DNA from: Deltaproteobacteria bacterium
Lineage (GTDB): Bacteria; Myxococcota_A; Polyangia; Fen-1088
Direction of reading: 5' to 3'
DNA: 64,000 nucleotides
Assembly (NCBI GenBank): GCA_033763315.1
Contig: JANRKS010000032.1
Location: 320,001 to 384,000 of the forward strand
Each line of letters starts with the position of its first letter. Position 1 is the stretch's first letter. Position numbers and translations under genes: made by a program. Of the stretch, positions 1 through 64,000 are shown one piece after another. The notes below the pieces were generated by a model. The model did not search any database. It saw only the letters and a list, made by a program, of their open reading frames with translations, and had not been told where the DNA came from.

Positions 1-287
1 CGGCTGTGGCCGCCGGCGTGGCGATGATGGCGGCTGGTGTTTATGCGGGTGCAGTCGATGGCAAGCTCATCGCGTGCCAGCCCGCAGAACGAGACATCAA
101 CGGTTTGTGCCCGAACGTGCGCGACACTGATGCATTGGCGCTGGCGTTCATGGGCGTGGGAGCGGCTTCGGCCACGATGGGGGGCGTGTGGCTTTGGATT
201 GCCAGCCAACAGGCCCCGGCCGAAGCCACCGCACCCTCACCGCAAACAAGCCGCTTGTGGGGGATGGGTTGGCGCGGCCAGTTCTAA
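1..287 (+). CDS. C-terminal part of a secreted/membrane protein (5' end outside window)
   Basis: Frame open from window edge; hydrophobic segments and terminal 'WGMGWRGQF' beta-strand-like end. Confidence 0.5.
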   Translation, partial: AVAAGVAMMAAGVYAGAVDGKLIACQPAERDINGLCPNVRDTDALALAFMGVGAASATMGGVWLWIASQQAPAEATAPSPQTSRLWGMGWRGQF

Positions 288-303
288 GCCGTTTGCCTCA
301 TGG

Positions 304-2517
304 TTACTGCGCCAGTTTGGCGTTTACGCGCGCAAGCCGTGCCGTGATCTGTGCGTTCTTGCCGCCTGCCAATTGGGCCGCGGTTTCATACGCCGTTTTC
401 GCTTCGGCAAAACGCAGCAGTTTGAAATACGCGTCGCCCAGGACCATGTGAGGTTTCGGGGCTCTCGGTGACAGGCGCGTGGCCCGGCGCGCGTAGTCCA
501 ATGCTGCGGTGTAATCCGAGCGCTCAAAGGCCACTTCAGCCAGTCCACCCACCGCGTCCCCACTTAATGGGTCAGCGCGAAGGGCTTTATTGAAGTTTGT
601 TTGCGCCGCCGCGTAATCACCGTCGTTCATCGCGGCCAAAGCCACTTTGATCGCGGCCGCTGCAGCGTTCACATCACGCGCAACGGCTTCGTCGGCGTTT
701 GCTGTGTCGCCCTTGGTCTTGCGGCCGTCTTTGCCTTTGCTGGCCTTGCCGGTTTTGTTGTCTTGCGGCTCGGGCGGCTTCTCTGCCACGGGCGGCGCCA
801 CTGCGGCGGGCGGTGGCTCTTGCAGCCTAGATCGCGTTTGTGCTTCCAGGTCTTGGGGATCCACCATCAGCACAAGTTGGTAAAGCGATCGGCCCTGGCG
901 GTGATCACCACGGTCCCAGGCTGCGCCTGCTTGTTGGCGAAGCGCGTCCGCCAACCTCGCCGTGACTTGCCCCTCTTTGTCGAGATCGGTGGCCTTTGTC
1001 AACGACAAGCGTGCTTCGGAGAAGCGGCCCGCTTTTGCCGATAGAAAGCCCGATGTGGCCGCTTCACGCAGTTCATCGCGCGGCGGTGGTGCCGGCGGTG
1101 GCGCTCCCTTGCTGGGGCGCTTCGAAAGGGCCTGGCGTTCAGCCGCAGTTAGTTCCGCCTTGCGCGCCAACTCTGCGTCGTCGGGTCGAAACTGCAGTGC
1201 CTCTTTGTATTTCACGATCGCCAAGTCACGCAGTCCTGCGTTGAGCAGATCATCGCCTGTGGCATTGAGTGCGGAGGCATAGGCTTTGCGCAAGCTTTGT
1301 GCGCCCAGCGACGTAACCTTCAACTCGGCCGCCACGGCTTCGGCTTGTGCGATGTAGTAAAGCGCTGAATCTGTGGCGGGCGCAACGAAGTGTTGGGCGC
1401 GCCCGGCCTTGTCGGCTTTTTCAAGCAGTTGGCCCACGCGTTCAGGCTCATCGGTGTTCGTCACTGGCACGCGCACAACCACTTCGCGGGGCGCGCGAAT
1501 GAAGCCAAAATAGACGGCCACGAAGATCGCCAGCAGCGCCACCCCCACCGCGGCCAGCAGCAAGCCTTTGCGCTGCACTCCCCGGCCGGGCATGCGCGAA
1601 GCCAAACGCGCCCGCCATTCGTCGTCCACCGAGGGCAGCGCCAAAACATCGTCCCACGCTGTGGCGAAACCACCTTCGATTTGCGCCTCACACAGCAACG
1701 CTTCCACCACGTCCATGCGTTGCGGACGCAAGTCGGGATCCTTCGACAACATCTGCAGCACCACTTGCTCAAGGCGTGGCGGCAAATCGGGCACAATCTC
1801 TGTGGGCGGCCGGGGCCGATCGCTGACCTGCTTGCGCAGCACCAGCACCGGGTCGTCCCCCGCAAATGGCACCTGCCCTGTCAACATCTCGTATGCCATC
1901 ACGCCCAGGCTGTAGATGTCGCTGCGGTGATCGTAGCCAGCTCCCGTGGCGCGCTCAGGCGGGATGTATTCCGGCGTGCCAGCGATTTTTTCTTCGCGCC
2001 CGCCTTGGTCCAAGAGGCCCGCGATGCCGAAGTCCACAACCTTGACCGCGTCTTGACGCTGCTGATCCGCCAGCAGCATGACGTTGTCGGGTTTTACATC
2101 CAGGTGGATGATCCCTTTGTCGTGCGCGGCGCCAAGCGCTTTGCATACCTGCCGCAGAATCGGCAAGGCACGGGCGGGCGACATGACCCGCTCCGCATCC
2201 AGCACCTGTGCCAACGACTGGCCGTGCAGGAACTCCATGACGAAGAACACTTGGCCATCGGGCAAGGCGCCAAAATCCGTGACGTCGCAGATGTAGGGGC
2301 TGCCGATTTTGGAAGCGGCCCGCGCTTCTTGACGGAAACGTTCAACCGCCTCGGGCACCTGTGCGATTTCGGGGAGAAGCGTCTTGAGCGCCACGCGCTT
2401 TTCAAGATCGATGTGCTCCGCGGCGTAGATCGCGCCCATGGCGCCTTCACCCACCCGCGACAGCACGCGGTAACGGGTTCCCGGAATCACATCGCCAGGG
2501 GATAGGTGGGCCGTCAT
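304..2517 (-). CDS. Membrane Ser/Thr protein kinase with C-terminal TPR-like region
   Basis: GEGAMGAIY, VALK, HLDVKPDN, DFG, GTPEYIPPE; TM helix (LLLAAVGVALLAIFVAVYFGF); TPR-like repeats (ALRADPLSGDAVGGLAEVAF, PHMVLGDAYFKL). Confidence 0.9.
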   Translation of the reverse strand: MTAHLSPGDVIPGTRYRVLSRVGEGAMGAIYAAEHIDLEKRVALKTLLPEIAQVPEAVERFRQEARAASKIGSPYICDVTDFGALPDGQVFFVMEFLHGQSLAQVLDAERVMSPARALPILRQVCKALGAAHDKGIIHLDVKPDNVMLLADQQRQDAVKVVDFGIAGLLDQGGREEKIAGTPEYIPPERATGAGYDHRSDIYSLGVMAYEMLTGQVPFAGDDPVLVLRKQVSDRPRPPTEIVPDLPPRLEQVVLQMLSKDPDLRPQRMDVVEALLCEAQIEGGFATAWDDVLALPSVDDEWRARLASRMPGRGVQRKGLLLAAVGVALLAIFVAVYFGFIRAPREVVVRVPVTNTDEPERVGQLLEKADKAGRAQHFVAPATDSALYYIAQAEAVAAELKVTSLGAQSLRKAYASALNATGDDLLNAGLRDLAIVKYKEALQFRPDDAELARKAELTAAERQALSKRPSKGAPPPAPPPRDELREAATSGFLSAKAGRFSEARLSLTKATDLDKEGQVTARLADALRQQAGAAWDRGDHRQGRSLYQLVLMVDPQDLEAQTRSRLQEPPPAAVAPPVAEKPPEPQDNKTGKASKGKDGRKTKGDTANADEAVARDVNAAAAAIKVALAAMNDGDYAAAQTNFNKALRADPLSGDAVGGLAEVAFERSDYTAALDYARRATRLSPRAPKPHMVLGDAYFKLLRFAEAKTAYETAAQLAGGKNAQITARLARVNAKLAQ

Positions 2518-2587
2518 CTAAACGCAATTGCCTCCAGGCCACTGTACCATTGCACGTTGCCGCCGCCCTACCGCCCGTCGAGCGGAC

Positions 2588-2624
2588 AAAAAAAAGCCCA
2601 ACTCTCGTGAAAGAGCTGGGCTTT
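2588..2624 (-). terminator. Intrinsic terminator of the small lipoprotein gene
   Basis: Minus strand AAAGCCCAGCTCT-TTCACG-AGAGTTGGGC followed by a T8 tract. Confidence 0.8.
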
Positions 2625-2676
2625 CCTTTCCCTTTTGCTGACCGACTTAGAGACTAAGCCGGAAACGGGACGGGTA

Positions 2677-2931
2677 TTAGCCGTTGGTCGAAGCGTCGCC
2701 AGCGTCAGCTGTTTGCGCGTCGGTAGCGGCATCTGTGCCCGAGTCGAGCTTAGGTGCAGCGTCCAGTTTGGGGCCTGGGGTTGTGTCGCCCACAGAGGTG
2801 TCAACGGAACCGTCGCCGGCCGCTGCATCCGTCGGCGATTCTCCACCGTCGTCGTCGCAGCCCACGAGGGCCAACGGCAACGCGAGGACGGCTGTTAGGC
2901 CAAGGATCTTGAATAGTGTATTAAGGCGCAT
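2677..2931 (-). CDS. Small acidic lipoprotein (84 aa)
   Basis: ATG 2931 with GGAAGGAG RBS; signal peptide and lipobox LVGC; Asp/Ala/Gly-rich disordered body. Confidence 0.75.
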   Translation of the reverse strand: MRLNTLFKILGLTAVLALPLALVGCDDDGGESPTDAAAGDGSVDTSVGDTTPGPKLDAAPKLDSGTDAATDAQTADAGDASTNG

Positions 2932-3063
2932 TTTCTTTAGGTCTCCTTCCAACAAATCAGCAAAAGTCTCGTGAAAAGTCGCGAGGAAATTACACAGCCG
3001 GGGGCACATTGTCCACATTTTTTCGGCATGCGCCATCGTTTAACCCGATATGTGTTTCCAAGG

Positions 3064-3852
3064 TTAACGCCCGTCTAACCCGTTGTTTCTTAAGGCCGTC
3101 TCCGTGTTTCTAAGGGCGAGAACGACACTCACGACCCAGTTAGACATGACATAAAAGTAGGAAGTCATGGCAAAATCGGGTCTCCATCCGTCGGGGACGA
3201 GGCGTGTCTGAACTTGGTAAAATTCGCTCATTCGCACGCCGATTGGCACGTCAACCTGGGCTTCTTGGAACCCGAAAAAGCGCTGTGCCAGGGGGTGCCC
3301 GGCCTTGTACACCGCCTCCTTTATGGAGAACGCGCGCCGGGCGTAGGTCATTCGCTCCCCGTCGGTGGTGCCGGTCACGGCGGCGAGTTCCTCGGCACGG
3401 AGCACCCGCCGGCTGATGTCTATCTGTCCGGGGCCGTCGTGTTCAAGGTCGATGCCCAAGGCACCTTCGCCGGTCGCCACCTGCGCCACGGCGATCGCTA
3501 ACGTGGATTTGTGGCTGATCGACCCCCACGCCCCGGTCGGCAACCGCGGCGCGCCTGATTCGTTTGTCAGGATCGCCGCGGCGGCATCCACACCCGCGGC
3601 TCGCAGTGCCGCGCGCAAGGCGAGGCGGCCGCCCACATATGTGCGCGCCCGGTGCTCCGACATGTCGGCCGCCGCGGCCGCTTCGTCGGGGTGAAGGCGC
3701 GCCAGGGTCTGCTCGTCGGCGCGGCCGTGCTCGGGCAAGCGCACGGCCACACAAGGGCCAAGCGGAGAGCTCAGCCGGAAGGCTTCCTCGAACGGCGCTG
3801 CGTTCGCGTCGCCCGGATGGTTTGTGCCGTCTGATTTCACCGCCGCCCCCAT
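3064..3852 (-). CDS. 4'-phosphopantetheinyl transferase (EntD/Sfp-like)
   Basis: GRLALRAAL, GAPRLP, GSISHK, LGIDLE, FSIKEAVYKA motifs. Confidence 0.9.
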   Translation of the reverse strand: MGAAVKSDGTNHPGDANAAPFEEAFRLSSPLGPCVAVRLPEHGRADEQTLARLHPDEAAAAADMSEHRARTYVGGRLALRAALRAAGVDAAAAILTNESGAPRLPTGAWGSISHKSTLAIAVAQVATGEGALGIDLEHDGPGQIDISRRVLRAEELAAVTGTTDGERMTYARRAFSIKEAVYKAGHPLAQRFFGFQEAQVDVPIGVRMSEFYQVQTRLVPDGWRPDFAMTSYFYVMSNWVVSVVLALRNTETALRNNGLDGR

Positions 3853-3914
3853 CTACCACGCGCTTTCGGGCCGTGGTGACCGCAGCCTTGCGCCACGCCG
3901 GGGCCTGGGCCATA

Positions 3915-3941
3915 TTCATCCGTTAATCTGGATGAACGGAT
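3915..3941. promoter_or_regulatory. Palindromic operator candidate upstream of metH
   Basis: TTCATCC-N8-GGATGAA, overlapping ATCCGTT...AACGGAT, in the divergent PPTase/metH intergenic region. Confidence 0.45.
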
Positions 3942-4013
3942 ATATGCCGAGGCGGGCCCGCCCACCCCGGTTGTGCCAAATCGACCTTTTCGCCGTATGA
4001 CCAAGGCCTCCCG

Positions 4014-7000
4014 ATGATTCACCCGCTCAAGAAGATCCTCGCCAACCGCATCGCCATCATCGATGGCGCCATGGGCACCACCATCCGCACCTACGGCAAA
4101 ACCGAAGCCGACATCCGCGGCACGCGTTTCGCCGCTTCGAAGAAAGATTTGCTCAACAACGGCGATCTGTTTTCGCTGACGCAGCCCGAAATGATCTGCG
4201 ACATCCACCGCCGCTTCTTGGAGGCGGGGGCGGACATCGTTGAAACGAACACCTTCGGCGCCACCAGCATTTCGCAAAGCGAGTTCTTCGTGGACGATCC
4301 GCGCGAGCATGGCGGCCGTAAAGATCCTGCGTTTTATCAAGCCATCATTGACGACAAGTTCCTCAACGACCTGGCGTGGGAGATCAACGAGACCTCGGCA
4401 CGGCAGTGCCGCGAGTGGGCCGATCGGGTGGCCAACAAAGACGGGCGCCAGCGGTTCGTGGCCGGCGCCATTGGTCCGTTGACGGTTTCGCTTTCGAATT
4501 CTCCCGACGCCGACGACGCGGGCTTTCGTGTGATGACGTTTGATCAGGTCAAAGCCGCGTACATTCACCAAGTGCGCGCGTTGATCGCGGGCGGCAGCGA
4601 TGTGTTGCTGGTTGAGACAATCTTCGATTCGCTGAACGCCAAAGCCGCCTTGGTGGCCATTCGCGAAGTGTTCGATGCCGACGGCAAAGAATTGCCGGTG
4701 ATGGTTTCCGCAGCTGTCGGCCGCGGGGGCGAAACGATGATCTCCGCGCAGACGGTCGAGGCGCTGTGGAACTCGATCAAACACGTCAAGCCGTTGTCGG
4801 TGGGCCTTAACTGCTCGCTGGGGCCGGACTTGATGTATCCGTTCTTGGAAGAGCTGGCGCACAAGTCAGACGCAGCGATCTCCTGTTATCCGAACGCGGG
4901 TTTGCCAAACCCGTTGTCACCCACAGGGTTTGATCTTGAACCGCCTGACATGGCGCGCTTCTTGTCACAGTTCGCGCAATCGGGGCTCATCAACATCGCC
5001 GGTGGCTGTTGTGGCAACACGCCCGAACACATCGCCGCAATCGCCAAAGCATTGGATGGCCGCCATCCGCGTGAATTCGCGGAGGCCGCAAGCACCAAGG
5101 TGATTTCGGTGCCCGCTGATGTGCGGCCGCTGCGCCTCTCCGGCTCGCAGCCGTTTACCCAGCAGCCCGGCGTTTACATGATGATCGGCGAGCGCACGAA
5201 TGTGGCCGGCTCGCCCAAGTTCGCAAAGCTCATCAAGGAAGGCAATTACGCCGAAGCCGTCAGCATCGCTGTGCAACAGGTGGAAAACGGCGCCAACGTG
5301 ATCGACGTGTGCATGGACGAAGGCATGATCGACGGCGTGGCCGCGATGACGCGCTTCTTGCTGCTGCTTGGCAGCGAGCCCGACGTGGCCAAGTCGCCCA
5401 TCATGGTGGATTCGTCTAAATGGGAAGTGATCGAGGCGGGGCTCAAATGCTTGCAAGGCAAAGGCATCGTCAATTCGATCTCGCTTAAAGAAGGCGAAGA
5501 GAGATTCAAACAGAACGCCCGCACGGTGCTCAAGTACGGTGCCGCCGTGGTGGTGATGGCCTTCGATGAACAGGGCCAAGCCGCCACGCTGCAAGACAAG
5601 ATCCGCATCTGCGAACGGGCTTACCGCATCCTGGTGGATGAGGTGGGCTTTCCACCTGAAGACATTATTTTCGATCCCAACATCCTCACCGTGGCCACGG
5701 GCATGGAGGAGCACAACAATTACGCGGTGGATTTCATCGAGGCCACGCGCTGGATCAAGGCGAATCTGCCGCACGCGAAGGTCAGCGGTGGCGTTTCAAA
5801 TATCTCATTCAGCTTCCGCGGCAACAACCGCGTGCGTGAAGCCATGCACTCTGCCTTCCTTTACCACGCGATCGCGGCCGGCATGGATATGGGCATTGTG
5901 AACGCCGGCATGCTGGAGGTTTACGAAGAGATCGATCCCGAGCTCAAGGAGCTGGTGGAAGACGTGCTGCTCAACCGCCGCCCTGACGCCACCGAACGCT
6001 TGGTGGATTTTGGCGAGAAGCTCAAAGCTCAAGGCCAAGGTGGCGCCGCCGGCACAGGTGAGAAGAAGGAAGAGGAATGGCGCAAGGGCACTGTGGAAGA
6101 GCGCCTGTCGCACGCGCTTGTCAAGGGCATTGATGCGTTCATCGATGCCGATACCGAAGAAGCACGCGCCAAACTTGGCCGCCCGCTGGCGGTGATCGAA
6201 GGCCCGCTGATGGACGGCATGGGCGTGGTGGGCGATTTGTTCGGCGCCGGCAAAATGTTTTTGCCTCAGGTGGTCAAATCGGCGCGCGTGATGAAAAAGG
6301 CCGTGGCGTATCTGACGCCATTTATGGAAGCCGAAAAGGCCGCCATGGAAGCCGCAGGTCAAACGGTGAAAACCCAAGGCAAGATTGTGTTGGCCACCGT
6401 GAAGGGCGACGTTCACGACATTGGCAAAAACATCGTAGGCGTGGTCTTGGCGTGCAACAACTATGAAGTCTTCGACATGGGCGTCATGGTTTCGAGCGAG
6501 AAGATCTTGGCGAAGGCCAAAGAGGTCAAGGCTGATCTCATTGGTCTGTCTGGCCTCATCACGCCTTCACTGGACGAGATGGTGCACGTGGCGCGCGAGA
6601 TGGAACGCCAAGGCTTCACTTTGCCATTGCTGATCGGTGGCGCCACCACAAGCCGCGCCCACACGGCGGTGAAAATCGCGCAACACTACAGCCAACCCGT
6701 GGTGCACGTGCTTGATGCCAGCCGCGCGGTGCCGGTGACCACCAGCTTGCTCAGCGATGAACACAAGCCGGCGTTCGTGGCAGAACACAACGCCGAATAC
6801 GAACGCTTGCGGCAACTGCATTCGGGCCCCAAGCACAAACTGGCCAGCCTGCAAGAAGCGCGCGCCCGTCGCTCGCCCATCGAATGGCGCGCCGAAGACG
6901 TGCCGCAGCCTTCGTTCACGGGCGTTCGCGTGCTGAACGATTTCCCCTTGGCCACATTGCGCGAGTACATCGATTGGACGCCGTTTTTCCACACGTGGGA

Positions 7001-7820
7001 ACTCAAGGGCGTGTACCCGCGCATCCTTGAGCACGAAAAGTATGGTGAGCAAGCGCGGCAGATCTTTGCCGACGCGAACGCGTTGTTGGATCAGATCATC
7101 GCGAACAAGCTGATTCGTGCCAGCGGCGTGTATGGCATCTTTGCTGCAAACGCTGTGGGCGACAGCGTGGAGCTTTACACCGACGAGACCCGCACGAAAG
7201 TGCACGACCATTTGCACTTCTTGCGGCAACAGAACGACAAGCCAGGCGAGCCTTGCCGCAGCCTTGCCGATTTCGTGGCACCTAGGAGCACAGGTCTGCG
7301 AGATCACGTGGGCGGCTTTGCGGTCACGAGCGGCTTGGGCCTCAAAGAGTTGGTGGAAGGCTACAAGGCCCGTCACGACGACTACAACGCGATCATGGCC
7401 GAAGCGGTGGCCGATCGTTTGGCAGAGGCGTTCGCCGAATGTTTGCACAAGCGCGTGCGGGATGAATGGGGCTATGGCGCAAACGAAGGCTTGGCGCCCG
7501 AGGATCTCATCGCCGAGAAATACCGAGGCATTCGCCCGGCGGCCGGTTATCCCGCGTGCCCTGATCACACGGAAAAGGGCACCTTGTGGCGCCTGCTAAA
7601 TGTGGAAGCAAACACGGGCATCACGCTGACGGAATCGTACGCCATGTGGCCGGGTTCAAGCGTCAGCGGGCTTTACTTCGCCCACCCGGCGTCTCGTTAC
7701 TTCAGCTTGGGTAAGATCGATCGCGATCAGGTGGAGGATTACCACCAACGCAAAGGCCTCACGGTGGCCGAAGTGGAGCGATGGCTGGGCCCGAACTTGA
7801 ATTACGATCCGGGCCGTTAA
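4014..7820 (+). CDS. metH: Cobalamin-dependent methionine synthase
   Basis: DGAMGT, GLNC and GGCCG Zn ligands, IGERTNV pterin domain, [10 protein letters not shown]12 motif, [12 protein letters not shown] activation domain. Confidence 0.98.
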
Positions 7821-7957
7821 CATCATATTGGGCCTGTTTGAGCGTCTCGGTGCCGTAACACGGACCCGTTGGGCGACGCGGGATGTCGGGCAAATTCCCG
7901 CCGCATCCCGCTGGGTTAACTTGGGTGCTTTAGCGGTGGGCAGGAAATGCCGAATGC

Positions 7958-10477
7958 TTGCCCGCCGTGTCTTTCCTGAACCCTAAACTCACGCACCTAG
8001 GCGAACGTTACGAACTCAAAAGCCAAGCGGGCACGGGTGGCATGGGGACGGTGTTTTCCGCCTACGACCGCCTCACCCGCCAGATGGTGGCCGTCAAAGT
8101 GCTGCACGGCAAAGGCGACACCGACGCCGCACGCTTCGAACGGGAAGCCGAACTGCTGGCCGAGCTGCGCCACCCCGCGATCGTGCGTTTCATTGATCAC
8201 GGCACCACGTCGCACGGAGAACCCTATTATGTAATGGAGTGGCTGGAGGGTGAAACGTTGGATGAACGTTTGGCCCGCGGCACATTGATGCCCAGTTTGG
8301 TGGCGCGTTTGGGCGCGCGGGTGATGGAGGCGTTGACGGTGGCTCACGAAAAGGGCGTCATTCACCGCGACATCAAGCCGACGAATATCTTTCTTTCCGG
8401 TTACCGCGTGGCCGACGCTAAGGTGATCGATTTTGGTGTGGCTCGCAAAACGGATGATGCCTTTCGTTTAACAAAACGGGGCAACACCGTGGGAACGCCG
8501 ATGTACAACGCGCCCGAGCAGGCGCGCGGCAAAGGCGATCTGGATGGACGCGTGGATGTGTTCGCGCTGGGCTGCGTGATGTACGAGGCCCTCACGGGCG
8601 AGCCTGCGTTCGCGGGTGATTCGCCGGGGCAAGTGATGTCGCGCATCGCGGGCGGGCAAGGCCCCGACCTGAGCAAGCGCCTGGTGACGCTTGATTCCGA
8701 GTTAAAGATGGCCTTGGCCTCGATGCTTTCTCACAACCGTGAGGATCGCCCCTCCGATCCCGCGGCCTTGTCGAAAACATTGGCGGCGATCGCCGATCGT
8801 CTGGCGCCACTGGAAGTGCCGATCGTGCCGTCACACACAGCGAACGTGCCTCCCAAGCGCACGGGCAAAGACGCGCTTTCGCACAATGAGCAGCGTGTGA
8901 TGACCGTGCTTGTGCTGGCGCGCTTGAGCAACCTGCAAGAGCGGGACATCAACGCCAACGCAGCGATGCGCGCGAGTTTGCTTTCGGACGATGTGGTGGC
9001 GGTGCTGGCGACGCTGCTTGAACCTTATGGCGGCCGCGTGGATCGCTTGCTGGATCGATCGGTGATCGTCACGGCGCCGGCGCTGCCTTCGGTGACCGAA
9101 CAAGCGGAGCAGATCGGCCGCATGGGCCTGCAGGTTGTGTCACGCTATCCAGACCTTTCGGTGGCGATGGCCACGGGCCGCGCGGTGTTGTTGGCGCGTT
9201 TGCCTGCAGGAGAAGTGATTGAACAAGCGGCGATGCTGCTCGAAGGTGGGGCGCCGGGTGTGGTGGTGATGGACGACACCTCGGCGCGCTTGCTCGCGGG
9301 CCGCTTCAGTGTGCTGCACGAACGTTCACAGCACATTTTGATGAGCGAACGCGACGGCGGCCTATCGCCGCGCCGTATCTTGGGCGAAGTGACGCCGTTT
9401 TGTGGCCGCGAGCGCGAGCTCGCTTCGTTGACGGGGCTTTTGGCCGAGTGTGTGGCCGACGATGTGTCACGCGCGGCGGTGATCGTGGCGGGGGCGGGCG
9501 TGGGCAAAAGCCGCCTGTTGGCCGAATGGGTGCGCCGCATGCGCGCCACGGCCGAGGATGTGGTGGTGATGCGCAGCCGCGCGATCCCCTTGAACGTGCC
9601 GCAACCGTTTGCGGCGTTGGGCGGCTTCTTCGCACAAGCCAATGTGTCGCCCGATCTGGATCCGGCGATGGCAAGCGAAGTGTTGAGCGATTGGCTCAAG
9701 GCTGCGTGCAAACAGCAACCGGTGATCGCGATCTTAGAAGACGCCCACGTGGCCGACACCAGTAGTTTGCAGTTGCTGGACAGCTTGCTGGCCCGGCTTG
9801 AGACGTTGCCGTTCTTGGTGGTGCTGACCGCGCGCCCTGAACTGGATGAACGCCTTCCGGATCTGTTCGAATCGCGGGCCCCGATGCGCATGCGTTTGCC
9901 TCCGTTGGCGAAACGTCATGCCGAAGTGGCGCTGCGAGGCCTGTTGCCCACGAGCCGTCCGGATTTAGATGAATGGATCTTGTCGCGGGCGCGAGGCAAC
10001 GCGTTTTGCTTGGAAGAGCTCGCGCGCCATTCGTTGCTGCCGGGCCGCGCGACCCTGCCCGAAACGGTGCTCGGCTTGGTGCACGCGGAGCTTGATGTGT
10101 TGGGCGGCGAGGGCAAACGCTTGCTGCGGGCCGCGAGTGTGTTCGGCATGTCGTTCACCACGGCGGGTGTGGCCGCTTTGCTTGGCGAAGCCACAGCGCC
10201 GCTGCTGGAAGAGCTCCTGGCCGGCCTGGCCGAGCGCGGGTATCTTGAACACACCCCGTTGAGCCCTGATGGCGAGTGGCGTTTCGTGGAGCCCGTTGTC
10301 CGCGAAGTGGCCTACGACACGCTGCCCGGCAGCGATCGCATTTTGGGCCGCCGCTTGGCGCGCGCCTTCCTCAGCAACGAGGGCCACGCCATCCCCACGG
10401 CCTTGGCCCCCGGCGAATCAAAGACCGAGATGACGCCCAGCCAGCTGCCAGCTCTATCGTTCTTGGCGCGGCGTTAA
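7958..10477 (+). CDS. Ser/Thr kinase - degenerate cyclase-like - STAND/AAA ATPase, no C-terminal TPR region
   Basis: GTGGMGTV, HRDIKPTN, DFG, GTPMYNAPE; FCGREREL, Walker A AGAGVGKS, Walker B ILEDAH; GNAFCLEEL; ends shortly after VREVAYDTL. Confidence 0.88.
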   Translation: MPAVSFLNPKLTHLGERYELKSQAGTGGMGTVFSAYDRLTRQMVAVKVLHGKGDTDAARFEREAELLAELRHPAIVRFIDHGTTSHGEPYYVMEWLEGETLDERLARGTLMPSLVARLGARVMEALTVAHEKGVIHRDIKPTNIFLSGYRVADAKVIDFGVARKTDDAFRLTKRGNTVGTPMYNAPEQARGKGDLDGRVDVFALGCVMYEALTGEPAFAGDSPGQVMSRIAGGQGPDLSKRLVTLDSELKMALASMLSHNREDRPSDPAALSKTLAAIADRLAPLEVPIVPSHTANVPPKRTGKDALSHNEQRVMTVLVLARLSNLQERDINANAAMRASLLSDDVVAVLATLLEPYGGRVDRLLDRSVIVTAPALPSVTEQAEQIGRMGLQVVSRYPDLSVAMATGRAVLLARLPAGEVIEQAAMLLEGGAPGVVVMDDTSARLLAGRFSVLHERSQHILMSERDGGLSPRRILGEVTPFCGRERELASLTGLLAECVADDVSRAAVIVAGAGVGKSRLLAEWVRRMRATAEDVVVMRSRAIPLNVPQPFAALGGFFAQANVSPDLDPAMASEVLSDWLKAACKQQPVIAILEDAHVADTSSLQLLDSLLARLETLPFLVVLTARPELDERLPDLFESRAPMRMRLPPLAKRHAEVALRGLLPTSRPDLDEWILSRARGNAFCLEELARHSLLPGRATLPETVLGLVHAELDVLGGEGKRLLRAASVFGMSFTTAGVAALLGEATAPLLEELLAGLAERGYLEHTPLSPDGEWRFVEPVVREVAYDTLPGSDRILGRRLARAFLSNEGHAIPTALAPGESKTEMTPSQLPALSFLARR

Positions 10478-10540
10478 GGCGGGGCTACCGCTTCGCATCC
10501 TCTTGAAGGATAACGCGACAGCAAAGGCGCTCTGCGTCTA

Positions 10541-10579
10541 GCCTTGCATTTTTAGTTATCGACACTAAAAATACAAGGC
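10541..10579. promoter_or_regulatory. Inverted repeat (operator candidate) abutting the ATG of the AAA/DUF4143 gene
   Basis: GCCTTGCATTTTTAGT-N7-ACTAAAAATACAAGGC, 15/16 complementary. Confidence 0.6.
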
Positions 10580-11737
10580 ATGTGGTCCCGCCTCGCTGCT
10601 ACCCGTCTCGCCTCTTTGGCCCATACCTTCCCCGCCGTTCTGGTTTTGGGGCCGCGCCAAGTGGGGAAGACTACGCTGGTGAGACAGACATTCCCTGACC
10701 ACCCCTACGTGGATCTTGAACGTCCGGTGCTCACGGATCTATTCGCCCAGGATCCCGAGTTTCATATCAAGGCCCGGGCCACTCCGAATCTCATATTGGA
10801 CGAGGCACAAGCGGTGCCGTCGGTGTTCGCGGCGTTGCGGGGCATTATCGACGAACAGCGAAAGCTAAACGGACGCTTTATCCTGCTGGGGTCGGCGCAG
10901 CCAATGCTTGTGCGAGGCGTTTCGGAATCGCTTGCTGGCCGTGTAGGCATTTTGGACTTGGCGCCTCTGACCGTTGCGGAAGTCTCAACCTTCGGGAACA
11001 TCGCCCCTGCGGATGTGTGGTTACGCGGCGGGTTCCCTGACGCCTTGGCCGCGGCGGATTTTCGAGTTTGGTGGGAATCGTATCTTCGCAGCTACCTCGA
11101 GCGCGATTTGCCCCAACTTGGATTGAACGTCGATCCCGTTTTTTTGCGACGTATGTTGACCATGCTGGCCCATAGCCAAGGGGGCGTGCTTAAGGTTTCA
11201 TCCCTGTGCAATTCGTTGGGCGTAAGCCGGGGCGTTGTGGAGCGATGCTTGGATGTCTTCGAGGGAACCTACATCCTGCGTCGTTTGCCGCCGTTTTTTC
11301 GTAACGTGGGAAAGCGGCTCGTAAAGGCGCCGAAGGTTTATCTTCGCGACTCGGGATTGCTGCATCACCTGCTGAACATCAGCAGCCAAAGTGAACTTGA
11401 TGCGCATCCCATCCGTGGCGCTTCATGGGAGACCTTTGTTCTCGAAGATCTGCTGCGCAGGGAACAACTGGCACATCCTTCGTCGCAAGCCTTCTTCTGG
11501 CGAACGGCCGCGGGCGCCGAAATCGATCTCGTTCTCGACCGAGGCAGCACCGTGGCGGTTGTGGAGATCAAGTCGGCCCAAGTCGGCAGTGCCCGCGACG
11601 TTCGGTTTTTGAGTGACGCCATGATCGATGTTGGCGCGAAGCAAGGATACTTTGTGGATCAAGGCCCTGATCGCTTTGCACTTGCACCACACATCGAGAG
11701 GCTGGGTTTTGAAGTGGCCAGCGCTTGGCTGCCGTGA
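10580..11737 (+). CDS. AAA_14/DUF4143-type ATP-binding protein
   Basis: GPRQVGKTT, ILDEAQ, LLGS, ESLAGR, RGGFP, KRLVKAPKVYLRDSG, EIDLV...EIK tail. Confidence 0.9.
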   Translation: MWSRLAATRLASLAHTFPAVLVLGPRQVGKTTLVRQTFPDHPYVDLERPVLTDLFAQDPEFHIKARATPNLILDEAQAVPSVFAALRGIIDEQRKLNGRFILLGSAQPMLVRGVSESLAGRVGILDLAPLTVAEVSTFGNIAPADVWLRGGFPDALAAADFRVWWESYLRSYLERDLPQLGLNVDPVFLRRMLTMLAHSQGGVLKVSSLCNSLGVSRGVVERCLDVFEGTYILRRLPPFFRNVGKRLVKAPKVYLRDSGLLHHLLNISSQSELDAHPIRGASWETFVLEDLLRREQLAHPSSQAFFWRTAAGAEIDLVLDRGSTVAVVEIKSAQVGSARDVRFLSDAMIDVGAKQGYFVDQGPDRFALAPHIERLGFEVASAWLP

Positions 11738-11764
11738 TGAGTGTTAATCCAGCCTTTTGACGGC

Positions 11765-12160
11765 CTATGTTGCTCTGGCCGCGCTGTTCTTGCGAACCCA
11801 ATCGGCCAAAGCCTCCTCGCTCAGCTCGCCTGCAGCCAGGGAGAGGATTGTTGCCGTCGCCATCGCCTGTGTGGCCGTCAGTCGATAGCCGTTGAGGTAA
11901 AGCAACAAGCCCAATGCCAAGAACGCCGCGCGTTTGTTCCCGTCCACAAAAGCATGATTTTGCGAAAGGCCACTGGCGTAAGCCGCGGCCAATTGAGCCG
12001 CATCGGGTGTGCCGTAAGACGCGAGGTTCAGAGGTCGGACAAGGGCGGAATCTAACAAACCTTCGTCGCGCAACCCACTCGCGCCTCCATGCTCAGCCAG
12101 GCTCTCATCGTGAAGGATGAGCAAGGCCTGCTTATCGATCCAGCGCCAGGAAGCCTTCAC
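11765..12160 (-). CDS. Type II TA toxin, Doc/Fic family
   Basis: HGGASGLRDEGLLDSAL and Fic motif HAFVDGNKR. Confidence 0.93.
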   Translation of the reverse strand: MKASWRWIDKQALLILHDESLAEHGGASGLRDEGLLDSALVRPLNLASYGTPDAAQLAAAYASGLSQNHAFVDGNKRAAFLALGLLLYLNGYRLTATQAMATATILSLAAGELSEEALADWVRKNSAARAT

Positions 12161-12381
12161 TTTGCGAGCACGCGGAAGGTGTCCCGAAACTCTTTCATGA
12201 ACTTTCGCCCTTCCTCCACCTGTTCTTCGAAATCAGGTTGGTAGGGAGACAACGCAATTCCCGCGGGAGTATCGGTCAGGTACAGGGTGTCACCCTTCTC
12301 AATCTTGAGCCGCGCCAACACCTCTTTGGGAAGGATCACACCTACCGAATTGCCGATCTGCGTAAGTTTGAGAGTCGTCAT
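12157..12381 (-). CDS. AbrB/MazE-type antitoxin (74 aa)
   Basis: MTTLKLTQIGNSVGVILPKEVL; 4-nt overlap with toxin; TATAAT upstream. The longer 307-aa ORF call is spurious. Confidence 0.92.
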   Translation of the reverse strand: MTTLKLTQIGNSVGVILPKEVLARLKIEKGDTLYLTDTPAGIALSPYQPDFEEQVEEGRKFMKEFRDTFRVLAK

Positions 12382-12525
12382 AACGATGTCCGCTCTTAAA
12401 TTATAACACGCGTATGAACAGAGGGAGCGAAGGCGACTGCCGCCTGGCCGTTGCCAAACTGTAAGCAGATTGCCTTCATGGGGGGTTAAGTCGGGTGACG
12501 GAGCTGCCGATGGTGGGGGGCGAGG

Positions 12526-15500
12526 GTGCAGCCAGCACACACAAAGCCACGGCGTTTCGGTGGCCGCTTTGAGACCGAATATGAGGTTGGTCACGGCGGC
12601 ATGGGGGCGGTGTACCGTGCGCGCGACTTGCAGACGGGCCAGCCGGCGGCGGTAAAGGTGTTGTTCGAGCGCGAAGGGCCAAACGCGGAGCGCTTCGTGC
12701 AAGAGGCGGTGATGTTGGCGGAGCTTTCGCATCCGGCGATCGTGCGCTACCTGGGCCACGGCGTGGCGCCCTCGGGCGAGCATTACCTGGCGATGGAATG
12801 GCTTGAAGGCCGCACGCTCGAGGATTACCTGACGGGCGGCGCTGTGCCGGTGTTGCAAGCGGTGCAATTGACGGCGCGTGTGGTGGATGCGTTGGCGGTG
12901 GCACACCGGCGCGGCGTGGTTCACCGTGACATCAAGCCGGCAAACCTGCTGCTGCCGGAATCGCGCATCTCGCACGCGAAGCTGCTGGATTTCGGCATCG
13001 CACGGCGTTTGTTCGACACGCGCCGGATCACACGTACGGGCGCCACGCTGGGCACGCCGATGTACATGTCGCCCGAGCAAGCGCGCGGCTTGACCGACGT
13101 GGACGCGCGTTCGGACGTGTTCTCGATGGGCTGCGTGTTGTTCGAGTGTTTGGCGGGGCAGCCGCCTTTCACGGGTGAAACACCGTTGGCCGTGTTGGCG
13201 AAGATCTGCTTGGAAGTGGCGCCGGACGTGCGTCGTTTCCGCCCTGAAGTGTCACCGGCGTTGGCGGCGCTTGTACGGGGCATGCTGGAAAAAGACCCGG
13301 AAAAACGCCCGGGCGACACGGCCGAACTGGCACGCATGTTGGCGGTGATGGCCGATGAATTGCGTACGGGTGTGCCCGCCAACGATGGCCACGCGGCGGA
13401 TTACAAACCACTGCCGATCGTCACACCGGGCGAACAGCGTTTGTTCTCGGTTGTGTTGGTGCAGCTGCCACGCAAGGGACCAAAGCAAAGCCCTGCCAGC
13501 CGCAGCTCTTCAAGCTTGCTGGTGGCCACCACAAACATTACAGGCGTTGTGAATCCGCCCACGCCTGTGTCGCTCAAAGCGATTCGCGGCTTGTGGCGCA
13601 AGGGCGTAAACACACCGCTGCCGCCGACGCCCGGCGCCGCCACGCCGGGCGATATGCCGGCGGTGGAGAGCGAGCAACTGCCGCCGGATCTCTACGACGA
13701 TCAAGTGATGGCGCGCGTGCGCAAATCGGCTTTGCCGTTCGGCGTGCAAGTGGATCGCTTTTACAACGGCTCATTGGCGCTCACGAATGCGAACGGCGGC
13801 AGCAGCGCGGAGCAAACCTTCGAGATGGCCCGCTGCGCGCTTGAAATGCGGCGTTTGCTTCCTATGGCGGCGTTTGCTGTGGCCACGGGCCGCGCGGATG
13901 GCGACGCGCCGATGCCAGTGGGCAAGGTGCTGGAGCGCGCGGGCCGCTTGCTGGCGGGCGCACCACCCAGCGTGATTCGCCTCGACGATCTTTCACATGA
14001 ACTGCTGGCGAGCCGCTTTGAAACATCGGCGGTGCCGGGCGCGGATCAAGCGGCACGGTTGCTGTTTGAAAAAGGTTTGCGCGAGCCGCCGCGCACGTTG
14101 TTCGGCAAACCCACGCCCTGCATCGGCCGCGATCGTGAGCTTTCGAGCCTGCAAAGCCTGTTTGCCGAAGTGCTTGACGACAGTGTCGCACGCGCCGTAA
14201 TCGTCACAGCACCGGCAGGTGGCGGTAAATCGCGCGTTCGTCACGAATTGATGGAACGCCTTTACTCACGCGGCACCAACTTCTCGCTGCTGGCGGGCCG
14301 TGGTGAATCGATGCGTGCGGGCAGCGCGTGGTCGTTGCTGGGTGGCGCGCTTCGTGCGGCGGCCGACGTCAGTGGCTATGAAACGCTAGACGTGCAGCGC
14401 CTGCGTTTTGGTGCGTACTTCGGGCGTCGCTTCACAAAGCCAGAAGATCGCCAACGCGTGGTTTCGTTCTTGGGCGAGATCGCGAACATCCGTTTTCCAG
14501 ACGACGACTTTCCGATGTTGCGTTCCACGCGCCAAGATCCGCGCGCGATGGCAGATCAAACGCGCGCGGCGTGGCTCGATTGGGTGGAAGCGGAGCTGGA
14601 TCACGCACCGGTGGTGCTGGTGTTTGAGGATCTGCACTGGGGTGACGCGGCCACGTTTGGTTTGGTGGACGCGGCCTTGCGCCTTTACGCAGAGAAGCGC
14701 TTGCTTGTGATGGGCTTTGCGCGCCCCACACTCGACGAGAAATACCCGGGCCTGTGGAATGGGCGCAACGTGGAGCGTTTGGGTTTGCCACCGCTTTCCG
14801 CGAAAAACGCGCGGCGTTTGGTGCAAGCGGCGCTGCCCACGGCGAGCGATGAACAAGCCGATGCGCTGTGCGCGCGTGCCGATGGTAACCCCTTCTTTCT
14901 TGAAGAACTCTTGCGCGCTTCGGTTGAGCGCGGCAACGACGTGGCGCAAGCGTCGCCTGCCTCGATCCTCAGCATCATTCAAGGCCGCTTCGATAGCTTA
15001 GGCGATGGCGTAAAGCGTGTGCTGCGCGCGGCCAGCGTGTTCGGCATGTCCTTCCGCCGCAGCGGCGTGGGCACGCTGATCGGCGAGTCGAACCTCAAAG
15101 ACGTTGAAGAGTATCTGGATGTGCTAGTGGCGCGCGAAATTGTGTACCGCCGCGCCTCGGGTTCGGGGCGTGAGTACATGTTCCGGCACGCGTTGGTGCG
15201 CGAGGCCGCGTACGACACGCTGACGGATCGCGATCGCAAGGTGGGGCACTTACTTGCGGGTGAATTCTTAGAGCGCCTCGGCGCTGAGAACCCAGGCGAG
15301 TTGGCAGAGCACTTCGAATGCGCCGAGGAGATGAAGCGCGCGGGCCACTGGCATTACGTGGCGGGGCAACGTGCGCTGGCGTCGGTGGAGTTAGAGAATG
15401 CGATCAAGCACTGCGAACGCGCGGTGAAGTGCGGCGTGGAGGGGGAAGAGCTGGGGTTGGTGAAGTTGTTGGAGGCGCGGGTGCAGATCTGGAGGGCCAA

Positions 15501-16572
15501 CTACGAAGATGCTCGCTTAGCCGGAGTGGAGGCGACGAAGGTGCTCGATGGCGTTGCCAACATGGAGGCTTGGGGAGAGGTAGTGGTAGCCCTCGGCCAT
15601 CTTCGATGGGACATGTTTCAGAACGAAAATGAAGAGGCATACCTCGAAGCGCTCCAGCGTCTTCAGCAACATGTATCAAAGGATTTAGGATGGGCAATTT
15701 GGGCGCGCAGTGTACTTCGCGCTTGTTCGTTTTGGGCCGCTGCGCAACAAGCTAGCGACGCACTCAACTCTTCCGGGTTGTTGGCAGAGGCATTAGCCTC
15801 CGCCGAGCCAGCTGTCTCAGCATCAGCTTCTTGCTTTCAATACTACGTCATGTGTCGCCTCCGTAGATGGGAGGAGGCGGAGCATCATTGCCATAGGGCT
15901 GTCGCTTGTTTTGAAGCCGCTGGCAACTTTCAGGAAGCGGCCTCGAATCAGCTCAATTTGGTAAGTTACTTGGCCGATCTCGCACGTTATGACAAGGCGC
16001 TTTTGTGTGCAGAAGAGTGCCTCCGAAAAGTACGCAAAAATGGAATTCCATTCCACGAGAGTCTGGCCCTCGCGAACTTAGCTGACATCTATTGGGAACT
16101 AGGTCGAGTAGATGACTCAGCGAGGGCTGCCCTGGAAGCTTGCGACCTGGCACAGCGGCACGGCATTCTCCGGGTTGCCGTTTTTGGATGGGTTGCGGCC
16201 GCGCGAGCACTTTCGGAGCAAGGGCGTCACGATGAAGCGCGGTGCCTTCTGTTAAAGGCAAAGGACGGGTCGAACGGAAGTCCGGAACTGCATGCATTTC
16301 TGAGCGCGGTTCAAGGCATGGAATATTTGGCGCAAAGTCAGTTGTTGCTCGCCGTGGCCTGTGCACATGACGCCGCTGTTGCCCTTTGTGCGGATTCTGT
16401 CCAGCAGCTATTCGTCAGGGTTGCAATCGCAACAATACAAAAGACCTGCGGCAGCCCAGCGGCCTTTGAGTCCGCAGTTGCTGAGGCGCAGAACTTTCAA
16501 TCGTTATTGTCCCCGCCGAACGACGACACGTGTCGGTGCGAGTCGTTCAAGCGGCTTAGACGGCTATTGTAG
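12526..16572 (+). CDS. Ser/Thr kinase - degenerate cyclase-like - STAND/AAA ATPase - TPR-like protein
   Basis: GHGGMGAVY, HRDIKPAN, DFG, GTPMYMSPE; [45 protein letters not shown]; helical repeats at C-terminus (ALANLADIYWELGRVDDSA). Confidence 0.92.
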   Translation: MQPAHTKPRRFGGRFETEYEVGHGGMGAVYRARDLQTGQPAAVKVLFEREGPNAERFVQEAVMLAELSHPAIVRYLGHGVAPSGEHYLAMEWLEGRTLEDYLTGGAVPVLQAVQLTARVVDALAVAHRRGVVHRDIKPANLLLPESRISHAKLLDFGIARRLFDTRRITRTGATLGTPMYMSPEQARGLTDVDARSDVFSMGCVLFECLAGQPPFTGETPLAVLAKICLEVAPDVRRFRPEVSPALAALVRGMLEKDPEKRPGDTAELARMLAVMADELRTGVPANDGHAADYKPLPIVTPGEQRLFSVVLVQLPRKGPKQSPASRSSSSLLVATTNITGVVNPPTPVSLKAIRGLWRKGVNTPLPPTPGAATPGDMPAVESEQLPPDLYDDQVMARVRKSALPFGVQVDRFYNGSLALTNANGGSSAEQTFEMARCALEMRRLLPMAAFAVATGRADGDAPMPVGKVLERAGRLLAGAPPSVIRLDDLSHELLASRFETSAVPGADQAARLLFEKGLREPPRTLFGKPTPCIGRDRELSSLQSLFAEVLDDSVARAVIVTAPAGGGKSRVRHELMERLYSRGTNFSLLAGRGESMRAGSAWSLLGGALRAAADVSGYETLDVQRLRFGAYFGRRFTKPEDRQRVVSFLGEIANIRFPDDDFPMLRSTRQDPRAMADQTRAAWLDWVEAELDHAPVVLVFEDLHWGDAATFGLVDAALRLYAEKRLLVMGFARPTLDEKYPGLWNGRNVERLGLPPLSAKNARRLVQAALPTASDEQADALCARADGNPFFLEELLRASVERGNDVAQASPASILSIIQGRFDSLGDGVKRVLRAASVFGMSFRRSGVGTLIGESNLKDVEEYLDVLVAREIVYRRASGSGREYMFRHALVREAAYDTLTDRDRKVGHLLAGEFLERLGAENPGELAEHFECAEEMKRAGHWHYVAGQRALASVELENAIKHCERAVKCGVEGEELGLVKLLEARVQIWRANYEDARLAGVEATKVLDGVANMEAWGEVVVALGHLRWDMFQNENEEAYLEALQRLQQHVSKDLGWAIWARSVLRACSFWAAAQQASDALNSSGLLAEALASAEPAVSASASCFQYYVMCRLRRWEEAEHHCHRAVACFEAAGNFQEAASNQLNLVSYLADLARYDKALLCAEECLRKVRKNGIPFHESLALANLADIYWELGRVDDSARAALEACDLAQRHGILRVAVFGWVAAARALSEQGRHDEARCLLLKAKDGSNGSPELHAFLSAVQGMEYLAQSQLLLAVACAHDAAVALCADSVQQLFVRVAIATIQKTCGSPAAFESAVAEAQNFQSLLSPPNDDTCRCESFKRLRRLL

Positions 16573-16685
16573 GCTCGGTTAAGTACGAGCGCGCTGCCAC
16601 AATCCCTGGCCAGGCGGCGAGGACAAGCCCATCGCGTGGGCCAAAGGGCCCCGCAAAACCTACGCCCGTGCCATACGTCACTTGT

Positions 16686-16708
16686 TTGACCATCGTCAAT
16701 TTTTTGAC
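16686..16708. promoter_or_regulatory. Triple half-site operator candidate TTGAC-N4-GTCAA-N4-TTGAC
   Basis: Two overlapping inverted repeats 85-107 nt upstream of the small ORF. Confidence 0.5.
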
Positions 16709-16792
16709 TTGCCAAAGTAGGCCAACGGATGGTCTGATAACGGCACTCGGGTTCTAACCAAACCTGAACCAATCACCCAACCAGGAGTGGCC

Positions 16793-16867
16793 ATGAAAAT
16801 TAAGAGTAAGTCCGGCGTACGAGCTGGCGGATTAACGTCAAGCAATCACAACCGTACCCTTTTGTAG
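16793..16867 (+). CDS. 24-aa peptide MKIKSKSGVRAGGLTSSNHNRTLL (putative signal or RiPP-like precursor)
   Basis: AGGAG RBS 16783-16787, ATG 16793, TAG 16865-16867, terminator 19 nt downstream; below the ORF-track cutoff. Confidence 0.75.
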   Translation: MKIKSKSGVRAGGLTSSNHNRTLL

Positions 16868-16886
16868 TTCCTAGGCAGCTGGTGGG

Positions 16887-16912
16887 AGGCCCCTACGGGG
16901 GCCTTTTTCTTG
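16887..16912 (+). terminator. Intrinsic terminator after the peptide gene
   Basis: AGGCCCC-TACG-GGGGCCT stem with UNCG tetraloop, then TTTTCTT. Confidence 0.85.
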
Positions 16913-17025
16913 TTTCCTTAGCTGTAGGCAAATGGGTGCACAGGTGCGTCACGCAGTGTGAACACCTGCCCGCCGCTTTATGGTTCCCCGCTGCCGTCTG
17001 CAGATCTCAGCGGCCCTAGAAGATT

Positions 17026-17704
17026 TCACTTTTTTGCGCTTCTGGCACCTAACCACGAGTCGGTGTCGCCTCCAATGTCGAAAGCGCGCGCGAAAATGCC
17101 ATCGATGTCCATCACCGCGCCAGCCTGCAGGGTGAGTCGCTCACCGGCCCCCGCTGAGCGGTACGTCCAAGTGCCTCCGTCATCCCGCCCGAAGTGCTCG
17201 ATTCTGGCCTCGGTTTGCGACACCAGGACGTAGTCGCGAAGAGACGCAAGGCGCTGGTAGCCGTCCGACTTGAGGCCACGATCGTACGATTCCGTGGATG
17301 CCGACAGCACTTCCACGATTACCTGAGGGTTCACAAGCACGTCGTTGGTGCCGGTCTCTAATTCGGGCGGGCCGCAAACGACGCTAAGGTCGGGATAGAC
17401 GTACCGTTCACCCGCCAGCGCCACCTTCTGGTTGGAAGAAGACGAAACAGCCCTTGTCGTCCAGCGCCGCACTTAGCGCCGCGCTCACTCGGGCGGTAAG
17501 CAAATTGTGGCGAGGGGTTCCGCCGGCCATCGCGAACACTCCGCCGCGGAAATACTCGTGACGCCCGGACCGGGACCGCTCCCAATCTAGGTATTGAGCA
17601 GGCGCGAATTCTGACTTTTCCACGAGGCGCGTCCCGAACGAAAGGTACCACAAGGGTCTTCTGCCGATTCGGGACGTTGGTGCCGGATCCTCAGCTAGGT
17701 TCAA
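17026..17704 (-). pseudogene. Uma2/DUF820-family endonuclease, frameshifted near 17440
   Basis: N-half YLDWER..RHEYFRGGVFAMAGGTPRHN and C-half YPDLSVVC..IVEVLSASTESYDRGLK..YVLVSQ lie in different frames; start uncertain. Confidence 0.8.
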
Positions 17705-17771
17705 AACATCGCCCGCGCGTCAATTCATGCTTGAGCGGTGCCTTGAACCGACCTAACTAGATACCTCGCCC

Positions 17772-19190
17772 ATGAGCATGCCTGACGCCACTGATGCCGC
17801 ATTGTCTGCCTCCACGGAAGTGGGCGGGGGCGCGGCTACGAGCGCCGCCACCGCGGTGCTGGTACCGGCTGGCAATGCGGCCTTGGGGGGGCGAACGCGC
17901 TCTGAACTAGGGGCGGCGCCGCCGTTCAGCGTGGGTAGCCAAGGGGTGCTTTTCGGGCGGAAACCGCATGGGCACGCGCCGCATGTGTTTGCGCTTTCGC
18001 ATCCGCAGGCTTCGGGCCAGCACGCATGGATTCGTTCTGTGGAAGGTTTCTGGCTGGCTGACAACAACAGCACCAACGGTACGTTTCTCAACGGCCGGAG
18101 GTTGTCGGCTCCCGCGCCTTTGCGCGACGGCGATTGGATCTATGCGGGCGGCGAGGCGTTTGTGTTTCGCTGGGCCAACCCGCAGGAGCTTGAGGCCATT
18201 GATGGCGAGCTGTTGCAGCCGTTTGGTCCGGTGCCCACGCGGCAACCGCGGTTCGCACGTCTGTTGCGTCGTTTGCGCTTTTTGGCGGAGACCACAAGCG
18301 AGCTGCTGTTGGTGGGCGAAACGGGGGTGGGCAAGGAAGTGTATGCGCGCGCGGTTCACGAATACAGCCAACGCAAAGGCGCATTCGTTGCCATCAATTG
18401 CGCGGCCATTCCTGCTGAATTGGTGGAAAGCGAACTGTTCGGCTTCATGCGCGGCGCGCACTCGCAGGCGAAAGAGGGCAAGGCCGGTGTGATCGCCGAA
18501 GCCCATGGCGGCACGTTGCTGTTGGATGAAATTGGCGACATGCCCGCCACCGCGCAAGCCAAGCTGCTGCGGTTCGTGCAAACCAAAGAGGTTTGGCCTT
18601 TGGGCGCCACCAGTGCACGCAAAGTGGACGTGCGCATCATTGGCGCCACCAGCCACTTGCTTGCCCAAACAGGTGCCCCCGGTGTGCGAGAAGAATTGAT
18701 GGCACGCCTTGGCGCCAACCCGCCTGTGTTGCCACCCTTGTGTGATCGTCGCGAAGACATCGGCGAATTGATCGCCCACTTCATGGGAAAGGCAGTCAAG
18801 CCCATCGACGCCGCTGCCTTTCTGGCCTTGATGACATACCCCTGGCCCCGCAACGTGCGCGAGCTTGAGGCCGTGATCAAAGAGGCATTGGTGTTCAGCA
18901 AAGGCGAAGCCACTGTGACGCGTGAACATCTGCCACCCTTTGTCACGCAAGCGACACCACCCACAGCTCCACAAACTGTGGCACCTCCGCCGCAGATGCG
19001 CCCCGTGGCGCCCACCGAAGAAGTACGCCGCGTGCCTCGCGCAATGCCTTCAAGAGAAGAGCTAGAGGCTTTGCTGGAGCAATACCGCGGCAACGTGAAT
19101 CACGTGGCCCGCAAGCTAGAGCGCGAGTGGAAGGTTGTGAAACGCGCGGTAGATCGATACGGAATCGATCTCACTCGGTTTCGCACGTGA
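17772..19190 (+). CDS. FHA-domain sigma54-type enhancer-binding protein (FHA-AAA-HTH)
   Basis: FHA motifs FGR, SGQHA, DNNSTNGTFLNG; GETGVGKE, AINCAAIP, ESELFG, LLLDEIG, WPRNVREL; C-terminal Fis-like HTH. Confidence 0.93.
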   Translation: MSMPDATDAALSASTEVGGGAATSAATAVLVPAGNAALGGRTRSELGAAPPFSVGSQGVLFGRKPHGHAPHVFALSHPQASGQHAWIRSVEGFWLADNNSTNGTFLNGRRLSAPAPLRDGDWIYAGGEAFVFRWANPQELEAIDGELLQPFGPVPTRQPRFARLLRRLRFLAETTSELLLVGETGVGKEVYARAVHEYSQRKGAFVAINCAAIPAELVESELFGFMRGAHSQAKEGKAGVIAEAHGGTLLLDEIGDMPATAQAKLLRFVQTKEVWPLGATSARKVDVRIIGATSHLLAQTGAPGVREELMARLGANPPVLPPLCDRREDIGELIAHFMGKAVKPIDAAAFLALMTYPWPRNVRELEAVIKEALVFSKGEATVTREHLPPFVTQATPPTAPQTVAPPPQMRPVAPTEEVRRVPRAMPSREELEALLEQYRGNVNHVARKLEREWKVVKRAVDRYGIDLTRFRT

Positions 19191-19194
19191 CGTT

Positions 19195-22100
19195 TTACAA
19201 GAGCAAGACGCGCAGGTCCGGCGTATTCAAGTCGATGCCCAGCTCGCGCGCTTGCCGAACAACGTCTCGGTTTTCGGGGATGTTGTGCAAGTAGGTGAGT
19301 TGGTACTTGGGCGCGGTGATCCTGGTCGTGAGGTGGGCAAGGCGTTGGGCATTGCCTCGTGCAGTGGCGACGGCGTCTTCGTGGCGGCCGACGGCTAGAA
19401 GGCAATCGACGTAGGTGGAGCGGGCGAGCATTTCGCCGTCCATGAGTGGCTTCTTTGCGAATACCGCCTCCATAGCGACGCGGGACATGGCTATGGCGGA
19501 CGTGATTTGCCTCGAAGCCAAGAGAACTTTTGCGCGTACGGAAGCCGCGAGAGGAACAAACGCAGTATGATTTTTGGAGGCCTCGACACTCTCGGCCGAA
19601 GCAAGCTGGGCGCTCGGAACATCACCGAGGTTAAGATAGGCCTGCGCCATGACGGCCATGCAGTACCAGATGTTGTCGCCGTTGCATTCGCGCAACTTGC
19701 TTAGAACACTGTGGCCCTCTCTCAAGGTGCGTCCAGGATCACCGGTTCGAAGATAGATTGCGAGTAGATTTGCGTCCACACCCAGTTGAAGCGAGAGCAA
19801 GTTGAGTGACAGGGTCTTTTGCCGGATCTGGTTCAGACCATCCTGGGCTCCTCGATAGTCTCCAAGATCAGCAAGGGCGACGGACGCGTAGAAATCAGCG
19901 TTGAGTTCATATTTCAAATCTCCCGCCGATCGAAAAGCTGCGACGGCCTGGGTGAACGCGGTGATTGCTTTGAGTGGATCACCACCAGATAAGATTCTCG
20001 TACCGTCTGACACGAGCCAGTGACCGAGAGTGCATTCGTCGAGCGTCTCCGTCCGAAATTGCAACAAAAAGGCCATTGCTGGCTCATCGCCCAAGAAAAT
20101 GCACGCAGTTACTGCCGCCGCAAGAGCTTTCTGCGTATCCAATGCCGCCAGGCTGTCTAGCTCAGCTGACAGCCGTGTTGCGAAGGTCACGGCATCTCGA
20201 TGTTTGCTGAGGTTGATGAGGCACACCATAAAATGCAAGTACCCGGTTCTAGCGGCGTTTGGCGGCAACCGGTTGAAAGCTTCATGAAAGTAGTTTTCGG
20301 CTTGCTCGAAGTCTCCTCTCCAAGTGAGGGCTTCGGCTTGCAGCATTCTCAGCGAGCCGTGTAGTTCTCCTTGAGCACCGTTTGCCAACCCGCGCTGTCC
20401 GAATGCGATGGCCTGATTGACATCCGCCCCAGCCATTGCGTCCTTCGCGGCTGCGCAGCACCACAGTGCTGCCTTGTCGCCGCTGCCGCCTTGTTCAAAA
20501 TGCTCGACGAGTTCAGAAGGAACAGGAGGGAACGAATCAGCCTCTAACCATAGCCCTGCGGCCAAGTGTGCGGCTTTCCGATCTGCTTGAGTGATCATGT
20601 CGTAGGCTGCATCGCGCAATAGCGCGTGGCGAAATGCAAATTCATTCTGGTCGTTATGCTCCCGCATATAGATAATTTCCTTGTCCGATAGGAGATCAAG
20701 GGATCGCTCTATTGACGTCGAGGCGTCAGGCTTAAGAAGAGCGTTCAAACCCGCAAAGGCGAACCGTTCACCAAACACGCTGGCTGCGCGAAGTACTCGC
20801 TTGGCCTCCTCGCCCAGTGCATCAAACCGCGCTTGGATGACGCCCAACACACTGCTCGGCGCGGCGTCTTCACGCTCCAATGCTGAGCGCACATCCTGCG
20901 CGCGGAGCAACTCTTCCAAGAAAAATGGGTTACCATCGCAGTGCCGCGTAAGCCGCGCCACAAGCTCTGGCGCCGCCTCCGGCAGAACCTCACTTACGAG
21001 CTGTGTGAGCGCGCTGGCTGGGAGCGGGCGCAAGTTCACGTGCTCAAGCGACCGGGCTCTCCACAACCTTGGAAAGCGCATCTCGATCTCTGGCCGAGCA
21101 AACGCTGCCACGAATATTGGCCGATCGCGATAGACGCGCATCGCATCGTCGATTGCCTGAACGCTCGGAGAATCACCCCAATGAAGATCTTCTAGCACGA
21201 GCACCAAGGGCTCGTCTGCAGACACATGCTTCACGAACTCAAGCCACGCGAGCTTCGTTTGATCGCCCATGACGTGGGGATCTTTTCGGGCCGTCTGAAG
21301 CGATAAGAGGCCATCGTCTGAGAATGGCACACCCATCAATTCGCCCAAAAACGCAATCGTGCGGCGCTTGTGTTGCGGATCTGACTCTGATTCGTGGATG
21401 TGCCTGCCAATGTGCTTCAGAACCAGTGCCTGCTGTGTTGTTCGATCTTCGCTTCCGTGGATCTGTGCCTTCGAACGCAGCAGCGCCGCGACCACGCCGA
21501 GCGGCGCGTTGCTGCGCAACGGATCACCGCGCGCGATCAAGAAGTGAAGGCTGGGACGCTGGGCCTGCAGCGCTTGCATGAGCTCGAACCGGACGCGTGA
21601 CTTGCCACCGCCTGCGGGTGCCGTGACCAATATCGCGCGTGCCCCTGGTTCAATTACACATTCAGCAAAGATGGCTTGCAGATTGGCGAGTTCGCGCTGC
21701 CGGCCGACGCATGGCAAGACTTTGCCCAGCACCGTTCGTGGCGGTTCGAGTGAGTGCCGCTCTGCCTGCAACGTGAATACTTCGCCTTCTTCCGTGAGCT
21801 TCGATGCCACCTCGAACCGAGCTTGCAGCAGCGCCGCCACCGTTTCATCCACGCGGATCTCACCCTCTTGCGTTGAGCTTAGAAGTGCGGTGGTCACGTC
21901 AGCCAGATCTTGGTTACCGACGTCACTGAATTTGCGGCCCAGCCCTAGAGCGAACCGGCGATCTCCTGAAACTGTTCTAAGTGCCAACGCGCAACGGCCC
22001 GCATTCACCGCTTGATCCATCGGCGAATCTCCCGGCACCGTAACGAGCACCGTGCCGCCCAACAAGGTTTGCGCGCTTTTGGTCCAGGGCGCCACGCGCG

Positions 22101-23151
22101 ACAGAGTTTCTGAGACTTGCGTGGTCACAGGATGTTGATCGACTTCGCTACTCGCAGGTGAGATCAGTAGCAGTGCGTGCACGCGCCGTTCACCCGAGCC
22201 AATGCTTGACGGTTGCTGACGCGGCGGGGCCTCAGGGCGTGCAAGCAAGGTTGGTAGTACCCGTTCGAGGTTTTGCACCACAAGTTTTGCGTTGGGTGTA
22301 CGGCGTTCGCGATCTTTGAGCAGCAAGCCCGCGAGCACGTCCTGCAGGCCTGGATCAACGTCAGGGCACAGTTGAGCCAATGGCACATGATCGCTAAAAC
22401 AAATCTTTGCCAGCGTTGCCAACGCAGAATCGCCCACGAACAAAGGCTTTGCGAGCAAACACTCAAGCAGCACGCAGCCCAACGAAAACAGGTCGGCACG
22501 CCCATCGAGATCAGCTTCACCGCGCGCCTGTTCGGGCGCCATATACATCGGCGTGCCCACCCAGTGGCCCGTACCTGTGACACGCAGAAAATCAACGTGA
22601 CGGGCGATCCCGAAATCAAGCACCGTGACTTGATTGAGATCGTCATCCACCACCATGAGGTTTTCCGGCTTGATGTCGCGGTGAATGATGCCGTTGGCGT
22701 GCGCCATGGCCAAAGCCGAAGCCACGCGCATACCCACGCGCGCCGCATCCGCTTGTGACAGGGGCCCCTGCCGCAAGCGTTGCTTCAAGGTTTGCCCGCG
22801 CAGCAGAGCTGTGGCCACATAGCGCTCACCCGCTGCACTGACGCCATGATCGATGTAGGCCACGATCGCAGGGTGCGAGAGCGTGGCCAAAAGCGCGCCC
22901 TCGCGCGAGAACCGCTCCGCCAGGCCGGTGCCAGCGAAGATCTTCAGCGCCACATCGTGGCCCGTGGCGGTGTCCTCGGCCACCACAACGTGCCCCGACG
23001 AACCGCTGCCTAAGGCACCGCGCACACGAAAGCGGTCGGCGAATAGAGTGCCCGCCGCCAGCAGCCGCCCCAACGGCGCATGCCGCACGTCGGCCGGCTC
23101 TGTGCCTGCTGTGCCAGTCGTTCCGCGCTCGGGTATGACGAGCCGTGCCAC
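19195..23151 (-). CDS. Ser/Thr kinase - degenerate cyclase-like - STAND/AAA ATPase - TPR-like protein
   Basis: [20 protein letters not shown]; [45 protein letters not shown]; helical repeats in C-terminus. Confidence 0.92.
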
Positions 23152-23383
23152 GACCGAGCCAATATCACTATTTGGCGGCTGGTGCCAGGTGAGTTACCGG
23201 CGCGTTCCGCTCGGCCTATTCACGTTCCGGGACGATAAGAACGGCACTAAGGATCGGTCGGGTCAGTGGCCTGTGATATGTCCGTTAATCTCGTGAGTTT
23301 GCGGGCGCCACGATGTGTTACGCCCCTGATGTGGCGCGGTTTGCTTGCCACTTTCCCCTGTCACGGGGCATACCTTTGAGGCG

Positions 23384-23599
23384 ATGAAGACGGCAGAGCA
23401 GACGGCCCGGGCAGAGGCAGAGCGCCTCGCCAATGAACAAGCCGCTGCGGATGGCAACGCGCTGCCGTTCCCAAATCCCTGGGATGCCATCGATCCTACC
23501 AAAGTCTCTCAAGATGCCTCGCCCGAAGAGCTACAGGAGTCTTACCTGCGGTGGAGTCAACTGTGTCGCAAACGACCCCGCAAAGTGCACCTACTCTAG
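23384..23599 (+). CDS. Small hypothetical protein (71 aa)
   Basis: GAGG before ATG 23384; helical N-terminus, FPNPWD motif. Confidence 0.5.
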   Translation: MKTAEQTARAEAERLANEQAAADGNALPFPNPWDAIDPTKVSQDASPEELQESYLRWSQLCRKRPRKVHLL

Positions 23600-23742
23600 C
23601 GTCTTACCTGGGTTTGTTGCGCCGCCTGGATGCTTGATGGGATTGTGGCCGACGCAGCGGCGTTGGGGCTATCGATCGAGAAATGGCCTCAACCTCGAAG
23701 CGTGCCTGTTGCGGTTTTTCGTTGGGCCTGCGTGCAGCCGCA

Positions 23743-24168
23743 CTAACCGTCGGAGATCAGGGCTGCCATGGCGCCCGAACGAAATAGCGAAACGAGCGCC
23801 TCTACAAAATCGGAATCGAAACGTTCGGAGCCTGAAATCAGGGCCTCGGAGAAGGCTGGGTTCGCTTGTATCAACGCTTCGGGCGTCACGAAGCCCATTC
23901 GCCAATCCATGAAGCTTCTTGTGGAGGTTGGCTGCCGTGAAAGGACGTTCACATCATGGTGCCGAGGATCCTGCTGCACTTTCGCGAAGATCGCATCGAC
24001 GTCAGCTTCCTTGCCTTCGAGCATCTGAAAGAACAGGCCGTCGCGGTAGAGCAATATGCCGCCCACGCCGCGTTTGAAGTTGTTCTTGCGCGATTTGGTC
24101 AGCAACGCCAAGAGTTCGTCGTCCGTCATTGGCGCGGCGGCTTTGCTTACGTATGCCAGTTGAATCAT
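23743..24168 (-). CDS. Stand-alone BLUF blue-light sensor
   Basis: LAYVS, SRKNN, GILLY..FFQMLEG, DPRH, FMDWRMG: conserved Tyr/Gln/Trp-Met of BLUF. Confidence 0.93.
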   Translation of the reverse strand: MIQLAYVSKAAAPMTDDELLALLTKSRKNNFKRGVGGILLYRDGLFFQMLEGKEADVDAIFAKVQQDPRHHDVNVLSRQPTSTRSFMDWRMGFVTPEALIQANPAFSEALISGSERFDSDFVEALVSLFRSGAMAALISDG

Positions 24169-24293
24169 TTGAGTGCGCTTCTATCCGTGGGGGCTGAGCT
24201 TGTGGCTCCTCCTCATAAACGGCATCGCGCGCTCGTGACTTTAGTTTGGCCGCCGCCTGGGGCGCCACGGTAACGTGCGTCTAGGCGCTTCTC

Positions 24294-25082
24294 TTATTGG
24301 CAAGCGGGAGCGACGTCAGACGCCACCCCTTGGGTGTCCATAAAGAACACCTTTCGGAAATAGTTTGTCTCGTCGTCGGGCTTGTCGGCTGGTGCTGCAT
24401 TTGGAATGTACGTCCACAGCCATTCGGCCCCGCTATCTGGGAATACTTGACTCCAAGGCGGTATCCCCGAGGCACCGAGCGACGTCGCGGCAGCCCATTG
24501 TTTGTCATCGAAGTTGAGATCAATCCAATTTGCAGGCGCCGTTGCACTGGCGCGCCAGGTGGAATCTGTTTTGACGTACTTTGTTTGGTTGGCCGCCGTG
24601 TACACCAACTCGGCGATGGCACCGCGATCCAGACCCCCTTGCTCATAAGCGTTCTTGCACTCGAAAGCGATCACGTTGCGCTTCTGCGGGTATAAGTACA
24701 CCTTTACATCGTATTCCTTCAGCGTGGACCACAGGCTTGTGGGTGCGTCCACCAGCACACCGTTGAAATAGATTTTGACGAAGTCGTCGCAGGTCACGCG
24801 AAGCCGGGCCGTGGCTTCCGCGGTGGGCGCCACGTTGCACGGGGGCGCATCCACACCCGCATCGGCCGGCGTTGCATCCACCCCGGCATCAAGCGCAAGG
24901 CTTCCATCGCCACTGGTGTCCCCGGGTCTTTGATCCATGGCTGCCACATCCATGAGCGCGTCGCTGCCGCCGTTGATTGTGCCGCCGTCCAAGCTTGGCG
25001 TACGACTCTCGTCATCCGAACACGCCACCAGACCCGCAGCGCTGGCGGCCACGAACAGACCCAATCGAATGCACCGTTTCAT
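24294..25082 (-). CDS. Lipoprotein with C-terminal carbohydrate-binding-like beta-sandwich
   Basis: Lipobox LVAC; D/A/G linker; TCDDFVKIYFNG, KTDSTWRAS, FDDKQWAAA, YFRKVF. Confidence 0.75.
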   Translation of the reverse strand: MKRCIRLGLFVAASAAGLVACSDDESRTPSLDGGTINGGSDALMDVAAMDQRPGDTSGDGSLALDAGVDATPADAGVDAPPCNVAPTAEATARLRVTCDDFVKIYFNGVLVDAPTSLWSTLKEYDVKVYLYPQKRNVIAFECKNAYEQGGLDRGAIAELVYTAANQTKYVKTDSTWRASATAPANWIDLNFDDKQWAAATSLGASGIPPWSQVFPDSGAEWLWTYIPNAAPADKPDDETNYFRKVFFMDTQGVASDVAPACQ

Positions 25083-25152
25083 TGCCGGATCATGCCTGTT
25101 AATGCGAGCTTGTCGATGTGGTCACAAGTGGCAGGGAAGCCTGCCCGCCATG

Positions 25153-25266
25153 CCCTGCGTTGGCACGCGCCTTGTACATTTCGCTGGCCACCCAGGTCTC
25201 GAAAACGGCGCCTCGTAAAGGGTGTGTTTGCAGCTGCTCTGGTGAACGAATGCCCAGCAGGAAGCA
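25153..25266 (-). pseudogene. Fragment of a DUF4143-type ATPase gene
   Basis: CFLLGIRSPEQLQTHPLRGAVFETWVASE aligns by eye with HHLLNISSQSELDAHPIRGASWETFVLED of 10580..11737. Confidence 0.65.
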
Positions 25267-25296
25267 CTTAACTTTCGATCCATGCAACCTGATGCG

Positions 25297-26151
25297 TTAT
25301 AGGTCGGAGGCACCTGTGCGCGCGAGCTCAAGTACGAGCGCGTACGCTTGCCGCCTTGGCACGCCCGTGTCGAACGCCAGCTTCTGGGCGGCATCTTTGG
25401 CTGAGAGGCCGGCGGCCAGCAGCGCGCGCGCTTGATCTTCCAGTGTCACTTCCGAATCGCTAGTGGCCCCCGCCTCATGCGCGCCGGCGACCACCAAGGT
25501 GATCTCGCCGAGCGGCCGCTCGTGTTCGTATTGCGCAAACAACTGCGACAGCGGCGCGCGCACGAACTCTTCGTAGGTCTTTGTTAATTCACGTGCAACT
25601 GTGGCGGGGCGATCGCCCAGCACGGCCAGCATGTCGGCCAACGTTTCGGCGGTGCGCATCGGCGATTCGAAGAAGATAAGGGTGGCCGCAAGCTGTTTGA
25701 CTTCACCGATGGCCTGGCGACGCGCGCCTTGTTTGCGCGGCAAGAACCCGCCGAAATAGAACTTATCGGTGGCCAAGCCTGACGCCACCAACGCACACAG
25801 CACCGCCGATGGTCCAGGCACGGGCACCACACGCACGCCCGCTGCGATCGCCGCTTGCACCATGCGGTAGCCCGGGTCCGATACCGCGGGCGTGCCGGCT
25901 TCGCTAAACAGCGCCACCGTTTTGCCGGCGGCAAAGTGCGCGGCCACTTCCTCGGCGCGTTGAGCTTCGTTGCCGTCGAAGCACGATTGCACCGATCGCG
26001 GGATGCCCAGTTCATTCAACAAGCGTGCGGCCGTGCGCGTGTCTTCGGCGTAAAGCACGTCAGCGGTGCGCAGAACGTCGGTGCCTCGGGGCGATAAGTC
26101 CTGAAGGTTGCCCAAGGGCGTGGATACCAAATAAAGCGCGGCGCCCGACAT
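25297..26151 (-). CDS. rsmI: 16S rRNA (C1402-2'-O)-methyltransferase
   Basis: LYLVSTPLGNLQD, AEDTR, SEAGTPAVSDPG, PVPGPSA, GFLPRK, FESP, ARELTK..EE. Confidence 0.95.
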   Translation of the reverse strand: MSGAALYLVSTPLGNLQDLSPRGTDVLRTADVLYAEDTRTAARLLNELGIPRSVQSCFDGNEAQRAEEVAAHFAAGKTVALFSEAGTPAVSDPGYRMVQAAIAAGVRVVPVPGPSAVLCALVASGLATDKFYFGGFLPRKQGARRQAIGEVKQLAATLIFFESPMRTAETLADMLAVLGDRPATVARELTKTYEEFVRAPLSQLFAQYEHERPLGEITLVVAGAHEAGATSDSEVTLEDQARALLAAGLSAKDAAQKLAFDTGVPRRQAYALVLELARTGASDL

Positions 26152-26190
26152 GGCGGGACCATAGCCCAAAATTGCTGCGCGATCGGGCCC

Positions 26191-27186
26191 CTATCGCACG
26201 CGCGGCTGCACGCTGTACGCAGGACCGCTGGGCGGTGGCCGGCGCGGCGCGGGCGGTGGCGTGGCAGGCGGCGCAGGCGCGGGGGGCGCCGTGGCAGGCG
26301 GACGGTGCTGGCCATAACCACCCAAGGGCGCTCCGAAGGTTTGATAGCCGTAGGCAGGGCGAGCGTAGGGATAGCCGTAGCCAAGCGGGATGGGCGGCGT
26401 CGCGAAGGACACCGGGTTGTCGGATTGCAAAGACGAAGGCGGAGGCGGCGCGGGCGCGGCCGGTGCGGCCACAGGCGCCGGGGCGTCGTCGCGTTCGGGC
26501 GGCGGGCCCCAGCTCAACATCTCGGCAGGCATGGGCACCGTTTTGATCGAAGGCGCACGCGCGCGGTTTTGCAGGTATCGGCCTTCGGAATAATAGAGCG
26601 GGTAAAGGTCGCGGAAGAAGTGAACGTAGTAGGGATAGTAAACGCGGAACTGCGCATCGAATCCGCCGCCCCAGTAGTAACGTTCAGCGATGCGTTGCAT
26701 GTAAGGCGAGCGCATACGGAACGCGTGGCTGTGATCGTTGTCTTGGTAGCACCAGCCGCCGCCCTTTTCTTGCGGGATCGGATGCATGCCGTGAAAGGAA
26801 AACAGGCCTGAATACGCGCCGAAATCGCTGGGATCGCCGGTGAATTGATAACACGCGCCATCGAACGTGAAGAGGCGCAGATCAACCGGCGCGTAGCTGT
26901 GTTTGTGGTGCCCCGTAGATTCGTGCCACATCTGCGGTTCGGATTCATCGTGATCCGCCAGCGTGGTGGGGTGGCCGCCCGAAAAGCAAAAGCCTCCCCC
27001 GGTGGCGCGGACGGGCCCTGACTCAACGAGCGGCGGAATCGAAGCCTGCCAGCCGGTGGCGGACTCAGCCACGCCGGGCATATAGCGATCGTCGCTGGCA
27101 CCCAACGTGCGGACGATCGTTTGTGCGTGTGCGGCGCTCGTGAGGCCGCAAAGGTAAACCGCCAGTCCCAGGTACCGCTTCACCAT
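26191..27186 (-). CDS. Secreted hypothetical protein with two His-rich repeats and a Pro-rich tail
   Basis: Signal peptide (AHA/Q); GxHP...W[HC]...HxHx[YF] twice. Confidence 0.7.
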   Translation of the reverse strand: MVKRYLGLAVYLCGLTSAAHAQTIVRTLGASDDRYMPGVAESATGWQASIPPLVESGPVRATGGGFCFSGGHPTTLADHDESEPQMWHESTGHHKHSYAPVDLRLFTFDGACYQFTGDPSDFGAYSGLFSFHGMHPIPQEKGGGWCYQDNDHSHAFRMRSPYMQRIAERYYWGGGFDAQFRVYYPYYVHFFRDLYPLYYSEGRYLQNRARAPSIKTVPMPAEMLSWGPPPERDDAPAPVAAPAAPAPPPPSSLQSDNPVSFATPPIPLGYGYPYARPAYGYQTFGAPLGGYGQHRPPATAPPAPAPPATPPPAPRRPPPSGPAYSVQPRVR

Positions 27187-27215
27187 GCTTTAAGCGTAAA
27201 GCCAATCCGAGGTGG

Positions 27216-28205
27216 TTGCCGCAGGCGAAAATGCCCTGGCTGGTTGAAGCGGAGCGTCGCGATCGACGGAGATCAGCACAAAAAGCGGCCTGCAGGTGGG
27301 GCAAGGTGGGGAATCTACCAGTATCCTCAACCCCGGTGGGTCCGTTGCAGTTCGGTGACAGTCGATGCCTGTTGGCGGTGATGGCGTACGCGCTTACGAG
27401 CGCGGCTTGTTTGGTGGACAACCCCGCGTACGACTTGGACGGTGGCGACGGTGGCCAGCCACGCCTCGACGCGCTTCCGTTCGACGGCGCTGTTCGTGAT
27501 GACTTGGCGGACGCTCCTGTCACGGCGGACGTGGCGTTCACCGAAGCAGGAGCGCCAGACGCCGGCGGCCCCCGCGTGGTTGGCCCCGGTTGCGACCCCA
27601 ACAACAGTGATCTGCAGTTCTGTTTGGCGTTCGAGGGATCGCTGCGCGATTTGTCTTCGAACGCGGTTGTGGTGACGGGCGAGCCGGCGTTCATGCCGGG
27701 GGCGGACGGTGCGGCTTATTGGGTGAAAAATGCGGTGGGGCTACAAACACCCGCCACATCTTTGTTTGCGTTGTCGCGTTTGAGTTTGGATATGTGGGTC
27801 AAGTTGCAGGCCTGGCCAGAAACGCAAACGCAAGTGTTGGTGGCCGTGCCCGACGTGATGTCGCTTTTCATCACCGGCAAAGGCGAGTTGGTTTGCGATG
27901 TGGGCAACATCCGTGCGACGGGGCCGTTGCGAGATGTACAGCTTGGCCAGTGGCAAGGCGTCGCCTGCGTCTACGATGGCCAAGGCATCACAATGTTCAT
28001 CAATGGTATCAGCGTCGGGTCGCGGACGGACCCTGGTTTTGAGCCCACCGTAACCAAAGCACCTTTGTTCGTGGGCACCGCGCTTGATTACGATCCATTT
28101 ACCGGCGGGCTCGACAACGTTCGCTTGTGGAGCCGGCGCTTGACGCCTGCAGAGCTCTGTAAGTCCGCACCCGATCAAGCCGAGTGTTCCCAGATCATTC
28201 GGTGA
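27216..28205 (+). CDS. LamG/ConA-like domain lipoprotein (true start probably downstream of 27216)
   Basis: Lipobox-like SAAC; LSLDMWVK, WQGVACVYDG..MFING, FTGGLDNVRLWSRRLT. Confidence 0.8.
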   Translation: MPQAKMPWLVEAERRDRRRSAQKAACRWGKVGNLPVSSTPVGPLQFGDSRCLLAVMAYALTSAACLVDNPAYDLDGGDGGQPRLDALPFDGAVRDDLADAPVTADVAFTEAGAPDAGGPRVVGPGCDPNNSDLQFCLAFEGSLRDLSSNAVVVTGEPAFMPGADGAAYWVKNAVGLQTPATSLFALSRLSLDMWVKLQAWPETQTQVLVAVPDVMSLFITGKGELVCDVGNIRATGPLRDVQLGQWQGVACVYDGQGITMFINGISVGSRTDPGFEPTVTKAPLFVGTALDYDPFTGGLDNVRLWSRRLTPAELCKSAPDQAECSQIIR

Positions 28206-30561
28206 TCGTCAGCGTTGTGCTTTGCAACTCTTCCGAGCTGCCGCCGACCATGACATCGAAAGCGCCGGGCTCCACCACGCGCGTTCCGTCGATGCCGTAA
28301 AAAGCAAACGCCACGGGAGGCAGGGTGAATGACACACGCTTGGATTCGCCTGCCGCCAACGTAAGTCGCGCGAATTCACGCAACGATTTCACGGGCCGCG
28401 TGACGGCGGCCACTTGATCGTGAAGGTAGAGTTGGGCCACGGCATCGCCGGCAACTTTGCCTGTGTTTGTGACGTCTACGGTGACTGTGACGCTTTGGCC
28501 GGCTTTAATGGTTGCGGCGGAAAGTTGCGGCGGGCCGTACGCGAACGTTGTGTACGAAAGCCCATGGCCAAAAGGATAAAGTGGCTTGTCTATGTTGCCT
28601 ACGTAGGCGCGAAAGCGCGAAGGCTTGTGATCATAATTAAACGGCGCTTGCCCTGACGTTTGTGGAAACGTGATGGGCAGTTTTCCGCCTGGGTTGATGC
28701 GACCGAACAAAGCGTCGGCCACCGCTTCGCCCGTGTGTTGGCCCAGGTAAAAACCGCATAAGATCGCGTGCGCGTGTGACGCCACGCTGGCGAGTTCAAG
28801 CGGGCGGCCGCCAATGAACACCACCACCATTGGCTTTTTCAAAGCCGACAGCGCTTCAACAAGTTTGTTCTGATCGCCAAGCAGTGTCAGATCCGTGCGA
28901 TCGCCTAGATGATTTTCACCCCAAGCTTCGCGGTTGACGCTTTCGTTGTCACCCAAGGCCAGCACGATCACGTCAGCCGTTCGCGCCACCTTCACAGCGT
29001 CCGCGATGCGTTTTGCATTCTTTTGCGGATCGGCGGCGATGATGTCGCCATCTTTCCAGAACGTGGCCTCTGATTCGATGATGCGAACGCCCTCGGCGTA
29101 ACGCACGTCAAACTTGCCTGCGGCTGCTTGTTCAAGGCCCGCCTTGATGCTGGTGCCTTCGAAGGGTTCAACCGAGTAGCCGCCCAAATGAACGCTGCCA
29201 GCGTTGGGGCCGATGATGGCCAGATGTTTGATGCGTTTTTCATCAAGCGGCAGCAACTGATCATTTTTCAGCAGCACCAAAGCCTTCTCAGCGGCCTTAC
29301 GTGCCAAGGCGGCGTGCGCGGGCGCGCCCACGGTGTTAATGGCGGCGTTTGGATCCACAAATGGTTCATCAAACAAGCCTAAGCGAAACTTCACGCTCAA
29401 CACGCGCGCCACGGCTTGGTCCAAGGTTTGGGCGGCCACGCGGCCGTTGTTGATCTGTGAAACCAGCGTCGGATACGTGTGGTTGCGGTTGGCCAATTCC
29501 AGATCCACACCCGACCACAGGGCCACGCGCGCGGCGTCCTCGGGTGTGGCCACCACGTGATGAACGGCCAGCAAGCGTTCGACGCCGCGAAGATCGGCGA
29601 CCACATAGCCGGAAAACCCCCAGGCGTTACGCAATTGTTCGGTCAACAACCACCGGTTTGCGTGCGAGGGCACACCATCCACTTCGTTGTAAGACGCCAT
29701 CACGCTGGCGATGGGCGTGGCTTTCGTGATGCGTTCGAAGGGCCACAAATGCACTTCTTGGAAGTACCGCATGCCAATGTTGGCAGGCGCCGTGTTGCGT
29801 CCGCCTTCAGGCTGGCCGTGGCCCGCAAAGTGTTTGAGCGTGGCGGCCACGTGTGGCTTACCGAGCAGGGCGCCCTCGCCTTGAAAGCCTTGCACCGCCG
29901 CCAGGCCCAACTCACCGACGAGGTAAGGATCTTCGCCGTACATCTCTTCGGTGCGGCCAAACCGCGGCTCGCGGGCCACGTCCACAACGGGTGCCAACAC
30001 TTGGTTTGCACCCACGGCGCGCGCTTCGGCCGCCGCCACAGTGAAGACGGAGCGCAACAGATCGCGATCCCACGTGGCACCCAGCGCAATGGCTTGCGGA
30101 AACACAGTGGCGCCTTTGGCCTGCGTGCCGTGCAGCGCCTCCGCGATGATGAGAGCCGGGATGCCGAGGCGTGTGTTTTGCGTGGCAAAACGCTGCACAT
30201 CATTTGCAAGCTGTGCGTGTTGTTGGGCAGGTACCTTATCGATGGGCAAGGCCACCAGGCCGATGCCGTGCGGCCACATCTTTTGCGCCTGCGCCACGGG
30301 CAATGTGGCTGCGTGTTCAAACAGCTCGGGCGTCCAAACTGTTGTTGTTTGCGCGACCTTTTCTTCGAGCGTCATCTGGGCGAGCAACGACTGCACGCGC
30401 GTTTCGATGCTGGCCTTTGCGTCTTTGTACAGCGACGGATCGGGCGGCTGGGGCGGGTTCACATCCACGGCGGCCTTGATGGGTGGCGCGGGCGGCAAAG
30501 GTGTGGCAGCCGCGCAGGCTGTCAAGCTCAAGCAAGTGACGAGCGGGAGACAACGGAACAT
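28195..30561 (-). CDS. GH3 beta-glucosidase/xylosidase (BglX-like), lipoprotein
   Basis: MTLEEKV, RLGIP..EALHG, REPRFGRTEEMYGEDP, KHFAGHG, VMASYN, VLLKN, NPGGKLP, YPFGHGLSYT, Fn3-like tail; lipobox LTAC. Confidence 0.93.
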   Translation of the reverse strand: MFRCLPLVTCLSLTACAAATPLPPAPPIKAAVDVNPPQPPDPSLYKDAKASIETRVQSLLAQMTLEEKVAQTTTVWTPELFEHAATLPVAQAQKMWPHGIGLVALPIDKVPAQQHAQLANDVQRFATQNTRLGIPALIIAEALHGTQAKGATVFPQAIALGATWDRDLLRSVFTVAAAEARAVGANQVLAPVVDVAREPRFGRTEEMYGEDPYLVGELGLAAVQGFQGEGALLGKPHVAATLKHFAGHGQPEGGRNTAPANIGMRYFQEVHLWPFERITKATPIASVMASYNEVDGVPSHANRWLLTEQLRNAWGFSGYVVADLRGVERLLAVHHVVATPEDAARVALWSGVDLELANRNHTYPTLVSQINNGRVAAQTLDQAVARVLSVKFRLGLFDEPFVDPNAAINTVGAPAHAALARKAAEKALVLLKNDQLLPLDEKRIKHLAIIGPNAGSVHLGGYSVEPFEGTSIKAGLEQAAAGKFDVRYAEGVRIIESEATFWKDGDIIAADPQKNAKRIADAVKVARTADVIVLALGDNESVNREAWGENHLGDRTDLTLLGDQNKLVEALSALKKPMVVVFIGGRPLELASVASHAHAILCGFYLGQHTGEAVADALFGRINPGGKLPITFPQTSGQAPFNYDHKPSRFRAYVGNIDKPLYPFGHGLSYTTFAYGPPQLSAATIKAGQSVTVTVDVTNTGKVAGDAVAQLYLHDQVAAVTRPVKSLREFARLTLAAGESKRVSFTLPPVAFAFYGIDGTRVVEPGAFDVMVGGSSEELQSTTLTITE

Positions 30562-30640
30562 CGCCCGCAGTGTAAGGGGCGCGGCGCTAGATGGGCAACT
30601 CGTGGCTGCTGGTGAGATCGATTTTGCGCCAGGCGCCCGC
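30550..30640. repeat. Direct repeat copy 1 (91 bp), left islet boundary
   Basis: 87/91 identical to 36173..36263. Confidence 0.95.
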
Positions 30641-30734
30641 ACGGTCGCACCCAGTACAGGATTGAAGGGAATCAGTTGTCAAGGTACACCAAGGCGCCGA
30701 CGGATACATCCTCGGCCTCGTTGTCGCGAACAAC

Positions 30735-31181
30735 TTGTGGGACATCGCCCGCGCGACGCGTCCATTGTATAGTTGCGCGGTGACGTCCCCAGCCACGCAG
30801 CTGTTAGCGGATTACTTTGCGAACAAGGCAGACGAAGTGTCGGCTGTATACCTTTTCGGCAGCCACGCCACGGGCAAGTTCCGAGCCGACAGCGATGTTG
30901 ACGTGGCGGTGTTATTAAGGACCGCCCCACCAAAGACTTTCGCAGGGCTGCATCTTGGCCTTGCGGGCGAACTGGAACGGCTGCTATCGCTGCCGGTCGA
31001 TCTTGTGGTGCTAAACGATGCGCCGGTGGATCTTGTTCGGCGCGTATTGCAAGGCGGCACTTTGGTGGCGGATATTGATCGCCAAGCGCGCATCGCATTC
31101 GAGGTCAAGGCACGGAACGAGTACTTTGATTTGTTGCCATACCTCGAAGAGTATCGGCATCCGAAAAAAGTGTCCGCATGA
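30735..31181 (+). CDS. MNT (minimal nucleotidyltransferase) antitoxin, MntA-like
   Basis: YLFGSHATGKFRADSDVDVAV (GSx10DxD), VDLVVLN; start may be GTG 30780. Confidence 0.9.
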   Translation: MWDIARATRPLYSCAVTSPATQLLADYFANKADEVSAVYLFGSHATGKFRADSDVDVAVLLRTAPPKTFAGLHLGLAGELERLLSLPVDLVVLNDAPVDLVRRVLQGGTLVADIDRQARIAFEVKARNEYFDLLPYLEEYRHPKKVSA

Positions 31182-31594
31182 CTGACGAACCTCTATTGGC
31201 CAAGAAGCTTGCCTTTATTGAAACCTGCTTGCGCGAGCTGCGTGAACAAGCGCGGCCTTCCCTGTTGCATGAAATACGGGAACTGCGGTTCGTTGAGCAC
31301 ACCCTCCAGATTGCGATTCAATCGGCGCTGGACATTGCATCACACATCATCTCAGACGAGCGCCTGGGTGAGCCAAAAACCAACCGTTCGCTGTTCGACC
31401 TTCTGGCCAACCACGCGTGGGTAACAACAAATCAAGCCGAAGGCTTGTCGCGCATGGCAGGCTTCCGCAATATTTTGGTACACGGATACACTGAAGTGGA
31501 TCCGGCTATCGTAAGGGATGTGCTTGAGAATCACCTGGGTGATCTGGATGCATTCGTCGCGGCAATTCGCGCCAAGTTGGGGCCAAGAACCTAG
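31178..31594 (+). CDS. HEPN/DUF86 RNase toxin, HepT-like
   Basis: GFRNILVHGY (Rx4H); ATGA overlap with MNT. Confidence 0.92.
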   Translation: MTDEPLLAKKLAFIETCLRELREQARPSLLHEIRELRFVEHTLQIAIQSALDIASHIISDERLGEPKTNRSLFDLLANHAWVTTNQAEGLSRMAGFRNILVHGYTEVDPAIVRDVLENHLGDLDAFVAAIRAKLGPRT

Positions 31595-31630
31595 CTGCAA
31601 CCGTTGGTTGGCTAAGCCCAGTAACACGCG

Positions 31631-31774
31631 CGCCTCGCGATAAAAGGCTGCCACCGTGTCTGTGAACAGACGGTGTACAGCGCCCAGTAGGCGAGCGTCG
31701 AACGCCAAGGGAAAGCGCAACACGAAGGGAAGCGCTAACACCCATTGCCGAAGCGCCACGCCATTGGGCAACAC
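31631..31774 (-). pseudogene. IS91-family transposase remnant
   Basis: LRQWVLALPFVLRFPLAFDARLLGAVHRLF resembles the RQWVLSxPxxLR segment of IS91/ISCR transposases. Confidence 0.6.
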
Positions 31775-31886
31775 GGGAATCTCTCTCCTAGGGCTCGTGG
31801 GAGCGAAACGATGACGCCCACCATGGCGGTTGCCCTAGAGCGCGTTTGTAATTGCAAGATGCGACACAAACGGCTTAATTAGTGCT

Positions 31887-34763
31887 GTGCATACGACGCG
31901 TCTTAATTTGCTGGCACTACTTTGCCTTGCTTCTTGTGCCACAGTCGCACCGAAAAACGCCCCACATCCGCTCGCCGGCAATGGGCTGCTGGAAGATCCG
32001 CATCTGGTTTGGGTGGGAACGAATCCAAAGACCCCAGGCATGGGCAAGATCAAGTACGACGTTAAGGAGACGCGACTTCCGAGCGGCCTGTGGCTATTGA
32101 CGGAGCATGCGGCGGCTCGGGGTATGGTGGCCTTGTCGTTGAATGTGGCGGCGGGAAGCCAAGATGATCCTGCCGATCAGGCGGGGCTCGCGCATTGGGT
32201 TGAGCACCTCATGTTCAGGATGCCCGTTGGTCCGAAGGGGCAAACCTATTCGGAACTTATGACCATGATAGGCGCCACGAATGTCAATGCATTCACACGC
32301 CCCACATCGACGGAGTTCATCGCTTCCGTGCCGCGCGGGTCGTTGAAGACCGCGCTCACTGTCTTCGCTCGCTTGTTCGACGCTCATCTCGAGCACATCC
32401 CTATGGCCCAGGTTGAACTCGAGCGTTCCATTGTCCTTAACGAGTCACTCGATCGGGACGAAACGGGTGAGCCCGGGCAACTGATGGGTTGGATCCACCA
32501 AGCCATTTTTCCTGCGGGCCATCCATACATACGGCCTGTGGGCGGAAACCGTGCCAGCATTGCTAAATTCACCATCCCGGACGCTCAAGCCTTCGTCAAT
32601 CGTTTGTACGTGCCCTCAAACGCGAGCCTCGCCGTGGTGGGCGATTTGCAGGGCTTAGACTTCGACGAAGAGGTCATTAAGCAGTTGCCTTCTGTGATGA
32701 TCAAAAAGGGCAGTTTCGATGCTTCCCCCAAACCGAAAGAAGCCGTGTTCGACGTCGATCTTGCCGCAGTACCCGAAGGCGGTTTCGTCTCGCATAAGGC
32801 CGTAGGCATCACGCGGCCACGTTCCGTAAGCCTGTGGCGCCTACCGTCCATTTACGGTCGTGCAGGGCACTATTCGCAGCTGTTCGGAAACACCAAAGTT
32901 TTTCAAAAGGTGCTTTGGTACCTCGAACGTCTTGAAGGTGTGCATTCGGCAAGCATTTTCCCCATTCACTATCGCGACGACACACTGCTGGTTTTGTCTT
33001 TAGATTTCGAGGACGCCACGAGGTGGCAAGAAAACACCCAACTCGCCGTTAGAAGTTTGATGCTCCCCTTTGTCTTCAACATCGACGCGCGCTCTAACTA
33101 TGAGTCGCAATTAGAGGAAGAGACGCAACGGTTGGCTCAGACTCGGCAAAGTGTGATCTTGGCGGCGTTGTTGGACTCCGAGCCTTTCGTTCAGCGAACG
33201 ACCCGTTGGTCGGAATTTGCGCTCTATCGAGGCAAAGGAATCTTTTATGTCGAGGCGCTGCAAAGGGTGCTTCAAACTGAGGGCAACTTGGTCGCGGCGT
33301 ATGCACAGTGGCTGTTGGCTCCAGGCCGAGCGCGCGTGATGTTTATCGAGCCCGAAGTGGCACAAAAAGCCGCAGAACTTCCTGTCGTCAACTACGCGCC
33401 AGAAAGCGCGGCCGACATAACGGCGGAAGGGGCGAATTCGTTCCCGTCTCCCCCTGTGGCCGCAGGCCCTCCAGAGTTTGAGCCACACAACCGCAGACTT
33501 TTGACCTTGCCCAATGGCATGCAGGTCGCCTTGCTGAGTCGGAAACAGTTTCCTACCGCCGCGGCTGCCGTGGTGTGGAAGGGGGCTACTTTGCAGTCCA
33601 CGAAGCCTGCTGCGGCCCGCATGCTTCGCCACCTTGAGCGGACGGTGCAGTCGAACGTCAACGGGGGTTGGCTTACGTGGTCGGCTGGCGACGATGTTGA
33701 TGCCGACGTAGATCTTATCCAGGGTGGTTCCGGAAACCTGCACAGCATCCTTTACCGAGTGGCTCAGAAGATTCGGGTCACTGAGAAGCTCTTCGATTGG
33801 GAAGCCGTCTTCGCCCAGGGCACCAAGGAACAGAACAAATCCGAACTGAGCATCAAAGACAATGCGGCTCAGGCGGCCAAACGCGATCCCCGCGAAAAGG
33901 CCTATGAGCAGGTAATACAGCTTCTTTATGGAGCAGACAGTGGTTTTGTCACGGAAGTCAGTGTCGCGCAGATACGCGCTCTGACAGCCGATGATATGAG
34001 GCGCGCCACCGCGCAGCTGCGCAACCCGGCGAACGCCATCGTTGTGCTAGTCGCGGATGAGAGCCTCGATACGATGGAGCAACTTGTTCGTGATTGGTTG
34101 CAAGCCTGGCAGCCAAAAGTCGAACCACTGGCGGTCACGCGCAAGGTCCCCAAGGTTTCTCCGCCTCGTTCCGGCGAGCCGCAAACTGTGGTTGAAGACC
34201 TGCCTGGCGCTCCTTCAATCGAGTTGAAGATCGCCTGCCGGCTGCCAAATGACAAGGACGAGGATGGCGCCATCAACCAGGAAGCTCTCGGCATCTTGGC
34301 GTCGTGGCTTTCGACGAGGCTTCGCTATGACGCTGGCCTGACGTATAACCTGGACGCCAAGGCCAGAACGCTTAGCGGCGGGGCGGCAGATCTGCTTGTG
34401 AGCTTTTCAGTCAATGAAAGCCAGTTCAAGGACGCATTGAGAATCACCAAAGGCGTATGGGCAAGTGTTATGAAAGGAACGATCGACGCGGGCACGCGGA
34501 GTCAGATCGCATGGGCGCGCACAACGCATGACAATCTGCGGTTTCAAACAGCAGCGGAGACGGCAATGGCTACCGCATTTAGTTTGAGCCGAACGCCTGC
34601 TACTGAGAGGCGCCCTGATCTCGGCATGCCGATCATCGGTCTTAGAAAAAGCGCCTCCGATGACGAGATCAAGCGTGCTCTGCGAGTGTGCGAAGGCAGC
34701 ACGATCTTCTCATACGTCGGAAATCGCTCTATCATCGAGAAGGAGCTGGCGACGGCGAAGTAG
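31887..34763 (+). CDS. M16-family (insulinase-like) zinc peptidase, lipoprotein
   Basis: Lipobox LASC; GLAHWVEHLMF (HxxEH), NAFT, ERSIVLNE, HPY..PVGG, second inactive M16 half. Confidence 0.9.
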   Translation: MHTTRLNLLALLCLASCATVAPKNAPHPLAGNGLLEDPHLVWVGTNPKTPGMGKIKYDVKETRLPSGLWLLTEHAAARGMVALSLNVAAGSQDDPADQAGLAHWVEHLMFRMPVGPKGQTYSELMTMIGATNVNAFTRPTSTEFIASVPRGSLKTALTVFARLFDAHLEHIPMAQVELERSIVLNESLDRDETGEPGQLMGWIHQAIFPAGHPYIRPVGGNRASIAKFTIPDAQAFVNRLYVPSNASLAVVGDLQGLDFDEEVIKQLPSVMIKKGSFDASPKPKEAVFDVDLAAVPEGGFVSHKAVGITRPRSVSLWRLPSIYGRAGHYSQLFGNTKVFQKVLWYLERLEGVHSASIFPIHYRDDTLLVLSLDFEDATRWQENTQLAVRSLMLPFVFNIDARSNYESQLEEETQRLAQTRQSVILAALLDSEPFVQRTTRWSEFALYRGKGIFYVEALQRVLQTEGNLVAAYAQWLLAPGRARVMFIEPEVAQKAAELPVVNYAPESAADITAEGANSFPSPPVAAGPPEFEPHNRRLLTLPNGMQVALLSRKQFPTAAAAVVWKGATLQSTKPAAARMLRHLERTVQSNVNGGWLTWSAGDDVDADVDLIQGGSGNLHSILYRVAQKIRVTEKLFDWEAVFAQGTKEQNKSELSIKDNAAQAAKRDPREKAYEQVIQLLYGADSGFVTEVSVAQIRALTADDMRRATAQLRNPANAIVVLVADESLDTMEQLVRDWLQAWQPKVEPLAVTRKVPKVSPPRSGEPQTVVEDLPGAPSIELKIACRLPNDKDEDGAINQEALGILASWLSTRLRYDAGLTYNLDAKARTLSGGAADLLVSFSVNESQFKDALRITKGVWASVMKGTIDAGTRSQIAWARTTHDNLRFQTAAETAMATAFSLSRTPATERRPDLGMPIIGLRKSASDDEIKRALRVCEGSTIFSYVGNRSIIEKELATAK

Positions 34764-36099
34764 AGGTGAGCAGCCTGGGCGGCAGCGGCGAAGGCGGTTT
34801 CCATCCTTTCGTGATTGCCTCGGCTTCTTTGATCTCAAGCGCCGTCAGCTCTTGGGATGTACCCTTTAGGTACGTCGCACCTCGTTGTGAGCCCCTGAGC
34901 GCGGCCAACATGAACAACCCATAGGCGCGCACCTTGTCTTGGGCCACACCGTCTCCGTTCAAATAGACGAGTGCCAGGTTGGAAAGAGCGTTGGCGTCAC
35001 CCTGTGCGGACGATAGCTCGAACAACCGGACAGCTTCGGGGACATTTTTGTCCACGCCCCGACCATACTGATACATCAATGCGAGGTTATTTTGAGCGTT
35101 GAAATCGCCCATCGCCCTCGCGAGAAAAAACCATTCGAATGCGTGATCAACATTCTGATCCACGCCCCGACCATTGTCATACATGAGGCCCAAATTGTTC
35201 TGCGAGCCCCTGTGGCCTTGTGCGGAGGCCAAGGCATAAAGCTTTGCAGCGAGCTGCGGATTTGGGCGAACGCCGTCACCGTTGTCGTACGCAACGGCGA
35301 GGTTGTGCTGAGCTGGTGCGTAGCCTTGCCTCGCGCCCAACAGGTATAGACCCGCGGCCATCGTTGGATCCGACTCCACACCACGCCCGCTGTCGTACAT
35401 CAGACCAAGGTTGTATTGCGCTTGGACGTTCCCTTGCTTTGCGGACGCCGTGTAAAGTTGAGCCGCTTTCTTCAGATCCTTTGGCACACCTTCACCGGAC
35501 TCATACATGACGGCCAGATTGTATTGCGCAGTCGCATGGTTCTGGGCCGCTGACAGCGTGAGCCACCGGATCGCTTCGTGGACATCTCGCGCCACGCCCT
35601 GGGCGTTGTCGTACATGATCGCAAGGTTGCACTGCGCGCCTGGGTGCCCTTTAGCCGCTGCGGCCTTATAGAACCGCAGCGCCTTCGCTGCGTCTTTGAA
35701 GACGCCCTCACCGTTGTGGTACATCACACCGAGGTCGTTCAGCGCATCCAGTTGACCTTGCTTTGCGGCCAGCTCATACCAATGTCTAGCGCGCGTTAAG
35801 TCTTGCGCCACGCCACGTCCCAGGTAGTGCGCAAGCCCAAGCTGGTACTGTGCCGAAGCGTTTCCTTTGGCAGCCGACCTGTTGAACAAACCAAGCGCCT
35901 CTTCGTAGTTGGGCGCAACGGCGCGCCCTTCGATCAGAAGCTTGCCAAGGTCGTACTGTGCCTTATCGTCCCCCTGCTGCGCGTGCAGCCTCAATTCCTC
36001 AAGCGCCTTCGGTGACATGCCGCCTCCGCTTGTTCGGCAGGCAGTGGCATTCAAGGCGAAAGCGATCAGCAGAATTGCTAGGAGCGGGCGCGGTTGCAT
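34732..36099 (-). CDS. Sel1-like repeat lipoprotein
   Basis: About 10 tandem AQYNLGxMYxxGxGV repeats; signal ending NATAC; ATG 36099. Confidence 0.93.
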   Translation of the reverse strand: MQPRPLLAILLIAFALNATACRTSGGGMSPKALEELRLHAQQGDDKAQYDLGKLLIEGRAVAPNYEEALGLFNRSAAKGNASAQYQLGLAHYLGRGVAQDLTRARHWYELAAKQGQLDALNDLGVMYHNGEGVFKDAAKALRFYKAAAAKGHPGAQCNLAIMYDNAQGVARDVHEAIRWLTLSAAQNHATAQYNLAVMYESGEGVPKDLKKAAQLYTASAKQGNVQAQYNLGLMYDSGRGVESDPTMAAGLYLLGARQGYAPAQHNLAVAYDNGDGVRPNPQLAAKLYALASAQGHRGSQNNLGLMYDNGRGVDQNVDHAFEWFFLARAMGDFNAQNNLALMYQYGRGVDKNVPEAVRLFELSSAQGDANALSNLALVYLNGDGVAQDKVRAYGLFMLAALRGSQRGATYLKGTSQELTALEIKEAEAITKGWKPPSPLPPRLLTSTSPSPAPSR

Positions 36100-36172
36100 C
36101 AACCCATGATAAAGCGGCCGCGTCCCATATGGCGAGCACAAAGGCCTCACTGTAGCCATCAAAGTGGCTGAT

Positions 36173-36263
36173 ACAACGGAACATCGCCCGCAGTGTAAGG
36201 GGCGTGGCGCTAGATGGGCAACTCGTGGCTGCCCGTGAGATCGATTCTGCGCCAGGCGCCCGC
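36173..36263. repeat. Direct repeat copy 2 (91 bp), contains MATE 3' end
   Basis: 87/91 identical to 30550..30640. Confidence 0.95.
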
Positions 36264-37559
36264 GCGAAAGCGCCAGGAAAAAGCGATGGCCAAGAGAACC
36301 AGATACCCCATAAGGCACATCATCGCAGCCACATAGCCCTGGTGGCGCACGCTGACCACATAATAGGCCACCGGCATGAAGGTGAGCCAGGCCAACACCA
36401 CGCGCGCCCACAAGCACCAGGCCGTATCTCCCGCGGACCGCAGAATTTCGCTGAGGCTGATGACCACGGCGTCAAACAATTGCCAGCAGGCGGAGATGGC
36501 CAACATCGTGCGTCCCACGCGGATGAGTTCCGCGGCGTCTTGGCCATCGGGTGCGAAGAGGCTTATGAGATAGCGGGGCAAGGCGAGATAGATGAGGCCC
36601 ACCGATCCCTGCCAAAGGCATGTGATGATCAACGTGTGCTTGAGCACGCCGGGCACTTTGTCTTTGTGATTTTCGCCAATGGCTTGGCCCGCCAAGATGG
36701 CGCCCGCGCAACTGAGGCCAAACGCAGGCATGAACGAAACCGAGTTGATTTGCATCACCACCATGAAGGCGGCCAGCACAGTGGTGCCAAGTTTGGCGAT
36801 GACCACCGTGATGAAGATCCAAAACGCTGTGAACTCGAGGAACCAGTTAAAGCCGTGGGGCACGCCAAAGCGCAGCATGCGCCAAAATTCGCTGGCGCGC
36901 AGGCGCAGCGGCCCCTCGATCTTTCCAGTCATTCGCCGCGTGACGAACGCCCACAAAAGCACGGCCACGCCACACCACGTGGCGATCGAACTGGCCCACG
37001 CCGCCCCCGCCACGCCCAGCGCGGGTGCGCCCCAATGGCCACCGATGAGCGCGTAGTTCAACAGCACGTTGACCACCATTGCCACAACGCTGGCGATCAT
37101 TTGCAAGCGTGTGTTGCCGAGGCCGCCGAACCAGTTGCCCAGCACCTCTGTGGCCACCACGGCGCCAAGGGAAGTGAACCGAATCACAAGGTACGCGCGC
37201 ATCGGCTCGCGCACATTCGCCTCGTAGGGGAACCAGGATAAAAAACGATCCACGCCGAGCGGCGCTGCAAAACCAAGCAGCAAGAACAGCGAGGACAACA
37301 TGAGGCCGTAGTGCCCGTAACGCCGGGCCGCCGCCAGGTCGCCTTTGCCCTTAAACTGCGCCGCGAAGCTTTGCAGGATGTAAGCGAGACCCATCGGGAA
37401 GATCACCATCGCGAAAAAGTTGAGGCCGCCCGTGGTCACGGCCGCCAAAGCGGACTGCCCGAGCGAAGCGCTCATCAAGGCGTCCGAAAAGCCGATCACG
37501 GATTGGGCTGAGCGCGCCAGGATGATTGGCCACGCCAAAGTGAACAGCGTTTTGAGCAT
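36210..37559 (-). CDS. MATE-family efflux transporter
   Basis: LAWPIIL, D..M..LG, GLGNTR..M, LNYALIGG..G.PALGVAGAAWAS, FMPAFGL; about 12 TMs. Confidence 0.93.
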   Translation of the reverse strand: MLKTLFTLAWPIILARSAQSVIGFSDALMSASLGQSALAAVTTGGLNFFAMVIFPMGLAYILQSFAAQFKGKGDLAAARRYGHYGLMLSSLFLLLGFAAPLGVDRFLSWFPYEANVREPMRAYLVIRFTSLGAVVATEVLGNWFGGLGNTRLQMIASVVAMVVNVLLNYALIGGHWGAPALGVAGAAWASSIATWCGVAVLLWAFVTRRMTGKIEGPLRLRASEFWRMLRFGVPHGFNWFLEFTAFWIFITVVIAKLGTTVLAAFMVVMQINSVSFMPAFGLSCAGAILAGQAIGENHKDKVPGVLKHTLIITCLWQGSVGLIYLALPRYLISLFAPDGQDAAELIRVGRTMLAISACWQLFDAVVISLSEILRSAGDTAWCLWARVVLAWLTFMPVAYYVVSVRHQGYVAAMMCLMGYLVLLAIAFSWRFRAGAWRRIDLTGSHELPI

Positions 37560-37567
37560 GGTGGCCC

Positions 37568-38215
37568 TTAGAAAGCGCGATCGGGTGGCAAGTCCAGCTG
37601 GTTTTTGGGCAGGCCCGTCCACCAGACGAAATCAACGCCCAACAGAACTGACACAGCGTCAATCGGGCTGCCGGGCAGAAAGCGTGCGCCGAGTGTGGGC
37701 GTGATCGCGAACCCGCCGGAGAATGCCTTCTTGTAGGGGAAAAAATCATAGGAGAGGCCCAGCATATAGAGCGCTCCGTAAGCGCCACGCAATTTGTCGT
37801 CCGGATCAGGTGGGTTCTTCTGGCTGACACTGGCGTAGCCGGCGCCGAAGCCGCCTTGAACGGCGAGCTTGTTCCACACGCGGAACCCTGTTTCGATCAA
37901 CAAGCCTCCGAGCGCCGTGGTTTCATCGCCCTTTTTGCCGCCGGTAAAGTCAAGCCGCAGGCCCATGCTGAACCGCTGCGTGAGCAATTGCCCCAGGCGA
38001 AGGATGGGTACACCCGTAAGCGCCGTGGGGTCGCGTGAGTCGCCTTTGTCCCACAGGAACCCGGCCCCGGCTTCAATGCCAAGCGATGCGTAATAGCCTT
38101 GCCGCGGCGAGGGCGGCTCAAGCACTGTGTTGGGTGTGGTTTGTGCAAACGCGGGCGACGCAAGCGTGGCCACAAGCGCGCCACAGAGAAGCAGAGTGTG
38201 CCGTTTCATCGTCAT
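37568..38215 (-). CDS. Small outer-membrane beta-barrel-like protein
   Basis: Signal peptide (AFA/Q); alternating Gly/aromatic beta-strands. Confidence 0.65.
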   Translation of the reverse strand: MTMKRHTLLLCGALVATLASPAFAQTTPNTVLEPPSPRQGYYASLGIEAGAGFLWDKGDSRDPTALTGVPILRLGQLLTQRFSMGLRLDFTGGKKGDETTALGGLLIETGFRVWNKLAVQGGFGAGYASVSQKNPPDPDDKLRGAYGALYMLGLSYDFFPYKKAFSGGFAITPTLGARFLPGSPIDAVSVLLGVDFVWWTGLPKNQLDLPPDRAF

Positions 38216-38224
38216 TGCCTCCGC

Positions 38225-40936
38225 CTAGAACTCGGCCCGAATGCCAATGATAGGCACGAGCGGCAAACCCTGTTGTGTCTTTGATTGACGGTAGTTGAAG
38301 TTGTATTGCAACCCTTCGGGGTTCGACCGGTTGTACACGTTCTGGATGTCAAGATACGCGTTCAACATCCACCGGTCGTAGATCCACTTTTTATCCACGC
38401 GGAAGTCAAGCTGGTGAAAAGCGCCTGAGCGCGCGGTGTTGGCTTGGCCATAAACCGGATCATAACGATCGGCAACCGAGTTGTAGAGCGCGCCAACCAC
38501 AGGCGTGCGGGGGTTGCCACTGACGAGACGGAACCGGCCGCCCACTTGCCAATTGCGCGGCAAAAGGTAACTGCCCAGCACGGTGAGGATGTGCGGCTGG
38601 TCGTAATCGAACAAGCGTGATTCCGTTTGGCCCGAATCGCGGCGCTTGGAGCGCGACAAGGTGTACGCGATCCATCCGGTGAAGTTGCGGTTGAACTCGT
38701 GACGAATCACCGCCTCCATACCGTAAACCTGCCCCTCGCCTTTGTTGTCATAGCGCAACGGCTTATTCATGCCGTTCTCCACAACTGTGGCGTCTGTTTG
38801 GCTGATGAGGTTGTAGAGGTCTTTATAGAACCCGGTGATGTCGAAGGTGAGGTAGGGGCGGGGGCGGTATTCGGCGCCGGCCGAATAGTGTAAAGCGCGC
38901 TCGTTCTTGACGTTCACGTTGCCGAAGTCCGCGGAGTTTTCCCAAGGCTGCGGCCCCTGCGAAAACAGGCCCACGCCGCCTTTGAGCACCCATTGCGTGT
39001 TAAGTGAGTGGCGCATGGTGACGCGTGGCTGAACCACCACCTCTTTGACCTGCGTTGAATAATCGAGGCGGACGCCAGGCAGCACCAATAGCTTGCTGGC
39101 AAGCCGAATCTCGGCCTCGGCGAACGCGGCGGGCAGCCAGTTGTCGTCGTTGTTGAATTCCGCCGTGATGGCCTTGGAAGCGTCGAACTCAGACTGTGGT
39201 TGCCCCTCTTGTGGAGGCGGCGGCAACCGAATGAGCCCCGAAGCGCGGTTGAACAACATATCAACGCCGTAGCGCAAAGTGATGCGGTCGCTCAGCTTTT
39301 GCTCCACGGTGTCGCGGATCTGTGAGCTGTACGTGGTCAGATCAAACACCAGGTTGCCCACGCGGAAATTGAACCAGTCGCGGCCTTGCGAGACGCGCAG
39401 ATAGTTGGAGAACGACGGGCTTGGCACATAGCGATAGCTGGTGGCCGATCGGTAAAACGTGGTGCTGGCAGAAAACGCGTTGTCAGTGACAGACGTGTCC
39501 AGCAAGGCAGGGTTGTTGAACAACAGCTTCAAGCTGTCGTCGGCGCCAAAAAAGAAAAAACGCAGATCGTGGGCGGGCGCCGGTCGGTAGTTGGCCAGCA
39601 ACTGGTAATCGTAATAGCGCGGCGCCGCGACAACGTTGACCGCGGCGTCATCGGGAACAGCGGCGTTGATGATGAAATCGATGTAGCTGCGGCGGCCGGC
39701 AAACGCGATCGAGCCTTTGTCACCAAGAGGCGTTTCCAGGTAAAGACCCGTGTCGAGGATGCTCACGTCGGCGTAGCCGTGCGTGCTCTTGGGCAGCTTG
39801 CGCTTGGTGCGCACGTCAATGACGCCGGCGGTGGCGCGGCCATATTCAGGCGCGTAGTTGCCGGGGTAAAAATCGATGCCGTCCAGCATGCCGATCGGGA
39901 TCACGCTGCGCAGGCCGCCGAAGTGATAGATGTTTGGCACTTCCACGCCGTCAACGAACACCTTGGTGTCCTCTGGGGCCGAACCGCGCACGATGATCTG
40001 CCCGCTGCCCAAGGGCGCGCGCGCCACACCGGCAAAGTTCTGCACAATCGAAAGCGGATCGCCTGCGGTGCCCGGAACTTTATCGATTTCGGCGGCCGAG
40101 ATAACGGTACGGCTCACCTCTTTGCGCGGGCGCGTGGCCGTCACTGTGACGTCGTAGGGGTTGTACGACGCTCGTTCTTCGTAATACGTCACATCAATGG
40201 CTTCGCCCTTGACGATGTCTTCCGTGGTGCGGAAGGGATAATACCCAGGCGCTTCAGCCAACACTTTCCACGCACCCTCGGGCAGATCGAAGAACTTGAA
40301 GTGGCCTGTGTTGTCGGTGGTGGCTTCATAGCCAATGGGTTGAGGGCCATCATCGCGGAACACGGTGACGATCACGCCAGGCAAAGGCGCGCGCGTGCCG
40401 CGTTCAAGCAACACACCGGTGAAGTTGGCCACGGGGGCCCTCGCCGGTTTTGCGGGCTGTGCGGGAGGCGTTTGGCTGGGATCGGCGTTGGGCGCGGGTT
40501 GAGCAGGAGCCTCTGGCGCGGGCGCGGCCGCCGCCAACGTGAAGTGGTACTTGTACGCCAGCTGCACGGCGATGGGTTTCCCGTTGACCTCGGCAGGCTC
40601 AAACTCAAACGTTTGCGCCGCGATCGTGGCGGCTTCTTCGAAGCCCAGGCCCGGCGCTGTGCATTCCACAACGCTTGCCGCATCGATGAGGCCCTTGTCG
40701 TTGATGTCCAGCAACAACGTCACATCGGCCTCAATGCCCTTGGCCTTGGCCTCCGCGGGGTAATCGGCCTGGGTGAACTTCGTTTGCTTGGGAACCTTGC
40801 TGAGCTTCGTGGCGTCGATGTTCTCGCGCGCTTGGGCGCCCGCAGGATTGCCAGCGGCGCCGTTGACGCCTTGAGCGTGCGCTGTGGCTGTGAACGCACA
40901 CACCGCCAAGCACGCCGCGTTTTGCAACCACTTCAT
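38225..40936 (-). CDS. TonB-dependent receptor with N-terminal TonB-C-like domain
   Basis: YPAEA..GIEADV..FEFEPA..NGKP; plug motifs IIVRGS, VFVDGV; C-terminal GIRAEF. Confidence 0.9.
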   Translation of the reverse strand: MKWLQNAACLAVCAFTATAHAQGVNGAAGNPAGAQARENIDATKLSKVPKQTKFTQADYPAEAKAKGIEADVTLLLDINDKGLIDAASVVECTAPGLGFEEAATIAAQTFEFEPAEVNGKPIAVQLAYKYHFTLAAAAPAPEAPAQPAPNADPSQTPPAQPAKPARAPVANFTGVLLERGTRAPLPGVIVTVFRDDGPQPIGYEATTDNTGHFKFFDLPEGAWKVLAEAPGYYPFRTTEDIVKGEAIDVTYYEERASYNPYDVTVTATRPRKEVSRTVISAAEIDKVPGTAGDPLSIVQNFAGVARAPLGSGQIIVRGSAPEDTKVFVDGVEVPNIYHFGGLRSVIPIGMLDGIDFYPGNYAPEYGRATAGVIDVRTKRKLPKSTHGYADVSILDTGLYLETPLGDKGSIAFAGRRSYIDFIINAAVPDDAAVNVVAAPRYYDYQLLANYRPAPAHDLRFFFFGADDSLKLLFNNPALLDTSVTDNAFSASTTFYRSATSYRYVPSPSFSNYLRVSQGRDWFNFRVGNLVFDLTTYSSQIRDTVEQKLSDRITLRYGVDMLFNRASGLIRLPPPPQEGQPQSEFDASKAITAEFNNDDNWLPAAFAEAEIRLASKLLVLPGVRLDYSTQVKEVVVQPRVTMRHSLNTQWVLKGGVGLFSQGPQPWENSADFGNVNVKNERALHYSAGAEYRPRPYLTFDITGFYKDLYNLISQTDATVVENGMNKPLRYDNKGEGQVYGMEAVIRHEFNRNFTGWIAYTLSRSKRRDSGQTESRLFDYDQPHILTVLGSYLLPRNWQVGGRFRLVSGNPRTPVVGALYNSVADRYDPVYGQANTARSGAFHQLDFRVDKKWIYDRWMLNAYLDIQNVYNRSNPEGLQYNFNYRQSKTQQGLPLVPIIGIRAEF

Positions 40937-41919
40937 TGGGGCGCCTCCACCAAAGTCACAAGGCCCCAGGTCCAGGCAACACCGCCGCGGTTGTCGCGAA
41001 TCACCGCCACCACTTTCGATTGCGTGCCTGGATATTTCTTGGCGATGGCCGGCCGCCAATCCGTGGTGGTGGCATCTTCCAACTTGGTTTTGCCGGCGAT
41101 GAAGCCGGTGCGTTCATCGTCGGTTGTGCCCGCGTCGATGAACCACGAAATGAATAAGCGTTCTTGTGAGGGCACAGGTTCGCCACGCTCATTGCGATCG
41201 ATGGATGGCTCGGCGCTGGCAAGCGGCACAACCGCGCGCAGGCGCATCGCACGCTGACGAAACGCGATTGCCAGGCCGTCGGTGGTAAGACTCTGCGGTT
41301 CGGCCTCAGGGTCATCCGAATCTTTTTTGAGCTGTTGCCCTGTGAGCCCCGAGATCTGCGGGTTGGTGTTCGGCAACGCGGCGGGATCGTACGCGAGATC
41401 CAGCGTGCGCACCGTTGTGACGGTGTCGGTCACGACGCCCGCTTTGCTGCTGGTGGCCACCATTTTGATCTGAATGGGGAAGCCGTTGGTGCAGCTAAAG
41501 ACGCTAAAGCCGGAAGCGGTTTCGTTGTTGCAAAGCATGGCCAGTATCGCGGCGGGAATGTTGTTCGTGAACGTGGCCGTGGGTTCAGTGCCCAAGTTAA
41601 ACGGCGGCAATTGCGCGGCGGCTTCGGGCCCCAGAATTTGCGCCAGCTGTGATTCTTGAACCAAGCACGGCGATCCCTGGTTTGCGGGCCCCGCCACGGG
41701 GCACCACGACCACGCATAGGTCACGATTTCATCCGCAGGGGCGAACACCAGGGGCGAAAGCGTGGTGGTTTGCCCAAACGCGGGCGACACCGGTTCGCTC
41801 TGCACCGCCAACACGCGCAAACCTTCGAGCCTGTTGTAGGGCGCGAAGTCCTCGCTGCAACTGGCTGCGGCCAGGGCCACACAGGCCCAGCCGAGCGTGT
41901 TCATGATGGTTCGTCTCAT
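40933..41919 (-). CDS. Lipoprotein co-transcribed with the TBDT
   Basis: Lipobox AASC; LRVLAVQSEP; VIRDNRGGVAW; overlaps with both neighbours. Confidence 0.8.
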   Translation of the reverse strand: MRRTIMNTLGWACVALAAASCSEDFAPYNRLEGLRVLAVQSEPVSPAFGQTTTLSPLVFAPADEIVTYAWSWCPVAGPANQGSPCLVQESQLAQILGPEAAAQLPPFNLGTEPTATFTNNIPAAILAMLCNNETASGFSVFSCTNGFPIQIKMVATSSKAGVVTDTVTTVRTLDLAYDPAALPNTNPQISGLTGQQLKKDSDDPEAEPQSLTTDGLAIAFRQRAMRLRAVVPLASAEPSIDRNERGEPVPSQERLFISWFIDAGTTDDERTGFIAGKTKLEDATTTDWRPAIAKKYPGTQSKVVAVIRDNRGGVAWTWGLVTLVEAPQ

Positions 41920-42935
41920 GATTCTTCCAACCGAAAACGATAGGTGAACGTGATGCTTGTGGGAACGTCGACGCCGTTCTTCTGGGCCGGCTCGAACTCT
42001 TCTTGTAAGGCGGCTTGTTTTGCCGACTCGTTCAAATCTGGCTGAGCTGCAGGCTTCACAATTTTCACGCCCGTGACTTTGCCGGCGGCGTCAAGCGATA
42101 CCATCACCACCACGTCGCCCTCAATGCCTTGGCTCTTTAGCGTTTCAGGATAACGAGGCTTCACTTCACGTTTGCGCTTGGCCGGCGTGAACACGATGCC
42201 CACGGTGGGAATGCGCGATGCCACACGGTTCGGGGTTTCTGTGGGCTGTTCAACGATCGGGCCCGCGCCCACGGGCGCCACCTTGGTTGGATCGGCGGCG
42301 GTCTTGCCTGTTTGACCTTCTCGCGTGTTGCCCACGGCGAAGGCCGGGCCGTTCCCGCCTTCGGTGGTTGAATCGAGGCTGAGGCCCACCACGCGCGGGG
42401 GTGGTTTATCGGGTTGAGGGGGCGGTGGTTCAGCTTGAGGCGGAGGCGGCGCCGCAGCCACCTTGGGAGGCGGCGTTTTTTCCACCTTGGCCACAGGCGG
42501 CTCGGGTTCAGGCTCTGGCGGGGGCGTGGGCTCGGGCGGTGGAGGAGGCGGCGGCTCGCGCACTTCTATCTTTACTTGCTGTTCGTCGCGCTTGAACTCC
42601 GGTTTGCGCCCACCCAACCAAACACCCGTCAACACCGCCAGCGCGTGCAGCGCCACGGCCGCCACAACCCAACCCGCGAAGGCCGCGGTTCGCTTGCCCC
42701 CGCTGCGTTCATGGCTGAGCGGATCAACAGCCTTTTGTGCGGCCGAAAGCGGCGTGCGCACAACGTTGCGCATGCGCAGTCGTGCCGCTTGCCGCGTGGC
42801 GGTGCGGCGCGCGGCAAAGGAGGTGCCGGTGGTGGGCTTGCGCGCAGGCGTTTGTGAGCCGACGGGATCCATGACGGATGCGCTAGGGCGCCGCAGCGCC
42901 GTTGCTAGGCACAACGGGAGGCGTGCCGCGTTCAA
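41916..42935 (-). CDS. tonB: Energy transducer TonB (start uncertain)
   Basis: TM with His (VALHAL), Pro-rich linker, YPE..GIEGDV..FEPA C-domain. Confidence 0.85.
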   Translation of the reverse strand: MNAARLPLCLATALRRPSASVMDPVGSQTPARKPTTGTSFAARRTATRQAARLRMRNVVRTPLSAAQKAVDPLSHERSGGKRTAAFAGWVVAAVALHALAVLTGVWLGGRKPEFKRDEQQVKIEVREPPPPPPPEPTPPPEPEPEPPVAKVEKTPPPKVAAAPPPPQAEPPPPQPDKPPPRVVGLSLDSTTEGGNGPAFAVGNTREGQTGKTAADPTKVAPVGAGPIVEQPTETPNRVASRIPTVGIVFTPAKRKREVKPRYPETLKSQGIEGDVVVMVSLDAAGKVTGVKIVKPAAQPDLNESAKQAALQEEFEPAQKNGVDVPTSITFTYRFRLEES

Positions 42936-43335
42936 TGTCTAAAGCAAAGGCCTTGATGCCGTTGGCTTTCACGATGTCGATCATTTCCACCACGCGCCCG
43001 TATTCCACGCCTTTGTCGCCCGCGATGACGGCTTGTGTTTTCGGATCCGCGTCGGCCGCCTTGCGAACCAGGCGCGCCGCCTCTTGCGGCGAAGACACGG
43101 GTTCACCGTTGATCAGAATTGGCCCCTCTTTGGGCACCACGAGGTTCAACGTGGATTCCACCCGGCTGCCGCCTGACGCGGCTTTGGGCAGCTCCACCTT
43201 TAAGCTGGCGCGAACGATGGTGGCCGACGTGAGCATGAAGATCACCAGCAACACCAAAACGATGTCAACGAACGGGATGATGTTGATCGAGGCGAGTGGT
43301 CCGTCGTCGTCGCCTGCGTCGTCTAATGAAGCCAT
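42883..43335 (-). CDS. exbD: ExbD/TolR
   Basis: INIIPFVDIVLVLLVIFM, VELPKA, GDKGVEYG. Confidence 0.9.
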   Translation of the reverse strand: MASLDDAGDDDGPLASINIIPFVDIVLVLLVIFMLTSATIVRASLKVELPKAASGGSRVESTLNLVVPKEGPILINGEPVSSPQEAARLVRKAADADPKTQAVIAGDKGVEYGRVVEMIDIVKANGIKAFALDIERGTPPVVPSNGAAAP

Positions 43336-43355
43336 GCGGATTCTCCTTCGCCGCG

Positions 43356-44012
43356 TTAGCTGGCTTTGCCGCTGCCGTCGGTGGCCTTCAACTGCGCCAG
43401 CAACACGCGCGACAGCATCTGGCAATCGGTGACGGCGTTCTTCACGCGGCCTTTGAAGACGTTGTAAGCAATGACGGCGGGAATGGCGACGAGCAAACCC
43501 ACTGCGGTGGCGATCAGAGCTTCAGCGATGCCCGCCATCACAGATGTGCTGGCGTCGGCCATGTTCGCAGCCAAATCACGGAACGATCGCACGATGCCCA
43601 ACACCGTGCCGAACAAACCGATGTAGGGCGCGTTGCTGGCCAACGTGGCGAGGAAGCTCAAACGCTTTTCATAGCGCGTGCGTTCGCGTCCCAAAGCGCC
43701 GGCGAGCAGATCCTCGACAGATTCGGGGCCCTTTTCCGCAGCCTGCAACCCCACCAACACCACATTGGTTTCAAGCGAATCACGCTGTTGCATCAGCGCC
43801 GCGGCGCCCGCAAAATCGCCCTTCGTCAACTTGTCGGAAAGCTGCTTGCGCAGATCGTCGGCGTTGACCTTGCGCTTTTGATAAAACGCGAAGCGTTCAA
43901 CCATGACGGCGATGGACGCGATCGACAAAAAGATCAGCAAATACAGTACCCATTCGGATTCGAAGATGGGCAGCTCCAAAAGCGTTTGGATGAATCGTGA
44001 ATTCTGGTTCAT
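43356..44012 (-). CDS. exbB: ExbB/TolQ proton channel
   Basis: APYIGLFGTVLGI, GIAEALIATAVGL..AIPAV..YN. Confidence 0.9.
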   Translation of the reverse strand: MNQNSRFIQTLLELPIFESEWVLYLLIFLSIASIAVMVERFAFYQKRKVNADDLRKQLSDKLTKGDFAGAAALMQQRDSLETNVVLVGLQAAEKGPESVEDLLAGALGRERTRYEKRLSFLATLASNAPYIGLFGTVLGIVRSFRDLAANMADASTSVMAGIAEALIATAVGLLVAIPAVIAYNVFKGRVKNAVTDCQMLSRVLLAQLKATDGSGKAS

Positions 44013-44116
44013 GGGGCATCTTCCGCGGACGGTTCACAAACGCGGCCCCGCGGGCCGGCGAGGCAGAACAGTAGCACCTGGTTTTGATGCCAGCCAAAGC
44101 CAAACCGAACTTAAGA

Positions 44117-45202
44117 TTACTTTACAAATCCGGACACTTGTCCGCTTTCGGCCGTGTGTGCGAACACTTCGATTTCGTTGTGGTTGTTGTGCATGTGTTT
44201 GGCGCGTGCAAACGCGAAGCCCGTGCGCAGCAACACCTCGATCACAGGCTCAACGATGGCGTGGTTGCCGGTCGCGCCCTTAAACTTGATCGTTACCACC
44301 AGCTGACGACACCATCGCTTTGATGCCCAGGATTCGATGAGTGTGACGCTGCGGTGAGGTTCGCAGATCACGTCACACAGCAACCAATCCACGGGCGCGG
44401 GCGGCACAAACGCGAAAGCATCGCCACGAACTTGTTGCAAACGCGGATGCCCGGCCGCCGGTGCCGCCAACGGCGCGCGATCCACGGCGGTCACAAAAGC
44501 GCCGCGTTTGAGCGCGGTATACGCCCAACCGCCAGGCGCGCCTCCGAGATCGACCACCGTTTGGTCCGGCAACGGAGCCCGCCCCAACCACGCAAAGGTC
44601 TCTTCCAGTTTGCGGTACGCGCGCGAAGGGGCTTGTTTGTCGGTGCTCACGGGTGCCAGTCCCGCGGGCCAGGGCGCTGTCACAAAGCCGCCGCTGGGCA
44701 ACGCAGGCGGGGTGACCGCACTCACCAACGCTGACGTTCGGCTCACCACCATCACCTGGACAAACGGGCTGCCTTGCTTCCAGCCGCGCAACAACGCCTT
44801 TTCATCGGGCGGCAGCAATCGAACGTGGCTGGTCTGGCAGTGGGTTTTCAAACGGCTGCGCAAGCCAGACAGCAGCGGTGCACAGCTTCTGTAGGGACCC
44901 TCGTGCGGTGTGAAGACATGCAGGCCCGCCACTTCCTTGGCCGCGGCGGCTTGCAGTTGGCCCGCCACTTCTTGGATCACGAGGTCGCCCAAGGCCTCGC
45001 TGGTTTTTGCCTTCACCAGCACGGCCTCCGGCAGAACTTGCCGCGCGAACATCGGATCGGCCTTGGCGCCGGGCGGTCGGGTCAAAACACCGGGCCAGCG
45101 GGGCGTGCGCACGCCGCTTGGTCCGAGTTCAGCGTCGAGCGCGTCCTCAAACTCGGGTTCAACGACGTAGGCGCAAAGCGCGCCGGTGGGAGGCGTAGGC
45201 AC
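44117..45202 (-). CDS. rlmM: RlmM-like 23S rRNA 2'-O-methyltransferase (FtsJ fold)
   Basis: APSRAYRKLEE, VDLGGAPGGW, AVDRAP, DWLLCDV. Confidence 0.75.
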   Translation of the reverse strand: MPTPPTGALCAYVVEPEFEDALDAELGPSGVRTPRWPGVLTRPPGAKADPMFARQVLPEAVLVKAKTSEALGDLVIQEVAGQLQAAAAKEVAGLHVFTPHEGPYRSCAPLLSGLRSRLKTHCQTSHVRLLPPDEKALLRGWKQGSPFVQVMVVSRTSALVSAVTPPALPSGGFVTAPWPAGLAPVSTDKQAPSRAYRKLEETFAWLGRAPLPDQTVVDLGGAPGGWAYTALKRGAFVTAVDRAPLAAPAAGHPRLQQVRGDAFAFVPPAPVDWLLCDVICEPHRSVTLIESWASKRWCRQLVVTIKFKGATGNHAIVEPVIEVLLRTGFAFARAKHMHNNHNEIEVFAHTAESGQVSGFVK

Positions 45203-45240
45203 AGCAGGCGGCTATCAGGTTGCGTCGCTAAGCGCAAGCG

Positions 45241-47103
45241 TTGTTGCCTGCGCTGGCCAGGCAAGGCTGGATTGTCGTTTTTCGCCCACCTGGCTTATCT
45301 TCGAGGCGCATGCACTTTATCCGCGTTTCGCCTTGTCCGCCGTGCTGGGCGCTGGCGTGCGTGGTGGGGCTCGTGCTGTTGTGTGGGCGCGCCGCGTGGG
45401 CGCAAACCGCGGTGCCGCCGCCGGCCCGCGTGGCGGCCCTGGGCACGTACCAGCAAGAGGCATTGCAGAAGGCGCTTGCCGCGCGCAACTTGGAGGTGGA
45501 TCCAAACCCCACAGGCAAACGCGTGGCCGGCATTTGGGTGAAGAACCTTGATGTGTTCGGGCCCGAAGACAGCGCGCTTTTGACCTGGCTCAACGTGTTT
45601 CACATGACCACGCGCGAGACGATCATTGCGCGCGAGGTGTTGCTGCGGCCGGGCGATGTGTGGAGCGACGACATTGCGGAGGAGACGCGCCGCCGCCTGA
45701 TGGATCCGTTGTTCACCAGCTACGTGGTTGTGATGCCCGTGCGCGCTGTGAACCCGAACGAAGTTTTTGTTCTGGTTGTGACGCGCGATTTGTTTAGCCT
45801 GCGGTTGAACACAGACTTCGAATATCAAGCGGGCGTGTTTTCGCTGCTGCGCATCGAGCCGGCGGAAAACAATTTTCTTGGCCGACGCAAACGTGTGGCG
45901 GGTGTATTCGAGATGGATCTGGGGCGCTTTAGCGTGGGGCCCACTTATTACGACAGCAACATCTGGGGCTCGCGCTGGCAATTATCGAGCGCGGTCCGCG
46001 CCATGTTTGCACGTGAGACGAGCGAATATGAGGGAACCGCAAGCGAAACCAAGTTGGAATATCCTTTGTGGTCGTTTGCGCGCAAGTGGAGCTTCGTCAC
46101 AACCTTCACGCATTTCAATGGGCCACAGCGCAGCTTTTTAGGGCCAGACCTGCGCACCTACGACGATAAGGCGACGCCCGATGAGGAGACGCTGCCTTGG
46201 CGGTACCGCTATAGGCGCGTGGGCACGTCAACCAGCGTGGTTCGTCAATACGGCACAACGGTTTTGCAGCGGTTTGGCGCCGGATACAGCTTCAATGTGC
46301 GGCGCCCCGGTGTGTTCGAAGAAGACTTTGCGACCACGGCGCCTGACGTGCGTGCAGCCTTCATGCGCGACGTGCTGCCGCGATCCGAGCGCGTTTCATC
46401 GCCGTTCATCTCCTACGTGGTTTTTACGCCCCGCTTTGTCACGTTCCGCGATGTCGAAACATTCGATCTTCCTGAAGACAGATCCCTGGGGCCCAGCCTT
46501 ATCCTCTACCTTGGATGGTCGGAGCCTGCGCTCGGTTCTGGGCGCCGGTTCCTTGACCTTTCAGGAACGCTGGCGTTCGACGCCGAGATCGGCCACCGGG
46601 GCCTCTTGCGTCTATCGGCCAGCGGCTCGGGGCGGGCAGATGTGCATAACAATGATTTGTACGACGCGCGCTGGAGCACGAATGCTTTTTTCGCCACGCC
46701 ACAAGTTGGCAAAGTGGCACGGCTGGTCGTGCGGCTGGGCAGCGAGCGTTTGATCGACAACCAAAGCGTGCGCAACGTGGCCATCGGCGGCGATTCCGGA
46801 TTGCGCGGATACCCCATCAACGCGTTCTTCGGTCCCACGTTGGTGCGCGGCAACGTGGAGCTGCGTAGCGCGCCACTGCGCGTGGCATTTGCGCGGCTCG
46901 GCCTGGCGGCGTTTTGGGACTTCGGCCACGCGGCGCCGCGGTTCGCCGATCTCGTGATTCGCCATGATTTCGGAATGGGCTTTCGGTTGTTGCTGCCGCA
47001 GTTGCAACCAACGGTGATACGGTTCGACTGGGCGGTTGCCACACAGGGGCCCACCGCCGGCCTTCCTGGCCGCTTCACGGCGGGTTTTACGCAGGCTTTC
47101 TAA
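45241..47103 (+). CDS. Omp85/BamA-TamA family outer-membrane protein (start probably ATG 45310)
   Basis: POTRA-like TRETIIAREVL, ENNFLG, GLRGYP, NVELR, C-terminal F. Confidence 0.8.
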   Translation: MLPALARQGWIVVFRPPGLSSRRMHFIRVSPCPPCWALACVVGLVLLCGRAAWAQTAVPPPARVAALGTYQQEALQKALAARNLEVDPNPTGKRVAGIWVKNLDVFGPEDSALLTWLNVFHMTTRETIIAREVLLRPGDVWSDDIAEETRRRLMDPLFTSYVVVMPVRAVNPNEVFVLVVTRDLFSLRLNTDFEYQAGVFSLLRIEPAENNFLGRRKRVAGVFEMDLGRFSVGPTYYDSNIWGSRWQLSSAVRAMFARETSEYEGTASETKLEYPLWSFARKWSFVTTFTHFNGPQRSFLGPDLRTYDDKATPDEETLPWRYRYRRVGTSTSVVRQYGTTVLQRFGAGYSFNVRRPGVFEEDFATTAPDVRAAFMRDVLPRSERVSSPFISYVVFTPRFVTFRDVETFDLPEDRSLGPSLILYLGWSEPALGSGRRFLDLSGTLAFDAEIGHRGLLRLSASGSGRADVHNNDLYDARWSTNAFFATPQVGKVARLVVRLGSERLIDNQSVRNVAIGGDSGLRGYPINAFFGPTLVRGNVELRSAPLRVAFARLGLAAFWDFGHAAPRFADLVIRHDFGMGFRLLLPQLQPTVIRFDWAVATQGPTAGLPGRFTAGFTQAF

Positions 47104-47144
47104 GCACCTCAAAGCGCCGGCGGTTGTGGTGTAGTATGCGCGCC

Positions 47145-49271
47145 ATGGCCATGGTTCGTAGGTTCACAGTGAAGACGCCGTTGGGTGAAGACGTTTTGCT
47201 GCTCAAGAGCATGACGGGGCACGAGACGCTGGGGCGTTTGTTTCGTTACGAAGTGGAGCTGCTTTGCGAAGCGGGGCAAATCGACGCCAACAAGCTAATC
47301 GGCGAACCGCTGACGGTGACGGTGCAGTTGCCTGACGGCAGCAAGCGCTATTTCAGCGGTGTGGTCACGTCGATCGCAGAGGCGGGTGGTCTGGGCGGTT
47401 ACGCGCGCTTTCTGGCTGTGGTGGAGCCGTGGCTGGCTCTATTGGACCTCACCAACGATTGCCGCATCTTTCAAGCCAAGGCCGTTCCCGAGATCATGAA
47501 GCAGGTGTTTCGTGACTTGGGCTTCTCGGACTTCGAGGAGCGCATCTACGAAACGTATCCTGAGTGGGAATACATGGCGCAATATCGCGAATCTGCGTTC
47601 GCCTTCGTCAGCCGCTTGATGGAACAAGAGGGCATCTATTATTACTTCAAGCACAGCGACGGACGTCACGAACTGGTGCTTGCTGATTCGCCAAGCTCTC
47701 ACGAACCCGCACCGGGCTTCGAAGAGATTCCCTTTTACCCGCCTTCGGAACACAGCGATCGGCGCGAAGAAGAGCACTTCACGGCGTTCGCGATGGTCAA
47801 ACAAATTCAATCTGGAGCCTACGCCACAACGGACTTCGACTTTAAGCGCCCCAAGGTCAGCTTGATGTCCAAAGCAAGCGATCCGGCGGGCCACACTCAT
47901 GCGGATCTCGAGGTCTACGATTACCCGGGTGAATTTCTGCAAGCAAGCGAAGGCGCCGCGATTGCCAAACGCAAGCTGGAAGAGCTGCAGCTTGGGCACG
48001 AACGCTACGATGGGGCGGGCAACGTTTCCGGCGTGGGCGTGGGCCACACTTTCAAGTTAACCAACCACACCACAGACGCGCACAACAAGGAATACCTGGT
48101 GACTTCGTGTCGCTACAACTTGGTTGTGGCCGGTTATGAATCGGGGGCCAGCACCCTCAAAGAACGTTTTGAGGTTGCGTTTTCCGCCGTGCCTTCAAAA
48201 ACGCAGTTTCGCACACCTGCCAAGACGCCGAAGCCTCATATTCGCGGCCCTCAAACGGCCGTGGTGGTGGGCCCGGGCGGCGAAGAGATCTGGGTGGATG
48301 AATTCGGGCGAATCAAAGTGCAGTTTCACTGGGATCGCCTGGGCAAGAACAACGAAAACAGCTCGTGCTGGGTGCGCGTGTCACAGGCGTGGGCGGGGCC
48401 AGGGTTTGGCGCGATACAGTTGCCGCGCATCGGCCAAGAGGTTGTGGTTGAGTTTTTGGAGGGTGATCCGGATCGACCCATCGTCACGGGGCGCGTTTAC
48501 AACGCCGACAACATGCCGCCCTACAAGCTGCCCGACAACAAGACGCAAAGTGGGATCAAGTCTCGCAGCAGCAAGGGCGGCGCGGCGGACAACGCCAACG
48601 AACTGCGTTTCGAAGACAAAAAAGGCAGCGAGCTGCTGTTCATGCAGGCCGAAAAAGATTTTGAAACGGTCATCAAGAACGACGAGCGGCGCACCGTCAA
48701 AAATGATCGCAAGAAGGACGTCACCAACAACGAGGACAGCACGATTGGTAAGAACCGCACGGAAAGCGTGGGCGAGAACGAGTCGATCAGCATCGGCAAG
48801 AACCGCGCGCTGACGATTGGTGGCAACCACGACGTTTCGGTGGATAAGGCGCAAACGACGTCTGTCACCAAAGACAACACGACGTCGATTGGGGGCTCAA
48901 ATTCATTGTCGGTGGACAAGGACGATTCCACCGCAGTGACGGGCGCGCAGAGCATTTCGATCGGCAAGGATCGCTCTTTGACCGTGTCTGGCGGCCACAC
49001 GATCGCGGTGACCAAAGACGAAAACCACACGATCGACGGCGCCCATAATGTCAAAGTGAAAAAGGATGGCGCCATCGACATCGGCAAGAAGATGTCGATC
49101 ACCGTGGCCGATCAATTGACCATCAAGGTGGGCAAAGCGTCGATCACCATGAAGAAGGACGGCACGATTACGATTGATGGCAAAGACATCAAGCTTAACG
49201 GATCGGGCAAGATCGACATCAAGGCGTCGAGCGACGTGAAGATCAAGGGCAGCAAGGTGGGGCAGAATTAG
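47145..49271 (+). CDS. vgrG: Type VI secretion spike VgrG/TssI
   Basis: E.LGRLF, CRIFQ, QYRES..FVSRLMEQEGIYY, GPQTAVVVGP, GRIKVQFHWDR, PRIGQEV, NELRFED, gp5-like C-terminal repeats. Confidence 0.96.
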   Translation: MAMVRRFTVKTPLGEDVLLLKSMTGHETLGRLFRYEVELLCEAGQIDANKLIGEPLTVTVQLPDGSKRYFSGVVTSIAEAGGLGGYARFLAVVEPWLALLDLTNDCRIFQAKAVPEIMKQVFRDLGFSDFEERIYETYPEWEYMAQYRESAFAFVSRLMEQEGIYYYFKHSDGRHELVLADSPSSHEPAPGFEEIPFYPPSEHSDRREEEHFTAFAMVKQIQSGAYATTDFDFKRPKVSLMSKASDPAGHTHADLEVYDYPGEFLQASEGAAIAKRKLEELQLGHERYDGAGNVSGVGVGHTFKLTNHTTDAHNKEYLVTSCRYNLVVAGYESGASTLKERFEVAFSAVPSKTQFRTPAKTPKPHIRGPQTAVVVGPGGEEIWVDEFGRIKVQFHWDRLGKNNENSSCWVRVSQAWAGPGFGAIQLPRIGQEVVVEFLEGDPDRPIVTGRVYNADNMPPYKLPDNKTQSGIKSRSSKGGAADNANELRFEDKKGSELLFMQAEKDFETVIKNDERRTVKNDRKKDVTNNEDSTIGKNRTESVGENESISIGKNRALTIGGNHDVSVDKAQTTSVTKDNTTSIGGSNSLSVDKDDSTAVTGAQSISIGKDRSLTVSGGHTIAVTKDENHTIDGAHNVKVKKDGAIDIGKKMSITVADQLTIKVGKASITMKKDGTITIDGKDIKLNGSGKIDIKASSDVKIKGSKVGQN

Positions 49272-50596
49272 CGGCGCCCACACGTCAGGCCGTCAAGGCA
49301 CTGCCCTTCCCCTGTCGCAAGCACGGCGGTCGAGAAGCGTAGCACGTGGCGATAGACGAAAGTTTCGCGGCGCTGCCCTGCGGCCCACGGCAAATCCGGG
49401 CCATTGATGTCGGAGCTGTAGTCATAGACGATCAACTGATCCGGTTCCTCTCCGCTTATGACGGAGGCGAAGCAGGTGTCGCCGCGCGAGGGAAGGTCCA
49501 TCACGAATGCCATTCGGCCGCGACGCTCGTCCCAACGCCACAAAGCACACCGCTTTGGTGTCGTTATATAGGAAAGCTCATTGCGAACCACCCGCCACAG
49601 ACGGGGACCGGAAAAGACGTCGTAGCGCCCCGAATCTGTGACGTTGCGGCGCCCAATCAAGAACGTCTGCCCGCTGTGACTGAACACCAAAGGGGAGTCG
49701 TACTTCTTGGGATCGGTTACACACTTCCACACACCCAGATGTGGTGCCTTGGCCGTGCAGAGCTTGGAGCCGTATCCATCTTGGTCGCCCGCCTCGTTCC
49801 TGACGACGGCAAATAAGTCTCCTGTTTCAAGGATACGAAAGTCAGTCTCGCTACCGCCGCCTTCGAGCACCGCCGGGTTGTGGCCGAACGCGGCTTGCCA
49901 ATTGTAGCCGTCTGTGGACGCCAGCACCTGCACCTGCATCGGCTTGCCGTCGAACCGGTACATGTTTTCGCCGCCGGTGTATCCGACCATCAGGGCGCGA
50001 TCTGCCAACACGTGAACGCGCCACACGATGAAGCCTGGTGGCCCCACGATCTTCGGCTGGGTCCACACGCCCTGGCCGTCGCTTTCGCTCACGCTGATTC
50101 CGCGCGGCTCGAATGCGAACGGATCCTTTCCTAGGCGCGCCACATACAGCATAAGGCGCCCCTTCCACGACAAAAACCGAGGTTCCCGCAGATCGGTGCC
50201 CATCGCGATGCGCGTTTCAAACCGCCACGTCTGCTCGTCTGTGGAGCTCACGACGTTGATGGCCGCTTCGGCACCAGCGAAGTGTGAGCCGGCGGTGCGC
50301 CATGCCAAATACACACGGCCACCGTGACGAATGACATCCAGGTTGTTGTTGGCTTTGAGGCTCACTGCCTCCGCAGGCATACCCGCCGCCGGAGCCACCA
50401 CGCGCGTGGAGATGAGTTCGACCTTAACCGGCCCTGCCTCTGGCGTGGGCGGGCGTGGACACGGATGCGATTGCTCCCAGGTCGCCGGATCAATACGACC
50501 AAAATACGCCGCCACTTGGTAGTGCCACCCGGCCACGCCGGCGGCGGACAGAACGAGCGGTAGGGCCATAAGAACGCGCCACAACATCAACGGCAA
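49268..50596 (-). CDS. Hypothetical exported protein, possible beta-propeller/sialidase-like
   Basis: N-terminal hydrophobic segment; Asp-box-like SSTDEQTW, ASTDGYNW. Confidence 0.6.
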   Translation of the reverse strand: MPLMLWRVLMALPLVLSAAGVAGWHYQVAAYFGRIDPATWEQSHPCPRPPTPEAGPVKVELISTRVVAPAAGMPAEAVSLKANNNLDVIRHGGRVYLAWRTAGSHFAGAEAAINVVSSTDEQTWRFETRIAMGTDLREPRFLSWKGRLMLYVARLGKDPFAFEPRGISVSESDGQGVWTQPKIVGPPGFIVWRVHVLADRALMVGYTGGENMYRFDGKPMQVQVLASTDGYNWQAAFGHNPAVLEGGGSETDFRILETGDLFAVVRNEAGDQDGYGSKLCTAKAPHLGVWKCVTDPKKYDSPLVFSHSGQTFLIGRRNVTDSGRYDVFSGPRLWRVVRNELSYITTPKRCALWRWDERRGRMAFVMDLPSRGDTCFASVISGEEPDQLIVYDYSSDINGPDLPWAAGQRRETFVYRHVLRFSTAVLATGEGQCLDGLTCGRR

Positions 50597-50801
50597 CCTC
50601 GGTGTTCAACACGCGAAGCTAGGGTTCGGGGTTGCGCGTAAGTGGGCATGAAGCGGGAAAGGTTAACATCGGTGCCGACGTGCAAAACTGTTGCGTCCAC
50701 CGACGGGCGGCCAACGCTGGGTGTGCCGGTGTTGGACAACGGTGGGAATTGTTTAGGCTTTGTCACGCAAGCGCCGCTTGGAGGCGCAAAAATACACGTT
50801 C

Positions 50802-51809
50802 ATGCCATCCACGGTATTTCTAGGAATCGGTCACTTCACTCCTTCACGCGTTGTCACAAACGACGAGCTGGCCACTTTGATGGCCACCTCTGATGAATGG
50901 ATCCAACAGCGAACGGGGATCGTCGAGCGCCGGATGGTTGACTTTGAAAAGGAGCCCATGGGCGCCTCCGAACTGGGCACCCGCGCCGCGCGCCAAGCTC
51001 TAGAGAACGCCGGCGTTTCGCCAAGCGAAATTGACCTCATCATCTTTTGCACGTTGTCCCCAGACCGCGTATTTCCCGGCGACGGTTGTTTGTTGCAAGC
51101 CAAGCTCGACATTCCCTCAGGCGTGCCGGCGCTGGATGTGAGGAACCAGTGCTCTGGGTTTCTTTATGGCTTGGCAATAGCGGATGCGTTCATCCGCAAC
51201 GGCACGTACAAGAAGGTCTTACTTGTGGGGGCGGAGGTGCACTCGTCAGGGCTCGATTTTAGTGACCGAGGTCGCGATGTCGCGGTCATCTTCGGTGACG
51301 GCGGTGCGGCGGCCGTTTTGGGTGCCACCGACGATCTCGGGCGCGGGGTGTTGTCGGTGGAATTGCATGCCGATGGACGTTTTGCGGATGAATTGACATG
51401 CCGATACCCTTCGAGTGCGGAAATGCCCCGCCTACGCGCCGAGCGACTGGAAGATGACGATCAGTTTCCCAAGATGAACGGACGCAACGTCTTTAAGCAC
51501 GCTTCGGTGCGCATGCCTGAGGTGGTGCAAAGCATTCTGGCGAAACACAACGTGAAGCCGCAAGACTTGAAACTGTTGATACCGCACCAAGCAAATCTGC
51601 GAATCAGCGAGATGGTGCAGCAACGGCTGGCCTTGTCACCCGAGCAGGTGTTTAACAACATTCAAAAATACGGGAACACCACGGCCGCGTCCATTCCGCT
51701 TGCGCTAAGCGAAGCCGTGGCGCAAGGCCTTTTAGTGAAAGGTGATCTCGTTTGCTTCGCAGCGTTCGGTGCAGGCTTTACCTGGGCCGCTGCGCTGCTT
51801 CGGTGGTGA
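50802..51809 (+). CDS. fabH: 3-oxoacyl-ACP synthase III
   Basis: TSDEWIQQRTGI, NQCSGF (Cys), FGDG, PHQANLRI (His), YGNT (Asn), FGAGFTW. Confidence 0.93.
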   Translation: MPSTVFLGIGHFTPSRVVTNDELATLMATSDEWIQQRTGIVERRMVDFEKEPMGASELGTRAARQALENAGVSPSEIDLIIFCTLSPDRVFPGDGCLLQAKLDIPSGVPALDVRNQCSGFLYGLAIADAFIRNGTYKKVLLVGAEVHSSGLDFSDRGRDVAVIFGDGGAAAVLGATDDLGRGVLSVELHADGRFADELTCRYPSSAEMPRLRAERLEDDDQFPKMNGRNVFKHASVRMPEVVQSILAKHNVKPQDLKLLIPHQANLRISEMVQQRLALSPEQVFNNIQKYGNTTAASIPLALSEAVAQGLLVKGDLVCFAAFGAGFTWAAALLRW

Positions 51810-51818
51810 TGAACACAA

Positions 51819-53573
51819 TTAACGCCGGGGCTTCGTCAAAACATAGTCGTCGAATGTCGCTTCAACACGGGTATCGCCCTGCAGAACGCCCAAATCTCTT
51901 GCCGGCAAGAACCACCAATCGGCTTCCTGCTTATGCTTCGCTACGTAGGCGTTGAAGTTGGCTTCGTCGACGTTGTTTAGGTTGTTGCGTAGCATCGGCG
52001 CCACGACAACGAACCCCGCGTCGACCAGGTTTTGCGACATGTGCTCGTCGCTTAGCACCATCTGCTTGGGGCCTACTTTGCCCAAGGCGGCCCGCAGGTC
52101 GTGGCCGGGACGCTCTTGCCACGCAGAGTTCCACGATCGCGCTTTCGTGGCGCCGCGCCAGGCGGGATAGACGAGGCCGCTCAAAATCGTTGTCGCGAAC
52201 ACGGTGCCCACGGCCCATCTTTCCACGGCCCCCGTTTGCTTCTCCCAAAGCGGCACCAGCCACGCAGGCGCCGTGAAGAACACCAGTTGCACGGAGAAAA
52301 ACAAGAAGCGATCCACGTCGGCTTTGGGCCACGGCCCCAAATGCATGCACACAGCGGCGCTGAAGCCCGCGACAAACGGCAGCAGGAGCAGACGTTGCGG
52401 CGACGAGCCGCGCCACGCAACGAAGCCGAAGCTGAGCGCGAAGACTGGCCCGAGCTCTTCAAACAACAGCTTGAGGGCTTGCCAAGAAAGCAGCGGCAGG
52501 CCCGCGTGCGCCGTCTTCCAATAAGGCAGCGTCAAGGGCCAAGCGAAGCCCGGCTGAGGGCGGAAAACGATTTCCGGATCCATCGTTGTCTTTGGCCAGA
52601 ACACCTGCGCGTCCCATACGCCGTATGACAACGAAGCGATGGCCGCGATGACGGCAGGCCACGGTAACCGTCCACACACGACGAGAGGCAGAGCCAAAAC
52701 GCCAACAAACAAGAGCATCTCTTCGCTGGCGTGAGGCAAAAGCCACAGCGCCGGTAACGCAAGACATAACTGTGGCCGCGCGAGCGCGTGGCGTTTGGCA
52801 TAGGGGAGTAAAATCGCGATCACGAACGAGCCCAGGGCGTGGCTGAGCGCCATCGGCCGCCGGCGTAGCAGATCGGGATAAACTTGCGCCATGCGGCCGT
52901 GCAGACCCATCATGCCTTCATCAAACAACCGCACGAACGTGGGCCCAAATGCCAGTAGGAAGAAGACGATTGCCCAAACGCGGACGGTGGCGTGGCTCCA
53001 CACTTCGCGGGCCGCGGCCTGCAAGTTCAGCACGATGACGAGCAGCAAGGCGACGCTGACAATGTCCATGCCCAGCTCAAAATCGACTGGCAGCGCATGC
53101 ACGATGACCGCCACCAGCGCGTCATAAAGCCCGTGGTAGGGCAGGGGCACGTGTGGCGCGTTCGAGGCTGTAGGCGGAATGTTCCCGCGCAGATAGGACG
53201 AAATAACAAAGTTGTGGCACGCGGAGTCTGCGAGCGGAATCAGCAACACGAAGGCTGCCACGAAAATGACGCTGGCCACTTCGAGCTTCGACCAAGGCGG
53301 CTCCCTCAGGGTGCGTTTGCTTGTTCGTGCGGCAAAACCACACGCTGTGGCTTGCAAGGCCACCGCAAAGCCACACATGGCTGCGAATGAATGGAACGCT
53401 TCGCCCAGTTTGAGGCCAACGACGGCCAAGCTGAGCATGAACGCGGGCGCCAGCTTGACGCCGTGTCGTCCGAGGTAAAAAACAATGCGGCGCGCGCGGA
53501 CGAAATGCACGGCCCAAGCCGCGAAGATTAACGTCACGGCCGCCATAGCGGTACTGACGGTGCCGGCGGGCAT
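51819..53573 (-). CDS. Polytopic membrane protein, possibly GT-C-like
   Basis: Many TM helices; LPYH loop; soluble C-terminus. Confidence 0.55.
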   Translation of the reverse strand: MPAGTVSTAMAAVTLIFAAWAVHFVRARRIVFYLGRHGVKLAPAFMLSLAVVGLKLGEAFHSFAAMCGFAVALQATACGFAARTSKRTLREPPWSKLEVASVIFVAAFVLLIPLADSACHNFVISSYLRGNIPPTASNAPHVPLPYHGLYDALVAVIVHALPVDFELGMDIVSVALLLVIVLNLQAAAREVWSHATVRVWAIVFFLLAFGPTFVRLFDEGMMGLHGRMAQVYPDLLRRRPMALSHALGSFVIAILLPYAKRHALARPQLCLALPALWLLPHASEEMLLFVGVLALPLVVCGRLPWPAVIAAIASLSYGVWDAQVFWPKTTMDPEIVFRPQPGFAWPLTLPYWKTAHAGLPLLSWQALKLLFEELGPVFALSFGFVAWRGSSPQRLLLLPFVAGFSAAVCMHLGPWPKADVDRFLFFSVQLVFFTAPAWLVPLWEKQTGAVERWAVGTVFATTILSGLVYPAWRGATKARSWNSAWQERPGHDLRAALGKVGPKQMVLSDEHMSQNLVDAGFVVVAPMLRNNLNNVDEANFNAYVAKHKQEADWWFLPARDLGVLQGDTRVEATFDDYVLTKPRR

Positions 53574-53618
53574 CGACGAAGCGTAATCGGCCGTTCATGC
53601 TTTTCGCAAGGAAGCGCG

Positions 53619-54695
53619 ATGACGATTTGCAAAGGTTTTTTCGAGCTCTTGCGGCCGCTGGTGTGTGGCGGGTGGGGCTTGGCCATGGTGGCTTGCACAA
53701 GCGACGATGGCTTGAACCTTGAGCGTGAGCCGTTGATCAACGAGATCTTTGAGCGCGAGGGCGCGATGTCGATGTCCGCCATGCTGGGGGAAGGCGAGCC
53801 GCCGCTTGAGCACGAAGAAGGCATCGAAGACGACAACTGGAGCGACATCGAGGATTTGGATTCGCTCGATCGCTTGGTGCTGCCTGCGGATCTGGGTTTG
53901 ACGAGCGAAGCGTATCTCTTTCACGCCGCCAAGCCGAAGCAGCGTTTGTTCATTTACCACCAAGGCCACGACGGAAACTTCATCAAGGGCAAAGACCCCA
54001 TCGCGACGTTGCTGTCTTGGGGTTACGACGTGTTGGCGTTTGACATGCCGCTGATCGGCGCGAACAAGTCACCGGAGCCCCTTGAAATTGAGGGCATTGC
54101 CATCAGCGATCATGACGATTTCGTGGCGCTTGAACGCGCAAACCTGCCGATCATGCGTTTGTTCTTTGCGCCTATCCTTTCGGGCTTGGACTACGTCATG
54201 GAGCGGTACGAATACAAGTCTGTGGACATGCTGGGCATATCGGGTGGAGGGTGGACCACACATCTATACGCGGCGATGGACACACGCATTCGCCGCAGTT
54301 ACCCCGTGGCGGGCGCCATACCTTTGGACTTGCGCACGCGTGGCTCTGACGTGGGGGATTTCGAACAACGTGCGGCGCGCCCACTTTACGACGACGTTTC
54401 GTATGAAGAGATTTTTGCGATGGCGTCGCTGGGCAACGATGATCCCGAGCGCCGCCAAGTCCAGATCTTAAACTACGATGATCCGTGCTGCTTCTGGGTG
54501 CACGATCGCGAGCAAGAGATTCGCGCCTACGAATCGCGTGTGCGCCAGGCCCTGCAGAAGGACGGCCATAGCCCCGACGGATTCAAGGTGCTGTTCGACA
54601 CCAGCCACAAGATGCACTTCATCTCGCCGTGGACGATGGAGGCCATTTCACGCGATCTGCCGGCTTCGGACAACGACGAAGACGCGGCCGAGTGA
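53619..54695 (+). CDS. Alpha/beta hydrolase, probable lipoprotein
   Basis: HQGH, nucleophile elbow GISGGG, DPCCF, C-terminal His. Confidence 0.75.
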   Translation: MTICKGFFELLRPLVCGGWGLAMVACTSDDGLNLEREPLINEIFEREGAMSMSAMLGEGEPPLEHEEGIEDDNWSDIEDLDSLDRLVLPADLGLTSEAYLFHAAKPKQRLFIYHQGHDGNFIKGKDPIATLLSWGYDVLAFDMPLIGANKSPEPLEIEGIAISDHDDFVALERANLPIMRLFFAPILSGLDYVMERYEYKSVDMLGISGGGWTTHLYAAMDTRIRRSYPVAGAIPLDLRTRGSDVGDFEQRAARPLYDDVSYEEIFAMASLGNDDPERRQVQILNYDDPCCFWVHDREQEIRAYESRVRQALQKDGHSPDGFKVLFDTSHKMHFISPWTMEAISRDLPASDNDEDAAE

Positions 54696-54698
54696 CGC

Positions 54699-57194
54699 TT
54701 ACCCCTTGCCCTTCGGGGCGGGCTTGCCGGCGTCTTCCGCTTTGACCTCTTCCATCGACGTGCGCAATGTTCCGCCCGTGTCAGACTTTTTCACGCCCGG
54801 CGGGCGCTCCCACGGGATCTCTTCCAGCGGCTGATCGGCTTTGGCTTCAAACAGAAACCGCGCTGACATAGGCACGGTGAGCATGAATGAGGCGTCTTTG
54901 CGGCCCAGCGGCCGTTCGCGCAAATCGTCGCCAATCCACGTGGTCAACATCCAGCGCGACGTGTAGCCAATGAACCACGCGTCCATGGTGGCGCTGGACG
55001 TACCCGTTTTGCCAGCAAAGGGGATCTGCGTGGCACGCATCGCAGGCGCATGGCCGTTGGTCACCACGTGCCGCAACAGTTGTGATGTGAGCCATGCCGT
55101 GCGGGGTGGAATCACGGGCTGGGGCGCGGGGGTGGTTGCCAGCGCCACCAAGCGATCCAACCGATCCGCGGGCGTGCCCATCGGATCGCCAATCTCGGTG
55201 TTGTCTTCTAGAAGCACGCCTTGGCGGTTGTGCACGCGGCGAATGTAAACGGGATCCACCAACAGGCCGTTGCGCGCGAAGGCCGAGAACGCACGCGTTG
55301 ATTCGTCGATGCGTGCACACGAGGCGCCCAGGGCCAAGGCTTGATCCGGGATGATGGGCGTTGTGAAGCCCAGTTTGCGGGCCCACGCTTCCACTTCGTG
55401 TCCACCCACAAGCTTGAATAGCTGCACTGACGGCACATTCTTCGACCAGATCAGCGCGTATTCCAGCGTGACCTGGTATTCGGATGTGTTGTTCAAGTTG
55501 GTCGGCGTCCACACTTCACCCGTGATCGGATCCACTTCGGCGCGCGGAATGTCGTTCAACAGCGATGCGTATCCGTAGCCTTGATCCAACGCCAACGAAT
55601 AATAGACGGGCTTATAGGTTGAGCCGGGTTGCCGGCAAGCCTGCACCACGCGGTTGAACTGCGAGCGATCCGCATCATGCCCGCCCACCATGCTGATCAC
55701 GTAGCCACTGTGGTGGTCATACGCAAACAAGGCCGCTTGCGCTTTGGGCAACTGCTCAAGTTGCAACTTCGGGGGGCCTTTGGGCGGGGGCTTGTCTTTA
55801 TAGGAGGCAACGTAGCGAACCTCGAACTTTTCGTCGTACGTCCAATCGCCCCAGCGTTTCGTTGAGCTGTGATGCGCGTTTGAAACCCACACCACATCAC
55901 CCTTACGGATGGGCTGCGCCCCGTCTGCCAAAGGTACGTCGTTGTCGAAGTTGCGTGTGCTGTAAGGCGAGGCCCACGCAAAGCCGGCGCGTGGCAACTC
56001 ATAAGTCTTCGTGCCGATCAACACTTTGGCGCCCGAGGGCGACGCCGATTCCACGAGACCCAAATACAAACGATCTTCTTGCAGCGGTACCTCGCCATAT
56101 CGTTCGGCAGAGCGCGCGCGAAAACGCTCAACCGCTTCACCCGCCAGGCGCGCCACCGGGCCACGGTAACCTTGCCGCTTGTCGAGTTTGCGCAGCGAAA
56201 AGTCGGCGTTTTCTTGCGCCACCGCATCCACCCACGGCACCAGCGTTGTTTCTACCTGCAAGCCCGCGCGCCACAACTGCTGCTCGCCGTAGCGTGCGAT
56301 CACGTCGCGGCGGACGTGTTCAGAAAAATACGGCGAACGATCGTGGAAGATGTCCGGTGCAGGGTGTGTGACGATGGGGTGCGCCTTTTGTTTTGTCGCT
56401 TCGTCTTCCGAAATGAAATGCGCGGCAACAAGCGCATCAAGCACGTGGTCACGACGCGTGCGCGCCAAATCAACGCGCAAAAACGGCGAAAAGCGGCTGG
56501 GCGCGCCTGCCAGCCCCGCGATGAGCGCCATCTCGCCGACGTCTAACTCAGACAATGATTTATCAAAATAACGGCGGGCCGCGGCGGCCACGCCATAGGA
56601 TCCGTGACCCAAAAAGATCTGGTTCAGGTAAAGCGTTAAGATCTCGTCTTTGCTGTTATGGGCTTCCAAACGCCGCGACAAGATGGCTTCGCGGATCTTG
56701 CGCGTGATGGTGCGCTCTGTGGAAAGGAATGACTTGGCCACCTGTTGCGTGATTGTTGATCCACCCTGTGCGACGCGATCGGCGCGCAGGTTCGCCAGCG
56801 TGGCCCGCAAGATGCCGCGGTAATCGATGCCACCGTGCTCATAAAAGCGCCGATCTTCCACCGCCAAGAACGCCGACACCAAGGGCTTTGGGATCGCCCG
56901 CAAAGGCACAATCTCGCGGTACTCCTGCGCCCATTCGGCCAGCGGTGTGCCATCCCAGCCACGCACCACCGTGGTGGCCGCGGCATCATGCTCAAACCGA
57001 GACAGGTCCGGCGTGGGCGGCAGCGTGTTCGCGAAGTAAACGTAAGCCGCGAGGCCGCCTAACAGCGCCAGCCCCGCCAGGCAGCACAAACCAAACGCGT
57101 AGAACTTCAGCAGCCAATAAAAAAAGCCGCCATCGGCCGGGTTGGAGATCTCAACGCGGCCGACGCCTGGTTGGTTATGACGAGGCCATTGCAC
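54699..57194 (-). CDS. mrcA: Class A penicillin-binding protein (PBP1A)
   Basis: EDRRFYEH, QGGSTITQQ, RKIRE, YLNQI; SxxK (STYK), SxN (SKN), KTGT. Confidence 0.92.
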   Translation of the reverse strand: MQWPRHNQPGVGRVEISNPADGGFFYWLLKFYAFGLCCLAGLALLGGLAAYVYFANTLPPTPDLSRFEHDAAATTVVRGWDGTPLAEWAQEYREIVPLRAIPKPLVSAFLAVEDRRFYEHGGIDYRGILRATLANLRADRVAQGGSTITQQVAKSFLSTERTITRKIREAILSRRLEAHNSKDEILTLYLNQIFLGHGSYGVAAAARRYFDKSLSELDVGEMALIAGLAGAPSRFSPFLRVDLARTRRDHVLDALVAAHFISEDEATKQKAHPIVTHPAPDIFHDRSPYFSEHVRRDVIARYGEQQLWRAGLQVETTLVPWVDAVAQENADFSLRKLDKRQGYRGPVARLAGEAVERFRARSAERYGEVPLQEDRLYLGLVESASPSGAKVLIGTKTYELPRAGFAWASPYSTRNFDNDVPLADGAQPIRKGDVVWVSNAHHSSTKRWGDWTYDEKFEVRYVASYKDKPPPKGPPKLQLEQLPKAQAALFAYDHHSGYVISMVGGHDADRSQFNRVVQACRQPGSTYKPVYYSLALDQGYGYASLLNDIPRAEVDPITGEVWTPTNLNNTSEYQVTLEYALIWSKNVPSVQLFKLVGGHEVEAWARKLGFTTPIIPDQALALGASCARIDESTRAFSAFARNGLLVDPVYIRRVHNRQGVLLEDNTEIGDPMGTPADRLDRLVALATTPAPQPVIPPRTAWLTSQLLRHVVTNGHAPAMRATQIPFAGKTGTSSATMDAWFIGYTSRWMLTTWIGDDLRERPLGRKDASFMLTVPMSARFLFEAKADQPLEEIPWERPPGVKKSDTGGTLRTSMEEVKAEDAGKPAPKGKG

Positions 57195-57265
57195 GGAGGC
57201 ACGAATCTAACACCGGGCGGGCGGTTGCGCCGACCCCGGCCGCTAAGTTGCCGGTCCTTTGCCGC

Positions 57266-57310
57266 AAAAAACAGAACGGGGGAGTCGCGTAACACGTCTC
57301 CCCCGTTTTG
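57266..57310 (-). terminator. Intrinsic terminator after tpx
   Basis: Minus strand AACGGGGGAG...CTCCCCCGTT followed by CTGTTTTTT. Confidence 0.75.
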
Positions 57311-57356
57311 AAAGCGACCACGAAGCTATGCTTCTGGGCGCGGTGTGACATTGGGA

Positions 57357-57854
57357 TTATCCCAGCGCGGCCAGGGCCTTGTCGTAGTCAGGTTCGGTCG
57401 TGATTTCGGGCACGAGCTGCGAGTAGATGACCTTGTTGTTCTCGTCGAGCACCACCACAGAGCGGGCCAACAAGCCTTTGAGCGGCGTATCCAACAGCTG
57501 CACGCCCCAGTCCTTATCGAAGTTGCTGCGGAAGGCGGAAAGGCTAACCACGTTGGTGATGCCTTCAGCTTCGCAGAAGCGCTTTTGAGCGAAGGGCAGA
57601 TCCTTCGAAATCACGAGCACCACCGCATCCGCGCGGCTGCCCACCATCTGGTTAAACTTGCGCGTGGAGGTGGCGCAAACACCCGTGTCCAGGCTGGGCA
57701 CGATGTTAAGCACCTTCTTTTTCCCTTGGTACGCGTCCAGCGTCACTTCTTCAAGCGTGCGGCTGACAAGAGACACGCCCGGCGCCACCTGCCCGACCCC
57801 GGGGAGCTCGCCACTGGTGTGGGCGGGGTTCCCTTTGAACGTCACATTAGCCAT
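57357..57854 (-). CDS. tpx: Thiol peroxidase
   Basis: VPSLDTGVC, DLPFAQKRFC, EPDYD. Confidence 0.96.
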   Translation of the reverse strand: MANVTFKGNPAHTSGELPGVGQVAPGVSLVSRTLEEVTLDAYQGKKKVLNIVPSLDTGVCATSTRKFNQMVGSRADAVVLVISKDLPFAQKRFCEAEGITNVVSLSAFRSNFDKDWGVQLLDTPLKGLLARSVVVLDENNKVIYSQLVPEITTEPDYDKALAALG

Positions 57855-57989
57855 TGAAGTCTCTCCTCGTATGTTGTTGCGGTTGCCGAATTTGTTGCCG
57901 CTTCATACAAACTGAGGCCGCCCTGCGCTAGCCAAGCGCCTCGGATTGCCGCTCGGGGGCCAAGACGTTCGCGGCCCCGGCATGGTAGT

Positions 57990-59033
57990 TTGCCGGCCGT
58001 GCCCACCCTCATCGAAGGCCCGTACTTTCGTGACATAGCTGCACAGCCACAGGCGCTGCAGGCCACCTGGCAATCGCTGGTGCCTTCGCAATCGCTCCTT
58101 GAGTGGGGCAAAGCGCTGATGGCCTCGCAGGCGCCGCTTGTGCTCACGGGCATGGGCGCTTCGCTGTCAGCCTTGGTGCCGCTGCAGTTGAAGCTGATCG
58201 AAGCGGGCCTGTGCCCCGTGTTGATTGAGACGAGCGAGCTGATTCACCACGCGTGGCCCCTGGTTCGTCCTGGCGCGACGGTGATTGCGGTTTCGCAATC
58301 GGGACGCAGCGCCGAAACGGTTCGCCTCCTTGAGCGCGTGCCCGCGGGTGTGCGGTTGATTGGTGTGACCAATGACGCCACGTCTGATTTGGCCACGCGT
58401 GCCTCCCTGGCCCTTGTCACGAGCGCCGGGCCCGAGGCCACGGTTTCGTGCAAGACGTACGTGAGCACGCTGATGGCGCTTGAGTGGTTGGGCGCGCAGT
58501 TGGTCAATGAGGATCTGCAAGTGGCACACGAAGAGTTGGCGCAGGCTTCACCGCTGGTGGCGACCGTTGTGGGCAGCCTGCGCGAACGCGTCGACGCGCT
58601 TACGGCCATCTTGGTGGACACCGCCTTGATCTATTTCGCTGGCCGTGGCGCTTCGTTAGGATCGGCAACCTGCGCAGGCCTCATCACAAAAGAGGCCGTG
58701 CACTTTCCGGCGGAAGGGCTATCGAGCGCCGCCTTTCGCCACGGACCGCTTGAAATGGTGGGGCCCCAAGTGTTTTTGGTTGTGTTCGAGGGCACAGGGG
58801 ATGCCGCGGCGTTGAACAAAAACCTGGTGGGCGAAGTGGTGCGGCGAGGGGGCCGCGCCGCTTTGTGTGGCCCAAACGGTGAGGGCCCGTTTGCGTTGCC
58901 CGCGGGCGCCGCGCGGCTTTTGCCGATGCTTGAGATCCTGGTGGCGCAGCAGATCACTTTGGCGCTGTCGGCGCGGGTGGGGCGCGAGGCCGGCAAATTT
59001 AGCCACGCATCCAAGATCACGGCCGTTGAATAG
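57990..59033 (+). CDS. Double SIS-domain sugar-phosphate isomerase/deaminase (GlmS-C/AgaS/FrlB-like)
   Basis: QPQAL, GMGAS, SQSGRSAET, KE...AEG...FRHGP, KIT. Confidence 0.85.
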   Translation: MPAVPTLIEGPYFRDIAAQPQALQATWQSLVPSQSLLEWGKALMASQAPLVLTGMGASLSALVPLQLKLIEAGLCPVLIETSELIHHAWPLVRPGATVIAVSQSGRSAETVRLLERVPAGVRLIGVTNDATSDLATRASLALVTSAGPEATVSCKTYVSTLMALEWLGAQLVNEDLQVAHEELAQASPLVATVVGSLRERVDALTAILVDTALIYFAGRGASLGSATCAGLITKEAVHFPAEGLSSAAFRHGPLEMVGPQVFLVVFEGTGDAAALNKNLVGEVVRRGGRAALCGPNGEGPFALPAGAARLLPMLEILVAQQITLALSARVGREAGKFSHASKITAVE

Positions 59034-59044
59034 CGATAGACAGG

Positions 59045-59764
59045 TTGCTGACATACCTCGATCCACAGCCCACGGCGCTTGAGCTGCCGCGGTGTTTGCC
59101 AAATCCGTTTGCCTCGCAGCCGCACCTCGTGGCGCGGCGTGCGGCCGAGCACTTGCAACAACAACTGCAGACAGGTCTGCTGCCGAGCGACGCGTTCACG
59201 TGTAAGCGTGGCGGCAAGATGTTGGGTGTGCTTGTGGTGGCCGATGCCCGTGGCAACGTTGGTTACACGAAAAGCTTTTCGGGCATGATGCAAAAGTCAT
59301 GGCACGTGCCAGGCTTTGTGGGCCCCGTGTTCGACGCGGCCGCGCGCGACGCCGTATGGCCGGCGGGCTTGGCAAGCTTGGCAGCGTTTGATCGGCGGCT
59401 GCTGCAACTCACAGAGCCTAACGATGTGCTGACACTCAAGCGGCAAAAGGCCGATTGCTCGCGCGCGCTGCTTGAACACTTGTTTGCGGGTTACCAGTTT
59501 AAGAACGCGCGCGACGAAATCCGGTCTCTGCGTCACATCTTTGCGCCGCAAGCCCCGCCAGGCGGCGCGGGCGATTGTGCCGCGCCAAAACTGTTCAAAC
59601 ACGCGCTTGCTCATAGTTTGCGGCCGATCGCCCTGGCCGAGTTTTGGTGGGGCGCGGTCGTGGGCGCGCGCGGCCGCGTGCCAGGCGGTTATTACCCGGC
59701 CTGTGACGACAAATGTGGTCCTGTGCTTGGCCACATGTTGCAAGGGATCACGATGAGCCCTTAA
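59045..59764 (+). CDS. Stand-alone homologue of the N-terminal region of long RluA-type pseudouridine synthases
   Basis: GKMLGVLVV, FSG, FVGPVFD, PPGGAGDCAAPKL, AEFWWG, YPACDDKC; no HRLD catalytic domain. Confidence 0.7.
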   Translation: MLTYLDPQPTALELPRCLPNPFASQPHLVARRAAEHLQQQLQTGLLPSDAFTCKRGGKMLGVLVVADARGNVGYTKSFSGMMQKSWHVPGFVGPVFDAAARDAVWPAGLASLAAFDRRLLQLTEPNDVLTLKRQKADCSRALLEHLFAGYQFKNARDEIRSLRHIFAPQAPPGGAGDCAAPKLFKHALAHSLRPIALAEFWWGAVVGARGRVPGGYYPACDDKCGPVLGHMLQGITMSP

Positions 59765-61029
59765 GCGGAAGCGGGAAGCGTGACGATAAACCGGCTGCCG
59801 CCCCCTTCGCGTGCCGCATAAACCACGTCGCCGTTGTGGTAGCGCGCCACCTGCCTCACCAAAGCCAAACCAAGGCCCGTGCCAGGTGATGGTTCCGAGC
59901 GCCGCGGCCTGTAAAACGGTGCGAATATTTTGTCGCGCTCCGCCGCCGGCACGCCAGGCCCACGATCCTCGACCGTCAGAACCACCTGGTTGTTTTCCTC
60001 TACGAGTGACGCGCGTACGTCTTTGCCTTGCCCGTGGGCGACGGCGTTTTCGAGAAGATTGCGCACGAGGTGCCGCAGCATTGAGGCGTCGCCCGCGAGC
60101 ATAACGGCTCCCGCCACCGGGCCCTCATACACAGCGTGGCAGCGCTCGGCTTCTGACTGCACCACGGTGCACACGTCCACGGATTCAAACGGCCGTCGGT
60201 GCGCCTGCGCGTCGGCGCGCGAAACCAGCAACACGTCTTCCACAAGTGCGTCCAATTCAACAATGTCTTGCGTGGCCCGTTCGATGAGGCGCTGGCGATC
60301 GGCAACGTCCGTTGATTCGCCGATCAATTCAAGCGCCATGCGCAAGCGGGTGAGCGGCGAACGCAATTCGTGCGAGGCATTCGCCAACATTTCGCGCTGC
60401 TGTGTGATCAACGATTCGATGCGCGCCGCCGCTTGATTAAATGATTGAGTCACACGTGCCACTTCGTCTTTGCCATCCACGTGCAGCCGCGAGTTAAGTT
60501 CGCCTTGCCCCCAGCGCTTGACGCCCGCATCCAGCGCTTCAAGCCGCCGCGTGATCGTGCGTGCGATGGGGTAACAACCCAGGGCCATTCCCAGCGCCAC
60601 GATCAACAGCACCATGCCCATGTGAGGCGCAGGGTTGTGCCGGCCGCGCTCACGAATCGCCACGCGCGCGCCCCGATCCAGCTCAACCACGAAACCAAGC
60701 TCGCCTTTGTGGCGAAACCAGCCGGGCCGCAATTCAGGTTGTGTTGGCCACGCGTCTTTGGCCGCGTTGCCCAGCACGCGTCCGTCGGGGGCCATCACCA
60801 AAATGTCCACGCCCAACTCACCGGCCAAGCGGCGCAGGCTCTGCTCGAAATCTGGGGAGCGGGGCGGCGGCAAACCACGCATCGCCATGCGCGCCGCGGA
60901 TCGCAAATACCGCGCAGGAGGGCCGCCAGGCTCGTTAAAGGATCGAAATGCCATGCCGGCCGCAAACAGGCACGCCACCGTGACCGCCATGAAGGCGACG
61001 TAAAGCTGCAAGTAAAGCCGACGATTCAC
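59761..61029 (-). CDS. Sensor histidine kinase (HAMP-HisKA-HATPase)
   Basis: ASHELRSPL, NLLENA, DRGPG, FAPFYR, GTGLGL. Confidence 0.95.
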   Translation of the reverse strand: MNRRLYLQLYVAFMAVTVACLFAAGMAFRSFNEPGGPPARYLRSAARMAMRGLPPPRSPDFEQSLRRLAGELGVDILVMAPDGRVLGNAAKDAWPTQPELRPGWFRHKGELGFVVELDRGARVAIRERGRHNPAPHMGMVLLIVALGMALGCYPIARTITRRLEALDAGVKRWGQGELNSRLHVDGKDEVARVTQSFNQAAARIESLITQQREMLANASHELRSPLTRLRMALELIGESTDVADRQRLIERATQDIVELDALVEDVLLVSRADAQAHRRPFESVDVCTVVQSEAERCHAVYEGPVAGAVMLAGDASMLRHLVRNLLENAVAHGQGKDVRASLVEENNQVVLTVEDRGPGVPAAERDKIFAPFYRPRRSEPSPGTGLGLALVRQVARYHNGDVVYAAREGGGSRFIVTLPASA

Positions 61030-61733
61030 GTGGGCTCTCCCCGCCGTGGGGGCGAGAACACATAACCGGCGCCCCGCACAGTTTGAACAAAGCGAGGCTG
61101 CTTTGGATCTTCTTCAATCGCGCTGCGAATGCGCGAGATGTGCACGTCGATGCTGCGATCCACGCTGCTGTCAAAATCACCTGCGCCCAAGGCTTCCATG
61201 ATCTGTTCGCGGCTTTGCACGCGCCCCGCGCGTTCGGCCAACAACCACAAAAGGTCGAATTGCCGGCCCGTGAGATCCGCGCGCTGATCGTTGACGAGCA
61301 CAGCGCGTGCGTCCTTATCGATCACCAAGCGGCCAAACCGCAGGACTGTGCCTTCAGTTTTGGCGCTGCCCCGCGTACGCCGCAACACGGCGGTCAGCCG
61401 CGCCAGCAACTCGCGCGGGTTGAACGGTTTGGGCAAATAATCGTCGGCGCCAAGTTCGAGGCCCACGATGCGATCCAGATCGTCGCCTCGTGCGGTTAAC
61501 ATCAGGATGGGCACTTGGCTGTGGGCACGCACTTGCCGGCACACCTCGAAGCCATCGATGCCTGGCATCATGACGTCCAAAATCACGGCGTCGAATCTTC
61601 CTGTGAGTGCCGCCGCCAAGCCGTCTTTCCCATTCGCCCTGTGTGAAGCTTCGAAGCCTCGGCCCCGCAGATACACCAGCAACATCTCGGCCAAGCGTTC
61701 GTCGTCGTCGACCAATAAGATGTGTTCGGCCAT
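61026..61733 (-). CDS. OmpR/CpxR-family response regulator
   Basis: LVDDD, LDVMMPG, GADDYLPKPF, DRSIDVHISRIR, TVRGAGY. Confidence 0.96.
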   Translation of the reverse strand: MAEHILLVDDDERLAEMLLVYLRGRGFEASHRANGKDGLAAALTGRFDAVILDVMMPGIDGFEVCRQVRAHSQVPILMLTARGDDLDRIVGLELGADDYLPKPFNPRELLARLTAVLRRTRGSAKTEGTVLRFGRLVIDKDARAVLVNDQRADLTGRQFDLLWLLAERAGRVQSREQIMEALGAGDFDSSVDRSIDVHISRIRSAIEEDPKQPRFVQTVRGAGYVFSPPRRGEPT

Positions 61734-61812
61734 GGCGTGTGAAGTTTCTATAAGGATGCCACCGTGGCAAGAGCGCTATCGTAACCCAGCTCTTGCCACG
61801 GCACGAACGTGG

Positions 61813-62367
61813 TTAAAAGCCGAACGGGCCGCCCGGGCCAGGGCCGTGGCCATGACCTCGCCCATGCGCCATGTGCTCCGCCAATTGTTGACGTTGCGCC
61901 TGAGTCAGGATCTGCCCCACCTGCAACGCCACCTCGGCAAACACCCGTGACGATTTATCGGCTTGCGCCACCATCTTGCTTCGCACGCCTTCCACAGCCG
62001 TGGCATCAAGGTTTGGCGCGGTCATCAAGGCACGCATGGACTCGTGCAATTGCTTTCGCTCTTGGTGCATCGCCTGCATTTGTGCTTTGTGATTTGCGAA
62101 CACGGCCTTGATTTGAGTCTCCTGCTGCGGCGTCGCGTTCAAGTGCTCAAGCATGCGGGACAGCCGCTTCTCCATAAACTTCTCGCGTTGCTCTTGCGTG
62201 GGCGCGCCATCTTTGCCGTGCCCCCAGCCGCCGCCGCCAGCCAAGGCGGTTGTGGCAAAAACGCCACTGAGGGCCAACGCCGGTAAGCCCACCTTCAACC
62301 AACGCCAACCGGCCAACGACCGGCCCTTGTTCACAGCAACCTTAGGTGCATCATTTTCATACGACAT
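61813..62367 (-). CDS. Spy/CpxP-family periplasmic protein
   Basis: ATG 62367 with AGGAG RBS; signal segment; LNATPQQ and ILTQAQR (LTxxQ motifs). Confidence 0.85.
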   Translation of the reverse strand: MSYENDAPKVAVNKGRSLAGWRWLKVGLPALALSGVFATTALAGGGGWGHGKDGAPTQEQREKFMEKRLSRMLEHLNATPQQETQIKAVFANHKAQMQAMHQERKQLHESMRALMTAPNLDATAVEGVRSKMVAQADKSSRVFAEVALQVGQILTQAQRQQLAEHMAHGRGHGHGPGPGGPFGF

Positions 62368-62456
62368 GGTTTCTCTCCTTGTTGCGGAAGCGCCGTTTTG
62401 CGCCCCGTCTATGGATTCACTATGTCGCCCGGCTTTTGCTGGCGTTTGTAGCCTGC

Positions 62457-62471
62457 GTAAAGATATGTAAA
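62457..62471. promoter_or_regulatory. CpxR-type box GTAAA-N5-GTAAA
   Basis: Exact match, 90 nt upstream of the CpxP-like gene. Confidence 0.7.
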
Positions 62472-62544
62472 GCGGCCTAAGTGGTGGTGACACAAGGGCT
62501 TTGCTTCCTGGGCGGGTGCAAAGGCTGCTAGGCTCAGGCCGCCG

Positions 62545-63690
62545 ATGTTGCCGTTTATTGACCCCCGACGTGAAGCCCTGCGAGGCCAAGTGGCGGCGTT
62601 CGCGGCCAGCTTGCCGAGGGAGGAGCCGGAGCTCGGGCGTCCCCTGGCATTGCAAGCGTTGGCGGCCTTGGCCGAAGCTGGGATTTTGCAGGCGGTCGTG
62701 CCGGCACGTTTTGGTGGCGCTGCGCCGCAAGTGGAATCCCTGTCGTTGGTGGTGGTGCGCGAGGGCCTGGCGGGAATGTCTTCGCTGCATGACGTGTTGT
62801 TTGCGGTGCAGGGGTTGGCGGCGCACCCATTGGCGGCGGCGAACCCTGCGGTGGCCGCGCGGTGGTTGCCTGCTTTGGCGCAAGGGCAAGCGATCGGCGC
62901 GTTTGCGGCCACCGAAGCAGAAGCTGGCTCAGATCTCAATGGCATGACCACAACAGCCACGCGCGACGGCGACGACTATGTCCTTAACGGCCACAAAGTT
63001 TTCATTTCGAACGCCGGTTTGGCGGACGTCTACATTGTGTTCGCCAAACATCCCTCAGAAGAGCAACGTGCGCCCACGTGCTTGTCGGCATTCGTTGTGC
63101 CAGCCGACGCGGTTGGTGTGCAGACGCATCCGATGGACTTGATGGCCGCGCATGCGATTGGTGGCGTGTGGCTGCGCGACGTGCGCGTGCCTGTCTCGCA
63201 TCGCGTGGGTGCGGAAGGCGATGGCATGTCGCTGTGTCTATCCACGCTTGAACTTTATCGCCCCACGGTGGGCGCCGCCGCGTGTGGTATGGCCGCGCGG
63301 GCTTTGGCCGAAACGCAAAAGCGCGTGCAAGTGCGAAAGCAGTTTGGGCAAGCCTTGGCGGCGCAGCCCACCGTGCGTTTCGCTTTGGCCGACATGGCCA
63401 CAAGCCTTGAGGCCGCACGCGGACTCGTGTATCGCGCGGCTTGGAGCAAAGAGCACCAGCCGGCGGGTTCACACGATGTGCGCCGCTTGGCCGCGATGGC
63501 GAAGCTGCACGCCACCGAGGCAGCGTGTGCCATAGTGGATCAAGCGCTTCAGCTTCACGGGGCCGCGGGTTTGGTGAAGGGCGGCATCATTGAACGCTTG
63601 TACCGCGACGTGCGTGCCTTGAGAATTTACGAAGGCACCAGCGAAATTCAGCGACTGTTGATTGCGCGCACCTATTTAGGGGGCAAGTGA
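62545..63690 (+). CDS. Acyl-CoA dehydrogenase
   Basis: AFAATEAEAGSD, LNGHKVFISNAG, RKQFG, MAKL, LQLHG, YRDVRALRIYEGTSEIQR. Confidence 0.94.
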   Translation: MLPFIDPRREALRGQVAAFAASLPREEPELGRPLALQALAALAEAGILQAVVPARFGGAAPQVESLSLVVVREGLAGMSSLHDVLFAVQGLAAHPLAAANPAVAARWLPALAQGQAIGAFAATEAEAGSDLNGMTTTATRDGDDYVLNGHKVFISNAGLADVYIVFAKHPSEEQRAPTCLSAFVVPADAVGVQTHPMDLMAAHAIGGVWLRDVRVPVSHRVGAEGDGMSLCLSTLELYRPTVGAAACGMAARALAETQKRVQVRKQFGQALAAQPTVRFALADMATSLEAARGLVYRAAWSKEHQPAGSHDVRRLAAMAKLHATEAACAIVDQALQLHGAAGLVKGGIIERLYRDVRALRIYEGTSEIQRLLIARTYLGGK

Positions 63691-63693
63691 AGC

Positions 63694-64000
63694 ATGTTTG
63701 GTTTGATTGCACGCACGGGTTTCTTGGCGCTGCTGGGCGTGGCGGCGGGGCTCATCTTAAACGGTGTGCGCCCTGATGGCGTGGCCCTTAACGGGGGGCC
63801 GCCTGCAGCCGCCTGCCAATTGACCACGGTCGCACAACCGGTGGAACGGTTGACCCCCGCGCAGGCCAATGCCTTGTGTGGCAACCCGAATGTTTTGATC
63901 GCCGATGCTCGCTCGCCTGAGAGTTTTGCCGAGGGCCACGTGGCGGGCGCGGTGCACCTGCCTTGTGCGGCTCCCGGGGGCGTGGCGCAAGGGATCCCAG
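63694..64000 (+). CDS. Rhodanese-like membrane-anchored protein (runs off window)
   Basis: ATG 63694; N-terminal TM; IADARSPESFAEGHVAGAVHLP. Confidence 0.8.
   Translation, partial: MFGLIARTGFLALLGVAAGLILNGVRPDGVALNGGPPAAACQLTTVAQPVERLTPAQANALCGNPNVLIADARSPESFAEGHVAGAVHLPCAAPGGVAQGIP

Follow-up and report, generated by a model that had tools for sequence, protein, structure and literature searches.

Several described systems come close to the locus reported here. In the RRNPP cassettes of the Bacillota (Rap-Phr, PlcR-PapR, and NprR-NprX), a peptide gene sits beside the gene for a cytoplasmic TPR receptor, and the peptide leaves the cell by Sec export and, once re-imported in its mature form, is bound by that receptor. 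Known double-glycine (GG) leaders have a hydrophobic residue at position -4 and a helical hydrophobic pattern at -4, -7, and -12, and class II microcins are exported by an architecture composed of a C39-peptidase ABC exporter (PCAT) and an HlyD-type fusion protein. Tandem-repeat pro-peptides are represented by the yeast alpha-factor, by Kex2-processed repeat proteins of fungi, and by the multi-core cyanobactin precursor PatE, and multi-core RiPP precursors in general have a leader-plus-core layout with several cores, which the repeats described below resemble. Curli CsgA and HET-s provide points of comparison for beta-solenoid functional amyloids and amyloid signalling, and FHA domains read phospho-threonine. 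BASS motifs are described as K-depleted and as present on both the NLR and its neighbouring protein, and no Bell domain is reported in Myxococcota (10.1101/2020.01.06.895854). The PCAT HetC of Nostoc is reported to be tied to cell differentiation (PMC10986499).

Here we describe a 24-codon gene which, judged by its matches within its own genome and beyond it, is the one-unit and shortest form of a previously undescribed family of repeat peptides, here called "KAGG-NHN," which occurs in uncultured Polyangia (Myxococcota). Its product is probably a secreted signal or weapon and not a chance frame.

Results

A 24-codon gene conserved in three species

In the window (the whole 64,000-nucleotide stretch of DNA that was analysed), an ATG at 16793 opens a coding frame of 24 codons (16793-16864, MKIKSKSGVRAGGLTSSNHNRTLL) that ends at the stop codon TAG (16865-16867). 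An unlisted 24-aa gene with its own ribosome-binding site and terminator had been proposed here by the sequence-only reading, and the frame, the AGGAG, and the hairpin are indeed all present. The interval given for it from 16783 holds a real gene, but 16783 is the ribosome-binding site and the start codon lies at 16793. The ORF list carries the same frame from an upstream GTG, at 16787..16867. The signals of the gene are as follows:

16783..16787, + strand: ribosome-binding site AGGAG, 5 nt ahead of the ATG, as read in the sequence
16793..16867, + strand: 24-codon gene with its stop, encoding MKIKSKSGVRAGG followed by LTSSNHNRTLL
16884..16917, + strand: intrinsic terminator with a 10-bp stem, a UACG loop, and a T-run

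Residues 1-13 form a putative double-glycine leader, and residues 14-24 are the putative released peptide LTSSNHNRTLL. The terminator stem (16884-16907) comprises 10 base pairs, of which 6 are G-C, around a loop of 4 bases, and is followed by TTTTTCTTGTTT. Its loop, described earlier as a UUCG-class hairpin, is UACG closed by C-G and so belongs to the UNCG class. The predicted fold energy is -28.4 kcal/mol (z -2.85), with 2 of 200 shuffles equally stable. The terminator is real; the terminator scan by itself returned 1 site against a shuffle mean of 1.3, which is not above chance. Both orthologues have unrelated G+C-rich hairpins with a U-run at this place (-41.5 kcal/mol, z -7.15, and -33.8 kcal/mol, z -3.53).

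These orthologues, of 24 and 25 aa, were found in two sister species (MKNVKTKSGVRAGGFALNHNRGLL, L038:9889-9960, and MKNVKVKSGVKAGGLGTVNHNRGLL, L105:11158-11232 on the minus strand), where they lie about 200 bp downstream of the orthologous kinase gene, the same place as in the window. In a three-species alignment, both retain the AGGAG/AGGAT core together with a CA-rich leader. Third positions of codons account for most of the differences, and the two indels consist of whole codons. Synonymous sites are saturated (pS 0.63-1.05) while pN is 0.14-0.26, and dN/dS is 0.11 for the single pair with a finite dS. On this comparison, the ORF is a real gene under purifying selection and not a chance frame, and it is the conservation in the sister species that raises the finding above chance. 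With orthologues in both sister species and matches to the family HMM, the homologue search bears out the real small ORF that had been claimed, and the gene is presumably translated.

Gene callers overlooked the gene and its orthologues. The exact peptide sequences of all three are absent from a collection of 15 billion proteins, which is why the window gene counts as unlisted. An Rfam search of the window gave nothing at gathering level, and near the gene only two sub-threshold matches were obtained (Atu_C8, 21.3 bits against 50).

Upstream of the gene, two elements could be placed:

16695..16723, + strand: conserved element GTCAATTTTTTGACTTGCCAAAGTAGGCC, which contains the palindrome GTCAA-N4-TTGAC; no other intergenic stretch is as well conserved across the three aligned species
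16742..16755, + strand: GGCAC-N5-TTCT, a -24-like element without the -12 GC, a weak candidate that is not conserved in the orthologues

The GTCAATTTTTTGACTTGCCAAAGTAGGCC element may be an operator or part of a promoter. The conserved TTGACTTGCC was weighed as a -35 or a -12 element and set aside, as no partner element could be placed at the proper spacing. A sigma-70 consensus scan found no promoter for the peptide gene in any of the three species, and a strict sigma-54 scan of the window gene reached 5/10 at best (TGGTCTGATAACGGCA), with no conserved -24/-12 element in the orthologues.

The KAGG-NHN repeat-peptide family

The window peptide matches six tandem units on contig C21 and five on contig C35 of its own genome. 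The full paralogues on these contigs have six units each (6x21 aa on C21 and 6x18 aa on C35), and a fourth copy, on C38, reads KAGR in place of KAGG and keeps KAG and NHN. The family unit is 14-26 aa long and follows the pattern [LI]K[VI]K..VKAGG-x3-5-NHNR, in which N-H-N is invariant and the stretch between GG and NHN is hypervariable. In a six-frame genome search, the window peptide matched the family HMM at E 9e-06. Most members repeat the leader-like segment from 2 to at least 8 times. Neither the tandem-repeat nature of the family nor its sigma-54 control had been noticed in the earlier reading.

Of 89 genomes belonging to one Polyangia family, 47 carry members, as does 1 of 300 genomes from elsewhere in the phylum, with up to 7 family matches per genome. 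The protein database holds 972 relatives, and the named ones are all hypothetical proteins except for two evident mislabels. The earlier statement that similar KxKxxVxAG...NHN peptides occur as hypothetical proteins in other bacteria is correct by both counts. Three database homologues stand under the NCBI name "Polyangia bacterium," two of them identical to peptides of loci L108 and L048, and a search of the contigs of named genomes with the C21 protein gave no match. Pfam and NCBIfam returned no family for the 24-mer at E values up to 10, and none over cut-off for the 115- and 133-aa paralogues. The best profile match was Gly-zipper_YMGG (27.6 bits against a cut-off of 28.9), which was taken to reflect composition only. 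A literature search at the level of titles and abstracts returned no description of the family.

The GG is not evenly kept along the proteins. With 2 of 120 proteins (QHNR variants) omitted as they fall outside the regular expression, the first unit contains GG in 106 of 118 proteins, compared with 146 of the 205 later units (Fisher p 8e-5), such that 29% of later units are without it. In the members inspected, the first GG falls at residues 13-25; that of the window peptide occupies residues 12-13.

Kinase genes, sigma-54 activators, and sigma-54 sites

The genes around the window copy were assigned with Pfam:

12526..16572, + strand: Ser/Thr kinase of 1348 aa with an AAA_16 (STAND-type) domain and TPR at the C-terminus, its gene ending 220 bp upstream of that of the peptide
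17026..17472, - strand: Uma2-family endonuclease, between the peptide and EBP genes
17772..19190, + strand: FHA-domain sigma-54 enhancer-binding protein (EBP; FHA and Sigma54_activat), a member of the module
19195..23151, - strand: second kinase of the Pkinase-AAA_16-TPR architecture (1318 aa), whose gene and the EBP gene are convergent

The pairing of this 1348-aa kinase with the peptide gene is conserved throughout the three species of the genus, always in the same orientation. The Uma2 gene is probably an insertion outside the module, because in another genome (G002) the distance between the peptide gene and the EBP core is 210 bp, too short for a further gene to fit between them. Both six-unit paralogues have homologous EBPs beside them, and at all three kinase-linked loci of this genome an FHA-EBP gene is found within 1.4 kb.

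Across the family, a kinase domain is encoded within 5 kb of 32 of 43 peptide genes against a chance expectation of 16.5%; in the subset retrieved ahead of any selection, the count is 11 of 18. Among ten partner kinases of about 870-930 aa, eight have one hydrophobic helix directly after the kinase domain, an arrangement by which the TPR part of these kinases would face outside the cytoplasm. No membrane helix was predicted after the kinase domain of the 1348-aa kinase, and an exported peptide could not reach the TPR of the window kinases, which are without a predicted membrane helix, unless it were re-imported. A cassette of peptide gene and TPR-bearing kinase would fit the idea, raised earlier, of a ligand for the adjacent TPR receptor.

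The genome has rpoN (contig C6) and 52 EBPs. In 679 kb of loci we found 52 strong -24/-12 sites, and 23 of these lie within 260 bp upstream of peptide genes, a zone that makes up 0.8% of the search space. When upstream regions were scanned (27 non-duplicate regions of at least 150 bp, with an M start and no N), 14 scored at least 8/10, against a shuffle mean of 1.2 and 0 on the reverse strand. A site of at least 9/10 precedes 23 of 43 family genes, or 4 of 18 in the unselected subset. A canonical promoter of the family reads TGGCACG-N4-CTGCA, and in this genome the site of both six-unit paralogues is TGGCA(C/T)-N5-(T/G)TGA, with no -12 C.

Linkage to C39-peptidase exporters

At least 16 of 83 contig-level peptide loci have a C39-peptidase ABC gene 1.3-11.2 kb away, against about 1.2% by chance; the count comes from a hand cross-match of the peptide and C39 tables and is a lower bound. 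Fourteen of these 16 loci were fetched, and tblastn confirmed the C39 distance in all 14. Among fetched loci as a whole the C39 count is biased, because loci L089-L108 were chosen mostly for a C39 match on the same contig; where no such selection was applied (the window and L035-L050), 3 of 18 genes are C39-linked. The other 67 of the 83 loci have no C39 gene on the same contig, many of the contigs being short, and in one genome (G001) a four-unit gene and the pump lie on different contigs. Taken together, the family is linked non-randomly with kinases, sigma-54 promoters, and PCATs, with p-values that overstate the case because loci of related genomes are not independent.

In the genome of the window, a full PCAT lies 6.6 kb from the six-unit paralogue on C21, in an HlyD-PCAT-ABC2 operon, and an orthologous PCAT lies 7.4 kb from the peptides of G129, the sole genome outside the Polyangia family to have them. 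The pumps, frames of 898-1311 aa, come together with a second ABC protein lacking the peptidase domain. Their C39 domain (about residues 1-165 in the C21 PCAT) can be aligned with PCAT1 (4ry2/8vp3, E 2e-10) and with ComA. The residues aligned to the QxxxxDCG, HFVV, and DP motifs of PCAT1, which we take to be the catalytic Gln, Cys, His, and Asp of C39, are invariant in 13 orthologues, and by this alignment the catalytic residues of the PCAT are intact. Two genera in which 0 of 24 genomes have peptides keep the PCAT-ABC2 pair, with no peptides or kinases nearby in the three loci inspected. We had considered a PCAT clade specific to peptide carriers, and dropped it as genera without peptides have the pump too.

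The proposal that GG marks a leader end gains support from this linkage of the family, elsewhere, to C39-peptidase ABC exporters. The earlier reading was right that the window copy has neither an exporter nor a modifying enzyme nearby: the closest full PCAT sits on a different contig, and 212 kb separate the copy from a C39-like frame of 200 aa. The 13-residue window leader falls at the short end of what counts as a GG-ended leader (roughly 15-30 residues). Compared to known GG-leader profiles, no Pfam or NCBIfam leader HMM matched. Position -4 of the leader is K or R, and its hydrophobic residues alternate as in a strand. A complex prediction of the C39 domain with residues 1-48 of the C21 paralogue gave scores of 0.02 and 0.15 against a mark of 0.32 and, with the controls not folded, bears on neither side.

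Discussion

A possible export and signalling route

Our main reading, to which we give a probability of roughly one half, is that of a double-glycine peptide which is cut and exported by a C39 pump and coupled to kinase signalling. The Lys-rich 13-residue N-terminus ending in Gly-Gly would serve as a double-glycine leader, and a dedicated PCAT, for this genome that of the HlyD-PCAT-ABC2 operon on C21, outside the window, would cut after the GG and export the remainder. Cleavage at the GG and export would leave, for the window gene, a product of about 11 residues, LTSSNHNRTLL. The exported peptide would act as a cue coupled to the TPR-bearing Ser/Thr kinase encoded beside nearly every family member. 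The neighbouring FHA-domain sigma-54 activator would read the output of the kinase and, in most pump-near loci, would drive the peptide gene from its -24/-12 promoter, closing an autoinduction loop. We infer the TPR binding, the feedback loop, and a signalling role over a killing role.

A more far-reaching version, which we hold only tentatively, treats the multi-unit proteins as polyprotein-like tandem-repeat pheromones. The two-ABC PCAT would cut at each repeated KAGG, kinases with TPR ectodomains or of the STAND type would sense the products, and FHA sigma-54 activators would feed back. The 24-aa gene would be the minimal form, and the numerous private cassettes of kinase and peptide in a genome, distinguished by the hypervariable tetrapeptide before NHNR, would define kin- or lineage-specific "pherotypes" among these multicellular bacteria.

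Alternative explanations

The peptides could instead be cationic bacteriocin- or microcin-like antimicrobials, exported through PCAT and HlyD, with the kinases and sigma-54 activator only regulating their production. They are strongly cationic, with almost no acidic residues; their genes are multi-copy and fast-evolving, with a hypervariable segment separating GG from NHN; and the PCAT and HlyD-type fusion protein of the C21 cluster match the export architecture of class II microcins. We nevertheless regard a killing role as rather unlikely, given that no immunity-like gene was recognised (small membrane ORFs fell outside the systematic search), that the predicted window product has only 11 residues, and that almost every copy, pump-distant satellites included, has its own adjoining kinase gene, an arrangement typical of signal-receptor cassettes and not of toxins. 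The repeats also invite a structural explanation, a beta-solenoid or amyloid-like fibre with each unit as one rung (strand, GG turn, strand, NHN turn). Multi-unit proteins would fold or stack into cationic fibres, one-unit peptides such as that of the window would extend, seed, or cap these stacks, and GG would be a turn and not a cleavage site. Within a protein the units keep a regular length (18, 21, or 26 aa), with conserved Gly and Asn and with hydrophobic residues that alternate with Lys. The C38 copy and the 29% of later units noted above do without GG and keep KAG and NHN. The ESM Atlas model of the C21 paralogue (pLDDT 0.66) falls near beta-solenoids (SufBD core, ice-nucleation protein, and Gly-rich phage proteins), neighbours that score at most 0.89 by features and are to be taken as leads only. 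AlphaFold models are all-beta repeats, and a beta-solenoid fold of the multi-unit forms is weakly predicted, but mean pLDDT is low (48.8 with 11 sequences and 54.3 with 64). A stacked lysine ladder would be electrostatically unfavourable without a polyanion, and GG is better conserved in the first unit than in later ones, both of which count against the fibre. As to the amyloid-like signalling motif suggested by the sequence-only reading, in the NLR sense, the described bacterial motifs are K-depleted and occur on both NLR and neighbour (10.1101/2020.01.06.895854), whereas the units here are Lys-rich and are repeated neither on the STAND kinase nor on any other protein of the genome. The family HMM, run over all six frames of the genome, found only the four peptide loci at E < 0.1 and nothing in a kinase or EBP frame. 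As such, the suggested motif is not borne out, and we consider the fibre explanation improbable.

The peptide might also never be exported, and would then work inside the cell on the neighbouring STAND-type kinase and FHA activator, whether as modulator, as pseudo-substrate, or as TPR ligand. In favour of this, the partner kinases of the genus have no predicted membrane helix, no pump is near the window copy, and in the three species the peptide gene comes after the kinase gene on the same strand; Ser/Thr-rich N-termini are also common in the family. However, Thr is conserved at no position of the unit, so a phospho-Thr link to the FHA domain has no fixed site, and for that reason we dropped a phospho-Thr site as a candidate. 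The family-wide linkage to a C39 exporter with intact residues and the predicted outside-facing TPR of the kinases in other genera would both be left unexplained, and we give intracellular action slightly lower odds still than the fibre. A RiPP precursor, with NHN(R) modified by enzymes encoded elsewhere and the repeats as multiple cores, would fit the leader and core layout, the multi-core look, and the invariant N-H-N. We think it very improbable, as no NCBIfam precursor model matches and as a Pfam scan of 33 neighbour proteins from five sets of loci (kinases, EBP, TPR, PCAT, ABC, HlyD, CBM9+DUF5916, Fic, GH31, SDR, and others) showed neither a known tailoring family, such as radical SAM, YcaO, or LanM, nor an RRE protein. 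A local RiPP cluster at the window copy was dropped, no enzyme being found. The least credible explanation, to which we attach hardly any weight, is a chance ORF or a conserved feature that is in truth a non-coding RNA. The ORF is very short and the terminator scan alone does no better than shuffles, but the pattern of change by codon position, the whole-codon indels, and a peptide conserved over saturated synonymous sites argue for coding, as does homology to long tandem-repeat ORFs, and no Rfam match speaks for an RNA.

Implications

If the proposed route of PCAT cleavage, export, and kinase sensing holds, it would give the first Myxococcota peptide-export and signalling module to join PCAT, eukaryote-like Ser/Thr kinases, and sigma-54 control, and to our knowledge the first known bacterial case of unmodified tandem-repeat pro-peptides. 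The pheromone version, if true, would amount to a peptide-pheromone system unlike any described in bacteria. Should the units form cationic solenoid fibres instead, they would represent a new type of secreted amyloid. The loci offer testable pairs of peptide and pump and of peptide and kinase, in social bacteria whose intercellular signals are mostly unknown, and an HMM of the unit would allow hundreds of unannotated or mis-started genes to be called.

Comparison with known systems

For HetC, we know of no kinase or sigma-54 module. HetC resembles the pump described here in being the PCAT of a multicellular Gram-negative bacterium that is proposed to export a developmental peptide and not a bacteriocin, and it differs in belonging to another phylum and in its unrelated substrate families. 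With amyloid and BASS systems, the family has in common G-, N-, and V-rich units some 20 residues long, encoded beside a STAND NTPase with TPR, and solenoid-like predicted models. In contrast to those systems, the motif is not on the STAND protein, the units are K-rich, and fold confidence is low.

The RRNPP cassettes are alike in that a peptide gene adjoins a TPR signalling gene, in the many paralogous cassettes per genome, and in the variable short core. Unlike in those cassettes, the TPR here belongs to a Ser/Thr kinase (STAND-type or single-pass membrane) and is not fused to an HTH or phosphatase, export is likely by PCAT and not by Sec, the hosts are Myxococcota and not Bacillota, and the pairing is known from gene adjacency. 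Tandem-repeat pro-peptides likewise have several near-identical units per gene, each with a putative processing motif and a variable core; here the host is bacterial, the search turned up no tailoring enzymes, GG stands in place of KR or protease signatures as the putative processing motif, and the window member has a single unit.

The GG-leader peptides of PCATs, which include the class II bacteriocins and microcins and the streptococcal CSP/ComAB system (pumps PCAT1, 4ry2 and 8vp3, and ComA, 8hf4), share with the family a short N-terminal segment that ends in GG and is followed by cargo. They also share the link to a C39-ABC pump whose catalytic residues appear to be kept, with an HlyD-type partner in this genome. 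The family departs from them in a leader that is Lys-rich, strand-like, without a leader-HMM match, and repeated in most members, and in long pumps paired with a C39-less ABC protein. It would also be regulated by Ser/Thr kinases and a sigma-54 activator in place of a histidine kinase and response regulator.

Structure and conservation of the 24-codon gene

The AGGAG ribosome-binding site, 24 codons and hairpin terminator described in the sequence-only reading are all present in the window:

16695-16713: conserved element GTCAATTTTTTGACTTGCC, upstream of the peptide gene and kept in orthologues
16783-16787, plus strand: ribosome-binding site AGGAG, 5 bases before the ATG
16793-16867, plus strand: 24-codon frame MKIKSKSGVRAGGLTSSNHNRTLL read from the window sequence, ATG at 16793, stop at 16865-16867
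16884-16907, plus strand: terminator with a 10-bp stem (6 G-C pairs), a UACG loop and then TTTTTCTTGTTT, 17 bases past the stop

The hairpin has a fold energy of -28.4 kcal/mol (z -2.85). Because the terminator scan returned 1 site against 1.3 in shuffles, the window hairpin alone is not above chance. No Rfam family matched at the peptide gene, and no convincing sigma-54 or sigma-70 promoter was found for it by consensus scans or orthologue alignment. Elsewhere in the window, ARAGORN calls a tmRNA at 55322-55512 on the plus strand (tag ALTAHSSTRSARIPA); this is probably a false call, since an Rfam scan of the whole window returned no tmRNA or other family at gathering level.

Conserved homologous small ORFs, one of the points on which the sequence-only reading was to be judged, occur at the same site in both sister species of the genus, where they encode 24 aa (MKNVKTKSGVRAGGFALNHNRGLL) and 25 aa (MKNVKVKSGVKAGGLGTVNHNRGLL). 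In each case the orthologue of the 1348-aa kinase gene lies upstream in the same orientation, about 200 bp away. The codon alignment contains two indels, both of whole codons, and yields pS of 0.63-1.05 (synonymous sites saturated) with pN of 0.14-0.26; dN/dS is 0.11 for the sole orthologue pair with a finite dS. The three-species alignment also shows conservation of the AGGAG region and of a CA-rich leader, and a strong hairpin with a U-run stands 3' of each orthologue, although the hairpin sequences are unrelated. The exact peptides of the window gene and its orthologues are absent from a 15-billion-protein collection and have therefore been missed by gene callers. We put the probability that the 24-codon frame is a real, selected gene at roughly 90%.

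A tandem-repeat peptide family

When the window peptide was searched against its own genome, a single frame on contig C21 gave six tandem matches, and contig C35 gave five. The C21 paralogue (134 aa) has 6 units, each 21 aa long (...SGAKAGGLTSMNHNRALVKAA...), and the C35 paralogue (115 aa) has 6 of 18 aa (KSGVKAGGFRTNHNRVLV). The window gene is thus one unit of a tandem-repeat family. A whole-genome HMM scan added a fourth copy, an orphan one-unit peptide MKKVGAIKVTSGLKAGRIALNHNRGLI in which KAGR replaces KAGG; either it is decaying or it can do without the double glycine (GG), the putative leader end:

G000:C38:58250-58333 (= L113:10251-10334), minus strand: 27-aa one-unit peptide in the source genome, with an AAGGAG ribosome-binding site and a hairpin plus U-run terminator

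Its neighbours are unrelated (an aldolase, an aldo-keto reductase and parts of an ABC sugar or amino-acid transporter). A second genus likewise has one-unit genes, coding for a 32-aa peptide in G092 and G097.

A search with the C35 protein, run on 24 further genomes of the taxonomic family and on 16 from 13 other families of the class, matched 11 and 0 of them, respectively. The profile of the family, A1, matched 47 of 89 genomes of the taxonomic family, in 10 of 19 genera and with up to 7 matches per genome, most genomes compared being fragmented MAGs. Among 300 other genomes of the phylum, only G129 matched, with variant units of 14-16 aa that end in NHG or NHS:

L106:10127-10690: divergent G129 array (about 8 units, each 14-16 aa: LRVRSAVRAGGSYNHS...); an orthologous C39-peptidase-containing ABC exporter (PCAT) is 7.4 kb away

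This array also lies less than 1 kb from kinase and sigma-54 enhancer-binding protein (EBP) matches, so the module exists outside the main taxonomic family. A large protein database held 972 relatives at E <= 0.001 among 8000 scored candidates, three of them labelled 'Polyangia bacterium' by NCBI. The named ones are all 'hypothetical' except two evident mislabels, in agreement with the earlier suggestion that similar short peptides occur as hypothetical proteins. No Pfam or NCBIfam model matches the family, and no description of it was found in the literature, as judged from titles and abstract openings.

The unit conserves an alternating [LI]K[VI][KR]..[VI]KAG(G) strand together with N-H-N(R). 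Variation falls in the 3-5 residues that separate KAG(G) from NHN and in the few that follow NHNR, where even the three orthologues differ (LTSS / F-AL / LGTV). The GG is kept in 106 of 118 first units versus 146 of 205 later units (p 8e-5), the pattern that an essential cut at the first GG would produce.

Kinase and EBP neighbours

The window gene is flanked by the following genes (domains from Pfam):

10580-11737: DUF4143/AAA_14 ATPase gene
12526-16572: Pkinase-AAA_16-TPR protein (1348 aa)
17026-17472, minus strand: Uma2-family endonuclease gene, between the peptide gene and the EBP gene
17772-19190: FHA-domain sigma-54 activator
19195-23151: second Pkinase-AAA_16-TPR kinase

The Uma2 gene looks like a recent insertion, because in G002, a related genome, the EBP core is only 210 bp from the peptide gene. 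Four Ser/Thr kinase genes (304-2517, 7958-10477, 12526-16572 and 19195-23151) fall within one 23-kb part of the window; three carry the STAND-type AAA_16 domain, and the 839-aa kinase has no Pfam TPR match.

The trio of STAND-type kinase, peptide and FHA-EBP recurs at both six-unit paralogues, and with 117 kinase domains and 52 EBPs in the 7.6 Mb of the source genome, density does not account for it. Of the 43 peptide genes or arrays in 37 fetched loci, 32 have a kinase domain at most 5 kb away. The second batch of these loci was selected, and 33 neighbouring proteins were annotated. Among the 17 loci fetched prior to selection, the count is 11 of 18 genes (expected 16.5%); the p-values overstate the significance, because related loci are not independent. 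In other genera the partner kinase is about 870-930 aa long, and 8 of 10 such kinases have, by hydropathy only, one hydrophobic segment (residues 343-399) after the kinase domain, so that the TPR half would face outward. In two related genomes, multi-unit arrays have a 408-aa Fic/DOC protein encoded about 340 bp away (L103:12465-13688 in G097; L104:11999-13222 in G092).

Promoters of the peptide genes

The 679 kb of loci contain 52 strong -24/-12 sites, defined as at least 9/10 to TGGCAC-N5-TTGC and typically of the form TGGCACG-N4-CTGCA. Twenty-three of them lie on the same strand within 260 bp upstream of a peptide gene, a zone that makes up 0.8% of the space searched. A looser sigma-54 scan found sites in 14 of 27 upstream regions, versus a shuffle mean of 1.2 and 0 on the opposite strand. 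Just 4 of the 18 genes in the unselected subset are preceded by a strong sigma-54 site, and therefore promoter type varies.

Two further upstream elements were seen. The motif CGTCCGAAT(T/C)(T/G)GCGGATGG is common to L040, L042 and L048 (G012:C54, G012:C85 and G021:C180). It stands between the divergent kinase and peptide genes, some 95 bp ahead of the latter, in three regions that yielded no sigma-54 site, and may be a different promoter or operator class. The six-unit paralogues of the source genome have TGGCA(C/T)-N5-(T/G)TGA, with the -12 C missing. The longer form, TTGGCA(C/T)G-N4-T(T/G)GAAGTAG, is common to six-unit paralogues of the genus and stands about 90 bp before the start at L035:9660-9680 (C21), L036 (C35) and L037 (related genome G001). 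With a perfect -24 box and GA in place of GC at -12, it is a candidate for a non-canonical sigma-54 promoter.

Linkage to a C39-peptidase exporter

A 910-aa C39-peptidase ABC transporter with an HlyD-type partner lies 6.6 kb from the C21 paralogue, and a C39 search was positive in 81 of 89 genomes of the taxonomic family. By a hand cross-match of the places found by the peptide and C39 searches in these 89 genomes, which gives a lower bound, a long C39-ABC frame lies 1.3-11.2 kb from at least 16 of 83 contig-level peptide loci, in at least 16 of 47 carrier genomes (chance about 1.2%). Distances were confirmed by tblastn in 14 fetched loci of the 16.

The linked PCATs are unusually long, with frames of 898-1311 aa and about 200 residues between the C39 and membrane domains. 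After them in the recurrent block comes a second ABC protein of about 680-740 aa without a C39 domain, which suggests a heterodimeric pump, and the block also holds a 405-435-aa TPR protein. A CBM9 + DUF5916 protein of about 850 aa in the block may be an outer-membrane part of the system; 14 of 43 peptide genes have it no more than 5 kb away, often as the direct neighbour:

L035:482-3211, L090:12165-16097, L100:3947-6832 and others: long linked PCATs
L039:6910-9432, L089:3609-6182 and 12 other places: CBM9 + DUF5916 protein

PCAT1 and ComA both align to the C39 domain (E 2e-10 to 4e-6), and 13 orthologues show no variation at the residues matching the PCAT1 QxxxxDCG, HFVV and DP motifs; we take these to be the oxyanion Gln and the catalytic Cys, His and Asp. 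Three observations speak against the link. The pump pair is kept in two genera where 0 of 24 genomes carry the peptides, with no peptides or kinases near it in the 3 loci examined. In G001 the four-unit gene and the pump are on different contigs. The window copy has no pump within the contig neighbourhood, just as the sequence-only reading had it.

Possible function and comparison with known systems

The family is linked non-randomly to TPR kinases, FHA-EBPs, sigma-54 promoters and a PCAT with intact catalytic residues. In the window peptide, the Lys-rich 13-mer ending in GG would be a leader, which the C21 PCAT would cut to export a peptide of about 11 residues; multi-unit forms would give longer cargo or several exported units. 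We slightly favour PCAT processing of the family peptides over its absence. The exported peptide would be a cue for the neighbouring kinase, acting through an outside TPR in most genera, and the kinase would in turn act through the FHA-EBP on the sigma-54 promoters of peptide genes. Signalling, the leading reading of the family's purpose, is a more tentative prediction, which we hold to be somewhat less likely than not. In the window genus, where the kinases look cytoplasmic, the peptide would act after re-import or from inside, and one main rival takes the window peptide to be an intracellular kinase modulator.

The other main rivals are a secreted cationic antimicrobial and a solenoid or fibre subunit. 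AlphaFold predicts beta-rich repeats at low confidence (pLDDT 48.8 with 11 sequences, 54.3 with 64), and the structural neighbours of the ESM Atlas model (pLDDT 0.66) are beta-solenoids, so the units may form a solenoid or fibre. The amyloid-like signalling motif proposed earlier was not borne out. A whole-genome HMM scan found the family motif on no other protein of the source genome, and the units are K-rich, whereas passages of a preprint describe NLR-type amyloid-signalling motifs as K-depleted and its effector domain as missing from Myxococcota (10.1101/2020.01.06.895854). As far as those passages go, the NLR-type reading is not supported.

The family fails sequence tests for known GG-leader families and differs from GG-leader/PCAT peptides in that its leader-like units are reiterated, it is wired to kinases and sigma-54, and its pump has two ABC proteins; we therefore do not assign it to any named family. 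In its mode of action it would come closest to the double-glycine peptides that PCATs export, and the logic of its cassettes is similar to that of TPR-receptor pheromone systems.
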